64,000 bases of DNA from Candidatus Caldarchaeales archaeon. Its GTDB lineage: Archaea; Thermoproteota; Nitrososphaeria_A; Caldarchaeales; Wolframiiraptoraceae. The stretch lies in assembly GCA_039630055.1 (NCBI GenBank), contig JBCNVN010000004.1:11076-75075 (forward strand), read 5' to 3'. This document shows, in pieces, positions 1 through 64,000 of the stretch. The translations under genes and the position numbers were made by a program. How positions within the stretch are numbered: the first letter of the stretch is position 1; each line of letters begins with the position of its first letter. A model generated the notes under the pieces. The model had not been told where the DNA came from. It ran no database searches and saw only the letters and a program-made list of their open reading frames with translations.

Positions 1-821
1 ATCTCTCTAAACATCTTCTCTTCTTCAAGTGTTATCTGGAGAGTTTCAGGCTCTTTCCCAGCTGTCTCTATACTTACCGCCTCCAGATACATCTTGGATG
101 TTCTCAGCGGTGCCTCACCAGTCTTTTCTTGTACTGCATACAACACACCGGTGACTATCACTCTATCACCTGGTCTTGCTCTATCAACCAGATCTCCTTT
201 GAGACCTGCCTCGATACTTCTCGGCAGCTGACCCGGGGGAAGATCTTCAGGTTTCTCTTGAATCCCTATAACTTGATAATCATAATATTCGCTCTTCTCT
301 TCTATTAGTTCAAATCTCTGCCTCTTCCCCCTACACTTTATGCTATTACATGATTCGGGGAGTACGAGCCTCTGACCATTCTGAGGTATGGTCTGTTCAC
401 TTCCACATACTCTACACTTGAATACTGCTGTTCTAATTATTGGTTTAACGGCTGTAGCTCTAACTATTAAGCCATCTACTGCTATAAGTTTCCTAAGATG
501 GGAGGCTCTGATATCTCTGATCAGTATAACTTCTGGTAGATTGTATATCCTGAGTTTGAATTCTTTAACCTCTCCTGCATAAACTGGATCTTCTATCCTT
601 AATTGGTCCCATGCAGCTTTCTCGAGTAAAGGTATATACTTTAATGGTTCATCTACTATTAAGTGGCTTAACCTTTCATCGAATATCATCAAGTCGCTAA
701 AGTCTAGAGGTATGCTAGTCGATCTCTGTGCAGCAGATCTACCGATTAGAGATCTATATTTCTCTTGTTTAAAGAATTCGGCCATTCTATCCTCGATCTG
801 TGGTATGTTCTCCATCTTCAT
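1..821 (-). CDS. mcm: MCM replicative helicase, N-terminal part (gene runs off the window start)
   Basis: A minus-strand ORF is open from the ATG at 821 to base 1. It is absent from the ORF track because it is truncated. My hand translation reads MKMENIPQIEDRMAEFFKQEKYRSL...AVFKCRVCGSEQT...CNSIKCRGKRQRFELIEEKSEYYDYQVIGIQEKPEDLPPGQLPRSIEAGLKGDLVDRARPGDRVIVTGV. This matches the MCM N-terminal Zn-ribbon and OB-fold signature. Confidence 0.85.
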   Translation of the reverse strand, partial: MKMENIPQIEDRMAEFFKQEKYRSLIGRSAAQRSTSIPLDFSDLMIFDERLSHLIVDEPLKYIPLLEKAAWDQLRIEDPVYAGEVKEFKLRIYNLPEVILIRDIRASHLRKLIAVDGLIVRATAVKPIIRTAVFKCRVCGSEQTIPQNGQRLVLPESCNSIKCRGKRQRFELIEEKSEYYDYQVIGIQEKPEDLPPGQLPRSIEAGLKGDLVDRARPGDRVIVTGVLYAVQEKTGEAPLRTSKMYLEAVSIETAGKEPETLQITLEEEKMFRE

Positions 822-1351
822 CCTCCTCCAGATGGAACGATGTATCTTATCCACTCTTCTATTATGTTCTTCAAAACTTTGTATAGGATCTCTTCTTCTC
901 TACTTAGATTCTCAACTAGGCTTGGATCAACTCTCTTCGCTGCTAATACCAAGATCTTGTTAACTCTCAGAGAGATTATGTCCATAATTACACTTCTCGA
1001 GGCATGGTCGAGTTTAGGATCTTCTCTAATGGATAAATAAAAGAATCTTGGAACTTCTTGAAGTTGCCTTGGATTATTCTTCTCCTTCCACTCTAGTTGG
1101 ACTAGATTCTTCATATCTATTATTTTTTCTTCAAACTCGACTATTCCTTCTTCATATAGTTTTGAGGCAGCCCATTTAACTATAGATAATATAGTTCCCT
1201 TCCTTAGATTCTCGAAAGATTGACCTGGTAAGAAAATCCTCTGTATGTCCCTACTTAAGATTACCTTCTTCTCAGAATTTTCATACTCTAACTCGACAAG
1301 CCTAAGGAGTTTCTTAAATTCTTCAACGACTGCCTCTACACCCATCTCCAT
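818..1351 (-). CDS. GINS complex subunit (Gins23-like)
   Basis: 177-aa ORF. The helical A-domain-like segment sits at the C-terminus (RSVIMDIISLRVNKILVLAAKRVDP...EEEILYKVLKNIIEEW), the B-A domain order of Gins23. Its stop overlaps the mcm start in an ATGA (818-821). The gins23-mcm adjacency is known in Sulfolobus. Confidence 0.55.
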   Translation of the reverse strand: MEMGVEAVVEEFKKLLRLVELEYENSEKKVILSRDIQRIFLPGQSFENLRKGTILSIVKWAASKLYEEGIVEFEEKIIDMKNLVQLEWKEKNNPRQLQEVPRFFYLSIREDPKLDHASRSVIMDIISLRVNKILVLAAKRVDPSLVENLSREEEILYKVLKNIIEEWIRYIVPSGGG

Positions 1352-1526
1352 CTAGGTTTGAAATATTCATAGTCGAATTTATCTGAGAGAGACTTATCTA
1401 AAAATGGGGCAGACTCAAGAAATCTCCCAAAACATACATGGAAAAGACATAACAAATTAAAGATTAGCAACTGGGGTTAGATTATAAAGTTAAGCAAAAA
1501 TACAACCAAGAATTATATTATAGGCG

Positions 1527-1618
1527 GCGGCCGTCGTCTAGTCTGGAAGGACACTGGCCTTCCGAGAACCATTTTCAAAGAAAGCCAGTGGTCGCGGGTT
1601 CAAATCCCGCCGGCCGCA
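1527..1618 (+). tRNA. tRNA-Gly (anticodon UCC) with an ~18-nt intron in the anticodon loop; CCA not encoded
   Basis: Hand-folded cloverleaf. The acceptor is GCGGCCG/CGGCCGC plus discriminator A. The D stem is GTCT/GGAC. The anticodon stem is CTGGC (1554-1558) paired with GCCAG (1584-1588). The loop starts CTTCC, with TCC at 1561-1563. There are 25 nt between the stem halves, which is 7 loop nt plus 18 intron nt. The T arm is GCGGG-TTCAAAT-CCCGC. Confidence 0.8.
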
Positions 1619-1795
1619 TAATCTAATAATAATTTTTATAAATCAAACATGATTTATCACAATATGTATAGAAAGGCGTTATCGGATGTCTGGATCTTAC
1701 TTTAAAGATGTGGCTAAGATTGATGTACTTCTCATTGGTATAGCCTTAATTATTCAGGCATCGATCGCACTCCACTCTCAATAACCTATTATTGT

Positions 1796-2068
1796 ATGGC
1801 TTTTAGGAGCACCTACATGGAGATACCATTCACATCCTACTCCTCTCCGAGTAGAGTAATTATAATAGAAGCAAATCAAGAACTGGAGAAAGTGAGAGTA
1901 CTTGATAATAGTTCAAATATTCTCTGCTTATTCGATAAGATACCAAGGAACTCGGAAGAGATTTGTAATGTGAAAGAATATGAGGTATATCTAGTTCAGT
2001 ATAACGGACTTAAGGATGCTGTTGAGTGTATGAAGCCGGAAATAATCGAGCCGAGACCGATCGACTAA
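1796..2068 (+). CDS. hypothetical protein (90 aa)
   Basis: This is the only sizeable ORF in the 1619-2185 gap. I recognised no motif. Confidence 0.25.
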   Translation: MAFRSTYMEIPFTSYSSPSRVIIIEANQELEKVRVLDNSSNILCLFDKIPRNSEEICNVKEYEVYLVQYNGLKDAVECMKPEIIEPRPID

Positions 2069-2156
2069 GATAAGTAGATCTCCAAGATAATCTATTCATT
2101 CAAGATGAAGTTTCTAGATCACGACTACCCATAGTAGATATAATATATTTAAATAT

Positions 2157-2183
2157 TATCGATAACGATATCGAGATCGATAC
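2157..2183. promoter_or_regulatory. Cluster of three ATCGAT-core palindromes just downstream of an AT-rich TATA-like tract; candidate PadR operator
   Basis: The palindromes are TATCGATA (2157-2164), CGATATCG (2166-2173) and ATCGAT (2176-2181). They follow atataatatatttaaatatta (about 2138-2158) and lie immediately upstream of the PadR ORF. Confidence 0.35.
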
Positions 2184-2185
2184 TA

Positions 2186-2743
2186 TTGAACCTACAGTAT
2201 CGTCTTAATAGACACTGGATGAAGCATATGGCTATCGTGCCAAAAGGTCTTCTAAGATATTACGTACTCGAACTCATATCTAAAAAACCAATCTCAGGCT
2301 CTGAGATAATGAATGAGATTGAAGAGGCGAGCGGAGGCTTGTGGAGACCAAGCCCTGGATCTATCTATCCATTACTTGAATGGTTGAGAGATAGAGGATG
2401 CATTAAGGAAGCTACAGTTAGAGAAACTGGTATAAAAAAGTATGTATTGACTTATAAGGGTAGGAAGCTTTTAGAAGAGCAGAGAGAGATAAAGAATACT
2501 CTGAAGAAGTCTTGGAAATTCTTTGCCCCACACTTTCTAAACTTGTTCTATGTCGGAGATGTTAGTGATGAAAAACGTGAATTGATCAGAAGTGTCAAAT
2601 ACTTCATGCAATCATTTGTAGATTTGGAGGATAAGATATTGGAGAAAAATTATAAAGATTGTATAGAAGATGTTGTAAAGATTCTGAAGAATGCAGCCGA
2701 GGAGCTTAATGAAGTAAGGAGGAGACTTGAGAAGGTGGGATAG
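2186..2743 (+). CDS. PadR-family winged-helix transcriptional regulator
   Basis: The sequence GLLRYYVLELISKKPISGSEIMNEIEEASGGLWRPSPGSIYPLLEWLRDRGCIKE is a typical PadR wHTH. The track start is a TTG at 2186. An ATG at 2219 (MKHMAIVPKG) is an equally plausible start. The gene abuts the ABC ATPase gene. Confidence 0.8.
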   Translation: MNLQYRLNRHWMKHMAIVPKGLLRYYVLELISKKPISGSEIMNEIEEASGGLWRPSPGSIYPLLEWLRDRGCIKEATVRETGIKKYVLTYKGRKLLEEQREIKNTLKKSWKFFAPHFLNLFYVGDVSDEKRELIRSVKYFMQSFVDLEDKILEKNYKDCIEDVVKILKNAAEELNEVRRRLEKVG

Positions 2744-3748
2744 ATGAAGAATGATGTGATAATCGTTGAGGGTTTGACCAAGATCTTCGACAGAAACTTT
2801 GTTGCTGTAGATCACATTAACTTTACCGTTAAAGAGATGGAGATATTCGGATTATTAGGACCTAACGGTGCAGGTAAAACGACCACGATCAATATGTTGA
2901 CAACCGTCTTGAAGCCTACGGAGGGTAGAGCATCTATACTTGGATATGATGTAGTCAAACAAGCTAATATAGTTAGGAGGCTTGTAGGGGTGGTCCCACA
3001 AGATTACACGGCTGATGAAGACTTGACAGGATACGAGAACATCATCTTATGCGGTGACCTTTATGGAATACCAAGAGAAGTATCTGAGAAGGTTGCTATC
3101 GAACTTTTAGAATTTTTAGAGCTATCGAAGTTTAAAGACAAGAAGGTAGAGACCTATTCTGGAGGTATGAGGAGGAGGCTTGAACTAGCATGTGGTTTAA
3201 TAAATAGACCGAAAGTATTATTTTTAGATGAGCCGACGCTAGGTCTAGACGTTCAGACTAGGGCCGCCATATGGAGTTATATCAAGAAGTTGAGAGAAGA
3301 ATATAATATGACTATCCTCATGACGACTCATTATATGGAGGAGGCAGATAACCTATGTGATAGAATAGCCATAATAGACCATGGAAAGATTGTGATCGTC
3401 GGATCACCGGAAGAATTAAAGAATAGTATTGGAAGCGATGTTATAGAAGTTGTGGTCAAAGAGAGACAGGATATTACGAATCTAATTCAGACAATAGATT
3501 ATGTAAAAGACGTAAATAGGATAAGTGATTCATCATACTTGATTAGATTAGAGAATGGGGAGAGCATAGCACCTTCGATCATTGAGACGATTAGGAATAA
3601 TGGATATCATATATTAAAGTTATCCTTTAGGAAGCCTACTCTAGACGAGGTCTTTCTAACCTATACTGGTAAGACTCTGAGAGATGTAACAGAGGGTAGA
3701 GAATTTCACATGGCCCGTAGGATCCTCTTAAGGAGGGCTAGAAGATGA
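2744..3748 (+). CDS. ABC transporter ATP-binding protein (ABC-2/DrrA-like exporter type)
   Basis: Walker A is GPNGAGKTT, the ABC signature is YSGGMRRRLE and Walker B is VLFLDEPTLGLD. The gene overlaps the downstream permease by 4 nt. Confidence 0.9.
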   Translation: MKNDVIIVEGLTKIFDRNFVAVDHINFTVKEMEIFGLLGPNGAGKTTTINMLTTVLKPTEGRASILGYDVVKQANIVRRLVGVVPQDYTADEDLTGYENIILCGDLYGIPREVSEKVAIELLEFLELSKFKDKKVETYSGGMRRRLELACGLINRPKVLFLDEPTLGLDVQTRAAIWSYIKKLREEYNMTILMTTHYMEEADNLCDRIAIIDHGKIVIVGSPEELKNSIGSDVIEVVVKERQDITNLIQTIDYVKDVNRISDSSYLIRLENGESIAPSIIETIRNNGYHILKLSFRKPTLDEVFLTYTGKTLRDVTEGREFHMARRILLRRARR

Positions 3749-4710
3749 AGATCGAAACAACATATCAATCGGGTTTCAAGATAATGCTTCAAGGACTCTT
3801 TGCATTGTTGGGTAGAGAACTTAAGAAATGGGTGAAGGAACCGATAATACTACTTATGGCTATAATACAGCCTGTAATGTGGATGGTCTTATTTGGGAAA
3901 TCTATGAATCTGGGAGCCATCTTTTCGACAAATGCTTTAAAGAATCTCAAAGTTCCAGACATAACTATACCGGGGAACTTGGTAAACCCATCAGTAGATG
4001 GATTGATAGTCATTCCAGGATCGGTTCTCTCAGAAAATCTCCGTAATGTCTTCTCAAGTATCGGTATACAAGCTATGGAGAACGTTTTCGGGATCTCAGA
4101 TTATTTCAGTTACCTAGCGATCGGTATGATGTCGATGATAACGATATTTACATCAACCTTCGCAGGAATGTCTATAGTCTGGGATAGAAGACTTGGGTTT
4201 CTCTATAAGGTTCTAAGTACCCCTGTTCCCAGGTCTGCCATAATACTTTCAAAAGTCTTGAATGCTGCCCTCAGGTCTATCTTCCAATCAACCATCATCC
4301 TCACTCTAGCGATTATATTAGGGGTAAGATTTAGTCCTACATTTAGCTTAGTAAACTTATTAGGGATCTATTTTGCAATCTTTCTCTTCTCTGTAGGGTT
4401 ATCTTCTCTATTCATAGCTTTTGCATTGAGATCTACTAGACATGAAACTCAGATCGCTATAGTTAACTTGGTAACGATGCCGCTTATGTTCACTAGTAAC
4501 ACGTTTTTCCCCATATCTATAATGCCGGACTGGCTTCAAGCAGTAGCAAAAATAAATCCAGTCAGCTATATGACAGATGCTCTACGTCAACTTACAGTCT
4601 ACCAGATAGACGTATCCATGCTACTCCTCGACTTAATTTATCTAACATTATTTGCGATCTCTCTTTCCTTACTAGGGATCACCTTAGCATGGAAATATCT
4701 CGTAAAATAG
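3745..4710 (+). CDS. ABC-2 type transporter permease
   Basis: 321-aa polytopic membrane protein, translationally coupled to the ATPase. It has a large first external loop typical of ABC-2 permeases. Confidence 0.8.
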   Translation: MKIETTYQSGFKIMLQGLFALLGRELKKWVKEPIILLMAIIQPVMWMVLFGKSMNLGAIFSTNALKNLKVPDITIPGNLVNPSVDGLIVIPGSVLSENLRNVFSSIGIQAMENVFGISDYFSYLAIGMMSMITIFTSTFAGMSIVWDRRLGFLYKVLSTPVPRSAIILSKVLNAALRSIFQSTIILTLAIILGVRFSPTFSLVNLLGIYFAIFLFSVGLSSLFIAFALRSTRHETQIAIVNLVTMPLMFTSNTFFPISIMPDWLQAVAKINPVSYMTDALRQLTVYQIDVSMLLLDLIYLTLFAISLSLLGITLAWKYLVK

Positions 4711-4907
4711 AAATTTGAATAACCGTTAAAAATTCTCATCTTTGAGTTTATTTTATATCTTCAAATAATTCGTGGAACAAGATTACGTTATTCTATTGTA
4801 TTCTGGCTGGTGAGGAGGTTTCGGTCAAAGAAAATAATCCATCCTTAATAATAGGTTGCACGATATAGTGATAATGTTTATATCTTCAATACTTTGGTAA
4901 AAAGGTT

Positions 4908-6446
4908 GTGATAAAAGTGAAGGCTGGAACTCCTATTCTCGAAGTGAGAGGAATAACGAAAAGATTTCCTGGAGGTGTTGTAGCTTTAGACCATGTAGAT
5001 ATCGAGATAAGGGCAGGTGAGATTCATGCTATTCTAGGCGAGAATGGTGCTGGAAAAACTACCTTGATGAATATCTTGTTCGGAGTTCTACAACCCGATG
5101 AAGGAGAGATCTACGTTAATGGAAAAAAGGTCAGGTTTAAGTCTCCACTGGATGCCATGAATGTGGGAATAGGGATGGTTCATCAGTTCAGAAAGCTGAT
5201 CCCAGCTCACACTGTAATTGAGAATATAATTCTTGGACATCCAAAGACGAAAAGCATCATCAACATGAAGAAGGCTAGGGATGAAGTTGAAGAACTATGT
5301 AAAAAATATGGTTTCAAAGTAGATCTTGATGCAAGAGTCTGGCAATTATCTGCTGGTGAGCAACAGGTGGTAGAGATATTGAGAGCACTTTATCGTGGTT
5401 CAAGAATACTTATCCTTGATGAGCCGACCTCTGTGCTAACCCCTCTAGAAATTGATGCTTTCTTGAACTCTCTGAAAGCCATGTCTAAGGAAGAGATCGC
5501 AACTATTCCATTCGTAACCCACAAGTTGCCTGAGGTATTCGCTGTAAGCGATAAGATCACGGTATTGAGGAGGGGAAAGGTCATTAAACATATTGAGACT
5601 AAGGATGCTACGATGAAAACTTTAGCAGAGTATATGGTTGGAAGAGAAGTACTATTCAAATTGGAGAAGCCGAGAGTAAGAATAGGAGAAGAAGTATTGA
5701 GAGTTGAGAAGCTTTCAGCTCTGAGTGATAAGGGGATTCCAGCTATCAAGGATGTATCATTCTCTATAAGGGAAGGAGAGATATTTGGGATCGCGGGCGT
5801 CAGTGGTAATGGTCAACAAGAATTGGCCGAAGTCATAGCTGGTCTCCGAAAACCAATCCAAGGAAGGGTTATATTCCGAGGTCAAGACATCACTAATGCA
5901 TCTGTCTTGGATCGTATGAAGATGGGGATAGGATATATCCCGCCAGAACGTTTAGGAGTCGGAGTTATTGGAAGTTTTTCACTAGCTGATAATATCTTGA
6001 TGAGCATCTATTTCGATAGCGAATTTTCCAGATTGGGTTTCTTAAAATATAGAGAAATAAGGAGATATGCTGAAAAGATCATCTCCGAGTATGAAATAGT
6101 GGCCCCAAGCATTTATACAAAAGCTGCACATCTATCGGGAGGAAATCTTCAAAGACTGATCTTGGGCAGAGTCATTCCTAGAACTTTGAAACTTCTAATT
6201 GCTAACTCGCCTACCGTCGGTCTAGATATAGCTGCAACAGAAGATGTTAGAAGGAGGTTACTAGCATGTAAAGAAAAGGGCATGAGCATCCTCTTGATCT
6301 CTGAAGATCTAGAAGAGGTTTTAGAGTTGAGCGATAGAGTTGCGCCAATATATGAGGGAAGGTTTGTTAAGGTTCTTTCAGCTGAGGAGGCTAGAAAAGA
6401 AGAGGTGGGAGCGATGATGGCGGGCGCTCTTTCAGGAGGTGGATAG
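4908..6446 (+). CDS. ABC transporter ATP-binding protein with duplicated ATPase domains (BMP/nucleoside-sugar importer type)
   Basis: GTG start. The first domain has GENGAGKTT, LSAGEQQ and ILILDEPT. The second has a degenerate P-loop GVSGNGQQE with LSGGNLQR. This is the architecture of RbsA/NupA-like importers. Confidence 0.9.
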   Translation: MIKVKAGTPILEVRGITKRFPGGVVALDHVDIEIRAGEIHAILGENGAGKTTLMNILFGVLQPDEGEIYVNGKKVRFKSPLDAMNVGIGMVHQFRKLIPAHTVIENIILGHPKTKSIINMKKARDEVEELCKKYGFKVDLDARVWQLSAGEQQVVEILRALYRGSRILILDEPTSVLTPLEIDAFLNSLKAMSKEEIATIPFVTHKLPEVFAVSDKITVLRRGKVIKHIETKDATMKTLAEYMVGREVLFKLEKPRVRIGEEVLRVEKLSALSDKGIPAIKDVSFSIREGEIFGIAGVSGNGQQELAEVIAGLRKPIQGRVIFRGQDITNASVLDRMKMGIGYIPPERLGVGVIGSFSLADNILMSIYFDSEFSRLGFLKYREIRRYAEKIISEYEIVAPSIYTKAAHLSGGNLQRLILGRVIPRTLKLLIANSPTVGLDIAATEDVRRRLLACKEKGMSILLISEDLEEVLELSDRVAPIYEGRFVKVLSAEEARKEEVGAMMAGALSGGG

Positions 6447-7532
6447 ATGGTCTCTATACAGATTACAAAATTGAAACGTGAAAGAATAGTAGTATTGACA
6501 GGTAGAGAAGCTGTCTTAATATCTATTTCTTCGCTTATTGTAGCTTTCATCATATTTAGTGGCTTCTTACTATTCGAGGGTGCTATGCCGACTGAAGCAT
6601 ATGGAAACATATTCGCATTTGCTTTCGATCCCAAGCTTGGGCTATCTACAACCCTCCACAGAGGATTCTTCATACTCTTCTCAACCTTAGCCTTTATAAT
6701 CCCGATGTCAGCGGGGCTCTGGAATATTGGAATGGAAGGACAATTCTATCTTGGAACTATTGGAGCTTTCGCAGTCGCTTATAGTCTACCCAACCTCCAC
6801 CCTGCACTTCTAATTTCATTGATGTTAATTGTAGGAGCGGTTTTCGGAGCGGGGTATGGTGCACTAGCAGGTTTCTTGAAAGGAAAGTTGAATGTAAATG
6901 AAGTCGTAGCAACTTTGATGTTAAATAATATAGCCTTCTGGCTAGTCTACTTATTGACGGTTGGAGGTCCTTGGGCAGGTATTGCTGAATCGACTAGCCG
7001 TCCTCTTCCAGCCTCTGCCCATGCACCAGTAATCTGGAATACGACTTTCACAGGATTCCTCGTAATCGGAATAGCTATACTACTCTATATCTTCCTAAAG
7101 TATTCTTCTATCGGATACCAGATCCGTGTTCTAGGGAATAGCCCAGTTGCAGCTAAACATATTGGAATAAGTGCTCCTAGATTATCGGTTCTAGTGATGG
7201 CGGTTGGTGGAGCGATAGCTGGACTCTCAGGATACCATATGTGGGCTGGAGATCCTGCCTTCTACATGATACCGAGGCCAGAGGCCTACAAAGCTATCGG
7301 CGACCTCACATACTGGGGGATACTGATAGGATTAGTCTGTCTACTCAATCCCCTCGCAGCGATCCCATTCTCGATATTCATCGGCTCGATCTTGATAGGA
7401 TCCACTGTCTTGGTTAGACGTCTACGTCTACCCTTCGGTCTAGACGTCCTATTTCTAGGAATTATCTCTCTAACGTTTGTGGCCTTCCAATTCTTCCACA
7501 ACTATAGAATTAGAAGGGTGAAGAGGGTGTAA
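6447..7532 (+). CDS. ABC transporter permease (BMP-family importer)
   Basis: 361-aa polytopic membrane protein that starts directly after the ATPase stop. Confidence 0.85.
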   Translation: MVSIQITKLKRERIVVLTGREAVLISISSLIVAFIIFSGFLLFEGAMPTEAYGNIFAFAFDPKLGLSTTLHRGFFILFSTLAFIIPMSAGLWNIGMEGQFYLGTIGAFAVAYSLPNLHPALLISLMLIVGAVFGAGYGALAGFLKGKLNVNEVVATLMLNNIAFWLVYLLTVGGPWAGIAESTSRPLPASAHAPVIWNTTFTGFLVIGIAILLYIFLKYSSIGYQIRVLGNSPVAAKHIGISAPRLSVLVMAVGGAIAGLSGYHMWAGDPAFYMIPRPEAYKAIGDLTYWGILIGLVCLLNPLAAIPFSIFIGSILIGSTVLVRRLRLPFGLDVLFLGIISLTFVAFQFFHNYRIRRVKRV

Positions 7533-7535
7533 AAT

Positions 7536-8414
7536 ATGTGGCCATTTATAGTTAGATCGCTTGAGGTGGCCACGATTCTTCTACTTGCATCCATCGGAGA
7601 ACTTTTAACTCAAAGATCGGGCGTTATCAATGTCGGTATAGAAGGATTGATGCTACTAGGAGCAGCCTCTGGATTTCTAGCGGCCATAATTTGGGGCATT
7701 ATCCCAGGATACCTAATAGGACTTCTTGTCGGAGCCTTATTCGGTCTACTTCACGCAATCTTCTCGATAACTCTGAGGGTAAACCAAGTGGTAAGCGGGA
7801 TGGGTGTATGGCTCTTCGCCATGGGTTTCGTAACCTATTGGGCGGATAGATACTCTGGTCCACTACCGCCAGGGGTTGTTTCTATCCGTATCTACGGACT
7901 CTCACCGATATTCTTCATCGCTATCGCAATAGTCTTTATCATCTGGTTCATACTAACTAAAACCCACCTAGGGCTGAAGATAAGGTCTACCGGTGAGAAT
8001 CCATTCGCAGCCGAGGTATCTGGAGTAAAAGTGATAAGAATAAGATACATGTGTACGATTATTGGTGGAGCGTTATCAGGCCTCGCGGGAGCATTTCTAT
8101 CTCTAACCTATCTAGGAGTTTGGAGTCATCTCCCAACAAAAGGGTTAGGATGGATCGCATTTGCTCTCGTTATGTTCTCCCTATGGAGACCCTCAATACT
8201 TTCAGGCGGGGCCATACTCTTCGGCTTCGTATGGCAGTTCGCTATCTCACCTGAGACAATATATGCTGGGATACCGGCTCCTCTCCCGATACTAAGGATG
8301 CTTCCATTCATCATTACAATAATACTTTTGATCATAATATCTTCAGAGAGATTTAGGAGAAGATGGTGGCTGGCTAAACCAGAAGCATTAGGTGTACCAT
8401 ATATAAAAGAATAG
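7536..8414 (+). CDS. ABC transporter permease (BMP-family importer, second subunit)
   Basis: 292-aa polytopic membrane protein, 3 nt after the preceding permease. Confidence 0.85.
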   Translation: MWPFIVRSLEVATILLLASIGELLTQRSGVINVGIEGLMLLGAASGFLAAIIWGIIPGYLIGLLVGALFGLLHAIFSITLRVNQVVSGMGVWLFAMGFVTYWADRYSGPLPPGVVSIRIYGLSPIFFIAIAIVFIIWFILTKTHLGLKIRSTGENPFAAEVSGVKVIRIRYMCTIIGGALSGLAGAFLSLTYLGVWSHLPTKGLGWIAFALVMFSLWRPSILSGGAILFGFVWQFAISPETIYAGIPAPLPILRMLPFIITIILLIIISSERFRRRWWLAKPEALGVPYIKE

Positions 8415-8516
8415 GAAACTATTCCATAAATACATTAATTTATCTTCTTTAAATAATTCAACATCAGGAAGTTTATAAAATTATAAAATAAAAAATAGAA
8501 GATATGAGAAGATATT

Positions 8517-9962
8517 CTACTTGACGAGTACTATACCATCTAGCTGGAAGTTGAGCTTTCCGAGAAGCCAATCATCTGTCGGCATAACTCCCGCCGGCTT
8601 AACAACTGTACCTTTTGGTGGTACATCTAAACCTAGCTCAGGTATCGGCAGCCCTTCCCCACTACTGACTAGAGCATGTTCTGAGAATGGATCCCATGCA
8701 CCGATAAGCATCTGCGTCCTCCTCGTCTCGATCATCTTCAATATATTCTCAGGGATCAAACGTTTGGCCTTCGGGCTTATGGCTTCAAGACCTATCTTGT
8801 TATCATTCTGAAGATCAACGGCAGGTAAGATCGTTTGTCCTGGGACAAATGGATTATCGGGTGGGAGAGAGATGTGATGATTCATTCCTAAGAAGATTAG
8901 TCTATCAGGATGCTTTGTACCTGCTAGATACTCCTTCAATATATGATAGAATAATACCTCCCATCTCGTATCAAATGAGACTGCTACTGTATCGGTAGTT
9001 CCCCAACCATAAAGCCCAACTATATCAGAGTCTTTTCCAACGAACCATATCTTTCTTTCTTCAGCAACTTTGAGGGGTTCGACAGAGTCTGTGTAATGTG
9101 TGAGAACGTCGACTCCGAGATCAACCAATGCATGTGAGACCTCTCTCTCCTTCGGTGGATCATACCACTCTCCAACGTATTTGATGTAAAGGGTAGCATC
9201 TGGATTAGCATCTTTTATCCCGAGATTGAATGCCGCCATTCTTCTCCAATTCTGGACGCATGCTGGACCTACTGCAATTCCAATCTTGTTACTCTCAGTT
9301 ATCGCTCCCGCAATCAATCCTTCTAGATACATTGCTTGATATTGTCTTATGAAGACTCTCAAGAAATTCCTTTGAGATGATATATCGCTTCCCACTATTC
9401 CGAGGAAATATACATCTGGATATTCTGGAGCTACTCTATGGAAAGATGGGACTGCTGCAGGCTCCCAGCTACCGAAAATAATGTTTGCTCCACCTACTGC
9501 TATCAAATCTTTAGCGGAAGAGATCGGGTCCTTACCCTTCAATACAACGCCTTCATCATATATATAATCAAACCATGGATAAAGTGTCTTCAACCTTTCT
9601 ACTGCCTTTATCTGTCTACCATCCCATGTCGAACCCTCTATATACCCACCTAGAACCATGCCCATGACAACCTTTAACCCCTTTGGAACCTCAGTTATCT
9701 TAGTCTCAGTACGCGTAACAGTACTAGTTACTGTAGTTGGTACAGTTACCGTAGTCGGTACAGTTACTGTGGCAGCGCCTACTGTGACTGTTCTTGTCTC
9801 CGTAAGAGTAGCAGGCGCCGCGGCGGTACTCCCTGCATAGTATCCTCCGACTCCTGCTACTATACCGGCGACGACTACTCCTGCAGCAACTTTTCCAGCT
9901 GTTGAGATAGCTTTCCTACGGGAAAGTTTTCTTAGTAATATTCTATCATCGCCTTCCTTCAT
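8517..9962 (-). CDS. BMP-family (Med/PnrA-like) ABC substrate-binding protein with N-terminal TM anchor and Thr/Val-rich linker
   Basis: The N-terminal helix is AAGVVVAGIVAGVGGYYAG. It is followed by the linker TVTVGAATVTVPTTVTVPTTVTSTVTRTETK. The BMP-like core follows (VVMGMVLGGYIEGSTWDG...IAVGPACVQNWRRMAAFNLG...YVGEWYDPPKE). The gene is convergent with the importer operon. Confidence 0.8.
   Translation of the reverse strand: MKEGDDRILLRKLSRRKAISTAGKVAAGVVVAGIVAGVGGYYAGSTAAAPATLTETRTVTVGAATVTVPTTVTVPTTVTSTVTRTETKITEVPKGLKVVMGMVLGGYIEGSTWDGRQIKAVERLKTLYPWFDYIYDEGVVLKGKDPISSAKDLIAVGGANIIFGSWEPAAVPSFHRVAPEYPDVYFLGIVGSDISSQRNFLRVFIRQYQAMYLEGLIAGAITESNKIGIAVGPACVQNWRRMAAFNLGIKDANPDATLYIKYVGEWYDPPKEREVSHALVDLGVDVLTHYTDSVEPLKVAEERKIWFVGKDSDIVGLYGWGTTDTVAVSFDTRWEVLFYHILKEYLAGTKHPDRLIFLGMNHHISLPPDNPFVPGQTILPAVDLQNDNKIGLEAISPKAKRLIPENILKMIETRRTQMLIGAWDPFSEHALVSSGEGLPIPELGLDVPPKGTVVKPAGVMPTDDWLLGKLNFQLDGIVLVK
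9727..9774. repeat. Short tandem repeat encoding the (T-V-T-V-P-T) linker of the binding protein
   Basis: ggtacagttaccgtagtc (9739-9756) is followed by ggtacagttactgtggca (9757-9774). A related gttactgtagtt unit (9727-9738) precedes them. Confidence 0.6.
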
Positions 9963-10203
9963 GACCTTTATTAAAGATGATGGGTAATATAAACGTTAAC
10001 CATACATATTGTGATTTTTTCCCCTAGAAAACCCTTTCTTTAAACTCTATCTCTAACATGTCTATAGTTATGGAGTTAGAATTAGTAAGATGCAAAGATA
10101 ATAAATACAGTTTTAGATACTATAAAGAGACCTGAAGATACAGGCTTTATCTTAGAAATAATTATTTTTATATTAATTTCATGGTATTTTGGAAGCTAGA
10201 AGT

Positions 10204-11019
10204 TTACTTTTCGTTTGCGAAAGCTACTATTCTAGCAAAGGCAGATTCGCCATCTTGGAACTTGAATGGGAAGGCTCCTATTATACATCTTCTATTGACT
10301 ACTTTGCTTATCTCTCCACCCAGGTTCTCAGCATGTAGCACCATGTCAGGGAAAAGTTCAAGATGCATCAACTGGTAGTTCTTAGGCCATGGCAGTACCT
10401 CATCTATCTTCTTCCCCCACTTCTTCTCAGCTTCAGCCACCAGGTCAGGCCTAGCTCTCCTGATAACTGTGTTGAGAGGATGGTCTGCAGACATTGCATC
10501 TACACCTATCCATTTTATCTTCATATCTATACACCATCTTGCAAAGCTCTCATCGGGACCTGGATGCTTCACCATATATCTAACTTCATCTGGCTCTGTT
10601 CCACACCAAGCATACTTATGATATCCAGTATGTATTATGAGAATATCTCCCTTTTTGACCTCTATGCCTCCTTCTTTGGCAGCCTTCTTTATGGTCTCCG
10701 ATGTATAGATATCGTAGTCTCCTACGTAAGGAGATATATCTACTATTACTCCTTCTCCTACGAGATAGTCTTCGAGGGGGAGGCTTGCTATATCTTTTCC
10801 ACCCGTTACGAAGTGCATTTGGCTATCGAAGTGAGTCCCAAAGTGTAGTGAGGTCTCTATATATTGTGCGTTTACACCATGTTCTCCAAGCGTCTTTATC
10901 CAGTAGACCTTCATAGGTGGATACCACATGAAGGGTGGTTGCTTCCAGCTCGTCGGTTGAGATAAGTCGTAAATCCTAACCCTGCTCCAATCTACTATCT
11001 TACTCCAATCCAAAACCAT
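10204..11019 (-). CDS. Cyclase-family protein (kynurenine/aryl-formamidase-like metal hydrolase)
   Basis: The motif HFGTHFDSQMHF matches the HxGTHxDxPxH signature of the putative cyclase / arylformamidase family. Confidence 0.75.
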   Translation of the reverse strand: MVLDWSKIVDWSRVRIYDLSQPTSWKQPPFMWYPPMKVYWIKTLGEHGVNAQYIETSLHFGTHFDSQMHFVTGGKDIASLPLEDYLVGEGVIVDISPYVGDYDIYTSETIKKAAKEGGIEVKKGDILIIHTGYHKYAWCGTEPDEVRYMVKHPGPDESFARWCIDMKIKWIGVDAMSADHPLNTVIRRARPDLVAEAEKKWGKKIDEVLPWPKNYQLMHLELFPDMVLHAENLGGEISKVVNRRCIIGAFPFKFQDGESAFARIVAFANEK

Positions 11020-11116
11020 TCGAGATCACAAAATACTTTACACTCTACATAATATAAATCTATTTTTTATACAGATAGAATAAAGTAGAAATAGTGAAGA
11101 CAGGGTAAGTTATGTG

Positions 11117-11135
11117 AATCTCACATGTTGAGATT
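11117..11135. promoter_or_regulatory. Inverted repeat AATCTCA-catgt-TGAGATT upstream of coxG-like gene
   Basis: Perfect 7-bp arms, about 40 nt upstream of the ATG at 11174, inside the divergent intergenic region. Confidence 0.2.
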
Positions 11136-11173
11136 TGATTAAACTTAAAATCAACGATGAGTTTTATTAAAAC

Positions 11174-11623
11174 ATGAAGTTTGAAGGTAAACTAAATTTG
11201 AGATCTCGGAGAGAGGATGTCTGGAACTTTATATCAGAACCTGCTAAAGTTATTGAATGTGTCCCAGGCGTCGAAGAATACTCTCTCTCTGAAGGTAAGA
11301 GGATAACAGCAAGAGTTAAAGTATCTATCGGATTTATTAAAGGAACTTTCCATACCTCTAGCAGTGTAGTTGAAGAAGACCATAGTAACTATACCGCCAA
11401 GTTGAAATTAGGTGGTTCAGGTGCAGGAAGCGGTTTTGATGCTTTAGTAGACATAAAGCTAAACGATATAGATGGTGGTACTGAGATGGTCTGGAAGGCT
11501 GATGTAAATGTTTCAGGACCACTAGGAAGCTTAGCTAAACCTATGCTAGAAGGTTATGTAAAAAAGCTTGTAGATCAGCTTTTCGACTGTATTAAACAGA
11601 GAGTTGTAAGCTCAAGTATTTAA
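11174..11623 (+). CDS. CoxG-like SRPBCC-fold protein (Mo-hydroxylase accessory subunit G)
   Basis: 149 aa. The sequence RSRREDVWNFISEPAKVIECVPGVEE...GFIKGTF...GPLGSLAKPMLEGYVKKLVDQLFDCIK fits the CoxG family. The gene heads the Mo-hydroxylase operon. Confidence 0.75.
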   Translation: MKFEGKLNLRSRREDVWNFISEPAKVIECVPGVEEYSLSEGKRITARVKVSIGFIKGTFHTSSSVVEEDHSNYTAKLKLGGSGAGSGFDALVDIKLNDIDGGTEMVWKADVNVSGPLGSLAKPMLEGYVKKLVDQLFDCIKQRVVSSSI

Positions 11624-11677
11624 GAAATAGATTTAAGTAAGGCTAGGTTTTTATCACGATGCAGGAGGAGAAAAAAA

Positions 11678-14074
11678 TTGTCCTACAAGTATATTGGAAA
11701 ACCCATTCCCCCTCAAGATGCATTCTATAAAGTTACTGGAACCGCCCAATATACTCTAGATATAGACCTTCCAGGAATGCTTTATTCTAAACTAGTTACC
11801 AGCACCGTACCCCATGCGAAGATAAAGAGGATTGATATAAGTAAGGCTGAAAAAGTTCCAGGAGTAGTCAAAGTCGTAGTAGGAAGAGATTTCCCTTACA
11901 GAGTTGGGATGTATGCTGGAGATAGAGATCTTCTAGCGATTGATAAGGTTAGATGGGTTGGCCACCCAGTAGCAGCCGTTATTGCAGAAGATCTAGAGGC
12001 TGCCGAGAAAGCAATAGATCTTGTTGATGTAGAATATGAAGAGCTGCCAGCAGTATTCGATCCATTAGAAGCTCTTAGACCTGATGCACCTTTAATCCAT
12101 GAGAAGATGGAAGAATATAGACATTCTCCTGCGTTTAGACCCATACCTGGAACGAATATTGCAAATAAGTTCACGTTAGTTAAAGGTGATGTGGAGAAGG
12201 GTTTCAGAGAAGCGGACATAGTAATCGAGGGACAATTTTACATACCTCATGTAAGTCATTCATACATGGAGGTTCAAAACGTTATTGCACATTATCATTT
12301 AGACGGAACCATAGAGATATGGACAAGCTGGCAGAATGTTGCTCCTATCAGGCAGATCATGGCCCTATCTCTAGGAATACCACACAACAAGATTATAGTT
12401 AGGATCCCTTATGTTGGAGGAGGGTTTGGAGGTAAAGCTGGTCTAGGATGGGAAGCTCTAGTGGCCATACTCTCTAAAGAGGCTGGATACAGACCTGTAA
12501 AACTTATCTTATCAAGAAGAGAACAGTTTACATCAGCTGCAGTTAGAGAAGGATTCTACGGATTTGCTAAAGCTGGATTCAAGAAAGATGGCAAGTTTAT
12601 CGCTTACGATGTTAAATTCATATTAGATGCTGGAGCATACGGAGACTACACTGTTAACGTTGGTAGAGCAGTCGGCTACTCTGCTGATGGAAGCTACGAG
12701 ATACCTAACATCAAAGTTGAATCTCTAACTGTTTACACGAATAAGATACCTACAACAGCTCTAAGAGGCTTTGGGTACCCTGAAAGCCACTGGGTTCTCG
12801 AACAGATTATGGATAGAGCAGCACAGAAGATCGGCTTGGATCCTGCAGAGATCAGGAGGATCAATCTAGTCAAGCCAGGTGTATCGGAGACGTGTACAGG
12901 TGAGAGGCTTAGAGAAGATGTTGGAGATCCTCAGAAAGTATTACAAACTTTACTAGAGGGGATAGAATGGGATAAGCCGATCGAAAGTCTGAAAGAACCA
13001 TGGAGGATAAGGTCTAAAGGTTTAGCCCTATTCGTTAAAGGTCCAGCTCAGCCTCCGAATGCTTCCGCCTCGGCCATCTTAAAGTTTAATGAAGATGCTA
13101 GCGTAGACCTATTAGTCTCTACCGGTAACTTTGGGCAGGGAACTGTAACCGCTTTGATCCAGATCGTTGCAGAAGAGTTTGGACTACCATTAGAGAAGGT
13201 GAGGGTAGATTATATTAGAGATACCCATAAATCGGCTTATACTTGGCAGACTGTGGGAAGTAGAGGATTGTTCACAGATGGCATAGCTGTCTTGAGAGCT
13301 GTTGAAGATGCTAAGAAACAGATATTCAAAGTGGCCTCTGAAGTCTTGAGGTGTCCAGAAGAACATCTTGAACTTGTAGATGGAGAAGTAAGAGTAAAGG
13401 GGAGACCATGGGAGAGGATACCTCTAAAAGATATAGTGATGGGCTATACTTATCCTAACGGCAACTCTATTGGAGGTCCGGTAATAGGTAGAGGCGTATT
13501 CATGTCCACCCATACCACATATCTCGATCCTGAAACAGGACAAGGAAATCCGACGATATTCCATACTTTTGGAGGTACAGCAGTAGAGGTTGAAATAAAC
13601 TTGCTCACAGGAGAAGTCGAGGTGTTAAAGGCGGTACAGGTACTCGACCTGGGAAGAGTGATTAACCCACTACTAGTCAAACAACAGGTAAATGGAGGAC
13701 TTCTAATGGGTTTAAGCATAGGATTATATGAGCAGATAAAATTCGATGAGAGAGGATGGGTTATAAATCCCAACTTTACAAATTACTACCTAGTAAGAAT
13801 AAAGGATATTCCTAGAGAAGTTATTAGAAAGTTTATTGAAACACCCCAGCTGGACGGTCCATATGGGGCGAGAGGGATCGGTGAGTTAACAATGATAGGG
13901 GTTGCTCCTGCTATAGCGAATGCAATATTTAGAGCAACAGGTGTAAAAATAGATCGGCTTCCATTAAATCCGGAAAATGTTTGGAAGGCTCTCAATGAGC
14001 AGAGACCCGACCTAGTTAGTGAAGCTATGAATAAGTTTCTAAAATTGGAAGAGAAGGTAGAGGTGAGAATTTGA
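11678..14074 (+). CDS. Xanthine dehydrogenase-family molybdopterin-binding large subunit (aldehyde oxidoreductase/XDH type, copy 1)
   Basis: 798 aa with the motifs YVGGGFGGKAG, TTALRGFGYPE and GPYGARGIGE. It lacks the AYRCSFR loop of true CO dehydrogenases. Confidence 0.9.
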   Translation: MSYKYIGKPIPPQDAFYKVTGTAQYTLDIDLPGMLYSKLVTSTVPHAKIKRIDISKAEKVPGVVKVVVGRDFPYRVGMYAGDRDLLAIDKVRWVGHPVAAVIAEDLEAAEKAIDLVDVEYEELPAVFDPLEALRPDAPLIHEKMEEYRHSPAFRPIPGTNIANKFTLVKGDVEKGFREADIVIEGQFYIPHVSHSYMEVQNVIAHYHLDGTIEIWTSWQNVAPIRQIMALSLGIPHNKIIVRIPYVGGGFGGKAGLGWEALVAILSKEAGYRPVKLILSRREQFTSAAVREGFYGFAKAGFKKDGKFIAYDVKFILDAGAYGDYTVNVGRAVGYSADGSYEIPNIKVESLTVYTNKIPTTALRGFGYPESHWVLEQIMDRAAQKIGLDPAEIRRINLVKPGVSETCTGERLREDVGDPQKVLQTLLEGIEWDKPIESLKEPWRIRSKGLALFVKGPAQPPNASASAILKFNEDASVDLLVSTGNFGQGTVTALIQIVAEEFGLPLEKVRVDYIRDTHKSAYTWQTVGSRGLFTDGIAVLRAVEDAKKQIFKVASEVLRCPEEHLELVDGEVRVKGRPWERIPLKDIVMGYTYPNGNSIGGPVIGRGVFMSTHTTYLDPETGQGNPTIFHTFGGTAVEVEINLLTGEVEVLKAVQVLDLGRVINPLLVKQQVNGGLLMGLSIGLYEQIKFDERGWVINPNFTNYYLVRIKDIPREVIRKFIETPQLDGPYGARGIGELTMIGVAPAIANAIFRATGVKIDRLPLNPENVWKALNEQRPDLVSEAMNKFLKLEEKVEVRI

Positions 14075-14949
14075 GCTTCGGTTCTCCATACTTTACTCTA
14101 CCGGAGTTTACCTATCATAAACCGAAGACTCTCAGTGAGGTCCTTGAGCTATTAGAGAGATATGGTGATGAAGCAAAGATCTTAGCTGGTGGAGTAGGCT
14201 TAATACCGTTTATGAAAGAAAGGCTTATCTCCCCTACACATGTCATAGATATAAAAGAGATATCTGAGTTGAAAAAACTTGAATATAGAAGAGGGGAAGG
14301 ATTAACTATTGGCGCCACTATCACATTCTCAGAGCTAGAATCATATCAGATAGTTAGGGAGAAGTACAAAGCTTTGTATCAAGCGGTAAAAATAGCTTCA
14401 GACAGTATAATAAGAAATAGAGCTACATTGGTAGGAAATATATGCGAGGCTATACCATGGGTTGATGGCCCACCTCCATTAATAGCCTATGATGCTGAAG
14501 TCGAGATTAGAAGCTTGGATAAGGTTAGAAGAGTGTTAGTCGCAGACTTCATTAAAGGCCCAGTAGAGACCGATCTAAAACCTGGAGAGATCGTTACCTC
14601 TATAAAGATACCTGATATACCTGATGATGCAAGAAGTGGATTCATAAAATTTAACACAGGATCGGAGTTCGCTCTAGCAACTATCTCTGCTTATTTGGTG
14701 ATGAAGAAGGAGAAGAGAGATGTGAGGCTAGTCTATGGAGCCATCTCTACTAAACCTATAAGAGCTTTTGAAGCTGAGAAAATCCTTCAAGGCGAAGACG
14801 ACATAAGAAATCTTATACGTTTAGCAGCTGTAAAGGCTTCTGAGGAGGTTGAAGTCGTCTCAGACGTACTGGCTTCTGAAGAATATAGAAGACATCTCGT
14901 CAAAGTACTTACCATGAAGATTTTGATGGATTTGGTGGAGGATGATTAA
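14071..14949 (+). CDS. Mo-hydroxylase FAD-binding medium subunit (CoxM/CutB-like, copy 1)
   Basis: Motifs AKILAGGVGLIPFMKERL and RNRATLVGNI. There is a 4-nt overlap with the large subunit. Confidence 0.9.
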   Translation: MSFGSPYFTLPEFTYHKPKTLSEVLELLERYGDEAKILAGGVGLIPFMKERLISPTHVIDIKEISELKKLEYRRGEGLTIGATITFSELESYQIVREKYKALYQAVKIASDSIIRNRATLVGNICEAIPWVDGPPPLIAYDAEVEIRSLDKVRRVLVADFIKGPVETDLKPGEIVTSIKIPDIPDDARSGFIKFNTGSEFALATISAYLVMKKEKRDVRLVYGAISTKPIRAFEAEKILQGEDDIRNLIRLAAVKASEEVEVVSDVLASEEYRRHLVKVLTMKILMDLVEDD

Positions 14950-14951
14950 GG

Positions 14952-15440
14952 ATGGTTCGAAGAATAAATCTAAAAGTAAATGGATATAGAAGAAGCGTTG
15001 AAGTAAAAGATAATGAACTGCTTCTAGATGTATTAAGAGATAAACTGAAGATAAAGGGTTTGAAGCCAGCTTGCTGGCGTGGTGAATGCGGTCTATGCAC
15101 AGTTATACTGAATGGAAAACTTGTAAAGTCTTGTCTTGTTCTTGCTGTTGAGGTTGATGGTTCTGAGATTGTTACCGTTGAGGGTTTGGCTAGGGATGGT
15201 GAGCTAACACCATTACAGAGAGCATTCATAGAGCATGGAGCACTACAATGCGGATTCTGTACACCAGCGTTCGTCCTCGCCTCCCATCAACTGCTACTCG
15301 AAAATCCCGATCCATCCGATGAAGAGATAAAAGAGAGATTAAGCGGAATACTCTGTAGATGCGGTACATATTATGAGATTATAGAGGCGATTAAGAGTGC
15401 ATCAAAGTATTATCGAAAAGATGTTACTGATCGGTCATAA
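14952..15440 (+). CDS. Mo-hydroxylase [2Fe-2S]-binding small subunit (CoxS/CutC-like, copy 1)
   Basis: The two Fe-S motifs are CWRGECGLCTV and QCGFCTPAF...CRCGTY. Confidence 0.9.
   Translation: MVRRINLKVNGYRRSVEVKDNELLLDVLRDKLKIKGLKPACWRGECGLCTVILNGKLVKSCLVLAVEVDGSEIVTVEGLARDGELTPLQRAFIEHGALQCGFCTPAFVLASHQLLLENPDPSDEEIKERLSGILCRCGTYYEIIEAIKSASKYYRKDVTDRS
15122..15272. repeat. 151-bp segment 100% identical, in inverted orientation, to 27800..27950 (copy A)
   Basis: I aligned the two segments base by base by hand. The reverse complement of 27800-27950 equals 15122-15272 with no mismatch. The flanking bases differ on both sides. Confidence 0.95.
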
Positions 15441-15608
15441 GATCTTATCCAATTTTTCTTTTAATTTCTTCTCTAGACTTGGAGGCGGCTGCCAATTTAC
15501 TTGGACCACTCTTACCCCCTGGTCTCTTAGAGAGAGATAGAATATCTCTAAACCAATGTTTACTGCTTTAATCTCTCCCTTAAATAGATTTAATATTTTC
15601 TCACTCAT
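15435..15608 (-). CDS. Candidate small protein (57 aa) downstream of fdrA-like gene; below the ORF-track cut-off
   Basis: The ATG at 15608 lies 11 nt after the fdrA TAG and is preceded by GGGGGATAAAAG. My translation is MSEKILNLFKGEIKAVNIGLEIFYLSLRDQGVRVVQVNWQPPPSLEKKLKEKLDKIL. The stop overlaps the coxS 3' end by 6 nt. Confidence 0.4.
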   Translation of the reverse strand: MSEKILNLFKGEIKAVNIGLEIFYLSLRDQGVRVVQVNWQPPPSLEKKLKEKLDKIL

Positions 15609-15619
15609 CTTTTATCCCC

Positions 15620-17257
15620 CTATACTTCTATGAACTCTCTGAAAACCCTCTTCAACTTTTCATCAGATATCCTACAATGTTTTGCTATTATAGCCGATGT
15701 AAAAGCCATCAAGGCATTCGTTGGAAAGACCAGTACACCCAAATTCTTCAACTTCTCTTCTTGTACCATTGAGTTCTGAGGATCTGCCTCTGTACCACAC
15801 ACATGTCCTAGAATAACTATCTGCCTAGAGTCTTTCTCAGCTATCTTCCTAGCCTCAATTATAGAGTCCTGCATTGCTCCAACTGGGTCTGGATGAGCAC
15901 CATAACCTAGAACAAAGTCTAAGGTTATTACTGCAACTTCAGGATCTTTCGCCTCTTCTATCAATCTTATCTTTCTTATTGTTGGGTCGATCATCGGATG
16001 GGGTCTACCGGCTGTAAACTCTTCCTCACCAAGATCTACTACTGTGTGCATTCGGCTCTTGTAAGAGTCTTCTAGCTTATACTTTAAGTCTAGAGGAGCA
16101 TTACTGTATACATCTTTACCTATAAGTTCACGATATATTAGAAGCGATTCATACATTAGTGTTCCTCCAGTGTAGAGTGCTCTCAAATATCTCTGATCTG
16201 CTTTCAAATTCTTTGAAAGGTTTCTACAGAGTTTCTTTAACTCGGATAGCTTTAGAGAGATCTTTGATCTAGCTTCTCTGTATTTCTCTGGACTGTTCAT
16301 TTTGACCATGTCTAATACTGCTAATTGGAGGCTTCTAACTGAATGTATCCTTTTAGCTAATTTCTTTGGAGGAATATACTTTCTAGTCCCCAGGAAACAT
16401 AAGACGAATGGTTTCCTAGTCTCTCCCTCAATAAATTGGATGATCTTCTTTAGTACAGAAGAATCTGGAGGCTTTGAAATAACCATTATAGATTTTGTAT
16501 CTTCATCTGCTTCGAGAGCCTTAATACAATCTATAGTCATTATTCCTCCCACTGCCTCCTTTACATCATTTCCACCTACACCGAGACCTTGTGAGATCCC
16601 TAGACCAACCTTATCTAAGAGCACGCTAACTTCTTGAAGTCCGGTTCCGGCTGCTGCAACCACACCGATAGGACCAGTTCTAACTTTGTTAGCGAAGGCT
16701 ATGGCTTTACCGTTTATGATCGATGTTCCCGCTCCAGGTCCTAGAACCAGTAAGCCTCTCTCACTAGCATACTTCTTTAATTCTACTTCATCTTCTATTG
16801 GAACATGGTCACTAAACAGATGAATATGTATATTTTTCTCAAGTATTTTTAGGGCTAATTCTTTAACGTACTGACCAGGTATAGAGATTACTGCTAGATT
16901 GACGTCTGGCATGTCTTCCAATGCGGAATCAAGAGAAAAGTATGTCTTCTCTATAGATGGTTGGAGGCTGATAGAGGGCTTAGTCAACATGTCTTCTATA
17001 TTTGAGATTATATTTGGAAGGAGGTTTTCATCTCTCGCTTTAATGGCTAATACTAGATCGTTAGGTGTGGCCGCTCTCCCCTCATCTGTTAGAAGACCCA
17101 ACCTTTCCAAGATTTCCTTGTTTGTGCTAGTCCCCATTACTAGAGCTGCATCAACCACTCCATCTATCTTCTTAACCTCTTCAGATAACTGCATCAGCTG
17201 CAATGAATCTCTGAAGAAATTCTCCTTAACTACATTCTTTACGACATCCATGATCAA
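15620..17257 (-). CDS. fdrA: FdrA-family protein (succinyl-CoA-synthetase-alpha-like, acyl-CoA synthetase FdrA)
   Basis: 545 aa. The N-terminus reads NFFRDSLQLMQLSEEVKKIDGVVDAALVMGT...NDLVLAIKA. It has CoA-ligase-like segments LLVLGPGAGTSIINGKAIAFAN and VVAAAGTGLQE. Confidence 0.8.
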   Translation of the reverse strand: MIMDVVKNVVKENFFRDSLQLMQLSEEVKKIDGVVDAALVMGTSTNKEILERLGLLTDEGRAATPNDLVLAIKARDENLLPNIISNIEDMLTKPSISLQPSIEKTYFSLDSALEDMPDVNLAVISIPGQYVKELALKILEKNIHIHLFSDHVPIEDEVELKKYASERGLLVLGPGAGTSIINGKAIAFANKVRTGPIGVVAAAGTGLQEVSVLLDKVGLGISQGLGVGGNDVKEAVGGIMTIDCIKALEADEDTKSIMVISKPPDSSVLKKIIQFIEGETRKPFVLCFLGTRKYIPPKKLAKRIHSVRSLQLAVLDMVKMNSPEKYREARSKISLKLSELKKLCRNLSKNLKADQRYLRALYTGGTLMYESLLIYRELIGKDVYSNAPLDLKYKLEDSYKSRMHTVVDLGEEEFTAGRPHPMIDPTIRKIRLIEEAKDPEVAVITLDFVLGYGAHPDPVGAMQDSIIEARKIAEKDSRQIVILGHVCGTEADPQNSMVQEEKLKNLGVLVFPTNALMAFTSAIIAKHCRISDEKLKRVFREFIEV

Positions 17258-17369
17258 TCGTCTTAGATTGGATTACGCTATGGAATAAATATTTCTAAGA
17301 CATAGTCTTAATTCAGATCCCATTTACATGAGATATAAAGTCTTTTAACTCTAGAAGAATGATGAGGGC

Positions 17370-17663
17370 CTATCCTCCACCTATGATCTCTACCAAGTCT
17401 ATTACGTCAATCGATATACTGTCATTCTCTCTGAGCGGTGTCTCAACCCCCTTCAAAAGCTTGATACTATGCCCATTAACCAAGACCATTAAATTATCCC
17501 TCAACCTACCTTCATGATACAATGTCTTCGTAAAATCTTCTCCCAAGATTCTTGAAATATCTTCTATCAGCTCTCTAACATTTTTGGGGGTCTTGTCCAG
17601 TATGATCTCATCCCGGTTAGCAATCTCTTTTAATCTAGAGTATAATCTAACTCTAATACCCAT
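17370..17663 (-). CDS. MoaD/ThiS-family beta-grasp (ubiquitin-like) protein ending in Gly-Gly-Gly
   Basis: From the internal ATG at 17663 the protein reads MGIRVRLYSRLKEIANRDEIILDKTPKNVRELIEDI...LMVLVNGHSIKLLKGVETPLRENDSISIDVIDLVEIIGGG-stop. The track ORF extends to 17756, but that would overlap the upstream gene by 46 nt. Confidence 0.65.
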   Translation of the reverse strand: MGIRVRLYSRLKEIANRDEIILDKTPKNVRELIEDISRILGEDFTKTLYHEGRLRDNLMVLVNGHSIKLLKGVETPLRENDSISIDVIDLVEIIGGG

Positions 17664-17710
17664 CTCATATTTTTGATATAGATGACCAGCATAAATATTT
17701 TCTATCGCTA

Positions 17711-18640
17711 CTATGAAAGACCTGTAATTAGGTTTATCAGCTTCTCGGTAAGACATGTATTCTTTACATAGTCTAGGAAGGATGATAAGCCGGTCAATAC
17801 TCCTAAAGTTATATCTAAACCAGAAGTATGTCCTCTTCTCGCAAGATTGAGGATCGAGTCTATAAAAACTCCTTCATCTCTTGAAGCTATAGAATACAGT
17901 AATTGATGTAAGTGCTCATCATAAAAACCATCTTCTGCATATTTTAAAAACATTGCACTCTCCCAACTAGTATGGCTAAAGAGAAATTCATCATCTAGCA
18001 TTATCTTGGGAATTTGGAATTCTTCACCTATTATATTTAAGAAGCTGATGAATCCGATCAAGAAATCATCGCCTGAGGGTGTGAATCCACCACCTACACC
18101 GATGAGATCCCTATAATTTTCAACTTTCCTTAATGGTTCCAAGTCTCCCCTCGAAAATGGATAGACTACTTCTATCAAGAATCTTCTCAACTGCTCTATC
18201 TCTAAGATAGGTATAATGCTAGAAGGTATCGAGTAAAGGATGATTATAGTGTTCAATCCTTTAATAAACATTTTCTCGTATATCTTCTCTCGGAGATCGT
18301 CTAGATGATTGATATTTCCAATCGGTAGAGATGAGTATCGCTGAGCATTCCTTAAATCGATCTCGATTCTTCCAATCCTAATTTTACTCTCTTCAATATC
18401 AATACGATCTCGTAGTTCGATTTGTAGGTAGAATGGTGTTTCGAGAGTTTTTTGAGAAATGTTTATGGTGTATGGAGACCGGACATTCTTCTGTGTTATT
18501 ATTATCATATCTCTACATACTTTAACGTATATCGTATTAGCGAATATATGATGGATTGAAAACTCACCATAATAATTATCTAAAATCTCTATAGCCTTCT
18601 CTCCAATACTTGATGCATATAATTTATATCCCATACTCAT
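17711..18640 (-). CDS. DUF2877-like protein (YlbF/AllH-like)
   Basis: The motifs DLIGVGGGFTPSGDDFLIGF and RRGHTSGLDITLG match my recollection of the DUF2877 signature. There is a 17-nt overlap with the upstream DUF1116 gene. Confidence 0.6.
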   Translation of the reverse strand: MSMGYKLYASSIGEKAIEILDNYYGEFSIHHIFANTIYVKVCRDMIIITQKNVRSPYTINISQKTLETPFYLQIELRDRIDIEESKIRIGRIEIDLRNAQRYSSLPIGNINHLDDLREKIYEKMFIKGLNTIIILYSIPSSIIPILEIEQLRRFLIEVVYPFSRGDLEPLRKVENYRDLIGVGGGFTPSGDDFLIGFISFLNIIGEEFQIPKIMLDDEFLFSHTSWESAMFLKYAEDGFYDEHLHQLLYSIASRDEGVFIDSILNLARRGHTSGLDITLGVLTGLSSFLDYVKNTCLTEKLINLITGLS

Positions 18641-19892
18641 CTACATATGCTTCGAACGCGCTCTTGAATACTTCGAATGGAAAGGAAACTATGCCCGCGC
18701 CTATCTGGCCTACCCCTGCCTCCTTATGAGCTATACCTGTATTGATTGTAGGGACTATCCCAGTCTTTAAAATCTTTCTGATATCTATTCCAGTAGGGGT
18801 TCCCTGAAAGTTCAGGTAAGGTATCTGGAAATACTTATGCTTAGTATAAGTAATCTCATACATCTTATTTGTTATCTCGATAGCCATCTGGACGCTTCCA
18901 CCTACCCATGAGACGATCGCTGGAGCTGCTGCCATAGCAAATCCTCCGAACCCCGCGGTCTCGGTGATCGAGCTGTCCCCTAAGTCAGGGTTAGCATCTG
19001 ACTCTGAGTATCCTGGAAACCATACTCCCTTAGGGATTGGAGCAGGAGAGGTGAACCATCTACTACCTAACCCACTAACCCATATCCCAGTCTCGGTTCC
19101 ATTTCTAGACATAACCGTTACTATTGTGCTATACTTGATGTTGTGAGCGGTTAAAGTCATCGCCTTCGCAGCCGCCATCCCCAAGTTCAAAGTTGTAAAA
19201 TTGTTTCCAGCTAGGAAACTGTATACTTCTCTTATCGTCTGTATGTTGAATCCTGTGTTGATCATGTATGGGGTCATCTCTTTTAAGAGGAGGGCCGTGG
19301 CCGCGTTGTACCTATTATGGCAGTCATCACCCATCTGTAATGCTTGCGTTATGATGCTCTTCAAAGATACTCCACCTTTATCTTTTACTATCTCTCTTAT
19401 CGTTGCTTGGAGGAGGGGTGCAACAGTCGACTCAATCCATCTAAGCCTATCTATTACATCACTACTATAAGCTCCATATCTTAGAACTTTCCCTATCCCT
19501 TCATTAAAATTGGTATATGTTCTATTCCCATATTTTTTATCATATACTTCGTATATAGGCATTCTTGGAGATATGATCCCTGACATTGGTCCGACAGCAT
19601 AGTGAATATGAGTAGGTTCTAGAGTGACTTGACCAGATTTAACAAGCTTCTCAGCTTCTTCGGGGGTATCCGCCCATCCCTCATATATTATAGCACCTAT
19701 TACCGCACCCTTCATAGGTCCGCTGGCCTTCTCCCATTTTAGAGGTGGACCAGCATGGAGAAGTAGATAGTCTTTCATCCCAGGTATCTTTTCTTTTGCT
19801 GTACCTACATCAACCCATACGGGATCAGACTCCATCATTCTTTCAACAGCTTCTCTATTAGCCTTCTCAATCTCATCTTTTATCATAGACAT
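18624..19892 (-). CDS. DUF1116-family protein (YlbE/AllG-like)
   Basis: The segment LLLHAGPPLKWEKASGPMKGAVIGAIIYEGWADTPEEAEKL closely parallels the E. coli YlbE N-terminal region as I recall it. Confidence 0.75.
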   Translation of the reverse strand: MSMIKDEIEKANREAVERMMESDPVWVDVGTAKEKIPGMKDYLLLHAGPPLKWEKASGPMKGAVIGAIIYEGWADTPEEAEKLVKSGQVTLEPTHIHYAVGPMSGIISPRMPIYEVYDKKYGNRTYTNFNEGIGKVLRYGAYSSDVIDRLRWIESTVAPLLQATIREIVKDKGGVSLKSIITQALQMGDDCHNRYNAATALLLKEMTPYMINTGFNIQTIREVYSFLAGNNFTTLNLGMAAAKAMTLTAHNIKYSTIVTVMSRNGTETGIWVSGLGSRWFTSPAPIPKGVWFPGYSESDANPDLGDSSITETAGFGGFAMAAAPAIVSWVGGSVQMAIEITNKMYEITYTKHKYFQIPYLNFQGTPTGIDIRKILKTGIVPTINTGIAHKEAGVGQIGAGIVSFPFEVFKSAFEAYVDEYGI

Positions 19893-20057
19893 ATTTGATC
19901 AACTTTTTAGAAAGCTCAGCTATTAAAAAACCTTGATCATGTAGCAATAGAGTGAAGAGTATAATAGAGAGACCCTACTAAAGCTTTTGATCTGATAGAT
20001 TCTCTATATATGGAAATGTTTTAAGATTGTTCTTCGAATCCTATGGTATGGTGAAGA

Positions 20058-20987
20058 GTGATGGTGGGTGCTGTTATCATGAAGAAGAGAGGCGAGACTT
20101 CTAGACTTCTACGTGAAGAACTGGAGAGGAAGGGGATAATAGTTACACCCGGAGTATTCAATCCTTTATCTGCGATGCTTGCAGAGAAGATGGGGTTTAG
20201 AGCAGTATATATCTCGGGGGCAGCTATAACAGCTTCGCTCGGCCTACCGGATATCGGCTTGATAACTATGGATGAGATGGTTAGAATGGTCAAGTATATT
20301 ACAGATGCTGTTGATATACCTGTTATAGTTGATGCAGATACTGGATATGGTGAGGCTTTAAACGTGGTTAGAGCTGTTGGAGAATTTGAGAAGGTAGGGG
20401 CGGCAGCTATACAGATAGAAGATCAGATTCTTCCAAAGAAGTGTGGACATCTCTCTGGTAAAAAGCTTATAGAGCCGATAGATATGGCTAAGAAGATTAG
20501 GGCTGCAGTAGATGCAAGAAAGAATCCAGATCTCGTAATTATTGCTAGAACAGATGCTAGAGGTGTGAACGGTTTTGAAGATGCTGTAGAGAGGGCGAAG
20601 ATTTATCTAGAAGCTGGAGCGGACGTCATCTTTCCAGAGGCATTAGAGTCTGAAGAAGAGTTTATAGAGTTCGCTGAGAGGATAGACAGCCCCCTTCTAG
20701 CTAACATGACCGAGTTCGGCAAGTCTCCAATAATATCCTATAAGAGATTGGAAGAGATAGGATACAAGTTCGTCATCTATCCTGTAACTTTGCTGAGGCT
20801 TGCCATGGCCGCTATCAGAGAAGGTTTAACAACCTTGATAGAAGATGGATCCCAAGAGAAGATGATCTCGAAGATGTTCACTCGGAAAGAACTGTATGAA
20901 CTAATCCACTATGATGAATATGAAGATTTTGATAAAAGAGTATCTGAAGAAGTTGAGGCAAAGGTTGGTAGAGTATGGATAAGATAA
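20058..20987 (+). CDS. prpB: Methylisocitrate lyase / PEP-mutase superfamily protein
   Basis: Motifs VTPGVFNPLSAMLAEKMGFRAVYISGAA, VDADTGYGEALN and IEDQILPKKCGHLSGK. The true start may be the ATG at 20079 (MKKRGETS). Confidence 0.85.
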   Translation: MMVGAVIMKKRGETSRLLREELERKGIIVTPGVFNPLSAMLAEKMGFRAVYISGAAITASLGLPDIGLITMDEMVRMVKYITDAVDIPVIVDADTGYGEALNVVRAVGEFEKVGAAAIQIEDQILPKKCGHLSGKKLIEPIDMAKKIRAAVDARKNPDLVIIARTDARGVNGFEDAVERAKIYLEAGADVIFPEALESEEEFIEFAERIDSPLLANMTEFGKSPIISYKRLEEIGYKFVIYPVTLLRLAMAAIREGLTTLIEDGSQEKMISKMFTRKELYELIHYDEYEDFDKRVSEEVEAKVGRVWIR

Positions 20988-22336
20988 CTCGAATCTTAGC
21001 AGCATATGCTTATGATATAGATTACGGGAAGCTAGCCTCGGAGACGATCCACGAGGTTAAGAGGAGGATAATAGATTCTCTCGGAGTGGCTTTTGCTGCT
21101 TACTATTCTGAGCCAGTCATCAAGAGCCGTAGACTTGCATCACTATACTCTACAGAAAGAGGTGGACGTATAATAGGCACTAGATATAGGGTTTCACCCG
21201 ACTGGGCTTCATTCATAGATGGGATAATGATAAGATACCATGATTACAATGATACGTATCTATCTAAAGAGCCTCTACATCCTAGTGATATGATCGCTGC
21301 CGCATTCGGTCTAGGAGATACATTAAATTCTTCAGGAATGGACATAATTACAAGCATAGCTATCGGCTACGAGATAGCTGTAACCCTTTGTGATGCTGGA
21401 AGCTTAAGGAGGAGAGGATGGGATCATGTAAACTTTCTAGGAATAGGTAGTAACATTCTCTCATGTAAACTTTTAGGATTAGACCTAGAAAAGATACAAC
21501 ATTCTCTCTCCATATATGTCGTCCCCCACGCTTCGATGAGGCAGACTAGGGTTGGAGAACTCAGCATGTGGAAAGGGTCTGCCGCGGCGAACTCGACTAG
21601 AAACGCTGTATTCAGCGCTTTAATTGCAAGAGAAGGATTTACAGGTCCCTTCAAACCATTTGAGGGAGAGATGGGCTTCATAAAACAGCTCCTACAAGGG
21701 GATTTCGATATGAAGGCATTCACATCATTAGAGGATAAGAAGACTCCCCTGAGGATCCTCGATACTTACATAAAGAAGTATCCGGTAGAATATCATGCTC
21801 AAACAGCTGTAGATGCAGCTTTGAAGCTGAGAGAGCAGGTTCACGTAAAAGATATAGAGAAGATCTTGATAGAGACCTTTCAGGCAGCTTACGATATTAT
21901 TGGTCCTAAAGATCCTGAGAAATGGGATCCTCACACTAAAGAGACCGCAGACCATTCTTTAATGTGGATAGTGGCCGCTACTCTAGCATGGGGAAACATT
22001 ACGATCGAAAAGTATCAAGATATAAGAAATCCCCAAGTACTCTCTTTGATGAAGCTTATGGAGGTCAAGGTTGACCCAGAGATAGATGAGAAGTATCCAA
22101 GATCCTTTCCAAATAGGATAACGATAAAAACCAGAGATGGGAGGAGATTTACAGAAGAGGTAGAGTATGCTAGAGGACATCCAAAAAATCCTATGTCAGA
22201 TGAAGAAGTTGAGAAAAAATTCAATGAGCTAACAGAGAATATTATTCCAAGAGATCAGAGGAGGAGATTGTTGGAAAAAATCTGGAGACTGGAAAATTAC
22301 AATATAGAAGAGATCATTGATGATACAGTAATATAG
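20975..22336 (+). CDS. prpD: MmgE/PrpD-family 2-methylcitrate dehydratase
   Basis: 453 aa. It overlaps prpB by 13 nt. It has typical PrpD-family segments (RIIDSLGVAFAA..., HPSDMIAAAF, ADHSLMW). Confidence 0.8.
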   Translation: MDKITRILAAYAYDIDYGKLASETIHEVKRRIIDSLGVAFAAYYSEPVIKSRRLASLYSTERGGRIIGTRYRVSPDWASFIDGIMIRYHDYNDTYLSKEPLHPSDMIAAAFGLGDTLNSSGMDIITSIAIGYEIAVTLCDAGSLRRRGWDHVNFLGIGSNILSCKLLGLDLEKIQHSLSIYVVPHASMRQTRVGELSMWKGSAAANSTRNAVFSALIAREGFTGPFKPFEGEMGFIKQLLQGDFDMKAFTSLEDKKTPLRILDTYIKKYPVEYHAQTAVDAALKLREQVHVKDIEKILIETFQAAYDIIGPKDPEKWDPHTKETADHSLMWIVAATLAWGNITIEKYQDIRNPQVLSLMKLMEVKVDPEIDEKYPRSFPNRITIKTRDGRRFTEEVEYARGHPKNPMSDEEVEKKFNELTENIIPRDQRRRLLEKIWRLENYNIEEIIDDTVI

Positions 22337-22693
22337 ATTCTATGCTATTGAGTGATCTTAAAATAAAATATGGGATAAGCTTGAAGATACGCTGGAGAAA
22401 GAGCACATTTCTCCATTCAGATACTGTTGAGAAGTGGAAGACTCTACTTTGCTTAGATGAGAGAGTTAATTTCTCAATATTAAGAATAAGAGGTTAAGAC
22501 TATAGTCGATCTTAAATTTAGTTGATGAAAATGGCCTAGTTTAAAATTTGATCAATGTGATGAGGATTCTTGACAATAGATAAAAGAAGCTTCCAGATTA
22601 GAGACGTAGACATTAAAAGAGCTCTATATTTTTTCCTGATATATGACCTATCCTTAAATACATCTTACATTTTAAGAGTGTCTGTGAGCGTGA

Positions 22694-24277
22694 ATGGGTG
22701 AGAAAGCTCATAGAACTATTGAAGAGTTGATTAATGAACTAAACGATATGAGGAGGAAGGCTTTAATCGGTGGAGGACTGGAAGCTATAGAGAAACAGCA
22801 TCAAGCTGGAAAATTAACGGCCAGAGAGAGGATTAACATATTGTTGGACAAAGATAGCTTCATAGAATTAGATGCCTTCATGATGCATCGAGCCACCGAA
22901 TTCGGGATGGATAAGAGAAAAGTTTTAGGAGATGGAATAGTTACTGGTCTCGGAAGAATAGATGGTAGATTGGTCGCTGTCTTCGCTCAAGATGCTACTT
23001 TTATGGGAGGCTCAATAGGAGAAGTACATGCCAACAAGATCTCTAGAACACTCGACCGAGCAATGGAGCTAGGGATACCAATAATAGCTTTAAACGATTC
23101 TGGGGGTGCACGGATTCAAGAAGGTGTTACATCACTTCATGCCATAGGAGAATATTTTGCAAGAAATGTTAGAGCGTCAGGAGTAATCCCTCAAATTACT
23201 GTAATGATGGGGCCGTGTGCAGGTGGTGCTGTATATTCGCCAGCACTCGGAGACTTCATAATAATGGTAGAAAAGACTAGCTACATGTTTATCACGGGGC
23301 CACGAGTGGTAAAAGCCGTAATGGGTGAAGATGTTTCTTTCGAGGAGCTAGGTGGACCATACGTTCATGCACAAACTTCTGGGGTGGCTGATTTCATCGT
23401 ACCAAACGATGTTGAAGCCTTGAATCTTGTGAGGAGACTGATATCCTATCTTCCATCGAATAGTCTTGAAGAGCCGCCGATAATAGACGTCGGAGACCCT
23501 GCAGATAGAATAAATGAAGAATTAAATTATATCGTACCCTCCGATCCGAAGAAAAGCTATGACGTGAAAGAATTGATAAATCTGGTCTTTGATAAGGATA
23601 GTTTCCTAGAGGTTAAGAGAGATTTCGCACCGAATGTTGTAGTAGGTTTTGCAAGGCTTGCCGGAATATCTGTAGGAGTTGTAGCGAACCAGCCAGCTTC
23701 ACTGGCAGGCGTCCTAGATATAGATTCTTCTGATAAGATCGCTCGATTCGTAAGATTCTGCGACTGCTTTAATATCCCACTTATAACCTTCGTCGATGTT
23801 CCTGGATACCTACCTGGAACTAGACAAGAACATGGAGGAATAATCAGACATGGAGCCAAAGTAATATATGCTTATGTCGAGGCCACGGTTCCGAAGATCT
23901 CAGTCATAGTTAGGAAAGCATATGGTGGAGCCTATATAGCGATGTGCAGTAAAAGTTTGGGGGCTGACATGGTCTTCGCCTATCCCACTGCTGAGATAGC
24001 GGTCATGGGACCCGAGGGGGCAGTAGAAATAATATATAGAAAGGAGATCGATTCTGCTAAACCAGAGGAGAGGGAGGATATTATATCTAGGCTGATTAGA
24101 GAGTATAGATTAAAGTTTGCAAATCCATACATAGCTGCGAGCTATGGATACATCAACATGGTAATCGAGCCTAAGGAGACTAGACCGATGCTTGCCAAAG
24201 CTTTAAAGATGCTTATGAATGGTAAGAGAACACTTGTATCTAGGCTTCCGAAGAAACATGGAAACATGCCATTATGA
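22694..24277 (+). CDS. mmdA: Methylmalonyl-CoA carboxyltransferase (decarboxylase alpha subunit / acyl-CoA carboxylase beta-type)
   Basis: 527 aa with GKLTARERINILLD, FAQDATFMGGSIG, DSGGARIQEG and FVDVPGYLPG. Confidence 0.9.
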   Translation: MGEKAHRTIEELINELNDMRRKALIGGGLEAIEKQHQAGKLTARERINILLDKDSFIELDAFMMHRATEFGMDKRKVLGDGIVTGLGRIDGRLVAVFAQDATFMGGSIGEVHANKISRTLDRAMELGIPIIALNDSGGARIQEGVTSLHAIGEYFARNVRASGVIPQITVMMGPCAGGAVYSPALGDFIIMVEKTSYMFITGPRVVKAVMGEDVSFEELGGPYVHAQTSGVADFIVPNDVEALNLVRRLISYLPSNSLEEPPIIDVGDPADRINEELNYIVPSDPKKSYDVKELINLVFDKDSFLEVKRDFAPNVVVGFARLAGISVGVVANQPASLAGVLDIDSSDKIARFVRFCDCFNIPLITFVDVPGYLPGTRQEHGGIIRHGAKVIYAYVEATVPKISVIVRKAYGGAYIAMCSKSLGADMVFAYPTAEIAVMGPEGAVEIIYRKEIDSAKPEEREDIISRLIREYRLKFANPYIAASYGYINMVIEPKETRPMLAKALKMLMNGKRTLVSRLPKKHGNMPL

Positions 24278-25375
24278 TCCGAGAAACTGTGGTAGAAGAG
24301 ATAGTACGACGGCTCCAGCTATGACAGATGTTATCTGACCACCTGTATTTGTTGCTATCGTATGCATCAGTATCCAGTTATCTGGATCTTCTTGACGAGC
24401 GATTAAATGAGCTGTCCTCGCGGCCATGGGGAATGCTGAGATACCTGTAGCTCCAATCAAAGGGTTTATCTTTCCTCCAGTTAGATAGTATGCTAGCTTT
24501 GCTGCTAGTAGCCCGAAAGATATGTCCGTTATGAAGGCTATGACTCCGAGCCCGAAGACCATAAGGGTTGAGAGATTTATGAATTTCTCTGCAAGCATGG
24601 TTCCACCAATACTCAAACCTAGTAATAGAGTCACAATATTCGATAGTTCATTCTGGGCAGATTTTGACAGCCTCTCCACTACACCACACTCTTTTAAGAA
24701 GTTTCCAAACATCAAGGCCCCTATCAAAGGTAACCCTTTCGGAGCTATCAAACCTATTACGATCGTTACAATTATTGGGAAGATGACTTTTAATGTTTTA
24801 GGGTATCTTCCCGGCTTATAATACATTCGGGCTCGTCGCTCTCTTCTACTTAAAAGTAGCTTTGAGATTGGTACGAGGAGCAGCGGGGCGATAGAGATAT
24901 ACATGTAGGCTGAGACAGCTATAGGTCCAAGTAAATCCTTTGCATATTTAGAGGCTACATATATTGCTGTCGGCCCATCCATGGCGCCTATTACGCCTAT
25001 ACTGGCGGCTCTCTCAGGTGTGAACCCTAGGGCCAAAGCTAAGGTGATTGTTAGGGGTATCCCTATCTGTGCAGGGATGGTCATAAGAAGAACCCATGGC
25101 ATCTCAAAAAGGGGGCCGAAGTCTATCATGGCTCCAATACCGATGAAGATGAGGATTGGGAATATCTCTGTAAGTATACCGTAATCGTAAAGATATCTGA
25201 TGAATCCTCCGACCTCCATCAACTCTCCGTATGGTATGTTTACTAAGACTGCTCCAAACCCTATCGGGATCAAGAGTAGAGGTTCATACCCTTTCTTAAC
25301 CGCTAAGTAGATGAGTACAAACCCGACAGCAATCATAATTATATTGCCTGCATGTCCCAGTAAAAACTCCATCAT
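24272..25375 (-). CDS. mmdB: Na+-translocating decarboxylase beta subunit (OadB/MmdB/GcdB family)
   Basis: 367-aa polytopic membrane protein with IGAMDGPTAIY and GISAFPMAAR-type segments. Its 3' end overlaps mmdA by 6 nt in convergent orientation. Confidence 0.85.
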   Translation of the reverse strand: MMEFLLGHAGNIIMIAVGFVLIYLAVKKGYEPLLLIPIGFGAVLVNIPYGELMEVGGFIRYLYDYGILTEIFPILIFIGIGAMIDFGPLFEMPWVLLMTIPAQIGIPLTITLALALGFTPERAASIGVIGAMDGPTAIYVASKYAKDLLGPIAVSAYMYISIAPLLLVPISKLLLSRRERRARMYYKPGRYPKTLKVIFPIIVTIVIGLIAPKGLPLIGALMFGNFLKECGVVERLSKSAQNELSNIVTLLLGLSIGGTMLAEKFINLSTLMVFGLGVIAFITDISFGLLAAKLAYYLTGGKINPLIGATGISAFPMAARTAHLIARQEDPDNWILMHTIATNTGGQITSVIAGAVVLSLLPQFLGS

Positions 25376-25384
25376 TAATCCACC

Positions 25385-25792
25385 CTACTCAATCTCTATT
25401 AAACTATCGCCTGCATTAACAGAAGCTCCTTCTTGAACATATATCCGCTTCACTCTACCAGATGTAGGAGAATATATCATATTCTCCATCTTCATACTCT
25501 CCAATACTATTACAGGATCTCCAGCTTTAACCGGATCACCTTCCCTACATTTTATCGATACTATAGTTCCGGGGATCGGTGCCCTCACCAGACCTCGTGC
25601 TTTTACTGTCTCAACCCTTGCCTCTGGAATAGGAGTTGGAGATATTCTCTTTTCCTCTCGTTGGGTTGGAATAACTGTAGGTGGAGGTGTCATAGCTACT
25701 TCTTCTACGCCAACCTCCTCAACCTCAACTTCGAATACTTTACCTTCTACTGTCACTCGGAACCTTCTCTTCAATTCAATGCACCTCTCCAT
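25385..25792 (-). CDS. mmdC: Biotin carboxyl carrier subunit (decarboxylase gamma subunit)
   Basis: A Pro/Thr-rich linker is followed by a biotinyl domain with the VLESMKMEN biotinylation motif. Confidence 0.8.
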   Translation of the reverse strand: MERCIELKRRFRVTVEGKVFEVEVEEVGVEEVAMTPPPTVIPTQREEKRISPTPIPEARVETVKARGLVRAPIPGTIVSIKCREGDPVKAGDPVIVLESMKMENMIYSPTSGRVKRIYVQEGASVNAGDSLIEIE

Positions 25793-26108
25793 CCCGTAAA
25801 GAATTTAGGATACTTGAAATCTTCCATATTGATGGAGGAGTTGGTGAGCCCTCTTTTATATGAACAGTTTTTGTAGTCTGAGATAAAGATGCGATTACAG
25901 CGCTAATTCCTGCGATTACTTCAAGGCTTTCTCCGACGATCTTCTTTACTTCGATTTCAGGTTTTTCTTTGATTTCTACCGGTCTATGATATGTGGATCG
26001 TCGAAGTAGATAGATCATTATTAGTAGGATAAGGACCCCTCCTGATACGTATAGCAGCCAGTTCAAGGTAAAGACTAGACTTAAATCGATATAATTAGTT
26101 GAGACCAC
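25776..26108 (-). CDS. Small membrane subunit of the decarboxylase (OadG/MmdD-like), tentative
   Basis: GTG start and a single N-terminal TM helix (LLYVSGGVLILLIMIYLL). It overlaps the carrier gene by 17 nt. The assignment rests on position and topology. Confidence 0.4.
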   Translation of the reverse strand: MVSTNYIDLSLVFTLNWLLYVSGGVLILLIMIYLLRRSTYHRPVEIKEKPEIEVKKIVGESLEVIAGISAVIASLSQTTKTVHIKEGSPTPPSIWKISSILNSLRDGEVH

Positions 26109-26309
26109 GTAATGAATGAAAAAGACGTTCTATTTTAGTATTGCATATATTGGGATTCAATCTTCTATGTACTCATTAGAGGCGAACTTTAGCAGTCCAC
26201 TTCTATTCAAGGTTCCAACATATTCAAGAGATAATAACATAGTATATGGAAGAATAAGATTCATATATGAATTTTACATTAATACATTAATAACAATAAA
26301 TGATCTTAA

Positions 26310-27077
26310 ATGTATGAAAACGTGATGGAAGAAGTAGGATTAAGAGATTCAAAGATCTATTTTTACGACGTTGTCAATTCCACTCAAGACTTAGCAAAAA
26401 GTCTCGGGTCGGTTGAAGAATTCACCGTGGTGGTAGCTAGAGAGCAACGCAGAGGTCGAGGGAGGATGGGGAGAGAATGGTACTCTCCTCTAGGTGGCCT
26501 ATGGTTTACGATAATCCTATACCCTAAAACGCCTATCTCAACTTATGCCATCCTTTCCTTATTAAGCTCATTATCGGTAGTCAGAACAATTGAAGACGTT
26601 ACTGGACTTAAACCTTATATTAAGTGGCCAAATGACGTATATTTGAATGGAAAGAAGGTTGCAGGAGTACTTGTAGAGTCAGATGTTATTGGAGAACTGA
26701 TGATGAAAGCTTTTGTCGGGATAGGAGTGAACCTGAATTTTCGAATAGAATCAATACCTGAAAGACTTAGAGAAAGTGCAACAACAATCTTTGAAGAATA
26801 TGGCAAGATGGTAGATACTGGAACCTTCTTATTAAAAATCCTACAAGAGTTAAAGAAGTATTATGGAGTATATAGAATCGGTTCCCATCAAAGATTAATC
26901 GAAGAGGTAAAGAGTAAGATGAACATGATTGGAAGAAAGGTCATAGTCTCTCTGGGTCATAGAGAATTGGTGGGCATGGTGAGAGACCTTGAGATGAATG
27001 GAAACCTAATCATCGAATCTTCAAATGTAAAGAATATTTTAAATCCCTCAGAGATCAAAAGACTAGAACTTATCTAG
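26310..27077 (+). CDS. birA: Biotin-[acetyl-CoA-carboxylase] ligase
   Basis: Motifs QRRGRGRMGREWYSPLGG (GRGRxGR) and KWPNDVYLNGKKVAGVL. Confidence 0.85.
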   Translation: MYENVMEEVGLRDSKIYFYDVVNSTQDLAKSLGSVEEFTVVVAREQRRGRGRMGREWYSPLGGLWFTIILYPKTPISTYAILSLLSSLSVVRTIEDVTGLKPYIKWPNDVYLNGKKVAGVLVESDVIGELMMKAFVGIGVNLNFRIESIPERLRESATTIFEEYGKMVDTGTFLLKILQELKKYYGVYRIGSHQRLIEEVKSKMNMIGRKVIVSLGHRELVGMVRDLEMNGNLIIESSNVKNILNPSEIKRLELI

Positions 27078-27637
27078 CTTCTAGCTCTATATACTATCTC
27101 TGAGAAATCTTTCCTCTTTAAGAGATATAGTATTACTGCTATCTTCAGCCCGTCTCCTGGAAGAAATATTAACGCACCCATCGTTATCCCTCTACTTATT
27201 GCATCAGACAATACTATTCCAGAGAAATTTGATAACCAGAAGATCAACCATGGAACACCAAGTCCATATATAACCAATTCAGCGATGATACAAGCGGTCA
27301 ATGCCTTGATAATCCGCTTATCACTCATCGGATCATAAAGTATACCTGTGATAGCTGCTGCTATTGGAAAAGATATTAGATATCCCGTAGTTGGACCTAA
27401 AAATGTTGTGAAACCTCCTCTAAAACCTGCGAAGACAGGTAGGCCTGCTAAACCCATACCAAGATATATCATCTGGGATAGAAATCCAGTCTTGTATCCT
27501 CCAACTATCCCGGAAAGCATTATGAATAATGTCTGGAGGGTTATGGGAACTGGACCGATATAGAAAGCTATCTGGGCTCCGAGGAATGTAAAGACTGCAA
27601 AGATGCTTGATAAAACGATTAGACGGGTTTTAATCAT
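27074..27637 (-). CDS. bioY: Biotin transporter BioY
   Basis: 187-aa six-TM-like protein with VPITLQTLFIMLSG and GPTTGYL motifs. Confidence 0.8.
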   Translation of the reverse strand: MIKTRLIVLSSIFAVFTFLGAQIAFYIGPVPITLQTLFIMLSGIVGGYKTGFLSQMIYLGMGLAGLPVFAGFRGGFTTFLGPTTGYLISFPIAAAITGILYDPMSDKRIIKALTACIIAELVIYGLGVPWLIFWLSNFSGIVLSDAISRGITMGALIFLPGDGLKIAVILYLLKRKDFSEIVYRARS

Positions 27638-27653
27638 AGTTAAAAAAGGATGA

Positions 27654-28124
27654 TTATTTTTCTTTTTTAGCGACGCTCAATATTGCATCTATTATCGGTT
27701 TGTATCCTGTACATCTACAGAGAAGACCATTCAAGGCTTCTACAACTTCTTCTCTTGATGGTTTTGGATTATGATTGATGAGCCAGTGACCTACTATCAA
27801 GAACGCTGGTGTACAGAATCCGCATTGTAGTGCTCCATGCTCTATGAATGCTCTCTGTAATGGTGTTAGCTCACCATCCCTAGCCAAACCCTCAACGGTA
27901 ACAATCTCAGAACCATCAACCTCAACAGCAAGAACAAGACAAGACTTTACAGGCTCACCATCCAATAAAACTGTACATAGTCCGCAATCCCCTCTTTCGC
28001 ATGCTTTCTTCGTTCCTTTCAATTTAAGCCCATCCCTAATCAACCATAAGAGTGTCTTATTTGATTCTACTTCAAAGGTCTTCTCCACCCCATTTATCTT
28101 GAAGCTTATCCTTCTTTTCTCCAA
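27654..28124 (-). CDS. Mo-hydroxylase [2Fe-2S]-binding small subunit (copy 2)
   Basis: Fe-S motifs CERGDCGLCTV and QCGFCTPAF...CRCTGY. Confidence 0.9.
   Translation of the reverse strand: MEKRRISFKINGVEKTFEVESNKTLLWLIRDGLKLKGTKKACERGDCGLCTVLLDGEPVKSCLVLAVEVDGSEIVTVEGLARDGELTPLQRAFIEHGALQCGFCTPAFLIVGHWLINHNPKPSREEVVEALNGLLCRCTGYKPIIDAILSVAKKEK
27800..27950. repeat. 151-bp segment 100% identical, in inverted orientation, to 15122..15272 (copy B)
   Basis: Same hand alignment as copy A. Both copies encode KSCLVLAVEVDGSEIVTVEGLARDGELTPLQRAFIEHGALQCGFCTPAF. Confidence 0.95.
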
Positions 28125-28985
28125 CTAGACCACCTCCATAATCTCTTTCAACAATCTTCTCGTCAAGACTCTCACAAGGTTCAACCTATACTCTGCACTT
28201 CCTCTAACATCTGATATAGGTGAGACCCTTTCTGAAGCGGCCTGAACTGCTCTTTCTATCTTATCCTCCAATGTTCCCGGTTTTGCGAAAGCTTGTTCTG
28301 CTTCCCTAACCCTGAGAGGTGTCGGGGCCACACTAGCGTATGCTAGCCGGATCCTTATATCACCATCTTCCCTGTATCCCAATCCAGCTACTCCGACAAC
28401 GGCTAGATCTTCACTCCAAACCCTCATCATCTTCAAGTATCTTCCATAGTACTTTCGAGGTGGCTCAGGTATGAATACTTCCTTCACTATCTCCCATGGT
28501 TTTAACACAGTCTTCTTAACTCCTGTAAAGAAGTTTTCTAGAGGTATCTCTCGAGAATTTTCTCTACTTATGATTCTTACTTTTGCATCTAAGACTAGAA
28601 GTGAGGGTGAACTATCTCCTGCAGGGCTAGCAGTGCATATATTTCCGACGAGAGTTGCTCTATTTCTTAAGATCACATCACCGATGGTTTTCACAGCTTC
28701 CCATAAGACTGGATATTTATTCTTGACGACCTGAGACTCTAGTATCTTCTTAAAAGTAACTGTGGCACCAATCGTTAATCCTTCTCCCTCTTTATAATCA
28801 AGTTTATTTAATTCTTTGATCTTCTTGATGTCGATTATGTGTTTAGCCTTCTCTAGTCTCTCCCTCAATGATACGATCAAGTCAGTGCCACCAGCAAGAA
28901 TCTTCGCATCATCTGCATATCTCTCAAGAATCTCGAACAACTCTTCAAGAGTTCGTGGAGAAAAATAACTAAATCTTGGAAGCAT
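28125..28985 (-). CDS. Mo-hydroxylase FAD-binding medium subunit (copy 2)
   Basis: Motifs AKILAGGTDLIVSLRERL and RNRATLVGNICTASPAGD. Confidence 0.9.
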   Translation of the reverse strand: MLPRFSYFSPRTLEELFEILERYADDAKILAGGTDLIVSLRERLEKAKHIIDIKKIKELNKLDYKEGEGLTIGATVTFKKILESQVVKNKYPVLWEAVKTIGDVILRNRATLVGNICTASPAGDSSPSLLVLDAKVRIISRENSREIPLENFFTGVKKTVLKPWEIVKEVFIPEPPRKYYGRYLKMMRVWSEDLAVVGVAGLGYREDGDIRIRLAYASVAPTPLRVREAEQAFAKPGTLEDKIERAVQAASERVSPISDVRGSAEYRLNLVRVLTRRLLKEIMEVV

Positions 28986-28991
28986 CTTTTC

Positions 28992-31310
28992 TCACCTCTT
29001 CTTATTTATTGCTTTCCATATATTCTCGAAACTTATCGGTAGATTATTGATATTGACCCCCGTTGCGTGGAAGATTGCATTGGCGACAGCGGTCGGGACA
29101 GATAACATGGATAGTTCTCCAACCCCTCTAGCTCCATAAGGACCATCGCTTTGAGGATTCTCTATAACTACGATCTGGTGTTCTTCAGGAATATCTCCAG
29201 CTCTTGCAATCTTATAGTCTGTAAGATTAGGGTTTAACATCTTCCCATTTCCATCATATTTATACTCTTCCCAAATACCTAGACTGAGAGATTGAATGCA
29301 TCCTCCGATTATCTGCCCTTCAACTAGAAGTGGATTGATGGCTTTTCCTACATCGAATGCGGATACTAGTTTTAGGATCTTTACCTCACCTGTCTCGATA
29401 TCGAGTTCGATCTCTACAGCTTGTGCTCCGAAAGTCCACTTGAGAGCAGGATATCCTTGCCCTGTCTCCGGGTCGAGATATGATAGTCTACTTCCTACAT
29501 AGTATCCACGTCCAATCAGTGGACCTCCAATGGTATTTCCATTTGGATATACATATCCAGCCGCTATATCTTTTAATTGTAGGCTCCACTCAGGTCTACC
29601 CTTAACCATTATTTTCTCATCTTCTATGACTAGGTCATCTTTAGGAACTCTAAGTACCTGGGAAGCTACCTCTAATATCTGTTCTTTAATATCTCTTGCA
29701 GCTCTAATAACCGCTCTCCCCTCCATGAATAAGTTCCTGCTAGCTACCGTCTGCCAAGAATATGGTGTCACATCTGTATGCCTAAATGGTACAACTTTTA
29801 TCTTCTCTACTGGAACGTTCAACTCTTCTGCAGCCATCTGAGCGAGAGCGGTAACCGTTCCCTGACCTATCTCGGTAACCCCGACAGAGATCAAGAAGGT
29901 TCCATCTTCATTTAATTTTATTATAGCAGAGGATGCAGCATTAGGAGGCATCGCAGGAGCCTTCCAAAGTGCAGCAACACCCTTCGCTCTCAGCTTATTT
30001 CCGCCAACTGATACTGGGCGGGTTCCCCATCCAATCTTATCAGCCACTGCTCTAATACACTGGTCTATCCTACCAGCGTCTTCTCTTAACCTCTCTCCAG
30101 TAGGCGTTGTTAGACCGGGTAGAAGAGCATTCTTTAATCTAAATTCAACCGGATCCATACCTATCTCTGCTGCTATGATCTCTATCTGTCTTTCAATAGC
30201 CCATAGGAACTCAAAGTGTCCGAAACCTCTAAACGCTGTACCCCATGGATGGTTAGTATACACCGTTAAGGATTCGGCTTCTAGATTAGGTACGAAGTAT
30301 GGTCCAGTACATGAATATCCTGCAGCTCTAGCTATGTTCACTCCATAATCTGCATAGGCTCCTGCATCGAATATGTAAAGTATCTTTTCAGCCATGATCT
30401 TTCCATCTCTGGTTACACCCGTTTTTATTCTTCCATAGAATCCCTGTCTAACTGGAGCCGTCATAAACTGCTCCTCACGTGTTAACTCAAGCATCACAGG
30501 TCTGTACCCTGCTTTCTTGGATAGGAGAACTACAAGCGGTTCAAAGTTTATTCCTGCCTTTCCTCCAAAACCTCCTCCAACATAGGGAACATAAACAGAT
30601 ATCTTATGTAATGGTATTCCGAGCGAGTAGCCCAGTATGTACCTAATGGCGAAAGGGCTCTGAGCAGATGTCCATATCTTGATGCTTCCATCTTTTAGAT
30701 ATTGACCTATGCAGACATGGGGTTCCATTGGAACATGGGAGACCTGAGGCATAAGAAACTCGTTCTCAACTATTACCTCACTCTCTCTAAAGCCTTCATC
30801 TAAGTTCCCCTTCTTCACTATAAATCTATTAGCTATGTTTGTCCCTGGAATAGGGTTGAAGGCTGGAGAATGAGCATACTCTCCTAGTTCTTCATGAACT
30901 AGAGGAGAGTCAGGCTTTAATGCATCCCTTACATCTAATACAGGTTTCAGCGGATCATATTCTACCTTTATCTGCATAACGGCTTCCTCTGCTGTCTCCA
31001 GATCCTCAGCGACAACTGCTGCGACAGGTTCACCAACCCATCTAACCTTTTTCTTCGCCAAGATATTTCTATCATTTACATATAACCCTACTCGGAATGG
31101 GAAGTCTTCACCGGTGGCAATGGTTACAACGTTTGGCATCTTCAAAGCATTACTGAAATCTATTGATTTGATCCTTGCATGGGCGTATGGGCTTAAAAGC
31201 AACTTTGCATACAGCATTCCCGGAAGCTCGATATCTCCAGTGTACTCAGCTGAACCAGTAATTTTTTCTATCGCATCTATTCTTTGAATAGGTTTGCCAA
31301 CATACTTCAC
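28992..31310 (-). CDS. Xanthine dehydrogenase-family molybdopterin-binding large subunit (copy 2)
   Basis: 772 aa with YVGGGFGGKAG, GTAFRGFGHFE and GPYGARGVGE. It is roughly 55-60% identical to copy 1 by eye. Confidence 0.9.
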   Translation of the reverse strand: MKYVGKPIQRIDAIEKITGSAEYTGDIELPGMLYAKLLLSPYAHARIKSIDFSNALKMPNVVTIATGEDFPFRVGLYVNDRNILAKKKVRWVGEPVAAVVAEDLETAEEAVMQIKVEYDPLKPVLDVRDALKPDSPLVHEELGEYAHSPAFNPIPGTNIANRFIVKKGNLDEGFRESEVIVENEFLMPQVSHVPMEPHVCIGQYLKDGSIKIWTSAQSPFAIRYILGYSLGIPLHKISVYVPYVGGGFGGKAGINFEPLVVLLSKKAGYRPVMLELTREEQFMTAPVRQGFYGRIKTGVTRDGKIMAEKILYIFDAGAYADYGVNIARAAGYSCTGPYFVPNLEAESLTVYTNHPWGTAFRGFGHFEFLWAIERQIEIIAAEIGMDPVEFRLKNALLPGLTTPTGERLREDAGRIDQCIRAVADKIGWGTRPVSVGGNKLRAKGVAALWKAPAMPPNAASSAIIKLNEDGTFLISVGVTEIGQGTVTALAQMAAEELNVPVEKIKVVPFRHTDVTPYSWQTVASRNLFMEGRAVIRAARDIKEQILEVASQVLRVPKDDLVIEDEKIMVKGRPEWSLQLKDIAAGYVYPNGNTIGGPLIGRGYYVGSRLSYLDPETGQGYPALKWTFGAQAVEIELDIETGEVKILKLVSAFDVGKAINPLLVEGQIIGGCIQSLSLGIWEEYKYDGNGKMLNPNLTDYKIARAGDIPEEHQIVVIENPQSDGPYGARGVGELSMLSVPTAVANAIFHATGVNINNLPISFENIWKAINKKR

Positions 31311-31425
31311 TTATCATCACCCTCCTAATAATTTTTTACATCTTCAAATCTCTAAACCTCAATATATCTCTTCACTCTCCATATTTTATCGAAAAATAAT
31401 TATAGGGTAGGATAAGATTGAGGTT

Positions 31426-32166
31426 TCAGAATTCTATCTCGAATGTTGAAGTCGGTTTTAGAGGTATAGTCTTATTGAGCAAATCTTGGGGAACAGGTCT
31501 TTCACCCATAAGACCACGTTCTAGTAGAGATGGTTTAACAGACTTGTTCCACTGTTCTTTTGTTATATAGTATACTCTTGCTCCTCCAAGCTCATGTTGT
31601 ACTTCGGGCCATGGCTTTGTTACATGTTGAAGTCTAAAGCCCATTCTAAAGCCGAAGGGACTTTCAAAAGTGGCCCACCATTCATTTACGCCAACTATAT
31701 CGAATGCATGCTCTACCTTTGCTGCATAGAGAAATATCCCAAGCCTCTCGGCACGTTTAAAGACTATCGTATGGAGGCTTATACAGATATTCTCATTATA
31801 GTATCGATGGTTGACGAGCCCCATCAATTCTCCATCTTTATTAGTTGCTACTATCACGTATCCATCCTTTAACCTATTCTGTGACCATGCCAATATCTCT
31901 GAATAAGTTCTTACGGCGACGAGGTGGTAAAAGTCTTTATCGTATTTGTGGTCGACCAATTGTTTCAGAGTTTGGAGCATAGCTGGTGCCTCATCTTTAG
32001 TTGCAGGTCGAACAATTATCGGCTCGCCACTTTTCAATCTATATATCTTGGGTGGGAAGGGTTTCTGGAATCTTTCATCGGGTGGAGCACCTCTTAGAAA
32101 TTCTTCAATCTCATCTACTCCAAACTTAAATTCTTCGAAAGAGATAGGTACAACTGGCTTAACCAT
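31426..32166 (-). CDS. Hypothetical protein, possibly GNAT-fold
   Basis: 246-aa ORF with no clear catalytic motif. A GNAT-like beta-alpha pattern (GYVIVATNKDGELMGLV...FKRAERLGI) is only suggestive. Confidence 0.3.
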   Translation of the reverse strand: MVKPVVPISFEEFKFGVDEIEEFLRGAPPDERFQKPFPPKIYRLKSGEPIIVRPATKDEAPAMLQTLKQLVDHKYDKDFYHLVAVRTYSEILAWSQNRLKDGYVIVATNKDGELMGLVNHRYYNENICISLHTIVFKRAERLGIFLYAAKVEHAFDIVGVNEWWATFESPFGFRMGFRLQHVTKPWPEVQHELGGARVYYITKEQWNKSVKPSLLERGLMGERPVPQDLLNKTIPLKPTSTFEIEF

Positions 32167-32284
32167 GTTTAAAACTAGTTATCGTGGAGAATAAATACCT
32201 TCTTCAGAATATTCTTCCAAGATTTATATTCTTCTAGATCTTCGAAGATGCTTATATCCATCCAATTACAAGATCCATACTGGA

Positions 32285-33448
32285 ATGAGAATATTCAAAG
32301 ATGAAGAGAAGCTTTCTCCAGAATATGTTCCACAAGAACTTCCACATCGTGAGAGTGAGCTAAGTATGTTGAGAACATTCTTTAGTAGTGTTATTTCGGG
32401 AAGCCCATCGATATCGATTAGGCTGATAATTACGGGTTCGGTAGGAACTGGTAAAAGCGCTCTGGCCAAATTATTCGGGCAAAGAGCGGTCTCTGAAGCA
32501 TCAAGAAAAGGGATAGACTTAAAATTTCTTTACGTGAACTGTAGAATAAGCAAGACGACATTCTCTGTCTTGAGAAAACTAATAGAACAGCTTAAAGCTA
32601 GGCTACCTGAGAGAGGTCTATCTAATGAAGAACTCATCCACAGATTTCTAGATTATCTAGAATACAAGGGATTCTATGCTATAATAGCATTAGATGAAGT
32701 CGAGACACTTTTAAGAGAGGAAGGATCTGAACCATTCTATCTCTTTTCTAGGATCGGAGAGGAGAGAATGAAGACCCCCAGAATCTCAACGATATTCATA
32801 ATGAGAAGTCTAGATGTACTAGATATGCTGGACCAGAGTACTAGAAGCAGTCTTCTTGGAAATATAATATATCTTAAGGAATATGATTACGATCAGCTGT
32901 ATGATATTGTAAAGTATAGAGCGAGTTTAGCTTTTAGACCTGATGCAATAGAAGAAGATTCGTTAAGCTTGATCGCAGAGCTAAGCAGCGAGAGAGGGGA
33001 TGCTAGGTATGCTCTAGACATACTGTGGAGGGCTGGAAAGTTCGCAGAGGCGGAAGGCTTAACAACAGTAGAGCCGGAGCATGTTAGGAAGGCTGCTGCA
33101 AGCGTTTACCCAACAATAAGAAGAGAACATTTAGAATATCTTGAATATGATTCAAAATTAATCTTGCTTGCATTAGCTAATGCATTAGATGCGGAGAAAT
33201 CTGGATACGTTACTTCTAGTACTTTGAATGAATATTATAGAATCGTCTGTGAAGAATATAGTGTGGAACCCAAGTCTTATACAAGTTTTTGGGGAGCGCT
33301 TCAACGACTTGACGATCTAGGAATAATTAGGATAAGGGTGGTCAGCGAGGGCTCGAAAGGAAGAAGATCATACATTTCTCTACTAGGCATACCGACATCT
33401 ATATTGAGGAAAGAGCTAGAACCTTTAATACAAAGAAATCGGACGTAG
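32285..33448 (+). CDS. cdc6: Orc1/Cdc6 replication initiator
   Basis: PQELPHRESELSMLRTFF, Walker A GSVGTGKSA, Walker B IIALDEVE and a C-terminal winged helix (KGRRSYISL). Confidence 0.9.
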   Translation: MRIFKDEEKLSPEYVPQELPHRESELSMLRTFFSSVISGSPSISIRLIITGSVGTGKSALAKLFGQRAVSEASRKGIDLKFLYVNCRISKTTFSVLRKLIEQLKARLPERGLSNEELIHRFLDYLEYKGFYAIIALDEVETLLREEGSEPFYLFSRIGEERMKTPRISTIFIMRSLDVLDMLDQSTRSSLLGNIIYLKEYDYDQLYDIVKYRASLAFRPDAIEEDSLSLIAELSSERGDARYALDILWRAGKFAEAEGLTTVEPEHVRKAAASVYPTIRREHLEYLEYDSKLILLALANALDAEKSGYVTSSTLNEYYRIVCEEYSVEPKSYTSFWGALQRLDDLGIIRIRVVSEGSKGRRSYISLLGIPTSILRKELEPLIQRNRT

Positions 33449-33493
33449 ACTCGATAATATTCATAAAAATATTTCACGAAAAAATAAGGTAAG

Positions 33494-34819
33494 CTAGGAT
33501 TTTTTCATATTACTGGTAGATCTCTTCTTCTTAACCTTTCCATTAGCTACTTTTTCTAGCTCCTCTTCTACTCCCCCACCCTCTTTTACATTCAAATAAT
33601 TCTTTTTCAAGTATTCTACTTCTTCATCTGTTAGTTCAAAGTATTCTATTAATTTTATTTTAGACCCACGTGCATGAGAGATTATTATCCCGACGTATGG
33701 TAGCATGAATCTAGAGGCCTTGTATGATGAAAGATGTAGTTTTGAAGCTATCTTAAAAGCAATTCTATCTCTAATCTCTCTCTCCTCTCTGTATTGTTGT
33801 AGAAATCTAATCTTATGGGGAAAACTAAATTTCTGAAAACCTTTAGAAGGTGTTTTTCTAGCTACTACGATCCCCCCAGTCATCAGAGGTATAGCATATC
33901 TCATCAACCTCCACATCTGAAGCTTGTTTATACGCTTAAAGTATAAGTCAGCTCTTGACATTAGGTCATAAGCTTCAGCTAGCTCTTCTATTTCAGTTAT
34001 CTGTGTTGGTATGTTATCCAGAACCCAAGTATATAGTGCTTCTGGATCAATTTCCAATCCTTCAAGAGCAGCTCTAGCTCCTCTAATAGATTTTGAGTAG
34101 AAGATTATTCTTAAGGCTTCGAAGATCTCTCTAACTCTATCTCTTTCCCCTAAGACCTTTAGATCATTCTCTGTTATGATTTTTTTACCGGACGATACTG
34201 CTTGTAAGTCCATTATAGCTGATCTGAGATCTCCTTTAGCTCCTTCAGCTATCTTGTCTATAACATCTTCTGAGACTTCTATTCCTTCTCTCTCACATAT
34301 CTCTCTCAACCTTTTCGAGATTGTAGTTTTATTTAACCTCTTAAACTCAATCATGAGAGATAATTCTCTGATCTGTGAAAGCTTCTGGTCCCATGGATTG
34401 TTAGCGATCAATACTAAGGGGACTTTACTCTCACTGATTATTTTCTTTAATGCTGCTATTCCTCCAGCATCCTCTCTTCCAGCTACACCATCAACTTCAT
34501 CTACTAAGATAAGTCTCTTCGCATGGCCTTCTAAAGTAGCATACTGAGAAGATTCGCCGACCACCATCTTCATCTTCTCTTCATTCCTCCAGTCGCTCGC
34601 ATTCACTTCAACCACATCGTATCCATGCTCTCTCCCATAGGCCAGGACTAGACTAGTCTTTCCGACTCCTGCTGGACCGTATAGGAGAGCAGCCTTTTTA
34701 GTAGGTTTACCTCTCTCCCAGCTTCTAATCCACTCTAAGAATTCTTCTATAGACTCTCTATTACCTACTACCTCGCTCACCTTTCTAGGCCTATATTTCT
34801 CAACCCAAAGTTGATCCAT
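33494..34819 (-). CDS. rfcL: Replication factor C large subunit
   Basis: MDQLWVEKYRPRKVSEVVGN, LLYGPAGVGKTS and LILVDEVDG, with a basic C-terminal tail. The track ORF starts at a TTG at 34834. I prefer the ATG at 34819, which is preceded by GGAAGGAAG. Confidence 0.9.
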   Translation of the reverse strand: MDQLWVEKYRPRKVSEVVGNRESIEEFLEWIRSWERGKPTKKAALLYGPAGVGKTSLVLAYGREHGYDVVEVNASDWRNEEKMKMVVGESSQYATLEGHAKRLILVDEVDGVAGREDAGGIAALKKIISESKVPLVLIANNPWDQKLSQIRELSLMIEFKRLNKTTISKRLREICEREGIEVSEDVIDKIAEGAKGDLRSAIMDLQAVSSGKKIITENDLKVLGERDRVREIFEALRIIFYSKSIRGARAALEGLEIDPEALYTWVLDNIPTQITEIEELAEAYDLMSRADLYFKRINKLQMWRLMRYAIPLMTGGIVVARKTPSKGFQKFSFPHKIRFLQQYREEREIRDRIAFKIASKLHLSSYKASRFMLPYVGIIISHARGSKIKLIEYFELTDEEVEYLKKNYLNVKEGGGVEEELEKVANGKVKKKRSTSNMKKS

Positions 34820-34836
34820 TTTCTTCCTTCCCAACG

Positions 34837-37149
34837 TTATTTCTTCTTAGATTTTGACGCGATCCTCGCCAAGAATGCCATAAGCTGTACTTCTTCTGTT
34901 CCTCCTTCAGCAATCCTGTAATCTATCTCTCCTAAAAGATCAAGAAGTTCAAGTTTATCTTCTTCAGTCAAGTCTAGGTAGAATAGTTCACGGTATATTG
35001 CTGAGATTATATCTGAGCCAGACAAACCTTGAACATAGATTAGTCTTCTCAATTCGTCTCTCGCTTGTATAAATTTTCCACTCAATGCTAGTTCGATTAT
35101 CTTCCTTATCTCCCCCCTACTAACATATCCGAGAATGTAGTAGACTGTCTTCTCATCTATTCTATTTGAGATTGTGGCGGATGCTTGTAAAATATTTATC
35201 GCTCTTCTCATATCTCCTTCCGAGAACTCATATATAGCATCTAGAGCAGCATCCTCTACTTCCAGCTTCTCTTGCTCAGCGATCCATCTAATTCGACGTA
35301 TTATATCATTCTTTGTTAATGGTCTAAACCTGAATACTGCACATCTACTCTGTATAGGCTCTATTATCCTATTACTATAATTTGCAGCTAAGATGAATCT
35401 ACAAGTTGTTGAATATTGTTCCATAACCCTTCGGAAAGCATGCTGTGCATCATCTGTCAACTGATCACTCTCATCTAGTAACAGTATCTTGAACCCTATC
35501 TCTCCACCTATAGGGATCTGCCTAGCAAACATCTTAACCTTATCTCGAATAGTCTGTATTCCTCTTTCATCACTATTATGTAGTAGGATTGGGGTTGTTC
35601 CACCCCAAAATACTTCTGATTTCGGAACTGAAACATCATAAACATATCCATCATAATCTTCGACCTCAATCGACTTTATCTCTACAGCATAAAGTGGTGA
35701 TAGTGCCAATCGAATAATCTTTTCATATATTTCTCGACCATTAGGTGAGAGACGATCTTTACGTATCGTTCGTAGAATCTCTATCAAATTCCTCTTACTG
35801 ATCCTACCGAATCTCTTTGAATAGATTTCATGTCCTAAAAGATGTCTAAGCCTTTCACATTCCCTCTCTTCTAAAAGACTATATATTATAGAGGTTGGGA
35901 GTAGATCGGATCCAATACTCGTAGATCTCCTTTCAAGTTTACATTCATCTTTAAAGATAAAACTCTCTATTCCCATCATCCTCGCAAGCCAAGCAATATC
36001 TATTAGAGCATCGACCGATCTTGAATTGTATCTAACTATGCCTCCCCAACATCTAGAAGCATCTCCTAGATAATCTTTAATAAATGTGATCCTATCTGAT
36101 AGTGATAAGCCGCATGAGCTTTCTAGAAAATGTTCACTTTGAGTTCTTATCGGATTTATGAGGTAGAAATTTCCATCGTATAATTTTGTTGTTTGTGTAT
36201 TAAGTATTAAATTTTCGGTATGGAAGAATTCGAATGAATTATTATATGAAAAATCTTCTCGAATGCATAGCATATTCTCTGGTACTCGATTATCTGTTGA
36301 CAAAGTTCTACTATCTAGGGGTCCATCATATAGCATATTGAGAGTTGAATTGGCTCCTCTACATGGATTACTGGAATCCCCATAAACTTCAGCGAGGTAG
36401 ACCCTCATAGATCGGGAAGATCTATCTATTACTTCTAATCTAGTAAGGGCTTCCCCAATTATAGGATCTATAATACTGGTTTTTCCAAATGCTAAAGACT
36501 CTGAGAAAACATGTGGTGAAAGACCTGGTTCGAGTCTTCCAAATTGTAAAGGATTCTTAAATGATATCAAGTATTCACCTACTTTGAGTTCAGATACCTT
36601 CTTAGCCACTATTTCAACACTTTTAGAGTCTATAACCATAACTGAATGGTCGAGACTTGTCCTGATCTCGCCACCTTCATATTTTATTCTAGCGATCTTC
36701 TTTACTCTATGTCTGGAGATCGCTTCAATAGGTTTGAATACAATATTAAAGAATCGATCTATTGAGAGTATTTCTGGGCCTCTTTCAAGAAATATGTATG
36801 AGGCACTAGTCGACGTAAAGTATCTATCGGAAAGCTCTCCAATAGTAGTCCTCACGATAACCTTACCTTCTCTTATAAGTATCGGTGTTTCAGGAGTTAC
36901 CGAAGCGTTTATCTCAACGAACCATCCATCTTCAATATATCTTGGACCGTATAGATCTCTAGCGAGGGCATGAGCTGTCGCTGTCTTCCCTGTTCCCGGT
37001 GGTCCAGAGAAGAGCATATGGGGCACTGTTTTCGTCTTTAAAATATTCATTAAACTCGTTACTACTTCTTCTTGGTTTATTATCTCGGATAAGGTTTTGG
37101 GTCTATATTTCTCAACCCATGGAAGAGTTGCCACTGCTTCAATACTCAA
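34837..37149 (-). CDS. rfcS: Replication factor C small subunit precursor (contains one intein)
   Basis: The exteins carry WVEKYRPKTL, GPPGTGKTA, EINA|SDERGI, LLLDESD and the SRC motif (IQSRCAVFRF). The extein total is 82 + 245 = 327 aa. Confidence 0.9.
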   Translation of the reverse strand: MSIEAVATLPWVEKYRPKTLSEIINQEEVVTSLMNILKTKTVPHMLFSGPPGTGKTATAHALARDLYGPRYIEDGWFVEINASVTPETPILIREGKVIVRTTIGELSDRYFTSTSASYIFLERGPEILSIDRFFNIVFKPIEAISRHRVKKIARIKYEGGEIRTSLDHSVMVIDSKSVEIVAKKVSELKVGEYLISFKNPLQFGRLEPGLSPHVFSESLAFGKTSIIDPIIGEALTRLEVIDRSSRSMRVYLAEVYGDSSNPCRGANSTLNMLYDGPLDSRTLSTDNRVPENMLCIREDFSYNNSFEFFHTENLILNTQTTKLYDGNFYLINPIRTQSEHFLESSCGLSLSDRITFIKDYLGDASRCWGGIVRYNSRSVDALIDIAWLARMMGIESFIFKDECKLERRSTSIGSDLLPTSIIYSLLEERECERLRHLLGHEIYSKRFGRISKRNLIEILRTIRKDRLSPNGREIYEKIIRLALSPLYAVEIKSIEVEDYDGYVYDVSVPKSEVFWGGTTPILLHNSDERGIQTIRDKVKMFARQIPIGGEIGFKILLLDESDQLTDDAQHAFRRVMEQYSTTCRFILAANYSNRIIEPIQSRCAVFRFRPLTKNDIIRRIRWIAEQEKLEVEDAALDAIYEFSEGDMRRAINILQASATISNRIDEKTVYYILGYVSRGEIRKIIELALSGKFIQARDELRRLIYVQGLSGSDIISAIYRELFYLDLTEEDKLELLDLLGEIDYRIAEGGTEEVQLMAFLARIASKSKKK
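35575..36903 (-). mobile_element. Intein (443 aa) with LAGLIDADG-type homing-endonuclease region, inserted between NA and SDERGI of RfcS
   Basis: The N-terminal junction is EINA|SVTPETPILIREG (Ser1). Block B reads TSLDHSVMV. There are two LAGLIDADG-like motifs, VYLAEVYGDSS and FIKDYLGDAS. The C-terminal junction is YVYDVSV...TPILLHN|SDERGI. I verified the codons at 35572-35580. Confidence 0.85.
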
Positions 37150-37208
37150 TCATACCACCCCAAAACTATTTCTAACCCCAACCTATTACTCTTTCGATAT
37201 TCTTCCCG

Positions 37209-37955
37209 TCATACTCTCTTCAACTTTAGAATATTGAATGCATTTTCGGTAGTTATCTCTTCGATCTTCTCGATAGGTAACTTTTTCAAAATGCTTATCC
37301 AACTGACGGAAATCTTTGCGTTTGACGGTTTATTCACTTCTCCTGGAATGGGGGAGAGGGCTGGTGAATCCGACTCGATTAATATGTTTTCTAGTGGTAG
37401 CCTTCTTACAAGATTCTGCTTCTGGGGGCTTCTAGGTATTGATGGTGGAATACTGAAGAAGTAACCTTTCTTTACAGCCTCCTCAATATGTGAAGCTGAG
37501 CCATCGTAAGCATGCATTATTACTCTTTCAGCTTTACTATTTAATAATATTTCCAGAGCATATTTCCCAGCACTCCTAGAATGCACTATTAACGGTAGGT
37601 CTAGTCTTTTAGAGAGTTCAATAAATTCTATGAAATACTTTTTCTGCAATTCCTTATCGACACTAAGCTTGGGGTGAAAGTCTAATCCAACTTCGCCTAC
37701 CGCTACTATCCTATTAGAATTTTCTTCAATCAATTCTATGACCTTATTGACATCTTCTAGGTTGTATGGCATTAAACCTAGTGATGGATAGATGTTCATA
37801 TAGTCAGATATCTCTAGAACTCTAACCGAATCTTCAAATCCTAATCCAGAGCTGACGATGACTTCGATCCCTGCTCTTCTCGCATCTTCTAATATCTCAT
37901 CTAATCTTCCCTCAAAAACTTTATCGGTAAGATGACAGTGAACATCCACGATCAT
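37209..37955 (-). CDS. TatD-family metal-dependent hydrolase
   Basis: MIVDVHCHLTD..., VAVGEVGLDFH and LIVHSR. Confidence 0.85.
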   Translation of the reverse strand: MIVDVHCHLTDKVFEGRLDEILEDARRAGIEVIVSSGLGFEDSVRVLEISDYMNIYPSLGLMPYNLEDVNKVIELIEENSNRIVAVGEVGLDFHPKLSVDKELQKKYFIEFIELSKRLDLPLIVHSRSAGKYALEILLNSKAERVIMHAYDGSASHIEEAVKKGYFFSIPPSIPRSPQKQNLVRRLPLENILIESDSPALSPIPGEVNKPSNAKISVSWISILKKLPIEKIEEITTENAFNILKLKRV

Positions 37956-38053
37956 TCCAGTAAAGAGACAGCATCCAACTATTTAATTCATAAGAGTACT
38001 CATAGTATTGATTACTGGAGAACTTTTTAAGAAACCTTTAAACTATTTCCTAC

Positions 38054-38710
38054 ATGCCCTACGTGTATGGAGATATCGAGATAAGTTGGCTTGGGCATGA
38101 TTCATTCTATGTTAAGTATGCTGATAAAAGGCTGTACTTTGATCCATACAAGATTAGGCCAAAAGATAAAGCATCACATATATTCATATCCCATGAACAT
38201 TTCGACCATTTAAGTCTAGATGATATAAGAAAGATAGTATCCCCGGAAACCAATGTCGTAGCCTCTGAGTCTTGTATGAGGCAACTCACATCTCTAAAGA
38301 TAGGATTATTGAATTATATGAGGGCGGGTGATGAACTGGTAGTCTCAGGTGTAAGAGTTAAGGCAGTTCCAGCATATAACTTAAACAAGTTTAGAGAGCC
38401 GGGTATAGTATATCATCCTAAAGCTGCTGGCGGTGTTGGTTACATAGTTGAATTAGGTGGAGTTAAAATATACCATATGGGTGATACAGATTTTATACCT
38501 GAGATGAAGAACCTATCAGCCGACATAGTCTTCGTACCTGTTAGTGGCACTTTCGTAATGACAGCTGAAGAAGCAGCTCAAGCTGTAAATGAGATTAAGC
38601 CGAAGATAGCGATACCGATGCATTATGGTGCAATAGTTGGAGGTAGCAAGGATGTTGAAGAATTTAAGAAGAGGGCGAATGTAGAAGTGGTCACTCTAGA
38701 GAAGGAGTGA
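38054..38710 (+). CDS. MBL-fold metallo-hydrolase
   Basis: The IFISHEHFDH motif and the downstream HMGDTDF and MHYG motifs. Confidence 0.75.
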   Translation: MPYVYGDIEISWLGHDSFYVKYADKRLYFDPYKIRPKDKASHIFISHEHFDHLSLDDIRKIVSPETNVVASESCMRQLTSLKIGLLNYMRAGDELVVSGVRVKAVPAYNLNKFREPGIVYHPKAAGGVGYIVELGGVKIYHMGDTDFIPEMKNLSADIVFVPVSGTFVMTAEEAAQAVNEIKPKIAIPMHYGAIVGGSKDVEEFKKRANVEVVTLEKE

Positions 38711-38716
38711 GAGAAT

Positions 38717-39148
38717 ATGGAGAGATGCCAACATGACTATGTTTACGGAGGTCTCTTAAATATCTTCGATGGAGAGATACTACTAAAAGTGATCGAATAC
38801 TGGAAGTGTAGGAGGTGTGGAATAATCAGAGCTAGTTTTAGGACCATGGATACAGTCTCATCTACATATGGCATGCTCCCGGAACCTACATCAGTTGAAG
38901 AAAGATGGATAGTCCTAATATGTGGATATAAGAAAGATGCAGAACTTTATTCTATTAAGATAGGAGATGAAATTTTACATGGTTGTAGAGGTGGTGAGAT
39001 AAAACTCCACGTTTATGAAGGATGGAAAATTAAGAGTATTGATGGAGAAGAGGTAGTAGGCCACTATAGCTTCCTCCTTGAGGAGGTCACTGCAGGATAT
39101 ATTGACCTATCGAGAGAGCCATTGAAGATTGTTGGTGTCCGGCATTAA
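38717..39148 (+). CDS. Hypothetical protein (143 aa) with possible N-terminal Zn-binding C..H...CxxC
   Basis: It starts 7 nt after the MBL gene stop. The candidate metal ligands are C4, H6, C31 and C34 (WKCRRCG). I recognised no family. Confidence 0.4.
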   Translation: MERCQHDYVYGGLLNIFDGEILLKVIEYWKCRRCGIIRASFRTMDTVSSTYGMLPEPTSVEERWIVLICGYKKDAELYSIKIGDEILHGCRGGEIKLHVYEGWKIKSIDGEEVVGHYSFLLEEVTAGYIDLSREPLKIVGVRH

Positions 39149-39178
39149 ACAACCCCTACTTGTCCTCAGCTATCTTTT

Positions 39179-40369
39179 CTAGAGTATTACATCTTTCATC
39201 TTTATGAGCTCTGTATAGGTCTTCTCTATATCTTCATCATTATTGTAGAAGTCTACTGATATTCTAACTATACCTGGCCTAGCCGAGACCACGACCTTCT
39301 TCTTGGATAATTCTTCTACAACTTTATACGGATCTCTTGCATATAGGCTTATTATCCCACTTCTCCTATCTTCTCTGATTGGAGAATAGATCTTAAAACC
39401 GTTATCGACTAATTCATCTATCATCATAGAGGTCATCTTCTGTATTCTTCTCCAATTCGATTCAATGTTAAGCTTTCTAAAGTATCTGAGCGATTCTGCT
39501 AAACCTACTATGCTGGGTCCAGACCAGCTACCCCATTCATATCTAGATGCAGAACTGGAGGGTTCAGCATCCAATAGAGGTAGAGGTCTTTCGAACAATC
39601 TACCTTCACCTCTGGTCATCCTATCTACTACTGAGTCTTTTACACCAAGCCACCCTATCCAACACCTTGTAAATACTGTATCTAGTAGCTCCTTGTTTAT
39701 GTATAAGAAGGCTGCACCACTAGGTGCGAGAAGCCATTTATATGAACCGCATAAAGCAATGTCTACTCCAAGTTCTTTCAAGTTTAGTGGAAATACTCCT
39801 ACAGCATGGAATATATCGCTTATTAATAATGCTCCTTTTTCATGGGTTATCTTAGAGATTTCTTTTAGATCTTCTCTATACCCACTCAGCCATCCAACCA
39901 TATCTACTGATACTATGATGGTCTTATCATCTATAAGCTTCTCATACTCTTCTAGTGGTATCGATCCATGCCTATACCTTGCTACCCTAATCTCATCAAC
40001 TAATCTGTTCCTCAAAGTAGAGGAGAATACATTAAAGTTTGTTGGGAAGTTATGTTCAGCAAGTACTATATTAGAGTCATTCCTCCACTGGATAGAGGAG
40101 GCGATAGCGATTAAACCAGTAGAAGTATTCGGTATAACTGCGATTTCATCATCTTTAACTCCGATCATGTCTGCGAAGAGTTTACGAGATTCTAATACAT
40201 CTTTTATTACTCTTTCCCAGTCTTCTCCATCCATTAGCCAACTATTCAAAAACTCCTCCACAACCATGTGTACATGCTTAGATATGGCCCCGCTAGAAGC
40301 AGTATCAAGATAGGTATATCTTGAGAGTAGGGGGAAATCCTTTCTTATCTCATCATAATTCATAGACAA
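39179..40369 (-). CDS. Class-V aminotransferase-fold PLP enzyme (cysteine desulfurase/lyase-like)
   Basis: 396 aa with SDIFHAVG and CGSYKWLLAPSGAAFLY (PLP-lysine context). Confidence 0.75.
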   Translation of the reverse strand: MSMNYDEIRKDFPLLSRYTYLDTASSGAISKHVHMVVEEFLNSWLMDGEDWERVIKDVLESRKLFADMIGVKDDEIAVIPNTSTGLIAIASSIQWRNDSNIVLAEHNFPTNFNVFSSTLRNRLVDEIRVARYRHGSIPLEEYEKLIDDKTIIVSVDMVGWLSGYREDLKEISKITHEKGALLISDIFHAVGVFPLNLKELGVDIALCGSYKWLLAPSGAAFLYINKELLDTVFTRCWIGWLGVKDSVVDRMTRGEGRLFERPLPLLDAEPSSSASRYEWGSWSGPSIVGLAESLRYFRKLNIESNWRRIQKMTSMMIDELVDNGFKIYSPIREDRRSGIISLYARDPYKVVEELSKKKVVVSARPGIVRISVDFYNNDEDIEKTYTELIKMKDVIL

Positions 40370-40421
40370 TATTTTTCAATGGTAAAAAATAAATCCTTAT
40401 AGTTGTAAGGAGATAGGTATT

Positions 40422-41567
40422 TTAGGAGACTGGCTCGTAGATTATTCCGAGCATCTTTGCATAATTGTAGGCTTCTGCAATCTCCTCTCCGTACAACCTT
40501 CTAGAGATGTCTCTGTATAAGTGTGGTTTCATTACTACTCGATACTCTGGCCTATACTGTTCCATGATATTTACTAGAACCTTATCACCTATATGGTCTG
40601 CTATCCACTGAAGGATTGGTTTAGTATCACATTCTATATGATTAGGCATTACTAGATGTCTGATTATCATATCTCCATTCTCTGAAGCTATAAGATGGTT
40701 CCTGGTTACAACCTCTCTATAACCCTTCTTTACACCTACTCTAGATAGCCTCCTCGCACATTCATTACTCCAATACTTGAAGTCAGGCAACCATATATCG
40801 ATAACATCCACTAATAGCTTCATAGCTTCTTCACTCATATACATGTTACTGTTCCACAGTATCGGTACATTCACATCAAGATGCTTAAGAGATTCAAGTA
40901 TTACGTGTAGGTTGGGGGTTGGTTCACCACCCACATAGTTTATATTAGCAGCCCCCTCAAGTCTAAGCCTCTTTGCTATAGTAGCAAGTCTCCTAGCATC
41001 AGATTCAACTCCAGCTTCTTCTACCCCTCCCGCTGGCTGAGAAATATCCCAATTCTGACAGAATACACAATGGAAGTTACATGATGTAAAGAATATTGTT
41101 CCTGAGCCTCCCTTACCTTCGACACCTATTAGAGGTGCCTCTTCACCATAATGATGGAAGAAGCTTGAGATATATGCTCTATGATCTAGCTTGCATACCC
41201 CTCTCTGACCTCTCGTTCTATCTATACCACATCTCCATTCACAGAAGTGGCAACTCTTCAACATCCTCCTAGCTAGCTCGATCTTCAAATCTAGGAAAGA
41301 AGGTTCGGTAAACCTAGTCTCGATACCTCTAGATCCTTTCTCAAAATATTCCTCGAATAATCTTGATGAATCAACATGTAATTCATCGTTTAATCTCCAT
41401 AATTCATCTACTGAAGCCTTATCTAGATCAATATCGACAGGGATCGTCTTTAGTATCATGAACTTGGCAGGCGTATTGTTAAGCATCACAGACCTATACC
41501 ATCTCAACCTCTTTCTTACTTCATCGTTACGCCAGACCATTACCGCATCTGGTCTAAAGAGAAGCAT
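40422..41567 (-). CDS. Radical SAM protein (PflX-like activase family)
   Basis: CNFHCVFCQN is a CX3CX2C cluster motif. An upstream Cys-rich region is present (CHFCEWRCGIDR...GVC). Confidence 0.8.
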   Translation of the reverse strand: MLLFRPDAVMVWRNDEVRKRLRWYRSVMLNNTPAKFMILKTIPVDIDLDKASVDELWRLNDELHVDSSRLFEEYFEKGSRGIETRFTEPSFLDLKIELARRMLKSCHFCEWRCGIDRTRGQRGVCKLDHRAYISSFFHHYGEEAPLIGVEGKGGSGTIFFTSCNFHCVFCQNWDISQPAGGVEEAGVESDARRLATIAKRLRLEGAANINYVGGEPTPNLHVILESLKHLDVNVPILWNSNMYMSEEAMKLLVDVIDIWLPDFKYWSNECARRLSRVGVKKGYREVVTRNHLIASENGDMIIRHLVMPNHIECDTKPILQWIADHIGDKVLVNIMEQYRPEYRVVMKPHLYRDISRRLYGEEIAEAYNYAKMLGIIYEPVS

Positions 41568-41641
41568 GCTTAAGCCCTCTAATCTCTAGGTATATATCAC
41601 CAAGTATTATTATAACATTTTTCTAAGACTTAATCTTTAGA

Positions 41642-42037
41642 ATGGTTATGAGTGGTGGGAGGCATAGCTACAAGGCTTTAAGATACTTTACGAAACTCTC
41701 CGATAGAGAGCATGCCATATTTGAGGCGGGAATAGCGTTAGCATCTATATTCCATCAACTTGTAGGCATGCCATTAGATATCAATTCGATCAAAGAAATA
41801 GAGAAGGCATTGAGTAATACATTCTCTTCCCAACCTTTTAGGAAAACTGTTGAGATAAGGATTAGGGAAGATTATGTTAAACGTGGATTCGAGGAGCCAT
41901 ACGATTATGGGGTAATCACCCCTGAGTCTCTAGATGTAAGAGTTTTAATAGAGTATGGAGAAGCGAGGGTTTTAGCTAGGCTAAATTGGATAGATGATAT
42001 AGGTTATCCACTAATGTATGTTGAAAAAGTTACTTAG
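41642..42037 (+). CDS. Archaeal-type dihydroneopterin aldolase (MptD-like), tentative
   Basis: DREHAIFEAGIALASIFHQLVGMPL resembles the ExAxFExGIxLGxxxHQFxGxP signature I recall for MptD/DUF381. Confidence 0.5.
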   Translation: MVMSGGRHSYKALRYFTKLSDREHAIFEAGIALASIFHQLVGMPLDINSIKEIEKALSNTFSSQPFRKTVEIRIREDYVKRGFEEPYDYGVITPESLDVRVLIEYGEARVLARLNWIDDIGYPLMYVEKVT

Positions 42038-42225
42038 ACGTCTAGAACTCTAGAGAATTGTGAAGAGGATCTACATTATTTCCGGGCCATACTATAATGG
42101 TGAGCGTCTTTAATCTTTAAGAACCTTTTAAAGAAATAATAGAATGATTTTTTACAATCTTCATACCAATAAAGGTTCAATCTAACTCTAGGGTTGAATG
42201 TCTTGATTGTTCTCTAGATCGTAAC

Positions 42226-42747
42226 CTATTTAAAAGATGGTAGTTTTACTCCTCTCTGACCTTGATATCTTCCTTTATATGGTTTCTCAACTGCTGAAGA
42301 GAGTTTTGCGAATACTACATGTAGGAATCTATCTCCAGAATAGAGTTTTACTGGGAAATCTCCTCCAACCAGCTCTATCGTTAACTCTCCCTCAAAATTT
42401 GCATCTATAATTGTTGGAGGGATGCTTAGACCTATCCTAGCATAGCTACTCCTCAGATTAACGAACCCCATCAAGTCTACGGGTAGCTTGATGTACTCGA
42501 GTGTATGAAGTAGGACGTGTTCTCTAGGCCAGATTATGAAACTGTCTGACACTTCTATGCTATAATAATCCTCTATGTTGCTAGAGTCTCTAGTGTCCAG
42601 AGGCTTTGCAAGATTCTTCATTCTTGCTATAGTTCTACCTATCCTAAGATCGAGTCCATTCTCTCTAACGATAGATTCATGGAAAGGCTCAACGGTAAGT
42701 CTTCCATTCTTGATATATGCCCAAAGGTCGAAATCGCTCAATATCAA
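42226..42747 (-). CDS. dcd: dCTP deaminase (dUTPase superfamily)
   Basis: MILSDFDLWAYIKNGRLTVEPF...GLDLRIG...GFVNLRSSYARIGL. Confidence 0.85.
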   Translation of the reverse strand: MILSDFDLWAYIKNGRLTVEPFHESIVRENGLDLRIGRTIARMKNLAKPLDTRDSSNIEDYYSIEVSDSFIIWPREHVLLHTLEYIKLPVDLMGFVNLRSSYARIGLSIPPTIIDANFEGELTIELVGGDFPVKLYSGDRFLHVVFAKLSSAVEKPYKGRYQGQRGVKLPSFK

Positions 42748-42829
42748 CCTATATCACTATCTTCACCCAAGAAATACATCTTTAAAATCATGTCTTCATG
42801 ATAAAGCTTGGATTCCTTTCTAGATATTT

Positions 42830-43618
42830 CTAGGGTTCGACTTCAATAATATCCATATCTTTTACTACGTATACTCTGCATCCAGTCTCTCTTCTAAGCT
42901 TATCTTCGAGAGGACGTTCTCTACCTTCCCAAGCGGGGTATAGATGTGTTACTAATAGTAGCTTCGGCCGTGATTTCTTCACTATGTCTACTAATTCTTC
43001 ATCTGAGGTATGTTTACCTAAGAGCATTTCTTTTGGAAACGAGCATTCATGTATTAGTATGTCAACATCCTTGGCTAGATTAATCATTCTCTCATCATAG
43101 ACTGTATCTCCAGAGTAAGCTAGACTAAGACCGTCAACCTCAAACCTATACGCAACACTATTATAGTGTTCAACTGAAGAAGAATATATTTTAAGACTTG
43201 ACGATTCTACTACGGATCCATCTTCAACCTCATAAGTATAGAGGTAGTTAGAGTGCTTCATCATCTCTGAAAGATAGCTGTATGCACCGCCATGATGTAT
43301 CATCTTGTCTAGAAATTCTTTCAATCCAGATGGACCATAAACCTCTAGCTTTGGAGGATTTTGCATAGGTCTCCCAAATTCATCGAAAAGTCTAATCTTT
43401 ATCATGGCGGGTAGATCTAATACATGATCTATGTGAAGATGGGTGATAAGGATCTTACCAATGCTATTAGGGTTTACATCTCTTCTCCTCAGCTTCTCTA
43501 TTGTTCCAGGTCCAGAGTCTAATAGGATCTTTCCTCCTGAGTACTCTATCAAGAATGAGGTTGAGAACCTGGATCTGGTGGGGATAATAGAGCCCGAGCC
43601 GAGTACAGTTATCTTCAG
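42830..43618 (-). CDS. MBL-fold metallo-hydrolase (RNase Z/RNase BN-like) with probable non-canonical CTG start
   Basis: HxHxDH is present as THLHIDHV. The reading frame is open and protein-like upstream of the track's TTG (43552). It reads (L)KITVLGSGSIIPTRSRFSTSFLIEYSGGKILLDSGPGT, and no ATG/GTG/TTG is available before an in-frame TAG. Confidence 0.7.
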   Translation of the reverse strand: MKITVLGSGSIIPTRSRFSTSFLIEYSGGKILLDSGPGTIEKLRRRDVNPNSIGKILITHLHIDHVLDLPAMIKIRLFDEFGRPMQNPPKLEVYGPSGLKEFLDKMIHHGGAYSYLSEMMKHSNYLYTYEVEDGSVVESSSLKIYSSSVEHYNSVAYRFEVDGLSLAYSGDTVYDERMINLAKDVDILIHECSFPKEMLLGKHTSDEELVDIVKKSRPKLLLVTHLYPAWEGRERPLEDKLRRETGCRVYVVKDMDIIEVEP

Positions 43619-43623
43619 ATTAG

Positions 43624-44301
43624 CTACACCCTCCTAGATAGGATCTCAACCCAAGGATTTTCTTTGATGAAGGAGGGTAAGAAAATTTTCTCATCTTTAA
43701 GGATATTTGAAGTATTCCTTTCCTCTACAAGCTTCTTTACATTATCAGTGGAGAGCTTAATCTTTTCAATCTCACTTACTCTGATAGCTATCATTTTCTG
43801 TTCTTTTTCAAGTCTATCCAGCCTAGCCTCTAGTTCTTCAAGCATCTTTATTATTCTTAAGATCTCAGATTTTATGAGGGCAAGCTCATACATGTCACGA
43901 AAATTACCATTATCCTTTATCAATTCTTTCTTCTGTTTTTTATCTTCAATCTTTGGGGGAACTATTTCTTCCGCTCCCATCGTATCATATATCACCAGAC
44001 CTAATCCATGCCTTGCTAATACTCCTTCATCCACTACTTTCGAGAACTTTCTTGGAACAGCTAATACTACGCCATCGAATTCTCTTATCAGCTTCTCTGC
44101 TTCGATCAATGCTTCATGGATCGTAGACCTCGAACAGCATGATTCCTCACTGAGAATATTGACTATTATCTCTCTTCTTCCATCTGAGAGTATGAGCTGA
44201 CCATCGATACATATAGACTCGTATCTTCTCCCAACTTCATGGTAGCCTTCATCTGAGAATAATGTAGATATTATGTCTTCAGAAGTTATTTTCTTACGCA
44301 T
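43624..44301 (-). CDS. Coiled-coil protein downstream of crenactin (positional equivalent of arcadin-2)
   Basis: 225 aa. Its start overlaps the crenactin stop by 8 nt. The C-terminal half is a heptad-rich coiled coil (MYELALIKSEILRIIKMLEELEARLDRLEKEQKMIAIRVSEIEKIK). The tail is FLPSFIKENPWVEILSRRV. Confidence 0.5.
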   Translation of the reverse strand: MRKKITSEDIISTLFSDEGYHEVGRRYESICIDGQLILSDGRREIIVNILSEESCCSRSTIHEALIEAEKLIREFDGVVLAVPRKFSKVVDEGVLARHGLGLVIYDTMGAEEIVPPKIEDKKQKKELIKDNGNFRDMYELALIKSEILRIIKMLEELEARLDRLEKEQKMIAIRVSEIEKIKLSTDNVKKLVEERNTSNILKDEKIFLPSFIKENPWVEILSRRV

Positions 44302-45571
44302 AGTTTACCCATCCCTCCATCCTCTCCCACCTCCATCTAAAATCGTATGGGATAGCATATCCATAAACTATGCAACCCCTCCATACCGAGAATGTTGGGT
44401 CTTTAGTGACGATCACTTGAACATTCTCGATCCCCTTCTCCTTCATCATCAGCTTGACCTTATCATCTGATGTAACTGCGACCCCTTCTAACCCTCTCGG
44501 GACTCTCCAGTTAAAGTTTCCACCTGATAGGATTATCTTTGAGAAAAGGTGGGGTTGAAGTTCTATAGAGCACTTCTCTACAGCTTCTATAATTGATTCA
44601 GCCATATCCGTCATGCCATAAAAGTATGTATCACCTATCTTTACATCGCTAGGCTTATTCATGCCTCTCTTGAAATAGCTTTGGAAGATCTCATGTCCAG
44701 GATTTACAGTATACTCGCCTATTAGGAATCTTGTCCAGCTCTGCTCTCCTAGATCTATCTTGATCCTCGTACCCTCTATCTTTAATTCCGCTCTAACCTT
44801 CTCTGGATTCTTCTTAGCGAACTCTAGTGCTTCCTCAAGTCTTCTAGGCATGAGACCTAACTGCTCTTTCACTTTTCTTACTAGACCTTCTTCTTTCGCT
44901 AAGTCACCATAACCGGAATCCTTTAAGATCTCTGAAGTTAGTTTGTTTCCATCGGCTCCGCCTCTATTCAAAGCAACTACCGCATTCCTTATTGGGTACA
45001 TTGAGATCGGACATACTTGAGTATTTCCATGCCCGCTCTCAACAACTACACATGTGGGGATTTTTTGAGAGATAGCTACAGCTAGAGGTTGTGGTATTAT
45101 GGTAGCAGCTCTAACCATCATCTTTTCAGAATTCATTTCTCCAAGTATGTTGAATAACTCTTCATACATGTATCTTGGAGCTGTTATAGTCAGACTTCCC
45201 ACGACGTAGAATCCTCTAAAATCTGGATCACTGGGGATGAAGTTCTCGATAGAATACTTTGTAAGTTCTCTTATTACTCTCCAGGCCTTTACATCGTTCT
45301 TCTCTATTAAACCATTCTTCATCGGGTAGATAAGCCTCTCAGATAGATCTTCTCTCGCCTCAAGGAATGATGGGAGATCTCTGCCTACCACGATATCTCT
45401 ATTTACACCCATGATCCTAGACATAACAGAACTCTTATCAATATAATACCCTCTATTCTCAACTACTTCAGGTACCTCCCCTATAGTTATAGGGCCATAC
45501 TTGAAATCGCTTGTACCATAATCGATCGCGAAGACATGTGATCGTTTATATTCTTCACTCAAATGAATCAA
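44294..45571 (-). CDS. Crenactin (archaeal actin homologue)
   Basis: Actin-fold motifs are phosphate-1 FAIDYGTSDFKYG, phosphate-2 VVVESGHGNTQVCP and adenosine KIILSGGNF. The length (425 aa) and overall pattern match crenactin rather than MreB/ParM. Confidence 0.75.
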   Translation of the reverse strand: MIHLSEEYKRSHVFAIDYGTSDFKYGPITIGEVPEVVENRGYYIDKSSVMSRIMGVNRDIVVGRDLPSFLEAREDLSERLIYPMKNGLIEKNDVKAWRVIRELTKYSIENFIPSDPDFRGFYVVGSLTITAPRYMYEELFNILGEMNSEKMMVRAATIIPQPLAVAISQKIPTCVVVESGHGNTQVCPISMYPIRNAVVALNRGGADGNKLTSEILKDSGYGDLAKEEGLVRKVKEQLGLMPRRLEEALEFAKKNPEKVRAELKIEGTRIKIDLGEQSWTRFLIGEYTVNPGHEIFQSYFKRGMNKPSDVKIGDTYFYGMTDMAESIIEAVEKCSIELQPHLFSKIILSGGNFNWRVPRGLEGVAVTSDDKVKLMMKEKGIENVQVIVTKDPTFSVWRGCIVYGYAIPYDFRWRWERMEGWVNYA

Positions 45572-46101
45572 ACCTCCTTGACCATAAAGTATTCAATAAG
45601 TTTTGAGTGGATCATCTTGACAGCATCAACATCTCTTGAACTAATCCTATATGAGGCTGTCAGTTTTCCAAAGAGTGGATAGGTCTCCAACACGATCTCT
45701 ACTCCATGGATCTTTAATCTCTTAACCTCATTCATTCTAGAGTCTAGATTTAACTTTCTCGCGACTTCCCCAAAATCAATACCTCTAAAAAAATAGTATA
45801 CATCTATATACCAACATCCACCCCCGTTAACGATCTGTCTCACAACATCTTTTAGTCCAGCTGGATCTATCAATCCATCTTTATCTCTTAGAGAGAGTAT
45901 AACTTCTGATCGATCCTCGCTCTCTGCAAGTGGCTCTAACTTAAACTTCTCCTTCTCTAGCATGTTATCTATCTTCTTCCATCCATGCCGAGATAATGTT
46001 GAGAGCAGGTTTTTCCATCCACCAGTGTATTGATAGAATCTACAGACTAGCCTGATATCAAGGTTGGTCATATCCAGATTACTATCTGATATCTCTGCCA
46101 T
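45568..46101 (-). CDS. Hypothetical protein upstream of crenactin (positional equivalent of arcadin-1)
   Basis: ATGA stop/start overlap with crenactin. The track ORF (to 46158) would overlap the divergent cupin ORF at the 5' ends, so I prefer the internal ATG at 46101 (MAEISDSNLD). Confidence 0.5.
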   Translation of the reverse strand: MAEISDSNLDMTNLDIRLVCRFYQYTGGWKNLLSTLSRHGWKKIDNMLEKEKFKLEPLAESEDRSEVILSLRDKDGLIDPAGLKDVVRQIVNGGGCWYIDVYYFFRGIDFGEVARKLNLDSRMNEVKRLKIHGVEIVLETYPLFGKLTASYRISSRDVDAVKMIHSKLIEYFMVKEV

Positions 46102-46173
46102 CCTAGAATATATCTCTTGGAGAGATATCTGAAAGTGGATAAAAATATAAACCACCACTTTCTTGTATCATCC

Positions 46174-46524
46174 ATGGTTAAGGTCTGGAGAAGGGGCCCA
46201 TGGATAGACTTTAGAGAGAAGATCTCTATAAAGACTTTAAGCTATGGTGAGAACTGTCTTCTAGTACTTTTTAAGATAGATTCTGGTGGGCAGGTTCCAT
46301 TACATAGTCATCCCCAAGACCAGTATGGGCTAGTGATAAGTGGGAGAGGTTACTTTACTTCAAGAGATGGGAATGTAGAAGTAGCTGAGGGAGACTCCTA
46401 CCATATTCGATCAAATGAAGAACATGGATTTGCTGCTATAACGGATGTAGTCGTAATAGACATATTTGTACCACCGAGAGAAGACTATCTAAAACTAGCT
46501 CGGAGACCAGATGTCGATTACTAG
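46174..46524 (+). CDS. Cupin-domain protein
   Basis: GGQVPLHSHPQDQYGLVISGRG...EGDSYHIRSNEEHGF contains the two cupin motifs. I prefer the start at ATG 46174 (MVKVWRRG) over 46117. Confidence 0.7.
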   Translation: MVKVWRRGPWIDFREKISIKTLSYGENCLLVLFKIDSGGQVPLHSHPQDQYGLVISGRGYFTSRDGNVEVAEGDSYHIRSNEEHGFAAITDVVVIDIFVPPREDYLKLARRPDVDY

Positions 46525-46661
46525 TAGATGAGAGATTGAGTTTTCTGAGAGCATAGGTTATGGCCCCATCAATATTTATCGATAAATTTAATGTCTTTTC
46601 TGAAATCTAGAGTAGCGTTAAATAGGTCGTAGATCAAAAGTAGAGAAGGAGAAGGGGGAAG

Positions 46662-48848
46662 ATGCCTAGAATTAAAAAGATCTCAGAGGTGCTGGATATA
46701 CTCCGTCAAAAAGACCGTATAAGGAATATAGGGATTATCGCTCACGTCGACCATGGTAAGACGACTACAACCGATAGCCTATTGGCGGCAGCCGGACTCC
46801 TATCACCAGCACTAGCCGGTAAAGCCCTCGCTCTAGACTATCTTGAAGAGGAACAGCAGAGGCAGATGACGATTAAGGCCGCCAACATCTCTCTCTACTA
46901 CGAGATGGATGGCAGCCCATACATAATCAACATGATCGATACTCCAGGTCACGTAGATTTTAGCGGTAGAGTTACGAGAGCTCTTAGAGCTATAGATGGA
47001 GCTGTGGTTGTCGTGGATGCTGTGGAGGGGGTGATGACTCAGACTGAGACGGTGATAAGACAGGCTGTTCAAGAGAGGGTTAAACCCGTCCTTTACATAA
47101 ACAAGATCGATAGATTGATCAAAGAACTGAGATTGACACCTGAAAAGATACAGGAGACTTTAGCCAGAATCGTATTAGATGCTAATCGATTGATAGAGAT
47201 GTATGCTGAGCCAGAGTATAGGGAGAAGTGGAAGGTTAGTTTTCAAGCTGGAAATGTAGCTATTGGAAGCGCAAAAGATAGATGGGGCTTCACTCTCCAG
47301 CAAGCTCAAAAGAAAGGTATAAAATTCTCAGATGTTCTTAAAGCCTTCAGCAATAACGATCTAGACTGGCTTAGAGAGAATACGCCGCTCCATGAGGCTA
47401 TACTTGAGATGGTTATCACACATCATCCACCTCCACATATTGCTCAAAGGTATAGAATACCGAAGATATGGAGAGGAAATATAGAAGATGAGGTTGGAAA
47501 GGCGATGTTAAACTGCAGTGAAGATGGTCCTACAGTAATGATCGTTACAGATGTTAAGGTAGATCCTCAAGCAGGGATTGTGGCCACGGGAAGATTGTTT
47601 AGCGGTACAGTAAATGAGGGGGACAACCTTCTTATAGTCGGAAGGAATATAAAGAAGAGGATTCAGCAAGTTACGGTCTATATGGGTCCAAGTAGAGAGA
47701 TAGTTGGATCTCTCCCAGCAGGCAATATTCCAGCCCTGCTTGGAATAGAGGAGGCGAGAGCCGGGGATACTCTAGCGACCTATGATGTCGTTCCGTTCGA
47801 GTCTCTAAAGTACGTCTCTGAGCCTGTTGTAACAATATCTGTCGAGCCGAAACATAGTAGAGACCTACCCAAGCTAGTAGATTTCTTGAACAAACTTAGC
47901 ATTGAGGATCCTACTCTCGTTACCACAGTGAGACCTGAGACCGGTGAATACTTGATAAGCGGTATGGGAACTCTTCATCTAGAGATAGCTCTTACATGGA
48001 TATCCAAGGCAGGATTGGATATCATATCAGGTAAGCCAATAATCCTCTATAGAGAAACCATACTTGAGAGGGGAAAGGTTTTCGAGGGCAAGTCACCTAA
48101 TAGACATAATAAGATATACATACAGGTTGAGCCACTTGAAGAAGAGATTGTAGAATTGATTAGGAGAGGAGAATTGTTCGATGAGATGGATAAGAAGCAG
48201 ATGGCGAAGATATTAAGAGACCATGGTTGGGATGCGGATATGGCTAGAGGTGTCTGGACTATTGATCCTAGGGGTAACATACTTGTAGACATGACCAAGG
48301 GAGCCCAATATCTACAAGAAAGTAAGATGATGATAATTGGTGGTTTCCAGAGAGTTGTGCAGGAGGGGCCTCTAGCTGGAGAGAATATGAGGGGAGTAAA
48401 AGCAATACTAACCCAGGTTGAACTTCATGAAGATCCAGTCCATAGAGGTTATGCACAGATAGCTCCAGCAACATGGAGAAGTATGTATGCGAGTATTCTA
48501 AGCGCAAATCCGATTCTATTAGAGCCTGTGCTGAAGATAGAGGCGAAGGTTCCTCCAGACCTCATGGGAGCAGTTACCAGCGTTGTTACTTCTAAGAGGG
48601 GTAAAATAATGGAGGTAGCTCAACAAGAATACATCACTGTGGTTACCGGAGAGATACCTGCTGCTGAAACATTCGACTTGAGCGAAGTGATGCGTGGAGC
48701 TACGGTAGGTAAAGCATTTTGGGCCACAGAGTTCTATGCATGGAGACCAGTTCCAGCATCGATAAGAGATAAAGTAATAGAAGATATAAGGAGGAGGAAG
48801 GGTCTACCACCAAATATACCTAAGATATCAGATTTCGTAGAAGAATAG
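46662..48848 (+). CDS. fusA: Translation elongation factor 2 (aEF-2)
   Basis: G1 AHVDHGKTT, G3 DTPGHVDF, NKIDR and the diphthamide-loop context HEDPVHRG. It is preceded by a purine-rich GGAGAAGGGGGAAG. Confidence 0.95.
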   Translation: MPRIKKISEVLDILRQKDRIRNIGIIAHVDHGKTTTTDSLLAAAGLLSPALAGKALALDYLEEEQQRQMTIKAANISLYYEMDGSPYIINMIDTPGHVDFSGRVTRALRAIDGAVVVVDAVEGVMTQTETVIRQAVQERVKPVLYINKIDRLIKELRLTPEKIQETLARIVLDANRLIEMYAEPEYREKWKVSFQAGNVAIGSAKDRWGFTLQQAQKKGIKFSDVLKAFSNNDLDWLRENTPLHEAILEMVITHHPPPHIAQRYRIPKIWRGNIEDEVGKAMLNCSEDGPTVMIVTDVKVDPQAGIVATGRLFSGTVNEGDNLLIVGRNIKKRIQQVTVYMGPSREIVGSLPAGNIPALLGIEEARAGDTLATYDVVPFESLKYVSEPVVTISVEPKHSRDLPKLVDFLNKLSIEDPTLVTTVRPETGEYLISGMGTLHLEIALTWISKAGLDIISGKPIILYRETILERGKVFEGKSPNRHNKIYIQVEPLEEEIVELIRRGELFDEMDKKQMAKILRDHGWDADMARGVWTIDPRGNILVDMTKGAQYLQESKMMIIGGFQRVVQEGPLAGENMRGVKAILTQVELHEDPVHRGYAQIAPATWRSMYASILSANPILLEPVLKIEAKVPPDLMGAVTSVVTSKRGKIMEVAQQEYITVVTGEIPAAETFDLSEVMRGATVGKAFWATEFYAWRPVPASIRDKVIEDIRRRKGLPPNIPKISDFVEE

Positions 48849-48988
48849 ATTGTAGAGATTGATTCTTGAAGAAGAATGGAATATCTAGATTATACTGATT
48901 CTATAATCATTAATCTAATTCCCTTCATAAATCCCATACTAAAAAATCTTTATTGGTGTAAAGTACCATTATAGAATCGAGATGAAAT

Positions 48989-50134
48989 ATGGTAAAGATA
49001 GTTGTACTCGGCTATGGTAGAATAGGTTCTGCAATCGTTGATACTCTCACCTCTTCTAAGATTGTATCAGGTATCGGAGTCTGCGACTCCAATTATGACG
49101 TTATCAAAGATCTGTCTAAAGAGAAAATTGAAGTATTCCATATAGATGTCCATGACAAGAATATCTTGGTTAGGGTAATGAAAGAATATGATATTGCAGT
49201 ATGTGCTCTACCAAGTTATCTAGGGTTTAAAGTCGAAGAGGCAGCGATAGAAGCTGGTGTAGATCTGGTTGATGTCTCTTATATGTCTGAAGACCCTTTC
49301 TCACTCGATGCTAGAGCTAGAGATGCTGGCATAACGATAGTCCCCGATTGTGGTGTGGCTCCAGGATTAAGCAATATGCTAATCGGCCTTGGTTTTCAAG
49401 AATTCGATAAAGTCGATTCTATTAAAATATTGGTCGGTAGCTTGCCTCAGAACCCTATACCACCATTAGAATATATTATAACGTGGTCATCTGAGGATTT
49501 ACTTGAAGAATATACTAGACCTGTAAGAATTATAGAGAACGGTACTCTTAAGTATGTTAACCCTCTCACAGGTATCGAGTTGATCGATTTTGAGGGTCTA
49601 GGTGTCTTCGAAGCATTCTACACCGATGGTTTAAGAACGTTATTAAAAACTCTAAATGGAAAGGTAGAATATATGTGTGAAAAAACATTGAGATATCCAG
49701 GACATGCAGAGAAGATTCTATTTCTTAAAGAAATAGGTATGCTCGATGAGGAGCCTTTAGATGTTGATGGTGTAAAGATGGTACCGAGAAAATTTTTGGC
49801 TAGATTGCTTGAAAAGAGACTTGGAGCCAGAGATCGTGACATGCTTCTATTGAGAGTAATGTTGAAAGGTGTTAAGAATAGTTCAACTTTTTCTAAGATA
49901 TTTCAAGTTATCGATATGTATGATGTAGAGAAAAATGTTACTGCATTATCTAGAACGACAGCATACACTGCAACTGGCACCGCATTGCTCCTCGGAATGA
50001 AAATGGTTAAGGAGAAAGGTATTCTACCACCAGAGATTATCGGTTTCAACAAGAGATATATGGAATATCTATTGAATTATCTAGAGGAAAGAAAGATATC
50101 TATAAAGGAGATGGAAAGTTTTGAATATAAGTGA
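48989..50134 (+). CDS. Saccharopine dehydrogenase-family NAD(P)-binding protein
   Basis: N-terminal Rossmann motif VVLGYGRIGSAI, then VDVSY, and PDCGVAPGLSNML, which is typical of the family. Confidence 0.7.
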   Translation: MVKIVVLGYGRIGSAIVDTLTSSKIVSGIGVCDSNYDVIKDLSKEKIEVFHIDVHDKNILVRVMKEYDIAVCALPSYLGFKVEEAAIEAGVDLVDVSYMSEDPFSLDARARDAGITIVPDCGVAPGLSNMLIGLGFQEFDKVDSIKILVGSLPQNPIPPLEYIITWSSEDLLEEYTRPVRIIENGTLKYVNPLTGIELIDFEGLGVFEAFYTDGLRTLLKTLNGKVEYMCEKTLRYPGHAEKILFLKEIGMLDEEPLDVDGVKMVPRKFLARLLEKRLGARDRDMLLLRVMLKGVKNSSTFSKIFQVIDMYDVEKNVTALSRTTAYTATGTALLLGMKMVKEKGILPPEIIGFNKRYMEYLLNYLEERKISIKEMESFEYK

Positions 50135-50294
50135 ATAAGAAAGTAATCTTTTGGAGTTGCATGGATAGAAAAATCATAAAAACTATGATAGAATTTTATT
50201 TAAGGATAGAGAATATATCGGGGCTGGAAGGGTTTTGTTAGATTATCCCAGTACAATAGAAACTTTTAATAACTATTAAGAATAATTGTAGTTT

Positions 50295-51206
50295 ATGCAT
50301 AAGAGAATATGTACGGTTGACCCTGTTAGCGCTATTTCTAAAACAGTCGCAATACTAATCGTCATAATAATCATTCTTGGAGTAGTCGCTGCGGTAGAAC
50401 CACTACTTATCCCTGCTAGAGAAGTGACTAGAACTATTACCTTCACTACTACAGTAGGGGATGTGAATTGGGAGAATATTCAAAAGAGGGGTACAATAAT
50501 AATCGGTACTTCTCCTGATTGGCCTCCGTTCGAATTTCTAGACCCTAAGACAGGTAAGGTTATAGGTTATGAAGTAGAGTTGATGGAGATCATAGCACAG
50601 AGGCTTGGACTTAAAGTTGAGTGGAGGACTATGGACTTCGCCACAATCATAGTTGCAGTAAAGAATAGAGATATCGATCTTGGCGTGAGCGGTTTTTCAG
50701 TAACTCCCGAGAGATTAGAAGAGATACAATTTACATTGCATCATACTGTAACTGAGTCTCAATTGATAATGTTAACTAAGAGAGCTGAAGAATTAGGAAT
50801 AAGGAAGCTTGAGAATATCGAGGAGATAGCAAAGTATAAGCTAATCGTAGGTACAGGTTCTGGAACCACACAAGAAGCAGAGTTGATGGATTTAGTGAAG
50901 AGAGGCGTAATATCGATGGATCAAGCGAGATCTTATGATGATTTTGGTGTAGCTTTAGAAGATCTAAAACTTGGTAGGATAGATGCCGTATACGCTGAGA
51001 CGCCTATAACTACTTGGTGGATAATGACTGAAGAAACACCCCTAGTAGTGGTTTATAGCAGCCCATACTGGCCCGTAGCATTCGTCGCCCATAAAGACTC
51101 AGACGAGCTGGTATCGAAGATAAACGGCGTCTTATCAGAATTGATCATGGAGGGCAAAGTTGCAGAACTATACAAAAAGTGGACTTCCCCAGAAGTATTG
51201 AAGTAA
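50295..51206 (+). CDS. Amino-acid ABC transporter substrate-binding protein (family 3) with N-terminal TM anchor
   Basis: TM helix AILIVIIIILGVVAAV, then PDWPPFEF, DIDLGVSGFSVTPER and DAVYAE. Confidence 0.8.
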   Translation: MHKRICTVDPVSAISKTVAILIVIIIILGVVAAVEPLLIPAREVTRTITFTTTVGDVNWENIQKRGTIIIGTSPDWPPFEFLDPKTGKVIGYEVELMEIIAQRLGLKVEWRTMDFATIIVAVKNRDIDLGVSGFSVTPERLEEIQFTLHHTVTESQLIMLTKRAEELGIRKLENIEEIAKYKLIVGTGSGTTQEAELMDLVKRGVISMDQARSYDDFGVALEDLKLGRIDAVYAETPITTWWIMTEETPLVVVYSSPYWPVAFVAHKDSDELVSKINGVLSELIMEGKVAELYKKWTSPEVLK

Positions 51207-51217
51207 AGAGATGGAAG

Positions 51218-51868
51218 ATGACTCCCGTTGAACAATTGCTCTTCCTGCTAAGCGCAGTCCCGGTAACCCTATCCATATCTATCCTATCTTTTCTATTAGG
51301 TCTAGGTCTTGGAATAATATTCTCATTTATGAGGATCTACGGTTTAACGCCTCTAAAATATATCGCTGATGGATATGAGAAGATCTTTAGATCAGTACCC
51401 GTCCTCTCCATCATGTTCTTATTTTACTTCGGTTTAGGCGGATACATCCCGCTCTTTAAAAATTCATATCTCACATCGATAATAGCATTAGGACTTGTGA
51501 GTGGTGCAAATCAATCACAGATATTTAGAAGCTCGATTGGAAGTGTAGGTAAAAGTCAGATGCTAGCTGCTAAATCTCTAGGACTATCTAATTTTAAAGC
51601 ATTGAGATATGTTATCTTACCACAAGCGCTATTCTTAGCCGTTCCAGGTCTAGGAAGCGAGATAGCTTTACTAATAAAGGATTCTTCATACTCTTTCATA
51701 ATCGGGGTGATAGAGTTGATGAAGAATACAGATATTCTTAGAGCTGCTACAAGGTCTCTTGTCTTTCCATACGTTTCATCAGCATTAATATATGTGGCCT
51801 TAACATTCCCCTTTGCTACATATCTAGATAAGTGGGGGAGTAGAAAGAAAAGGGAGCTTGGATTATGA
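51218..51868 (+). CDS. Amino-acid ABC transporter permease
   Basis: Polytopic protein with an EAA-like loop (AAKSLGLSNFKALRYVILPQA). The track start at 51179 overlaps the binding-protein gene. The ATG at 51218 follows GAGATGGAAG. Confidence 0.8.
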   Translation: MTPVEQLLFLLSAVPVTLSISILSFLLGLGLGIIFSFMRIYGLTPLKYIADGYEKIFRSVPVLSIMFLFYFGLGGYIPLFKNSYLTSIIALGLVSGANQSQIFRSSIGSVGKSQMLAAKSLGLSNFKALRYVILPQALFLAVPGLGSEIALLIKDSSYSFIIGVIELMKNTDILRAATRSLVFPYVSSALIYVALTFPFATYLDKWGSRKKRELGL

Positions 51869-52596
51869 ACATACTTGAATGTCGAAATCTGACTAAGGTT
51901 TATGGAAAGGTGACGGCGGTCAAGAATGTTTCATTAGGTATAGGTAAAGGTGAGATCAAGGTAATCTTTGGTCCAAGCGGTTCTGGGAAATCTACACTTC
52001 TCAGATGCCTAGGACTTTTGGAGAGACCTACTAGTGGAAGAATCTATTTTAAAAACATAGACGTCTATTCATCTAAGCAAGACCTCAATAAGCTTAGAGC
52101 AAAGATAGGTTTTGTTTTTCAAGAACCCTCACTATTCAGACACTTGACAGCATTGAAGAATGTATCTCTGGGACTGAGACATGTCCTCGGATATTCTCAA
52201 GAAGAAGCAGAAAGTAAAGCTATGGATGCTTTAAGATTGGTCAAGATGGAAGAATGGGCAAGATATTATCCAGCTCAACTCTCCGGGGGGCAGCAGCAAA
52301 GAGTTGGCATTGCCAGGGCGATATCTATGGATCCAGAAATTATATTATTCGATGAGCCGACGGCAGCACTCGATGTTGAGCTTAAATGGGAAGTTATCTC
52401 AGTTATGAAAGATTTAGCAGATAGGGGGATAACTATGCTTATCGCAACTCATGAATTAAGATTTGCAAAAGAGGTTGCGGACGAGATGATATTCATGGAT
52501 CAAGGTGAGATAGTTGAGATTGGGGATACGGAGCATTTCTTTACATCACCCTCGACAGAAAGAGCTAGAAAATTCATGGCTAAACTTCTAGGTTAG
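51865..52596 (+). CDS. Amino-acid ABC transporter ATP-binding protein
   Basis: GPSGSGKST, LSGGQQQRVGIARA and ILFDEPTAALD. Confidence 0.9.
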   Translation: MNILECRNLTKVYGKVTAVKNVSLGIGKGEIKVIFGPSGSGKSTLLRCLGLLERPTSGRIYFKNIDVYSSKQDLNKLRAKIGFVFQEPSLFRHLTALKNVSLGLRHVLGYSQEEAESKAMDALRLVKMEEWARYYPAQLSGGQQQRVGIARAISMDPEIILFDEPTAALDVELKWEVISVMKDLADRGITMLIATHELRFAKEVADEMIFMDQGEIVEIGDTEHFFTSPSTERARKFMAKLLG

Positions 52597-52605
52597 TAGA
52601 TTGAG

Positions 52606-53268
52606 ATGTTATTCTTACTCGATTATTCAGATTTCCTAATAAACGGCTTTATCACGACACTCCAGGTTACATTGATAGGTGTAGGGTTGGGAATGGTGTT
52701 AGGGATAGTCGCATCTTTAGGAGATATATATGGGGGAAGGATAGTAAAGATTATTGTAAACGTGTATGTTGAGTTCTTCCGGGGATCGCCATTAATAGCT
52801 CAACTCTTTTTAATCTATTTCACTCTGCCAGTTTTAACTGGATTAAAACTAGACGTTACCACTGCTGGATACTTAACATTAGCTTTGAATAGTGGAGCTT
52901 ATCAGAAAGGCTATCTCAAAGGTGCTATGGAAGCTGTCTTTAAAGACCAGTTCCTTGCCGCGCTATCTCTCGGCCTCCCACTTAGAAAGATACTAATGTA
53001 TGTAGTCGTACCACAAGCTCTAAGAATTGTTATACCCGCATGGTCGAATGAGCTTGCATCTATGGCGAAGAGCACTACAGCTCTAATCGTCATAGGTGTC
53101 AGAGAATTGCTCAATACGGGTGTCTCGATAACAGCTCAGACATTTAGACCATTAGAAACCTACCTATTCATCACTATCGTCTACTTTATATGGATATACA
53201 CGATGTTAAAACTACTTGACATATTGTATAATAGGGTCAAGATACCTGGATTAGAGCCAGTAATATGA
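52606..53268 (+). CDS. Amino-acid ABC transporter permease (second subunit)
   Basis: Polytopic protein with the EAA-like loop AALSLGLPLRKILMYVVVPQA. Confidence 0.8.
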   Translation: MLFLLDYSDFLINGFITTLQVTLIGVGLGMVLGIVASLGDIYGGRIVKIIVNVYVEFFRGSPLIAQLFLIYFTLPVLTGLKLDVTTAGYLTLALNSGAYQKGYLKGAMEAVFKDQFLAALSLGLPLRKILMYVVVPQALRIVIPAWSNELASMAKSTTALIVIGVRELLNTGVSITAQTFRPLETYLFITIVYFIWIYTMLKLLDILYNRVKIPGLEPVI

Positions 53269-53274
53269 TCAGTT

Positions 53275-54345
53275 CTATTTCTCAGATTCACCTCGACTAA
53301 GTTTCTCGTATACTATGACACTAATTCTTCCCGCAACCTTCTCAGCTATCTCCATGAATGCCTTACTAGCAGGAGAGTTTGGATCTCTTATTACGACAGG
53401 TCTACCAACATCACCGCTTTCTCGAACTTCTGGGGCTAAGGGTATCTCACCTAAGAACGATATATTCATCTCTTTACATATCTTTTGAGAGTTTCCATAT
53501 CCAAATATCTCGGTTCTAGAACCACATTCTGGACAGATAAAATAGCTCATATTCTCTATTATTCCAATTATATCTACTTTCAACCTCATGAACATCCTTA
53601 AAGATTTTAACGCTATTCTCAAAGCAGCATCTTGTGGAGTCGTAACTATCACTACACCTGTCAGAGGGATTGTCTGGGATAGGGTGAGGGGAGCATCACC
53701 AGTTCCAGGTGGTAGATCTACGATCAAGTAGTCTATCTCACCCCAATCTACCCGGCTCAACATTTCTTCTACAGCTTTTCCAACCAGTGGCCCCCTCCAT
53801 ATTACCGGTGCATCTTCAGGCACCAGAAGCCCCATAGACATAGTTTTTATTCCCATGTATGATAGACCTGGCTCAATCCTATTTTCACCTACAGAGAATG
53901 GTGGACGAATTATCTCGAGCATCTTAGGTATTGTTGGACCGTAAACATCTGCATCTAGTAAGCCGACGCTCGCCTTCTTAGAAGCCAATGCTAGGGCCAG
54001 ATTTACGGCCACTGTAGATTTGCCCACACCACCCTTACCACTTGCAATAGCTATTACATTCTTTACACCTGGTATCTTCTTAGGAGTTGGGGGAGATAGA
54101 ACTCTAGAAGTTATTCTAATCTTAACATCTCTCACTCCATCTAATTTCTTAACCGCATCACGAGCTCTCTCTTCCAAGACCCCTCTAAGAGGACAGGCTG
54201 GAGTTGTAAGCTCTAAGACAAATGATACATCACCATCTTCTGATATCTTTACATCCTTAACCATTCCGAGACTTACGATATCTCTACCGAGTTCTGGATC
54301 CACAACATTTCTCAAAACGCTTAAAACGTCCTTCTCGGAAACCAT
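53275..54345 (-). CDS. apbC: Mrp/NBP35/ApbC-family Fe-S cluster carrier ATPase with N-terminal DUF59-like domain
   Basis: VVDPELGRDIVSLGMV (DUF59-like), the deviant Walker A SGKGGVGKST, and the CPECG CxxC motif. Confidence 0.9.
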   Translation of the reverse strand: MVSEKDVLSVLRNVVDPELGRDIVSLGMVKDVKISEDGDVSFVLELTTPACPLRGVLEERARDAVKKLDGVRDVKIRITSRVLSPPTPKKIPGVKNVIAIASGKGGVGKSTVAVNLALALASKKASVGLLDADVYGPTIPKMLEIIRPPFSVGENRIEPGLSYMGIKTMSMGLLVPEDAPVIWRGPLVGKAVEEMLSRVDWGEIDYLIVDLPPGTGDAPLTLSQTIPLTGVVIVTTPQDAALRIALKSLRMFMRLKVDIIGIIENMSYFICPECGSRTEIFGYGNSQKICKEMNISFLGEIPLAPEVRESGDVGRPVVIRDPNSPASKAFMEIAEKVAGRISVIVYEKLSRGESEK

Positions 54346-54422
54346 TCCTACTCCGTTTTACCCCCCATCCACAATAAAAACATTCCCAAATTACTCTTTC
54401 TATTCAATTATTGTTTAGAAAA

Positions 54423-54441
54423 ATGGTTTACCGTAAACCAT
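54423..54441. promoter_or_regulatory. Perfect 9-bp-arm palindrome ATGGTTTAC-c-GTAAACCAT in the 409-bp divergent intergenic region
   Basis: Read directly from the sequence. It lies 78 nt upstream of the apbC start codon. Confidence 0.3.
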
Positions 54442-54754
54442 AAAACTTTTACTAAAGTAAACTCAATAATGATGATCTCTTAAGAAAATTACTAATCCAT
54501 TTCTTAAAGAATAGTTGATACAAGTATAAGACTACCAAAACGATTTTTATCGAGTCCATCTATCACTTTATATACAAGGTAGGTATAGATCCATGGGATT
54601 TATCCCCTATATTTAATCTTTGATGGTTATCTGGGCTGATAATTCGTTGATAATTGGATTAATATTAATTTCATTATCCTTTAAATATTGAATTGGCCGG
54701 TTTTATTGAATTATTAAGGTAAAAGTTTAATCTTAGATGTTTTAAATTTTAACT

Positions 54755-55057
54755 ATGAGTAAAGAGTCAATTAAAGAGGATAAGAAATTGGGTAGATTAA
54801 GAGATGGAAAGAGGTTGAAAGTGGAAGAGAAGTATTGGAGGCTTGCTGTTGACACAGCTGTGAAGCAGCCTAGGCTTGCTTTTTATTCGCCTGTAGCTAG
54901 CACTGTTTTGAATTATTGGAAGAACGTAATTCCGAGGTTTAGTATTAGTGAGCTTTTGGCTAAGATCGTGGAGAAAGAGATAGCTAGTAGGTGGCCACAT
55001 CTATATAATAGAGCTAAAAGATCACTAAACGTAAAGAGAGGAGGGAAGAGAGCATGA
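54755..55057 (+). CDS. Hypothetical small basic protein (100 aa)
   Basis: ATGA stop/start overlap with the downstream dehydrogenase gene. I recognised no motif. Confidence 0.4.
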   Translation: MSKESIKEDKKLGRLRDGKRLKVEEKYWRLAVDTAVKQPRLAFYSPVASTVLNYWKNVIPRFSISELLAKIVEKEIASRWPHLYNRAKRSLNVKRGGKRA

Positions 55058-56058
55058 GACCATTGGTCTACGTTACTAGAAGGATCCCTGAAGTTGGCCT
55101 TTCTATATTAAGAGAATACTGTGAAGTAGTTTATAGAGATGAGCTGGCCCCACCTAGTAAGGAAGAGCTATTAAATAATATTAAAGATGTTGATGCGATA
55201 TTCTGTACGCTTAATGAAAAGATCGATAAACAGGTTTTGGATTCTTCACCTAAGTTAAGAGTTGTAGGAACTATGAGCGTTGGGGTCGACCATATCGATA
55301 TAGATTATGCAACTAGTAAGGGAGTGTATATCATACATACTCCCGGAGTCTTAACCGAGACTACAGCAGACCTAGCATTTGCTCTTATTCTTTCAGTTGC
55401 AAGAAGAGTAGTAGAATCTGATAGGATAGTTAGAGAGGGTAAGTGGAAGATAGCATGGGCTCCTACGATGATGCTTGGATATGATGTCCACGGTAAGAAG
55501 CTTGGTATAATAGGTCTGGGTAGAATAGGGGCGGCCGTAGCTAAGAGAGCTAAAGGATTCGGTATGGAGATCTACTATTATGATAAGATTAGAAGAGAAG
55601 ATCTAGAGAGAGATATGGGAATAGTATTTAAAAACCTCGATGATATCTTGAGAGAATCAGACTTCATCTCAATACATGTTCCCCTCACAGAAGAGACGAG
55701 ATACTTGATAGGTGAAAGAGAACTCAAGATGATGAAGCCTACAGCCATATTGATAAATACTTCACGGGGTCCAGTGGTTAATGAGAAGGCTCTAGTGAAG
55801 GCTTTGAGAGAAGGATGGATAGCAGGGGCTGGTCTAGACGTCTTTGAAGAAGAACCTCTACCCTATAATAGCCCTTTAATAGAACTTCCAAACGTTGTAC
55901 TCACTCCACACATAGGTAGCGCTACTATCGATACTAGGAATAAGATGGCTGCATATGCAGCCGATGGTATAATTAGGGTATTGAGAGGAGAGTTGCCCGA
56001 CAATCTTTACAATAAAGAGGTAGTTAAAATAAGACCACCAGTAAAGCTCATAGATTGA
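55054..56058 (+). CDS. gyaR: D-2-hydroxyacid dehydrogenase / glyoxylate reductase
   Basis: GIIGLGRIGAAVAKRA (NAD fold) and the catalytic context SIHVPLT...NTSRG...TPHIGSAT. Confidence 0.85.
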   Translation: MRPLVYVTRRIPEVGLSILREYCEVVYRDELAPPSKEELLNNIKDVDAIFCTLNEKIDKQVLDSSPKLRVVGTMSVGVDHIDIDYATSKGVYIIHTPGVLTETTADLAFALILSVARRVVESDRIVREGKWKIAWAPTMMLGYDVHGKKLGIIGLGRIGAAVAKRAKGFGMEIYYYDKIRREDLERDMGIVFKNLDDILRESDFISIHVPLTEETRYLIGERELKMMKPTAILINTSRGPVVNEKALVKALREGWIAGAGLDVFEEEPLPYNSPLIELPNVVLTPHIGSATIDTRNKMAAYAADGIIRVLRGELPDNLYNKEVVKIRPPVKLID

Positions 56059-56262
56059 TTTGCAATCTACATTTTTCTTCTTCTTGTTTACTCGATGAGA
56101 GATTTGAAGTCCATTTTTAAAATCTCAAGAAATTTAGAAATAATGGAAGATGGAGATGAAACTAAGTTATGGTCAAAATCAATCTCTAGATTTTTCCATA
56201 TTTTTACATAGTTTAAAGTGAGGAGGAAAACATTAATACTACAAGATACAGATTCAGTTAAA

Positions 56263-57090
56263 ATGAGTATTGCTAGCCTTCTTAAGATAGTCGAAGACGC
56301 TCTAGTATCAGCAAGAGAGCATGCTCTTGAATCTATTAGATCTGGATGGGGGCTTAAAATAAAGGGTTTAGGTGCATATGGCGATAAGTCTTACGGATTC
56401 GACTTGGCAGCTGAGAGAGCAGTAATAGATGTAATAAATGATAGGCTTAGCAATGTAGCTATAATCTCCGAAGAGTTAGGGATTTCCGGCTCGAAGGATC
56501 CTGATTACTATGTCTTAATCGATCCAATAGATGGTAGTAGAAACGCTTCTAGAGGTATACCATTGTTTTCGACTACGATAGTTATCTCTAAAAGTATTAG
56601 TTCAAAAGATATACTTGTTGGAGGTGTTATAGACCATTCAAATGGTGACCTATATATAGGTGAAAAAGATGGGAATGTGATAGCGGTGGGAAAGAAGCCC
56701 AGTCTTACGAAAACGAACTCTCTTAGTGATGCATTCTTGATAGTAAACACATTTTCTATAAGGAGTGAGAAGTACAGGAGATGGGGTGAAATGATAATTA
56801 ACAGATCGTATGTTTCCCTCTTTCTAGGTACGACCGCTCTTGAGATCTGCTACATACTATCTGGGAGAGTCGATGGATATGTATGTCTAGGACCACATCT
56901 AAGACCTTTAGATTTCATCGCACCGATCTTTCTCTTAAAACTCTCGGGTGGATCCTACACTATATTAACAGAAGATGGAGAAGTTGATGAGATAAACCTA
57001 TCTGCAGGTAAGAGCTTTGGCGTTATAGCAACATCGAATAAAGAACTTTTCAATGAGATAACAAAACTTAGGGAAGAAAGTCAATCTTAA
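56263..57090 (+). CDS. Inositol monophosphatase / FBPase-family phosphatase
   Basis: SEELG...VLIDPIDGSRNA metal-binding motif. The track ORF starts at GTG 56218. The ATG at 56263 (MSIASLL) fits family N-termini better. Confidence 0.7.
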   Translation: MSIASLLKIVEDALVSAREHALESIRSGWGLKIKGLGAYGDKSYGFDLAAERAVIDVINDRLSNVAIISEELGISGSKDPDYYVLIDPIDGSRNASRGIPLFSTTIVISKSISSKDILVGGVIDHSNGDLYIGEKDGNVIAVGKKPSLTKTNSLSDAFLIVNTFSIRSEKYRRWGEMIINRSYVSLFLGTTALEICYILSGRVDGYVCLGPHLRPLDFIAPIFLLKLSGGSYTILTEDGEVDEINLSAGKSFGVIATSNKELFNEITKLREESQS

Positions 57091-57124
57091 TTATTTCTCT
57101 GTGATCAATTCTGGTTGGAGAGAT

Positions 57125-58111
57125 ATGGCGATACTGAGAACGGATGTTGAGGAATTAGAGAGGTTGAGAGGGAGTGGATATAGGATCGTTGGAAGACATT
57201 CAGCGGTTAAGATATGCCATTGGACAAAGAATGCTTTAAAAGGTGGAAAGCACTGTTATAAGAGTTGGTATGGTATAGAGAGTCATAGATGCTTACAGAT
57301 GACTCCAAGCGTCCAGTACTGTAACATGATGTGTATATTTTGTTGGAGATTCCATACAATAAATAGAATAAGACCTTATGATGGTGAATGGGATAGACCC
57401 GAACAAATTTTTGAGGGACTAATCCGTGAGCAGAGACAGCTTCTTTCAGGTTTTAAAGGAAACCCTAAAGTTGATTCGAGGCTATTTAAAGAAGCCATGA
57501 ATCCAAAACATATGGCTATCTCGCTAGATGGTGAACCAACCCTATATCCATATCTAGCAGATCTAATAAAACTTGCATATGAATATGGGATGACTACTTT
57601 TCTAGTAACAAATGGGACAAATCCTGAAAGGCTTAGAGATTTGATCGATGAGAATGCTGAGCCGACAAATCTCTACATAAGCTTGTACGGTCCTGATCGA
57701 GAAACACATGTTAGAATGTGTAGACCTATCATTAGAGATAGTTGGATCAAGTTGAATGAGAGTTTGGAGCTCATGTCCAGCTTTACCAAGTCAAGACGGG
57801 TGATAAGGCTTACACTCGTCAAAGGATATAATATGAGGGGGATCGAAGAATATCTTGAGCTAATAAAGAAGGCTAGACCAGACTATGTAGAATGTAAAGC
57901 ATATATGCATGTAGGAGAGAGTCAGAAGAGGCTTCCTAGAGAAGCTATGCCGAGCATGGAAGATATAATCGAATTCTCTGAAAAGCTGAGTATGATCCTC
58001 GGATATAAAGTTGTATTTCATGACTCAACCAGCCGGGTATCAATTCTAGCCGATCCAACATCTCCACACTATCTGAGAGATTCGACGAATATGGTGAGGA
58101 AAAGATTATGA
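57125..58111 (+). CDS. taw1: tRNA 4-demethylwyosine synthase (Taw1/TYW1, radical SAM)
   Basis: GYRIVGRHSAVKICHWTK, CYKSWYGIESHRC and the radical-SAM cluster CNMMCIFCWR. The ATG at 57125 is preceded by GGAGAG. The track start is GTG 57101. Confidence 0.85.
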   Translation: MAILRTDVEELERLRGSGYRIVGRHSAVKICHWTKNALKGGKHCYKSWYGIESHRCLQMTPSVQYCNMMCIFCWRFHTINRIRPYDGEWDRPEQIFEGLIREQRQLLSGFKGNPKVDSRLFKEAMNPKHMAISLDGEPTLYPYLADLIKLAYEYGMTTFLVTNGTNPERLRDLIDENAEPTNLYISLYGPDRETHVRMCRPIIRDSWIKLNESLELMSSFTKSRRVIRLTLVKGYNMRGIEEYLELIKKARPDYVECKAYMHVGESQKRLPREAMPSMEDIIEFSEKLSMILGYKVVFHDSTSRVSILADPTSPHYLRDSTNMVRKRL

Positions 58112-58603
58112 TGGTTTTTTAAAATATTTTATTAAACGTTCGTAGGTTTCTTCAGGTAGCTCGGGGATTATCTTAGTCCCCGAAATCACAGTCATAAAGT
58201 TTGTATCTCCAACCCATCTAGGTACTACGTGGAGATGTATATGTCCTTCTATTCCAGCCCCTGCAGCTTCACCTATATTCAAACCAATGTTTAGCCCACT
58301 TGGATTATATTCCCTCTTCAACGCTCTTATACTAATTACAGCCAAATTCATCAATTCGCATAACTCCTCTTCATCTAAACTTTCGAGGTCTCCAGTATGT
58401 CTATAGGGTGCTATCATCAAGTGACCACTAGTGTATGGATACTTATTCAAGATTATGAAGCATTTGTCACCTCTATATAGTATAAGGTTCTCTCGATCTC
58501 TATATTCTTCACTCTCTATGCAGAAAACGCATCCTTTTTCTCTCTTTTCTTTAAGATGCTCTTTGATATACCTCATCCTCCAAGGAGCCCAGATAATCTT
58601 CAT
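58106..58603 (-). CDS. HIT-family nucleotidyl hydrolase/transferase (Ap4A-phosphorylase-like)
   Basis: Histidine triad GHIHLHVVPR and an N-terminal APWRMRYI...CVFC. Confidence 0.85.
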   Translation of the reverse strand: MKIIWAPWRMRYIKEHLKEKREKGCVFCIESEEYRDRENLILYRGDKCFIILNKYPYTSGHLMIAPYRHTGDLESLDEEELCELMNLAVISIRALKREYNPSGLNIGLNIGEAAGAGIEGHIHLHVVPRWVGDTNFMTVISGTKIIPELPEETYERLIKYFKKPS

Positions 58604-58704
58604 TACACCTACACCTCATCTTACCGGCTTAAATTCTTTACTTCTAAAAGATCTCTTTTTTCCTAACAATATCTTTAAGAGTAGTTTAGAGAAGAAGTAG
58701 TTGT

Positions 58705-59160
58705 ATGAAGTCGGAGATAAAACAGATCAATATCTCTGGAAAACCTATAGTTAAACGGAGAGCAGTCGCTAGAGGCTTTATAAAGCTTCGTCAACAGACT
58801 ATTGAAAAGATAAGGATGGGAGGTCTCGAGAAGGGAGATCCATTCCAGGTTGCGAGGTTAGCGGGGATAAACTCTGTAAAATTTACCCATCTACTCCTAC
58901 CTCTATGTCATCCTATTGGAATAGACTATGTAGAAGTTAATCCGAGGATTAGAGAAGATGGTATAGAGGTTGAGGCCGTAGTCGAGGCCTTTGAGAAGAC
59001 CGGCGTTGAAATGGAGGCTTTGACCGCTGTAAGCATAGCTCTACTAAACATCTGGGATGTGGTAAAGATCTATGAAAAAGATTCCACAGGACAGTATCCT
59101 GAAACAGAGATCAAGAATATTAGAGTAGTTGAGAAGGTTAAAGGACATGTCAATGGCTAA
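58705..59160 (+). CDS. moaC: Cyclic pyranopterin monophosphate synthase MoaC
   Basis: GDPFQVARLAGI...LLPLCHPI...GVEMEALTAVSIALLNIWD. Confidence 0.9.
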   Translation: MKSEIKQINISGKPIVKRRAVARGFIKLRQQTIEKIRMGGLEKGDPFQVARLAGINSVKFTHLLLPLCHPIGIDYVEVNPRIREDGIEVEAVVEAFEKTGVEMEALTAVSIALLNIWDVVKIYEKDSTGQYPETEIKNIRVVEKVKGHVNG

Positions 59161-59677
59161 ACCTCATGAGGAACATAAAATTAAAGCTCCCAAAATCCTC
59201 AGGTTCATCCTCTATACGGTTAGCACTTCTAGATATAATGCTAAGCTCAAAGGTGAAGTGTATTCTGATGAGTCGATGGATGTAGCAGTTCGGATAATAA
59301 GAGAGAAGAATCATGAGATAGTTGGAAAAGATGTTATTGATGATGATAAAGAGATGATCGCGCAAGCTCTTATAAAGTCGGTCGAGAAAGATGTTGATGT
59401 AATAATCTTTATGGGTGGGACAGGGTTAACGAGTAGAGATGTAACAATCGAGGCTGTAAGACCTTTACTCAGTAAGGAGGCGGAAGGTTTCGGGGAGATA
59501 TTTAGATTTGAGAGTTATCGTAAGATAGGAGCGGCCGCTTTTCTAACAAGGGCAATGGCAGGAGTTATATCTGGAAAAGCGGTAATTTGTCTTCCAGGAT
59601 CTCCCAATGCAGTAGAACTTGCACTAAAGATCTTTCTAGATGAATTTCCCCATCTTGTATATTTAGCTCGACAATAG
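59153..59677 (+). CDS. moaB: Molybdenum cofactor biosynthesis protein B (MoaB/MogA family)
   Basis: GGTGLTSRDVT and GSPNAV motifs. The ATG at 59153 overlaps the moaC stop by 8 nt. The track start at 59129 is less likely. Confidence 0.85.
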   Translation: MAKPHEEHKIKAPKILRFILYTVSTSRYNAKLKGEVYSDESMDVAVRIIREKNHEIVGKDVIDDDKEMIAQALIKSVEKDVDVIIFMGGTGLTSRDVTIEAVRPLLSKEAEGFGEIFRFESYRKIGAAAFLTRAMAGVISGKAVICLPGSPNAVELALKIFLDEFPHLVYLARQ

Positions 59678-59722
59678 AAGTTTATCAAGAGGTCTCTTGG
59701 CTGGATTTCGTATACATAAAAG

Positions 59723-60208
59723 TTATTTGGCTTCCAATGGTATTAAGACTTTGAGCTTAGATTCTTCTCCACGCATTACATGATAGCTTGGAGAACTAAC
59801 CTGGCTATCTCCAATATATACGTGTCCATGAGTTATTAGTTGTCTAGCTTGATGGATGCTTTTAGCATAACCCAGCCTAAATACGATCGTCTGGATCCTT
59901 CTCTCTAGTATATCTCTCACAGTCAACTTTAATACATCATCAGCTGTAGCATTTTCTTCGATCAGCCCCATCTTATACAATCTCTGGATAAGCCTACTCT
60001 CTTCCTGAACTCTTTTCTCCCCTGTTAACACGAATAGAGATCTTGCTTGAGCTCTAATCTTCCTTAGTACGGTCTCAGCTCTCCATAGTTCTCGCTTATT
60101 CCTCAGACCATATTCTCCTAGGAGATGAAGTTCCATAGATAATCTATCCGATTTCCAAGGATGTTTAGGAGTCTCATAACGTTTCCTAGGCCTCTTTGGA
60201 TCGCCCAT
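59723..60208 (-). CDS. rps4: 30S ribosomal protein S4 (uS4)
   Basis: MGDPKRPRKRYETPKHPW...EYGLRNKRELWRA...RRIQTIVFRLGYAKSIHQARQLITHGHV. Confidence 0.9.
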   Translation of the reverse strand: MGDPKRPRKRYETPKHPWKSDRLSMELHLLGEYGLRNKRELWRAETVLRKIRAQARSLFVLTGEKRVQEESRLIQRLYKMGLIEENATADDVLKLTVRDILERRIQTIVFRLGYAKSIHQARQLITHGHVYIGDSQVSSPSYHVMRGEESKLKVLIPLEAK

Positions 60209-60376
60209 CTCAGATACAATCCATATGAAGCTTCCTTATTAACTTCATCTAGACTATAAAAATTTGATGGGTTTTACTGTATAAACCGGGTTATTAGATA
60301 TCTTGTTAATATTTCTACACAGTTTATGATTACATGATAATCTATTAGAGCTACTTTACATCATAATTAAGAGAAT

Positions 60377-61651
60377 ATGAATGACCTTATCGAGAAGCTT
60401 TACCACTATATCTCACCTGAAGAAGCTTTGGAAAAGATAATTAGGAATATTAATCTGGTTCCAAGAGTGGAAGTGGTTGAGACTTATGAATCATGCGGCC
60501 GTGTATTAGCAGAAGATGTTAAATCACCTTATCCTATCCCAAAGGATAACATTTCACATTATGATGGATATGCGGTGAAAAGTTCGGATACTCTAAAGGC
60601 ATCTACAGTCAAACCAGTTAGATTGAAGATAGTTGGCAGAATAGATCTAACCTCAAATTATAATCTATCTATTGGAGGGGGAGAGGCTGTCTATGTAGTT
60701 ACAGGCGCTAAAATCCCTGAAAATTCAGATGCAGTGATCCCAGTGGAAAGAGTTAGAATTTTGAAAGATTACATCGAGATAGTTAGACCGGTCAAGTATG
60801 GTGAGAATGTAACTTTTAGAGGGTCAGATGTAAAAGAGGGTGAGGTAATCTTGAAGAAGAGCCATATTCTTAGACCCCAAGATTTACGGTTTCTCCTAGA
60901 TATAGGAAAGTTCAAGGTCAAGGTCTATGCTAAACCTAGGATTTCATTAATGGGAGTTGGAGATGAATTAACAAATGATGTAAACCAATCGAATTATAAG
61001 AAGCTTGAAACATCTACTGTGATGATCTCAAGTTTTCTAAAGGAGTTTAACATAGACTCTACTAGGGTTGGGGTTGTTCAAGATTCGCCTCGACATATTC
61101 TAGAAACCGTTCTAAGCTCTCTAAGGAATAGTGATGTTGTTGTAACAGTTGGAGGCGTCTCGCTTGGAGTAAAGGATCTCTGTTGGACGGAGCTGTCTAA
61201 GCATGAGGGAGCGATCCCGATTGCTAGAGGGTTAAGGATTCAGCCAGGTAGAGCTACTAGCATAGTCGTAATCGATGGTAAGCCTGTTATAATGCTTCCA
61301 GGACTTATTCAATCAACTATATGTGGAGTATACTATATCTTATTACCTCTAGTATTTTACTTGCAAGGGTTACCGATGAAGAACGTTTTACCTGAAATAT
61401 CAGCTGAATTAAGTGAAGAATTTTTTATAAGAGAGTATATATCTTTTAAGAGGATAAGATTTGTCAAGTTACTCAGAGATGGAGATCTTTTTATTGCAAA
61501 ACCTGTTCAAGGAGATTCATCGATGATAGGTACCATATTAAAGTCTGATGGCTTCATAGAAATACCTGAAGGTGTGGAGAGAATGGAACGAGGTGTTAAG
61601 GTAAAGGTAAGATTATTATCAATATCTCAACTTCTTCAACTTGATTTATAG
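60377..61651 (+). CDS. moeA: Molybdopterin molybdenumtransferase MoeA
   Basis: 424 aa with HYDGYAV, VTGAKIPENSDAVIPVE, VVVTVGGVSLGVKD and PGRATS...MLPG. Confidence 0.9.
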   Translation: MNDLIEKLYHYISPEEALEKIIRNINLVPRVEVVETYESCGRVLAEDVKSPYPIPKDNISHYDGYAVKSSDTLKASTVKPVRLKIVGRIDLTSNYNLSIGGGEAVYVVTGAKIPENSDAVIPVERVRILKDYIEIVRPVKYGENVTFRGSDVKEGEVILKKSHILRPQDLRFLLDIGKFKVKVYAKPRISLMGVGDELTNDVNQSNYKKLETSTVMISSFLKEFNIDSTRVGVVQDSPRHILETVLSSLRNSDVVVTVGGVSLGVKDLCWTELSKHEGAIPIARGLRIQPGRATSIVVIDGKPVIMLPGLIQSTICGVYYILLPLVFYLQGLPMKNVLPEISAELSEEFFIREYISFKRIRFVKLLRDGDLFIAKPVQGDSSMIGTILKSDGFIEIPEGVERMERGVKVKVRLLSISQLLQLDL

Positions 61652-61812
61652 AATATTTTCAGAAAAATGAGAATAATATATTCTTCGTAATATTGTATTC
61701 TACTTATATGAAAATATCATTTCTAATCTCAGATGATCCAAAAATAGTTATAACTCATAATGGGATCGAGAATGAGAAATATTAATATTAGAGAGTAGAA
61801 AATAGATATGCT

Positions 61813-62079
61813 GTGCCGTATATTAGGAAGGAGTATAGAGATAGGCTTAATCCAAAGATAGATGCATTGATAGATGAGTTGAGCAAGGCGCCTCTGGAAG
61901 AACTTGACGGACAGTTAAATTATGTTATATTCCGGCTGCTTCTCCGCCTATATCCACCACGATACTTTAACTATAACAGGGCCATAGGTGTAATCTCATG
62001 CGTCCTCCAAGAATTCTATAGAAGACATGTAGCATCATATGAAGATATTAAAATAGCTGAAACAGGAGATATTACTTAA
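61813..62079 (+). CDS. Hypothetical small protein (88 aa), probably a conserved family of unknown function
   Basis: GTG start. The pattern GQLNYVIFRLLL...YNRAIGVISCVLQEFYRRHVASYEDIKIAETGDI resembles a widely distributed uncharacterised family, but I cannot name it with certainty. Confidence 0.45.
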   Translation: MPYIRKEYRDRLNPKIDALIDELSKAPLEELDGQLNYVIFRLLLRLYPPRYFNYNRAIGVISCVLQEFYRRHVASYEDIKIAETGDIT

Positions 62080-62121
62080 TTATCAACCGATAGATAGACT
62101 GCCCAGTTAGAGAAGCGATAA

Positions 62122-64000
62122 TCAAGAAGAACCAGATCTCTTATCTTTCTTCTTCAATTTTTCAGCCAATTCTCCCAGGACTTCATCAACCTTCTCCCCA
62201 CTCATCTCTAATTTTCTGATAACCTCATCTAAGGTTACAACAGGTGCTTTCTTAATCTCTTCCTCTTCTATATCTTCATCTACTCTTTCCATTGAGGGTG
62301 ATGGTTCAGATGGTAAAGGAATCATTATAGATGATTCTCTTCGTCTTCTTAGAGATCTGATCACGGCTACAGCTACCAGAGATGTTGTAACCATAATAGT
62401 TAAAATGATTATTTGGAGAGAAGTCCATGAAAGAGGAATAGTTATGAAGATAGGTGAAGAGCTCTTTATATCAAACTCTCTCTGTATATGGTTATTCTGG
62501 TAGATAATGATGGCGATCAGATTTACCGATGGGAATGGGCCGACATTATAAAGTTGACCATTATTATCGGTGACCCCCTCATATAGTAATCTACCATCTT
62601 CCGTCTTAACGATTATCCTTGCACCTTCGACAGGTAGCCCCAGATAGTCGGTAACCTTGAAAGAAGTCTTAAAGACCCTTACAAGTATTCTAATAGAGTA
62701 AGGTGAATTTTCTTCTATCTTTAATTCTTCCATGGATTTTACATCAAATCCCTTCCATGTTGAGCTTATGATAATCCAGTCTCCAGTTCTCATCCATGTT
62801 TGAGAACTTGAAGAGACTTTTTTCACCTCCCCATCCTTATGTTTGATTACGAAGTCCACACCCTCAATAAACTCGTTATTCAATGAGATCGCTTGAAGGA
62901 TGACTTTCTTTTCAATAGAGTATTCTGCGGTTACCTTCATGGGAGACTTGACTCCGTTGATGATGCATAGATCGTCTTGAACGATGCTACACCCTATCCA
63001 CTTATCGAAAATCATCCTCGTGTAGTTATCTAGCGGTAAGATTCTGGGAGCTAGTATATCATATGTCTCATCTTCAAGTATCCATCGCTCCCTTTCTACG
63101 CCGGAATTTTTAGGTGTCTCGATAACTACCAGATATTTCTTAACCCATATTGCTTTGATGATCAATGGCTCCCTTAGATTGGGAATTTCGATTATAGGGT
63201 TAGATGATATAATGCTCCCTGTCCATCCTTTAAAGATTGTTTTTACACCATTTTCTATTTCTCTCTCAATGGGTGTGGCATTTATGATTAGATGGCTTCC
63301 TCTCTCTATCCACCCAGTCTTTTCTACGGTTATCGGATTCTCTGTCTCTATTGAGACCCAGTAGTAAACCCTCCAATCTGCTCTAGCTCTTACCGGTCCA
63401 TCTATAAAGATATCCAGGATAGGGGTCGTCGAGGATATCCCATTACTCCATCTATCAAAGACTATCTTAGTACTATTTGGCCAGATGACTTCATCTTGTA
63501 TCTTATCAAAAATGAGTCTAGAACCATGCTCCATCCAATTATCGAGAAGTATCGGTTTGATATAGTTCGATTCCAGTAATACGTGATGATACTTTTTCCA
63601 TACAGCTTGAATGACTATAGGTGAATAAACCTCAATCTTGACAGGTCCATTAATGATTTCACGATCTTCATAATTTTCTGGTCGAAAGTCTATTATGAAT
63701 CTCTCGAGCTCTACCTTCGTCTCCCCATCATTCATATAGATTACATCTTTTCCTGGCTCAATAGTGATTGTCTCACCTTCATTAAACCAGCCACTCTCAA
63801 TATCTAGTGGATATTCAGAGACTATTTCAACATAGTATAATGTTCTCCAAACCGCTTTAGCTATTAGAGGCCTATCGAGCCTCTCGATATATATGTCTGC
63901 TTTTTCACTCTCTATATCTCCAGTCCATCTAGAGAAGATCTTTCTGATACCTTCTCCAAAATCCCAAATCTCTTGAATATCATATGCTACTAGAGAACCT
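62122..64000 (-). CDS. Large repeat-containing cell-surface protein, C-terminally membrane-anchored (5' end beyond window)
   Basis: I checked the frame codon by codon and it stays open from 63735 to the window end. At least four repeats of the type F-x-x-W-x-G...A-x-W-x-x-x-Y-x-V are present. A CarboxypepD_reg-like segment follows (VTDYLGLPVEGARIIVKTEDGRLLYEGVTDNNGQ). Then come a TM helix (LQIIILTIMVTTSLVAVAVI), RRRRE and an acidic cytoplasmic tail. Confidence 0.7.
   Translation of the reverse strand, partial: GSLVAYDIQEIWDFGEGIRKIFSRWTGDIESEKADIYIERLDRPLIAKAVWRTLYYVEIVSEYPLDIESGWFNEGETITIEPGKDVIYMNDGETKVELERFIIDFRPENYEDREIINGPVKIEVYSPIVIQAVWKKYHHVLLESNYIKPILLDNWMEHGSRLIFDKIQDEVIWPNSTKIVFDRWSNGISSTTPILDIFIDGPVRARADWRVYYWVSIETENPITVEKTGWIERGSHLIINATPIEREIENGVKTIFKGWTGSIISSNPIIEIPNLREPLIIKAIWVKKYLVVIETPKNSGVERERWILEDETYDILAPRILPLDNYTRMIFDKWIGCSIVQDDLCIINGVKSPMKVTAEYSIEKKVILQAISLNNEFIEGVDFVIKHKDGEVKKVSSSSQTWMRTGDWIIISSTWKGFDVKSMEELKIEENSPYSIRILVRVFKTSFKVTDYLGLPVEGARIIVKTEDGRLLYEGVTDNNGQLYNVGPFPSVNLIAIIIYQNNHIQREFDIKSSSPIFITIPLSWTSLQIIILTIMVTTSLVAVAVIRSLRRRRESSIMIPLPSEPSPSMERVDEDIEEEEIKKAPVVTLDEVIRKLEMSGEKVDEVLGELAEKLKKKDKRSGSS

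Follow-up and report, generated by a model that had tools for sequence, protein, structure and literature searches.

Likely recurrent ectopic gene conversion between the [2Fe-2S] small-subunit genes of two anciently diverged operons in the archaeal genus Candidatus Geocrenenecus

How can two genes that separated long ago carry, in the middle of their coding regions, an uninterrupted run of identical DNA? This question is raised by a 64,000-nt stretch of a Candidatus Caldarchaeales genome (contig JBCNVN010000004.1 of assembly GCA_039630055.1; hereafter the window); the genomes closest to it are those of Candidatus Geocrenenecus species (family Wolframiiraptoraceae). An earlier note on this DNA had read the run as the trace of a recent ectopic gene conversion between two paralogs, and had named an assembly chimera and an embedded nucleotide-level functional element as alternatives. 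A published paper on Geocrenenecus and Wolframiiraptoraceae mentions neither the enzymes concerned nor gene conversion (PMC9246946).

The two genes belong to convergent operons, A on the plus strand and B on the minus strand, with 12.2 kb between them. The gene order in operon B is large, FAD, and small subunit, followed by BioY. The genes are listed below, together with the family libraries or domains on which their assignments rest.

11174-11623, plus strand: CoxG-like gene of operon A (Pfam, NCBIfam)
11678-14074, plus strand: Mo-cofactor large subunit of operon A, L_A (Pfam, NCBIfam)
14071-14949, plus strand: FAD medium subunit of operon A (Pfam, NCBIfam)
14952..15440, plus strand: small [2Fe-2S] subunit gene of operon A, 162 aa (Pfam Fer2 + Fer2_2)
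27654..28124, minus strand: small [2Fe-2S] subunit gene of operon B, 156 aa, TTG start (Pfam Fer2 + Fer2_2)
28125-28985, minus strand: FAD medium subunit of operon B (Pfam)
28992-31310, minus strand: Mo-cofactor large subunit of operon B, L_B (Pfam)

Judging from these domains, both operons are predicted to encode three-subunit molybdenum/tungsten hydroxylases of the xanthine dehydrogenase / CO dehydrogenase family. The small subunit has the features of that family: a plant-type ferredoxin domain at the N-terminus, a Fer2_2 domain at the C-terminus, and adjoining FAD and Mo-cofactor genes. All eight cluster cysteines are present in its translation (Cys41/46/49/61 and Cys100/103/135/137). The nearest solved structure to small subunit A is 4ZOH chain C (E 6e-49), and the PDB matches of the small subunit include 4ZOH_C, 3HRD_D, and 1FFU_A. 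None of the six subunits reached a curated equivalog cut-off of NCBIfam when compared with XdhABC xanthine dehydrogenase, glyceraldehyde dehydrogenase, 4-hydroxybenzoyl-CoA reductase, and aerobic CO dehydrogenase; for example, L_B scored 567 bits against the XdhA_XDHase model, whose cut-off is 780.

The two operons are not products of a recent duplication. L_A and L_B are 53% identical and the medium subunits 44%, and the peptide GEGLTIGAT of the medium subunits, which the earlier note had described as differently encoded in the two operons, indeed shows four synonymous differences in nine codons. Moreover, L_B is 60% identical to a Hadarchaeum large subunit versus 53% to L_A, and L_A is 75% identical to the enzyme of Benthortus, so that A and B should be viewed as old paralogs or xenologs. 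The arrangement of operon A is syntenic in Benthortus and G. huangii.

Against this background, the inverted-repeat search and a direct comparison of the two strands located the following identical segments.

15122..15272, plus strand: gene A copy of the converted tract (last base of codon 57, then codons V58-F107)
27801..27951, minus strand: gene B copy of the converted tract

The copy in gene A and the reverse complement of the copy in gene B are identical at 151 of 151 bases. The length and perfection of the match had been noticed previously, but the partner had been placed at 27800..27950, one base off; when those positions are taken literally and in register, only 33 of the 151 bases match. 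At the edges, the copies differ by t vs c (15121) and g vs t (15273), in agreement with the earlier note. Outside the tract, the nucleotide identity of genes A and B is 58% upstream (approximately 64% in the repeat-search alignment) and 50% downstream. A hand count on the translations gave protein identities of approximately 54% for the N-terminal flank and 46% for the C-terminal flank, in line with the divergence outside the block on which the conversion proposal was built. No such tract arose in 100 dinucleotide-preserving shuffles (0/100), which, together with the low identity of the flanks, excludes chance as its source. Other converted tracts were sought in the large and medium subunit genes and none was found there, the repeat search giving ordinary homology of 70-71%. 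Elsewhere in the window, a 42-nt direct repeat with 74% identity lies at 34766-34807 and 37078-37119; its copies have an exact 20-nt end in common (TCTATATTTCTCAACCCA region).

In protein A, the tract encodes V58-F107 of 162 residues, that is, the inter-domain linker and three of the eight cluster cysteines (Cys61, Cys100, and Cys103). Cys61 is the fourth and last ligand of the N-terminal cluster, and Cys100 and Cys103 lie within QCGFCTPAF, so the block does cover the end of the first Fe-S domain and the QCGFCTPAF ligands, as had been proposed.

We scanned genomes, one per species, using as the query a 38-mer taken from the tract. Two inverted copies of the 38-mer were found on one contig in G. 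dongiae, G. huangii, G. arthurdayi, and the MAG SRP104967_co1_24, and all such copy pairs are convergent and 9.7-13.4 kb apart. The single-cell genome J15 has one copy, its contig ending short of the expected position of B. Protein-based locus searches had given the impression that each species carries only A or only B; this was rejected, as the DNA scan with the 38-mer reveals both. The sister genus Benthortus has a 38-mer version of its own, present in a single copy, and the scan gave no evidence of the process beyond Geocrenenecus. Neither small subunit of the window has an exact-protein record in the assembly index, and the genome and metagenome scans yielded no independent assembly of the species to which the window belongs.

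The A and B genes of five genomes were aligned with MAFFT, and the extent of the tract within each genome was read by eye from the alignment:

Window: perfect A/B tract of 151 nt
G. dongiae: perfect A/B tract of 186 nt
G. huangii: perfect A/B tract of 150 nt
SRP104967: perfect A/B tract of 150 nt
G. arthurdayi: perfect A/B tract of 117 nt, then two mismatches, then 24 nt

Within each genome, the A and B copies of the tract are thus 100% identical in the window, G. dongiae, G. huangii, and SRP104967, and approximately 97% identical in G. arthurdayi. Between species, the tract differs at 13-20 of the 151 positions (9-13%; identity 87-92%), mostly at synonymous sites. At the approximately 30 variable columns of the tract, both paralogs of a genome carry the same state, with exceptions limited to a few positions in G. 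arthurdayi and one edge position in SRP104967. Species-specific amino-acid changes are likewise common to both paralogs, such as TELQK in G. huangii, SDIL...AKNGELAPIQR in G. arthurdayi, and an A->S replacement in the J15 lineage.

The flanks behave in the opposite way, in that they follow orthology. For gene A, the window and G. huangii are 81% identical upstream and 76% downstream of the tract; for gene B, the window and G. dongiae are 79% and 80% identical, versus 58% and 50% between the two paralogs of the window. The A-type and B-type N- and C-terminal sequences are each kept across species. When gene B of G. dongiae is compared with gene A of G. huangii, the tract is 91% identical and the flanks only 49-61%.

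Metagenome contigs extended the pattern. An independent 81-kb assembly of G. dongiae (L171/L172) has the same 186-nt tract. In the J15 lineage, a B gene (L170) and an A contig (L180) from the same metagenome have the Ala->Ser codon in common. A seventh lineage, represented by two contigs of one metagenome (L174/L176), shares GAGGTATTG between its A and B copies. Hence, in the window and at least six other Geocrenenecus lineages, a segment of approximately 150 nt evolves in concert and its flanks evolve as ordinary orthologs.

These data allow the tract to be weighed against a nucleotide-level element (an RNA structure, a regulatory or antisense target, or codon-level selection) held constant by purifying selection. 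In favor of such an element, the 38-mer, and to a lesser degree a segment of approximately 45 nt at the 3' end of the tract, is invariant or nearly so at synonymous sites in all Geocrenenecus copies, the degenerate codons of conserved peptide runs in the flanks vary almost everywhere, and the 5' half of the tract is unusually GT-rich by composition skew. The tract as a whole, however, is far from invariant: its copies vary between species, mostly silently, and the variants are common to the two paralogs of a genome, a combination that indicates conversion and not constraint. Its identity falls to 62-65% with the nearest B-type relatives outside the genus and lies at 62-75% for relatives outside the genus overall. 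Two other genomes with two small-subunit paralogs, examined as negative controls, contain no identical block between the paralogs, and protein constraint was rejected on this ground as the cause of the DNA identity. The tract has no Rfam match and shows no excess of RNA structure over shuffles (folding z-scores of +1.53 for the sense and -0.93 for the antisense strand), so a structured-RNA candidate was discarded as well. A scan for bacterial-type promoters and terminators gave only the background level. Taken together, we regard purifying selection on a DNA-level element as an extremely improbable origin of the 151-bp identity, and the suggestion of such an element did not survive comparison with related genomes. 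The sole Rfam match in the window is a tRNA-Arg (CCG) at 1527-1618; it probably contains an intron, since it spans 92 nt versus 71 positions in the model.

By comparison, we consider it very probable that the 151-bp identity was left by the most recent of repeated rounds of non-reciprocal homologous recombination, i.e., ectopic gene conversion, between the small-subunit genes of two anciently diverged operons. This conclusion is drawn from identity counts, the shuffle test, and alignments read by eye. The central proposal of the earlier note, conversion between old paralogs, is therefore upheld, as the copies within a genome carry common species-specific variants and the flanks follow orthology. 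Its word "recent" fits the latest round, given the zero divergence in the window, whereas a single event does not fit: the process has been recurrent, genus-wide, and active in both directions, with lineage-specific variants in both copies of seven lineages and tract lengths of 117-186 nt.

Could the identity have been produced by the assembly instead, the two loci being truly different and the block being created by repeat collapse, bubble popping, or mis-polishing? The length of 151 nt is close to a typical read length and above common k-mer sizes. Five of the metagenome contigs (L174, L176, L178, L180, and L181), or the stretches of them that were compared, start or stop inside or beside the tract. 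Two others, L175 and L177, are A/B chimeras, which indicates that assemblers struggle at this locus. On the other hand, the same mosaic recurs in assemblies of six or more further lineages, made in different studies with different assemblers; these include four GTDB MAGs, a single-cell genome matched by metagenome contigs, and JGI contigs of 81 and 172 kb, and contigs of 64-172 kb cross both copies. Collapse would yield shared species variants only if the copies were already approximately 95% or more alike, and the very breaking of contigs at the tract implies that the reads are identical there over a k-mer length. In addition, assemblies of the G. arthurdayi type retain 2-6 A/B differences within the tract. 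We therefore find an assembly artefact extremely unlikely, and a chimera peculiar to the window's assembly, which had been named as an alternative, is contradicted by the recurrence of the pattern. The contig ends are compatible with assembly-graph breaks at a real repeat, which would leave the locus often fragmented in public assemblies. Bubble popping could still mean that the count of exactly zero differences in the window is truly up to a few, but it cannot create shared species-specific variants, and the G. arthurdayi assemblies keep their A/B differences.

The latter differences also give some insight into the turnover of the tract under gene conversion. In a strain similar to G. arthurdayi, represented by a 172-kb contig (Ga0272445_1000020; L168:6584-7076 vs L169:9071-9563), approximately six A/B differences are present in the tract, several of them non-synonymous changes in A. 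It follows that the tract decays by mutation between conversions, and the zero divergence in the window would mark a recent reset by conversion.

A further possibility is a reversible inversion of the DNA between the inverted tracts, with the tracts as its crossover sites; through it the C-terminal halves of the two Fe-S subunits would be swapped, and the identity would be kept for this role or arise as its by-product. The segment concerned is the following.

15441..27653, no strand assigned: spacer between the inverted copies, 12.2 kb, metabolic genes

The spacer contains FdrA-like, ThiS-like, AllH, AllG, PEP-mutase/ICL-family, PrpD, carboxyltransferase, OAD-beta, biotin carrier, biotin ligase, and BioY genes. 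The FdrA-like (with CoA-ligase domains), ThiS-like, AllH, and AllG genes at 15620-19892, directly downstream of operon A, form the oxamate carbamoyltransferase set of allantoin/purine catabolism, and this set hints at a purine-related substrate for operon A. At 20058-22336 there are a PEP-mutase/isocitrate-lyase-family gene and a PrpD gene of the 2-methylcitrate dehydratase family, both of which are absent from the G. dongiae spacer and account for the spacing of 12.2 kb in the window versus 9.7 kb in G. dongiae. The genes at 22694-27637, beside operon B (carboxyltransferase, beta subunit of a Na+-translocating decarboxylase, biotin carrier, biotin-protein ligase, and BioY transporter), look like a biotin-dependent decarboxylase module with its cofactor supply.

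Two short metagenome contigs have exactly the structure that such an inversion predicts, with the tract between a 5' part of B type and a 3' part of A type, and they come from two lineages: L175:2563-3055 (Ga0105163_1007336, 3.8 kb) is of the G. huangii type and L177:1596-2088 (Ga0197142_1029795, 2.5 kb) of the J15 type. The inverted orientation and the spacing are also conserved in all species. Nevertheless, contigs as short as these are what misassembly across a repeat longer than k would give, and the reciprocal A-5'/B-3' contig was not seen in the metagenome scan. L175 and L177 may be inversion/crossover isomers, or they may have been misassembled at the repeat; in every long contig and MAG the arrangement is parental (A-5'/A-3' and B-5'/B-3'). 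The gene order and orientation of the spacer are alike in the window, G. dongiae, and G. huangii, so in these genomes no inversion has been fixed and the outcome of the exchange is non-reciprocal. Furthermore, a Pfam search detected no recombinase domain in the spacer or the adjoining genes, and with one orientation in all long assemblies the candidate of a site-specific invertible segment, or a shufflon-like switch, was dropped. Overall, a recombination switch seems very unlikely as the explanation of the tract.

Conversion by itself leaves one feature of the tract poorly explained, namely the segment that served as our query, which lies at the 5' end of the tract.

15126..15163, plus strand: 38-nt GT-rich invariant stretch, copy A (codons K S C L V L A V E V D G S)
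27910..27947, minus strand: 38-nt invariant stretch, copy B (same sequence as copy A)

This 38-mer (AAGTCTTGTCTTGTTCTTGCTGTTGAGGTTGATGGTTC) is strongly GT-rich, and nearly all of its codons end in T. It is invariant, synonymous sites included, in all Geocrenenecus A and B copies, among them six sequences that were retrieved by protein similarity and not by the 38-mer query. Such invariance would not be predicted by neutral concerted evolution. It may result from nucleotide-level selection, from exchange between co-occurring species, or from a role as a pairing site. RecA/Rad51-type proteins have been reported to prefer GT-rich DNA, and the 38-mer may be a pairing anchor; a constraint acting on top of conversion could also explain its invariance. 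A stronger version of this idea gives the tract a role beyond that of a side effect of homology: either selection would maintain the GT-rich 38-mer as a pairing site, through which the Fe-S core of the two enzymes stays one shared, co-evolving module, or the inverted tracts would be crossover sites for spacer inversion, as hinted by the two chimeric contigs. We judge this active role of the tract to be unlikely.

In all five genomes, the downstream edge lies just past the Phe codon of TPAF and varies by no more than four alignment columns; beyond it, the proteins are at once paralog-specific (VLASHQLL... vs LIVGHWLI...). Four of the five also agree in their upstream edge to within five columns. 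In gene A of G. dongiae, the tract reaches 32 nt further upstream and includes B-type codons for 'NGEP' (L162:586-1059 vs L158:2740-3210), which means that the upstream limit is not absolute, and gene A of SRP104967 contains, besides the main tract and separated from it by two mismatches, a further B-type patch of 12 nt. The presence of B-type sequence in these A genes indicates that conversion has been bidirectional and patchy. The diagnostic residues of the tract are nearer to A-type outgroups (Benthortus L005 and L004) than to B-type outgroups from Hadarchaeia. Based on these residues, we infer with moderate confidence that the segment was probably A-type originally and overwrote B, later events having occurred in both directions.

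A simple scheme may account for these observations. Strand exchange would be seeded in the ends of the segment, which are highly similar, and the spread of the tract would be stopped where the identity of the flanks falls abruptly to approximately 50%, since heteroduplex extension is unlikely there. Alternatively or additionally, selection may act against hybrids in which the partner-specific N- and C-terminal parts of the small subunit, which would contact the paralog-specific large and FAD subunits, are swapped. Each conversion would restore the homology that enables the next one, and the process might thus sustain itself.

Several known systems resemble the case described here. In Salmonella and E. 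coli, tufA and tufB form an inverted gene pair that conversion keeps alike, and the segment between them is occasionally inverted; the tuf genes are near-identical over their whole length and functionally redundant, whereas the genes in Geocrenenecus serve different enzymes and are only approximately 50% identical outside the tract. For the thermosome subunit genes of Crenarchaeota, conversion is confined to part of the gene.

Another parallel comes from methanogens, in which mtrA-1 and mtrA-2 have undergone long-lasting gene conversion limited to one domain (PMC4632066). As in Geocrenenecus, archaeal paralogs are homogenised over part of the gene in many species and the rest remains paralog-specific. 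The mtrA copies, however, adjoin each other in tandem in a single operon, and their conversion takes in an entire domain, whereas here the genes belong to inverted, separate operons approximately 12 kb apart and only approximately 150 nt are affected in mid-gene, with divergent sequence on both sides. More generally, long-lasting recurrent concerted evolution in prokaryotes has been documented for 26 genes (PMC6053082). Those cases are alike in that paralogs within a genome are closer than orthologs in several lineages and encode subunits of important complexes; they differ in that here one-third of the gene is involved and the time depth is that of a genus, without calibration. A text search of that paper found no mention of xanthine dehydrogenase, molybdenum enzymes, 2Fe-2S, or ferredoxin, and the present family appears not to be listed among its cases.

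With respect to the recombination process, conversion in the hyperthermophilic archaeon Sulfolobus acidocaldarius is short-patch, unidirectional, and sometimes discontinuous, with donor tracts of tens to a few hundred bp (PMC3367456). These sizes fit both the tracts of approximately 150 nt observed here and the separate patch in gene A of SRP104967. The S. acidocaldarius events took place between alleles in laboratory transformation or conjugation, whereas those in Geocrenenecus are natural, ectopic, between paralogs, and fixed in species. By analogy, Geocrenenecus is inferred to use recombination machinery like that of S. acidocaldarius. The Geocrenenecus locus adds a new example to a process already known, distinguished by a short central tract with divergent sequence on both sides, its location in inverted and non-adjacent operons for different enzymes, and precise boundaries that recur.

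The locus offers a clean natural record of homologous recombination in an uncultivated genus of thermophilic archaea, in which conversion in both directions as well as patchy and decaying tracts are visible and tract boundaries are reproducible within a few bases in seven lineages. From this record, rough estimates of the tract length and of the homology needed for ectopic conversion can be obtained in organisms that are unculturable. There are also practical consequences: the repeat breaks or scrambles metagenome assemblies at this locus, and phylogenies of CoxS/XdhC-type proteins from these genomes are misleading unless the tract is masked. For the enzymes themselves, the pattern means that the Fe-S electron-transfer core is interchangeable between two enzymes whose other subunits are 44-53% identical, and that the N- and C-terminal parts of the small subunit are not exchanged.

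Follow-up and report, generated by a model that had tools for sequence, protein, structure and literature searches.

In Escherichia coli, AllF, AllG and AllH (fdrA-ylbE-ylbF) constitute the oxamic transcarbamylase, which interconverts oxalurate plus Pi and oxamate plus carbamoyl phosphate (Kim & Kim 2024, PMC11326118). Archaeal AllFGH is also already in the literature owing to its occurrence in Nitrososphaerales: allFGH(K) with bmpA-nupABC has been reported from non-ammonia-oxidising Nitrososphaerales and comammox MAGs, in a study that treats neither a ubiquitin-like protein (Ubl) nor a split FdrA, nor any tie to cyclase-family hydrolases and CoxLMS (PMC12625717). We analyzed a 64,000-nt stretch of DNA from a Caldarchaeales archaeon related to Candidatus Geocrenenecus (the window; Table 1), in which a sequence-only reading had described a string of five minus-strand ORFs (AllG, AllH, a Ubl, FdrA and a 57-aa ORF), all of which are present as described. 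We judge it probable, though well short of assured, that the locus encodes an AllFGH-type enzyme with a split FdrA, together with an accessory sulfur carrier that belongs to the surrounding supercluster.

Table 1. Features of the window, with the evidence on which each assignment rests.
Feature	Position	Strand	Basis
Bmp/PnrA-type ABC uptake system (ATPase, two permeases, binding protein)	4908..9962		Pfam
Cyclase-family (PF04199) metal-dependent hydrolase	10204..11019	minus	PF04199 4.4e-35
CoxG + CoxL/M/S-type molybdenum hydroxylase	11174..15440	plus	Pfam
57-aa free-standing FdrA C-terminal module ('fdrA domain protein')	15435..15608	minus	PRK06091, 3DMY
FdrA/AllF main body, 545 aa, succinyl-CoA-synthetase-alpha-like	15620..17257	minus	PRK06091, PDB 3DMY
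TATA-like 10-mer AAATATTTAT, identical copy	17285..17294	minus	27 nt upstream of FdrA TTG
Ubl, 97-aa MoaD/SAMP1-like beta-grasp protein, GGG-tail subfamily	17370..17663	minus	ThiS, TIGR01687, AF2/Foldseek
TATA-like 10-mer AAATATTTAT	17691..17700	minus	27 nt upstream of Ubl ATG
AllH (DUF2877/YlbF-like), 309 aa	17711..18640	minus	PF11392
AllG (DUF1116/YlbE-like), 422 aa	18624..19892	minus	PF06545, PDB 3CLQ
Biotin-dependent Na+-decarboxylase genes + BPL + BioY	22694..27637		Pfam
Second CoxL/M/S operon, headed by conserved 246-aa protein	27654..32166	minus	Pfam

As in E. coli, the three families lie adjacent on one strand, and FdrA combines succinyl-CoA-synthetase-alpha-like CoA-binding and CoA-ligase domains (Pfam CoA_binding and Ligase_CoA); the AllF, AllG and AllH sizes are 545+57, 422 and 309 aa here versus 555, 419 and 271 aa there. 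The two systems differ in that FdrA is a single protein in E. coli and two ORFs here, and in gene order, which is F-G-H-K in allFGHK and G-H-(Ubl)-F in the window. The window lacks allB/C/D/E and a carbamate kinase gene, which other parts of the genome may carry, and the neighbours are a cyclase-family hydrolase and CoxLMS hydroxylases. A Pfam scan of the 62 principal (non-shadow) window ORFs of at least 110 aa detected no member of the AA_kinase family, which includes carbamate kinase, nor any MoaE, ThiF/E1 or JAMM, and found none of the allantoinase, M20 and ureidoglycolate dehydrogenase families; both the altered order and the missing kinase had been pointed out from the sequence. The Nitrososphaerales contigs likewise pair an archaeal triad with a Bmp-type ABC transporter, but carry allK (PMC12625717).

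Profile searches upheld the proposed family assignments of the triad (PF06545, PF11392 and PRK06091). AllG matched PF06545 at 6.6e-85, above the gathering cutoff, and PDB 3CLQ at 5.8e-120, and its orthologues occur at 64-91% identity at no fewer than 30 archaeal loci. AllH, which shares 17 nt with the end of AllG, matched PF11392 over residues 179-285 (2e-20, above the gathering cutoff); no relative was found in the PDB, and an HMM built from orthologues detected it after AllG in archaeal loci. FdrA, with candidate start codons at 17257 (TTG) and 17251 (ATG), matched E. coli FdrA (3DMY) at 8.2e-68.

The Ubl has 97 aa when started at the ATG at 17663 and ends in IIGGG directly before the stop codon. 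It matched ThiS (PF02597, 2.6e-9) and Ta0895 (PDB 2G1E, 2.9e-10) and passed the cutoff of the MoaD family TIGR01687 (53.7 bits against 49.5). Its AF2 model (mean pLDDT 88.6) gave SAMP1, Ta0895, Urm1 and MoaD as top Foldseek matches with probability 1.00, confirming the suspected beta-grasp protein with a glycine C-terminus. A 128-aa version starting at 17756 was rejected, as it overlaps AllH and lacks orthologue support. Assignments as a SAMP1 equivalog (34.9 against a cutoff of 60) or as Urm1-like (26.1 against 70) were rejected as well.

With the Ubl alone as query, a word-indexed search for homologues returned eight close relatives, and an exhaustive profile search, which also recovered canonical FPPVSGG MoaDs, revealed a subfamily. 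Its tail is five residues longer than that of the canonical MoaDs and follows the motif D-x-[IV]-[DE]-[IL]-x-E-x-[VI]-GGG, in which GGG is invariant in the alignment; 118 of 120 members terminate exactly in GGG. The subfamily was found only in Thermoproteota-type archaea and is sparse, with about 169 proteins at E<=1e-8 among 5.8 billion and, in a narrow pattern scan, 23 loci in 185,579 species genomes. Judged by these alignments, the Ubl is a member of a MoaD/SAMP1-like subfamily set apart by its lengthened tail and invariant terminal GGG. With other archaeal MoaD/SAMP1-type proteins (TIGR01687; Ta0895, 2G1E; Haloferax volcanii SAMP1, 3PO0), it shares the beta-grasp fold and a glycine C-terminus without extension; archaeal MoaD genes typically adjoin MoCo genes and pterin-cofactor enzymes (PMC2948915), and the Ubl too adjoins the latter. 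It differs from them in the longer tail, which also sets it apart from MoaE-docking MoaDs, in the invariant third glycine, in scoring below the two equivalog cutoffs, and in its linkage, which is to biotin genes and hydroxylases of the XDH family rather than to AOR. Neither MoaE nor ThiF is encoded in the window or in the 10 Pfam-annotated contexts, and no MoaE or E1 gene adjoins the Ubl in any context examined; the Moco genes of the window (moaC, moaB and moeA, 58.7-61.6 kb) lie 40 kb away.

The 10-mer AAATATTTAT occurs only three times in the window, where 0.61 copies are expected by chance, and the 112-nt gap between Ubl and FdrA holds the second of the two copies in Table 1. We infer that these two are promoters of the Ubl and FdrA, the Ubl thus probably having a promoter of its own.

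The genes on either side of the string belong to several blocks. The CoxG/CoxLMS block converges on the 57-aa ORF, with gene ends overlapping by 6 nt, and its large subunit is nearest to XdhA models, under their cutoffs. PDB matches of the cyclase-family hydrolase are kynurenine-formamidase-like. The Na+-decarboxylase block comprises a carboxyltransferase, OAD-beta, a biotin carrier and a 110-aa ORF, and the Bmp/PnrA-type ABC system recurs in the supercluster elsewhere. The 246-aa protein had no Pfam, NCBIfam or PDB match, and its single-sequence AF2 model was unusable (mean pLDDT 39.5); its family is present at 24 loci, following the Ubl in Conexivisphaerales and AllH at L031 and L086.

To place these blocks in context, we surveyed 40 AllG-centred loci and 38 Ubl loci, many of which are kin, so that the following counts are not independent events. 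Around AllG, we found FdrA at 28 loci, the small module at 27, a cyclase at 24, CoxL at 19 and the Ubl at 7, all seven from Geocrenenecus; at the other 33, an HMM search out to about 10 kb detected no ORF resembling ThiS. Partnership with the triad is therefore not a general property of the Ubl. Around the Ubl, a cyclase was present at 26 loci, CoxLMS at 25, biotin genes at 24 and the triad at 14, with CoxG and CoxLMS among the most frequent neighbours; at 24 loci the triad was not within the flank, and the subfamily occurs apart from it beside cyclase/CoxG/CoxLMS or BioY/BPL. A genome scan with a Bathyarchaeia FdrA fragment yielded four loci only, and several flanks end at the second CoxS.

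Direct adjacency of the Ubl to the triad is confined to Geocrenenecus and one other lineage. Across Geocrenenecus species, where the Ubl adjoins AllH co-directionally, the one-strand string AllG-AllH-Ubl-FdrA-57aa is kept even as AllH identity falls to 37%; at survey locus L076, the Ubl is convergent with AllH across a 3-nt gap. Given that the Ubl abuts AllH in these two arrangements and that Ubl and triad lie within 10 kb of each other in no fewer than five lineages, the two may be linked. Elsewhere it sits beside the cyclase (Bathyarchaeia), CoxS (Caldarchaeum), or BPL or BioY (Conexivisphaerales), and L086 has the entire supercluster, in which 9 kb separate Ubl and triad. The AllFGH block, the Ubl, and the cyclase, Cox and biotin genes form one recurring supercluster, in which the Ubl is retained in seven or more different local arrangements and which it shares with the triad in Bathyarchaeia and Caldarchaeum. 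Since Ubl and triad both recur in it in several archaeal classes, they may act in a common pathway.

In the reading that we favour, the locus would encode an AllFGH-type enzyme as one block of this archaeal catabolic supercluster. The other blocks would provide an ABC importer of the Bmp type, a hydrolase of the cyclase family that acts on rings or amides, CoxG with two CoxLMS molybdenum hydroxylases, and a Na+-decarboxylase that depends on biotin, together with BPL and BioY. An imported N-heterocycle would be hydroxylated and its ring hydrolysed to an N-acylurea, which the AllFGH homologue would phosphorolyse to carbamoyl phosphate; from its gene context, the substrate of this homologue may be a related N-acylurea. 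We found no link of FdrA to oxidative pyrimidine or barbiturate pathways in the literature. AllFGH homologues are paired with cyclase-family and XDH-type enzymes across archaea, Chloroflexota and Clostridia, and this pairing suggests that the new transcarbamylase class acts on substrates besides oxalurate. The GGG-ended Ubl would serve the whole supercluster as an accessory MoaD/SAMP-family sulfur carrier, most likely supplying or handling pterin-cofactor sulfur for the molybdenum hydroxylases nearby, and its position between allH and fdrA would be a lineage-specific placement. Such a sharply defined subfamily, tied to a supercluster, makes a tractable target for studying accessory roles of archaeal Ubls.

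The Ubl may instead be the general MoaD/SAMP of the organism, acting in molybdopterin synthase, in the thiolation of tRNA or in protein modification and present here only because synteny was inherited, without a particular connection to any block of the cluster. We regard this as unlikely, though plausible enough to be taken seriously. It accords with the TIGR01687 score, with SAMP1, Ta0895 and MoaD as nearest structures, and with four Ubl contexts that lack supercluster genes (L053, L054, L055 and L083); archaeal Ubls have been described as functionally flexible and redundant (PMC11323500, PMC2948915). However, a housekeeping gene of Bathyarchaeia and Nitrososphaeria should be far commoner than this sparse subfamily, which disfavours such a role, and both the noncanonical tail and the retention of the Ubl through so many rearrangements of the supercluster speak against it.

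We attach little probability to a more specific proposal, that the GGG-Ubl is no generic MoaD but the dedicated sulfur or acyl carrier of an unrecognised, energy-conserving N-heterocycle pathway of Thermoproteota-type archaea, possibly pyrimidine- or barbiturate-like. CoxLMS and the cyclase-family hydrolase would yield an N-acylurea such as malonurate, the one-carbon homologue of oxalurate; the AllFGH homologue would phosphorolyse it to carbamoyl phosphate, and the biotin-dependent Na+ pump would decarboxylate the carbon skeleton. The Ubl would then act directly in the pathway chemistry or in enzyme maturation.

It is improbable that the Ubl serves the biotin block (BPL/BioY/decarboxylase and the 246-aa protein), or that it handles thio-pyrimidine sulfur by accepting sulfur from, or donating it to, a TudS-like thiouracil desulfurase that relatives encode. 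The co-directional string BPL-Ubl-243aa-105aa-BCCP-OADbeta in Conexivisphaerales and at L080 points to the former, as do the 4-50-nt gaps between Ubl and BioY at many Bathyarchaeia loci. No molybdenum hydroxylase was found within 10 kb of the Conexivisphaerales string, which a purely Moco-related role of the Ubl thus does not account for. Against a biotin role, no biotin gene lies within the flank at L056, L058, L059, L068-L070 and L073, and we know of no biochemistry that ties a MoaD-type carrier to biotin ligase or BioY. A PF27735-like (TudS-like) gene at 26 loci is consistent with the thio-pyrimidine version, but none is present in the window.

A working partnership of the Ubl with FdrA, AllG and AllH, as the sequence-only reading had raised, appears highly improbable. 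Its C-terminal glycine would be activated by the succinyl-CoA-synthetase-like FdrA as an acyl-phosphate, adenylate or thiocarboxylate, or it would replace the ureide as carrier. The conserved Geocrenenecus string, the second arrangement at L076, the common supercluster in Bathyarchaeia and Caldarchaeum, and the lack of a nearby E1 gene fit this proposal, whereas the 33 AllG loci and 24 Ubl loci at which one occurs apart from the other do not. Moreover, in E. coli the three AllFGH proteins suffice for activity, with no Ubl (PMC11326118), the Ubl-FdrA gap carries a TATA-like box, and on contig CAWJIE010000005.1, where the blocks are separated, the Ubl keeps to BioY/BPL, some 22 kb away from the triad. 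No observation points to activation or use of the Ubl by FdrA, and the Ubl is probably neither a substrate nor a cofactor of FdrA. Since the 57-aa ORF is the FdrA tail and the Ubl a MoaD-type protein of a larger cluster, there is no evidence for a new FdrA-Ubl machine, which corrects a tempting over-reading of the gene string.

The 57-aa ORF had been counted with the Ubl as one of two extra components; compared with allFGH of E. coli, the Ubl is the sole addition. The 545-aa FdrA ORF matched PRK06091 over model positions 2-503 of 555 (4.1e-127), and alone it misses the cutoff (425 vs 433 bits); the 57-aa ORF matched positions 503-553 (E 1.8e-5, 23.5 bits), and the rough sum of about 448 bits exceeds the cutoff. 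Its top PDB match is residues 430-472 of E. coli FdrA (3DMY). By these matches, the ORF encodes the FdrA tail as a detached piece, which is common and has been annotated before; with the last ~50 residues of FdrA in an ORF of their own, the enzyme would consist of four polypeptides. More than 7,400 homologues of the module exist; public annotation uses the name 'fdrA domain protein', and entries so named match the 57-aa ORF at E ~1e-21; those of Clostridia, Caldiserica, Thermoprotei and others share its module, size and post-fdrA position, with no difference of substance. The small ORF is genuine and conserved, as had been supposed, and would be translationally coupled to FdrA.

A frameshift, an assembly error or a spurious small ORF can be dismissed as the cause of the split: although the 57-aa ORF begins in another frame 11 nt past the FdrA stop codon, the identical split recurs in nearly all archaeal and in Lutispora loci, free-standing ~56-aa proteins number thousands in isolates and MAGs, and a G-rich Shine-Dalgarno-like stretch precedes the ATG. 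The comparative data refute a frameshift artefact.

The module is found in three states, free-standing after FdrA as just described, fused to the FdrA C-terminus in Anaerolineae (L023, L024 and L032), and fused to the AllG N-terminus (L028, L088 and L089). We found no description of this distribution, and because the copy of the PDB that we searched holds no AllFGH complex structure, it is a useful clue: the Rosetta-stone pattern marks the point at which FdrA and AllG meet, and the module would be an integral piece of that junction.

Five consecutive ORFs run along the minus strand at 15435-19892, and profile matches in Pfam, NCBIfam and the PDB bore out the families that the sequence-only reading had named there (DUF1116, DUF2877, ubiquitin-like and FdrA). 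AllG (DUF1116/YlbE-like), AllH (DUF2877/YlbF-like) and FdrA (AllF) make up the triad, and a MoaD/SAMP1-like beta-grasp protein, hereafter Ubl, is encoded between AllH and FdrA. FdrA also matches the CoA_binding and Ligase_CoA domains and the E. coli FdrA structure 3DMY (8.2e-68), while a PDB search returned no relative of AllH. Ubl scores 53.7 bits against TIGR01687 (MoaD family; cutoff 49.5). MAGs of Candidatus Geocrenenecus supply AllG orthologues with 87-91% identity; Geocrenenecus belongs to the family Wolframiiraptoraceae of the Caldarchaeales (PMC9246946). As the earlier reading had also stated, no carbamate kinase is present in the window.

Coordinates, strands and principal matches of the features discussed
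Feature	Position	Strand	Remarks
Bmp-type ABC system	4908-9962		upstream of CoxG-CoxLMS operon
Cyclase	10204-11019		upstream of CoxG-CoxLMS operon
CoxG-CoxLMS operon	11174-15440		convergent
57-aa ORF	15435-15608	-	starts 11 nt past FdrA stop codon, different frame
FdrA	15620-17257	-	545 aa from TTG 17257 (ATG six bases further in); PRK06091 4.1e-127
AAATATTTAT box, FdrA	17285-17294	-	candidate promoter
Ubl	17370-17663	-	97 aa from ATG 17663; ThiS 2.6e-9; C-terminus IIGGG-stop
AAATATTTAT box, Ubl	17691-17700	-	candidate promoter
AllH	17711-18640	-	309 aa; 17-nt overlap with AllG end; PF11392 2e-20
AllG	18624-19892	-	422 aa; PF06545 6.6e-85; PDB 3CLQ 5.8e-120
PrpB + PrpD-family gene	20058-22336	+	between triad and Na+-decarboxylase genes
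246-aa protein	31426-32166	-	heads second CoxLMS operon; conserved family
Cdc6/Orc1	32285-33448
RFC large-subunit-like	33494-34834
RFC small subunit	34837-37149	-	Intein_splicing match across residues 101-525
ORF	43624-44301	-	flanks crenactin-like gene
Actin family (crenactin-like)	44294-45571	-
ORF	45568-46158	-	flanks crenactin-like gene
moaC, moaB/mog-like, moeA	58705-61651	+	40 kb from Ubl

The 57-aa ORF, which had been proposed as an extra component, is real and conserved but, judged by its profile matches, is the already annotated tail of FdrA rather than an additional subunit. Along the 555-position FdrA model (NCBIfam PRK06091), the 545-aa ORF covers positions 2-503 and the 57-aa ORF positions 503-553 (E 1.8e-5); their scores of 425 and 23.5 bits, roughly summed, exceed the 433-bit cutoff, which the large ORF alone narrowly misses. 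Its top PDB match is to residues 430-472 of the 480-residue E. coli FdrA construct (3DMY), with the common pattern VNIGL..F...L......V....W.P.....KL...L. This small module was seen in three architectural states. Directly 3' of fdrA it is free-standing in almost every archaeal locus and in Lutispora-type Firmicutes loci; it is fused to the FdrA C-terminus in E. coli and the Anaerolineae loci L023, L024 and L032 (L handles denote loci fetched from other genomes), and carried on the AllG N-terminus in Chloroflexia L028 (9503-11218), the Hodarchaeaceae (Asgard) MAG L088 (5989-7551) and the unclassified bacterium L089 (8471-9877). Because fusion to FdrA alternates with fusion to AllG, a Rosetta-stone argument would place the module at the FdrA-AllG junction. 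A profile search retrieved >7,400 proteins, the top scorers being ~56 aa long and several bearing the NCBI name "fdrA domain protein"; the free module already carries a name in public annotation. The CoxS gene and the 57-aa ORF are convergent, and the 6-nt overlap of their stop-codon ends (15435-15440) leaves a terminator no room between the two genes.

A single recurring supercluster contains both Ubl and the triad; Ubl shows no specific coupling to the triad. Across 40 AllG-centred loci with flanks of up to 10 kb, AllG was accompanied by FdrA in 28, the small module in 27, a cyclase-family hydrolase in 24, AllH in 22 by BLAST (23 by HMM) and CoxL in 19. The co-occurrence of Ubl with the triad that the sequence-only reading had put up for checking was confined to 7 of the 40, Geocrenenecus in every case; in the remaining 33, a Ubl-subfamily HMM detected no ThiS-like ORF at E<0.01 within the same flanks. 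The typical archaeal layout has FdrA-module divergent from AllG-AllH, with CoxS-M-L, CoxG and cyclase on the flanks. Bacterial FdrA-(module)-AllG clusters (Lutispora type L025-L027 and L033; Anaerolineae L023, L024 and L032) have a cyclase-family gene directly after them; in Chloroflexota the cyclase gene is doubled, and CoxM/S/L/G come next. No AllH was detectable within 10 kb of the Lutispora-type and Anaerolineae clusters, HMM included; the triad is therefore not universal, in contrast to the cyclase partnership.

Among 38 Ubl-centred loci, Ubl had cyclase nearby in 26, CoxLMS in 25, biotin genes (BioY, BPL, BCCP, OAD-beta, carboxyltransferase) in 24, CoxG in 23, the triad in 14 and Bmp in 12. 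The adjoining gene differs between lineages: cyclase or BioY in Bathyarchaeia (gaps 4-160 nt), CoxS in Caldarchaeum (gaps 7-21 nt), and, in Conexivisphaerales, BPL as part of BPL-Ubl-243aa-105aa-BCCP-OADbeta. AllH adjoins Ubl in two settings: co-directionally in Geocrenenecus and, in convergent orientation across a 3-nt gap, in a single Nitrososphaeria MAG (L076). Bathyarchaeia locus L086 has the complete set (AllH<AllG< >FdrA>module <CoxSML <CoxSML<CoxG >cyclase <Ubl) with 9 kb between Ubl and triad, and on contig CAWJIE010000005.1 ~22 kb separate a triad/Cox block from a BioY-BPL-Ubl block. At L007 / L045, from single-cell genome JGI 0000106-J15, Ubl is truncated by a contig end, a second copy is fused in frame to the end of a PrpB-like ORF, and FdrA has the opposite orientation to that in the other Geocrenenecus loci; these features look more like chimeric assembly of a single-cell genome than biology.

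By alignment, Ubl represents a distinct MoaD/SAMP1-like subfamily. Geocrenenecus orthologues share 55-81% identity and retain ...D-V-I-D-[LI]-[VL]-E-I-[IV]-GGG. Searching 1.84 billion representatives exhaustively with a profile gave 515 ThiS-like proteins (E<=1e-3), some of which align over the full length, tail included; canonical archaeal MoaDs among the 515 end ...IFPPVSGG, and their alignment stops at position 85. Compared with canonical MoaD, the subfamily has a tail extended by 5 residues, and its three terminal glycines are invariant in the subfamily alignment, with the C-terminus exactly GGG in 118 of 120 members. AF2 predicts a beta-grasp fold with confidence (mean pLDDT 88.6) and a tail that is flexible; Foldseek ranked SAMP1, Ta0895, Sulfolobus Urm1 and MoaD first, and Ta0895 is also the nearest solved structure by sequence (2.9e-10). 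Genome record titles assign members to Bathyarchaeia, Conexivisphaerales, Caldarchaeales, other Nitrososphaeria and one Korarchaeota MAG.

The sparsity of Ubl in databases argues against a housekeeping MoaD. Pure hitch-hiking is also disfavored, as Ubl stays within the supercluster across at least 7 distinct local arrangements, a persistence that favors a cluster-connected function. Genes of the archaeal MoaD family are known to neighbor MoCo genes and pterin enzymes, AOR among them (PMC2948915). Given this precedent and pterin-dependent hydroxylases being among the commonest partners, we favor Ubl as a sulfur carrier for the CoxLMS cofactor. Such a role leaves the Conexivisphaerales context (biotin genes only) unexplained. 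MoaE, E1 and JAMM genes were not recurrent at Ubl-centred loci, and neither moaD nor moaE lies beside the moaC-moaB-moeA genes of the window.

Two intergenic gaps, AllH-Ubl (47 nt) and Ubl-FdrA (112 nt), carry the 10-mer AAATATTTAT, each copy ending 27 nt before the start codon. Three copies occur in the window against 0.61 expected, the third at 35190-35199, and a TTTTTAATA box precedes AllG at a similar distance. This pattern fits three putative transcription units (AllG-AllH, Ubl and FdrA-module) whose leaders would be short or absent.

In E. coli, AllFGH turns oxalurate plus phosphate into oxamate plus carbamoyl phosphate (PMC11326118). For the archaeal, Chloroflexota and Clostridia homologues, in contrast, the conserved partners are not the allantoin enzymes but a hydroxylase together with a ring or amide hydrolase, which points to an N-acylurea as the probable substrate of the archaeal enzyme. 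An imported N-heterocycle would be hydroxylated and then ring-opened to an N-acylurea, which the AllFGH homologue would probably phosphorolyse. Being the one-carbon homologue of oxalurate, malonurate formed from a barbiturate-type intermediate makes an attractive candidate; our literature search found no paper supporting such a substrate. Archaeal allFGH(K) with bmpA-nupABC was previously reported (PMC12625717). We found no earlier description of the three-state distribution of the small module, of the GGG-tailed Ubl subfamily or of the association of that subfamily with the supercluster.

Elsewhere in the window, PrpB (methylisocitrate lyase) scores 410 bits against the equivalog TIGR02317 (cutoff 354), and the PrpD-family gene was assigned by Pfam domains, falling under NCBIfam equivalog cutoffs. 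Their placement occurs in Geocrenenecus only and suggests a link to propionyl-CoA metabolism. Beyond them lie, in this order, a biotin-dependent Na+-decarboxylase set, BPL and BioY, and the second CoxLMS operon; both hydroxylase large subunits are closest to XdhA models, with equivalog cutoffs not reached. The ~245-aa family at the head of that operon has no match in Pfam, NCBIfam or PDB and recurs in 24 fetched loci (e.g., L051 7356-8087, L086 5846-6565, L031 12046-12891), with many invariant residues, among them an HELGG motif; it comes after Ubl in Conexivisphaerales and after AllH in loci of Benthortus and Bathyarchaeia. A TudS-like putative 2-thiouracil desulfurase gene (PF27735, precomputed annotation) lies between cyclase and Bmp in close relatives L001-L003, L005 and L029 (e.g., L002 19799-20707) and also recurs in Bathyarchaeia superclusters. 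The window has no homologue, and its cyclase-Bmp interval (9962-10204) is only a 241-nt gap. The two ORFs flanking the crenactin-like gene have no family match. The replication factor C (RFC) small-subunit gene is intein-interrupted and adjoins the RFC large-subunit-like and Cdc6/Orc1 genes.
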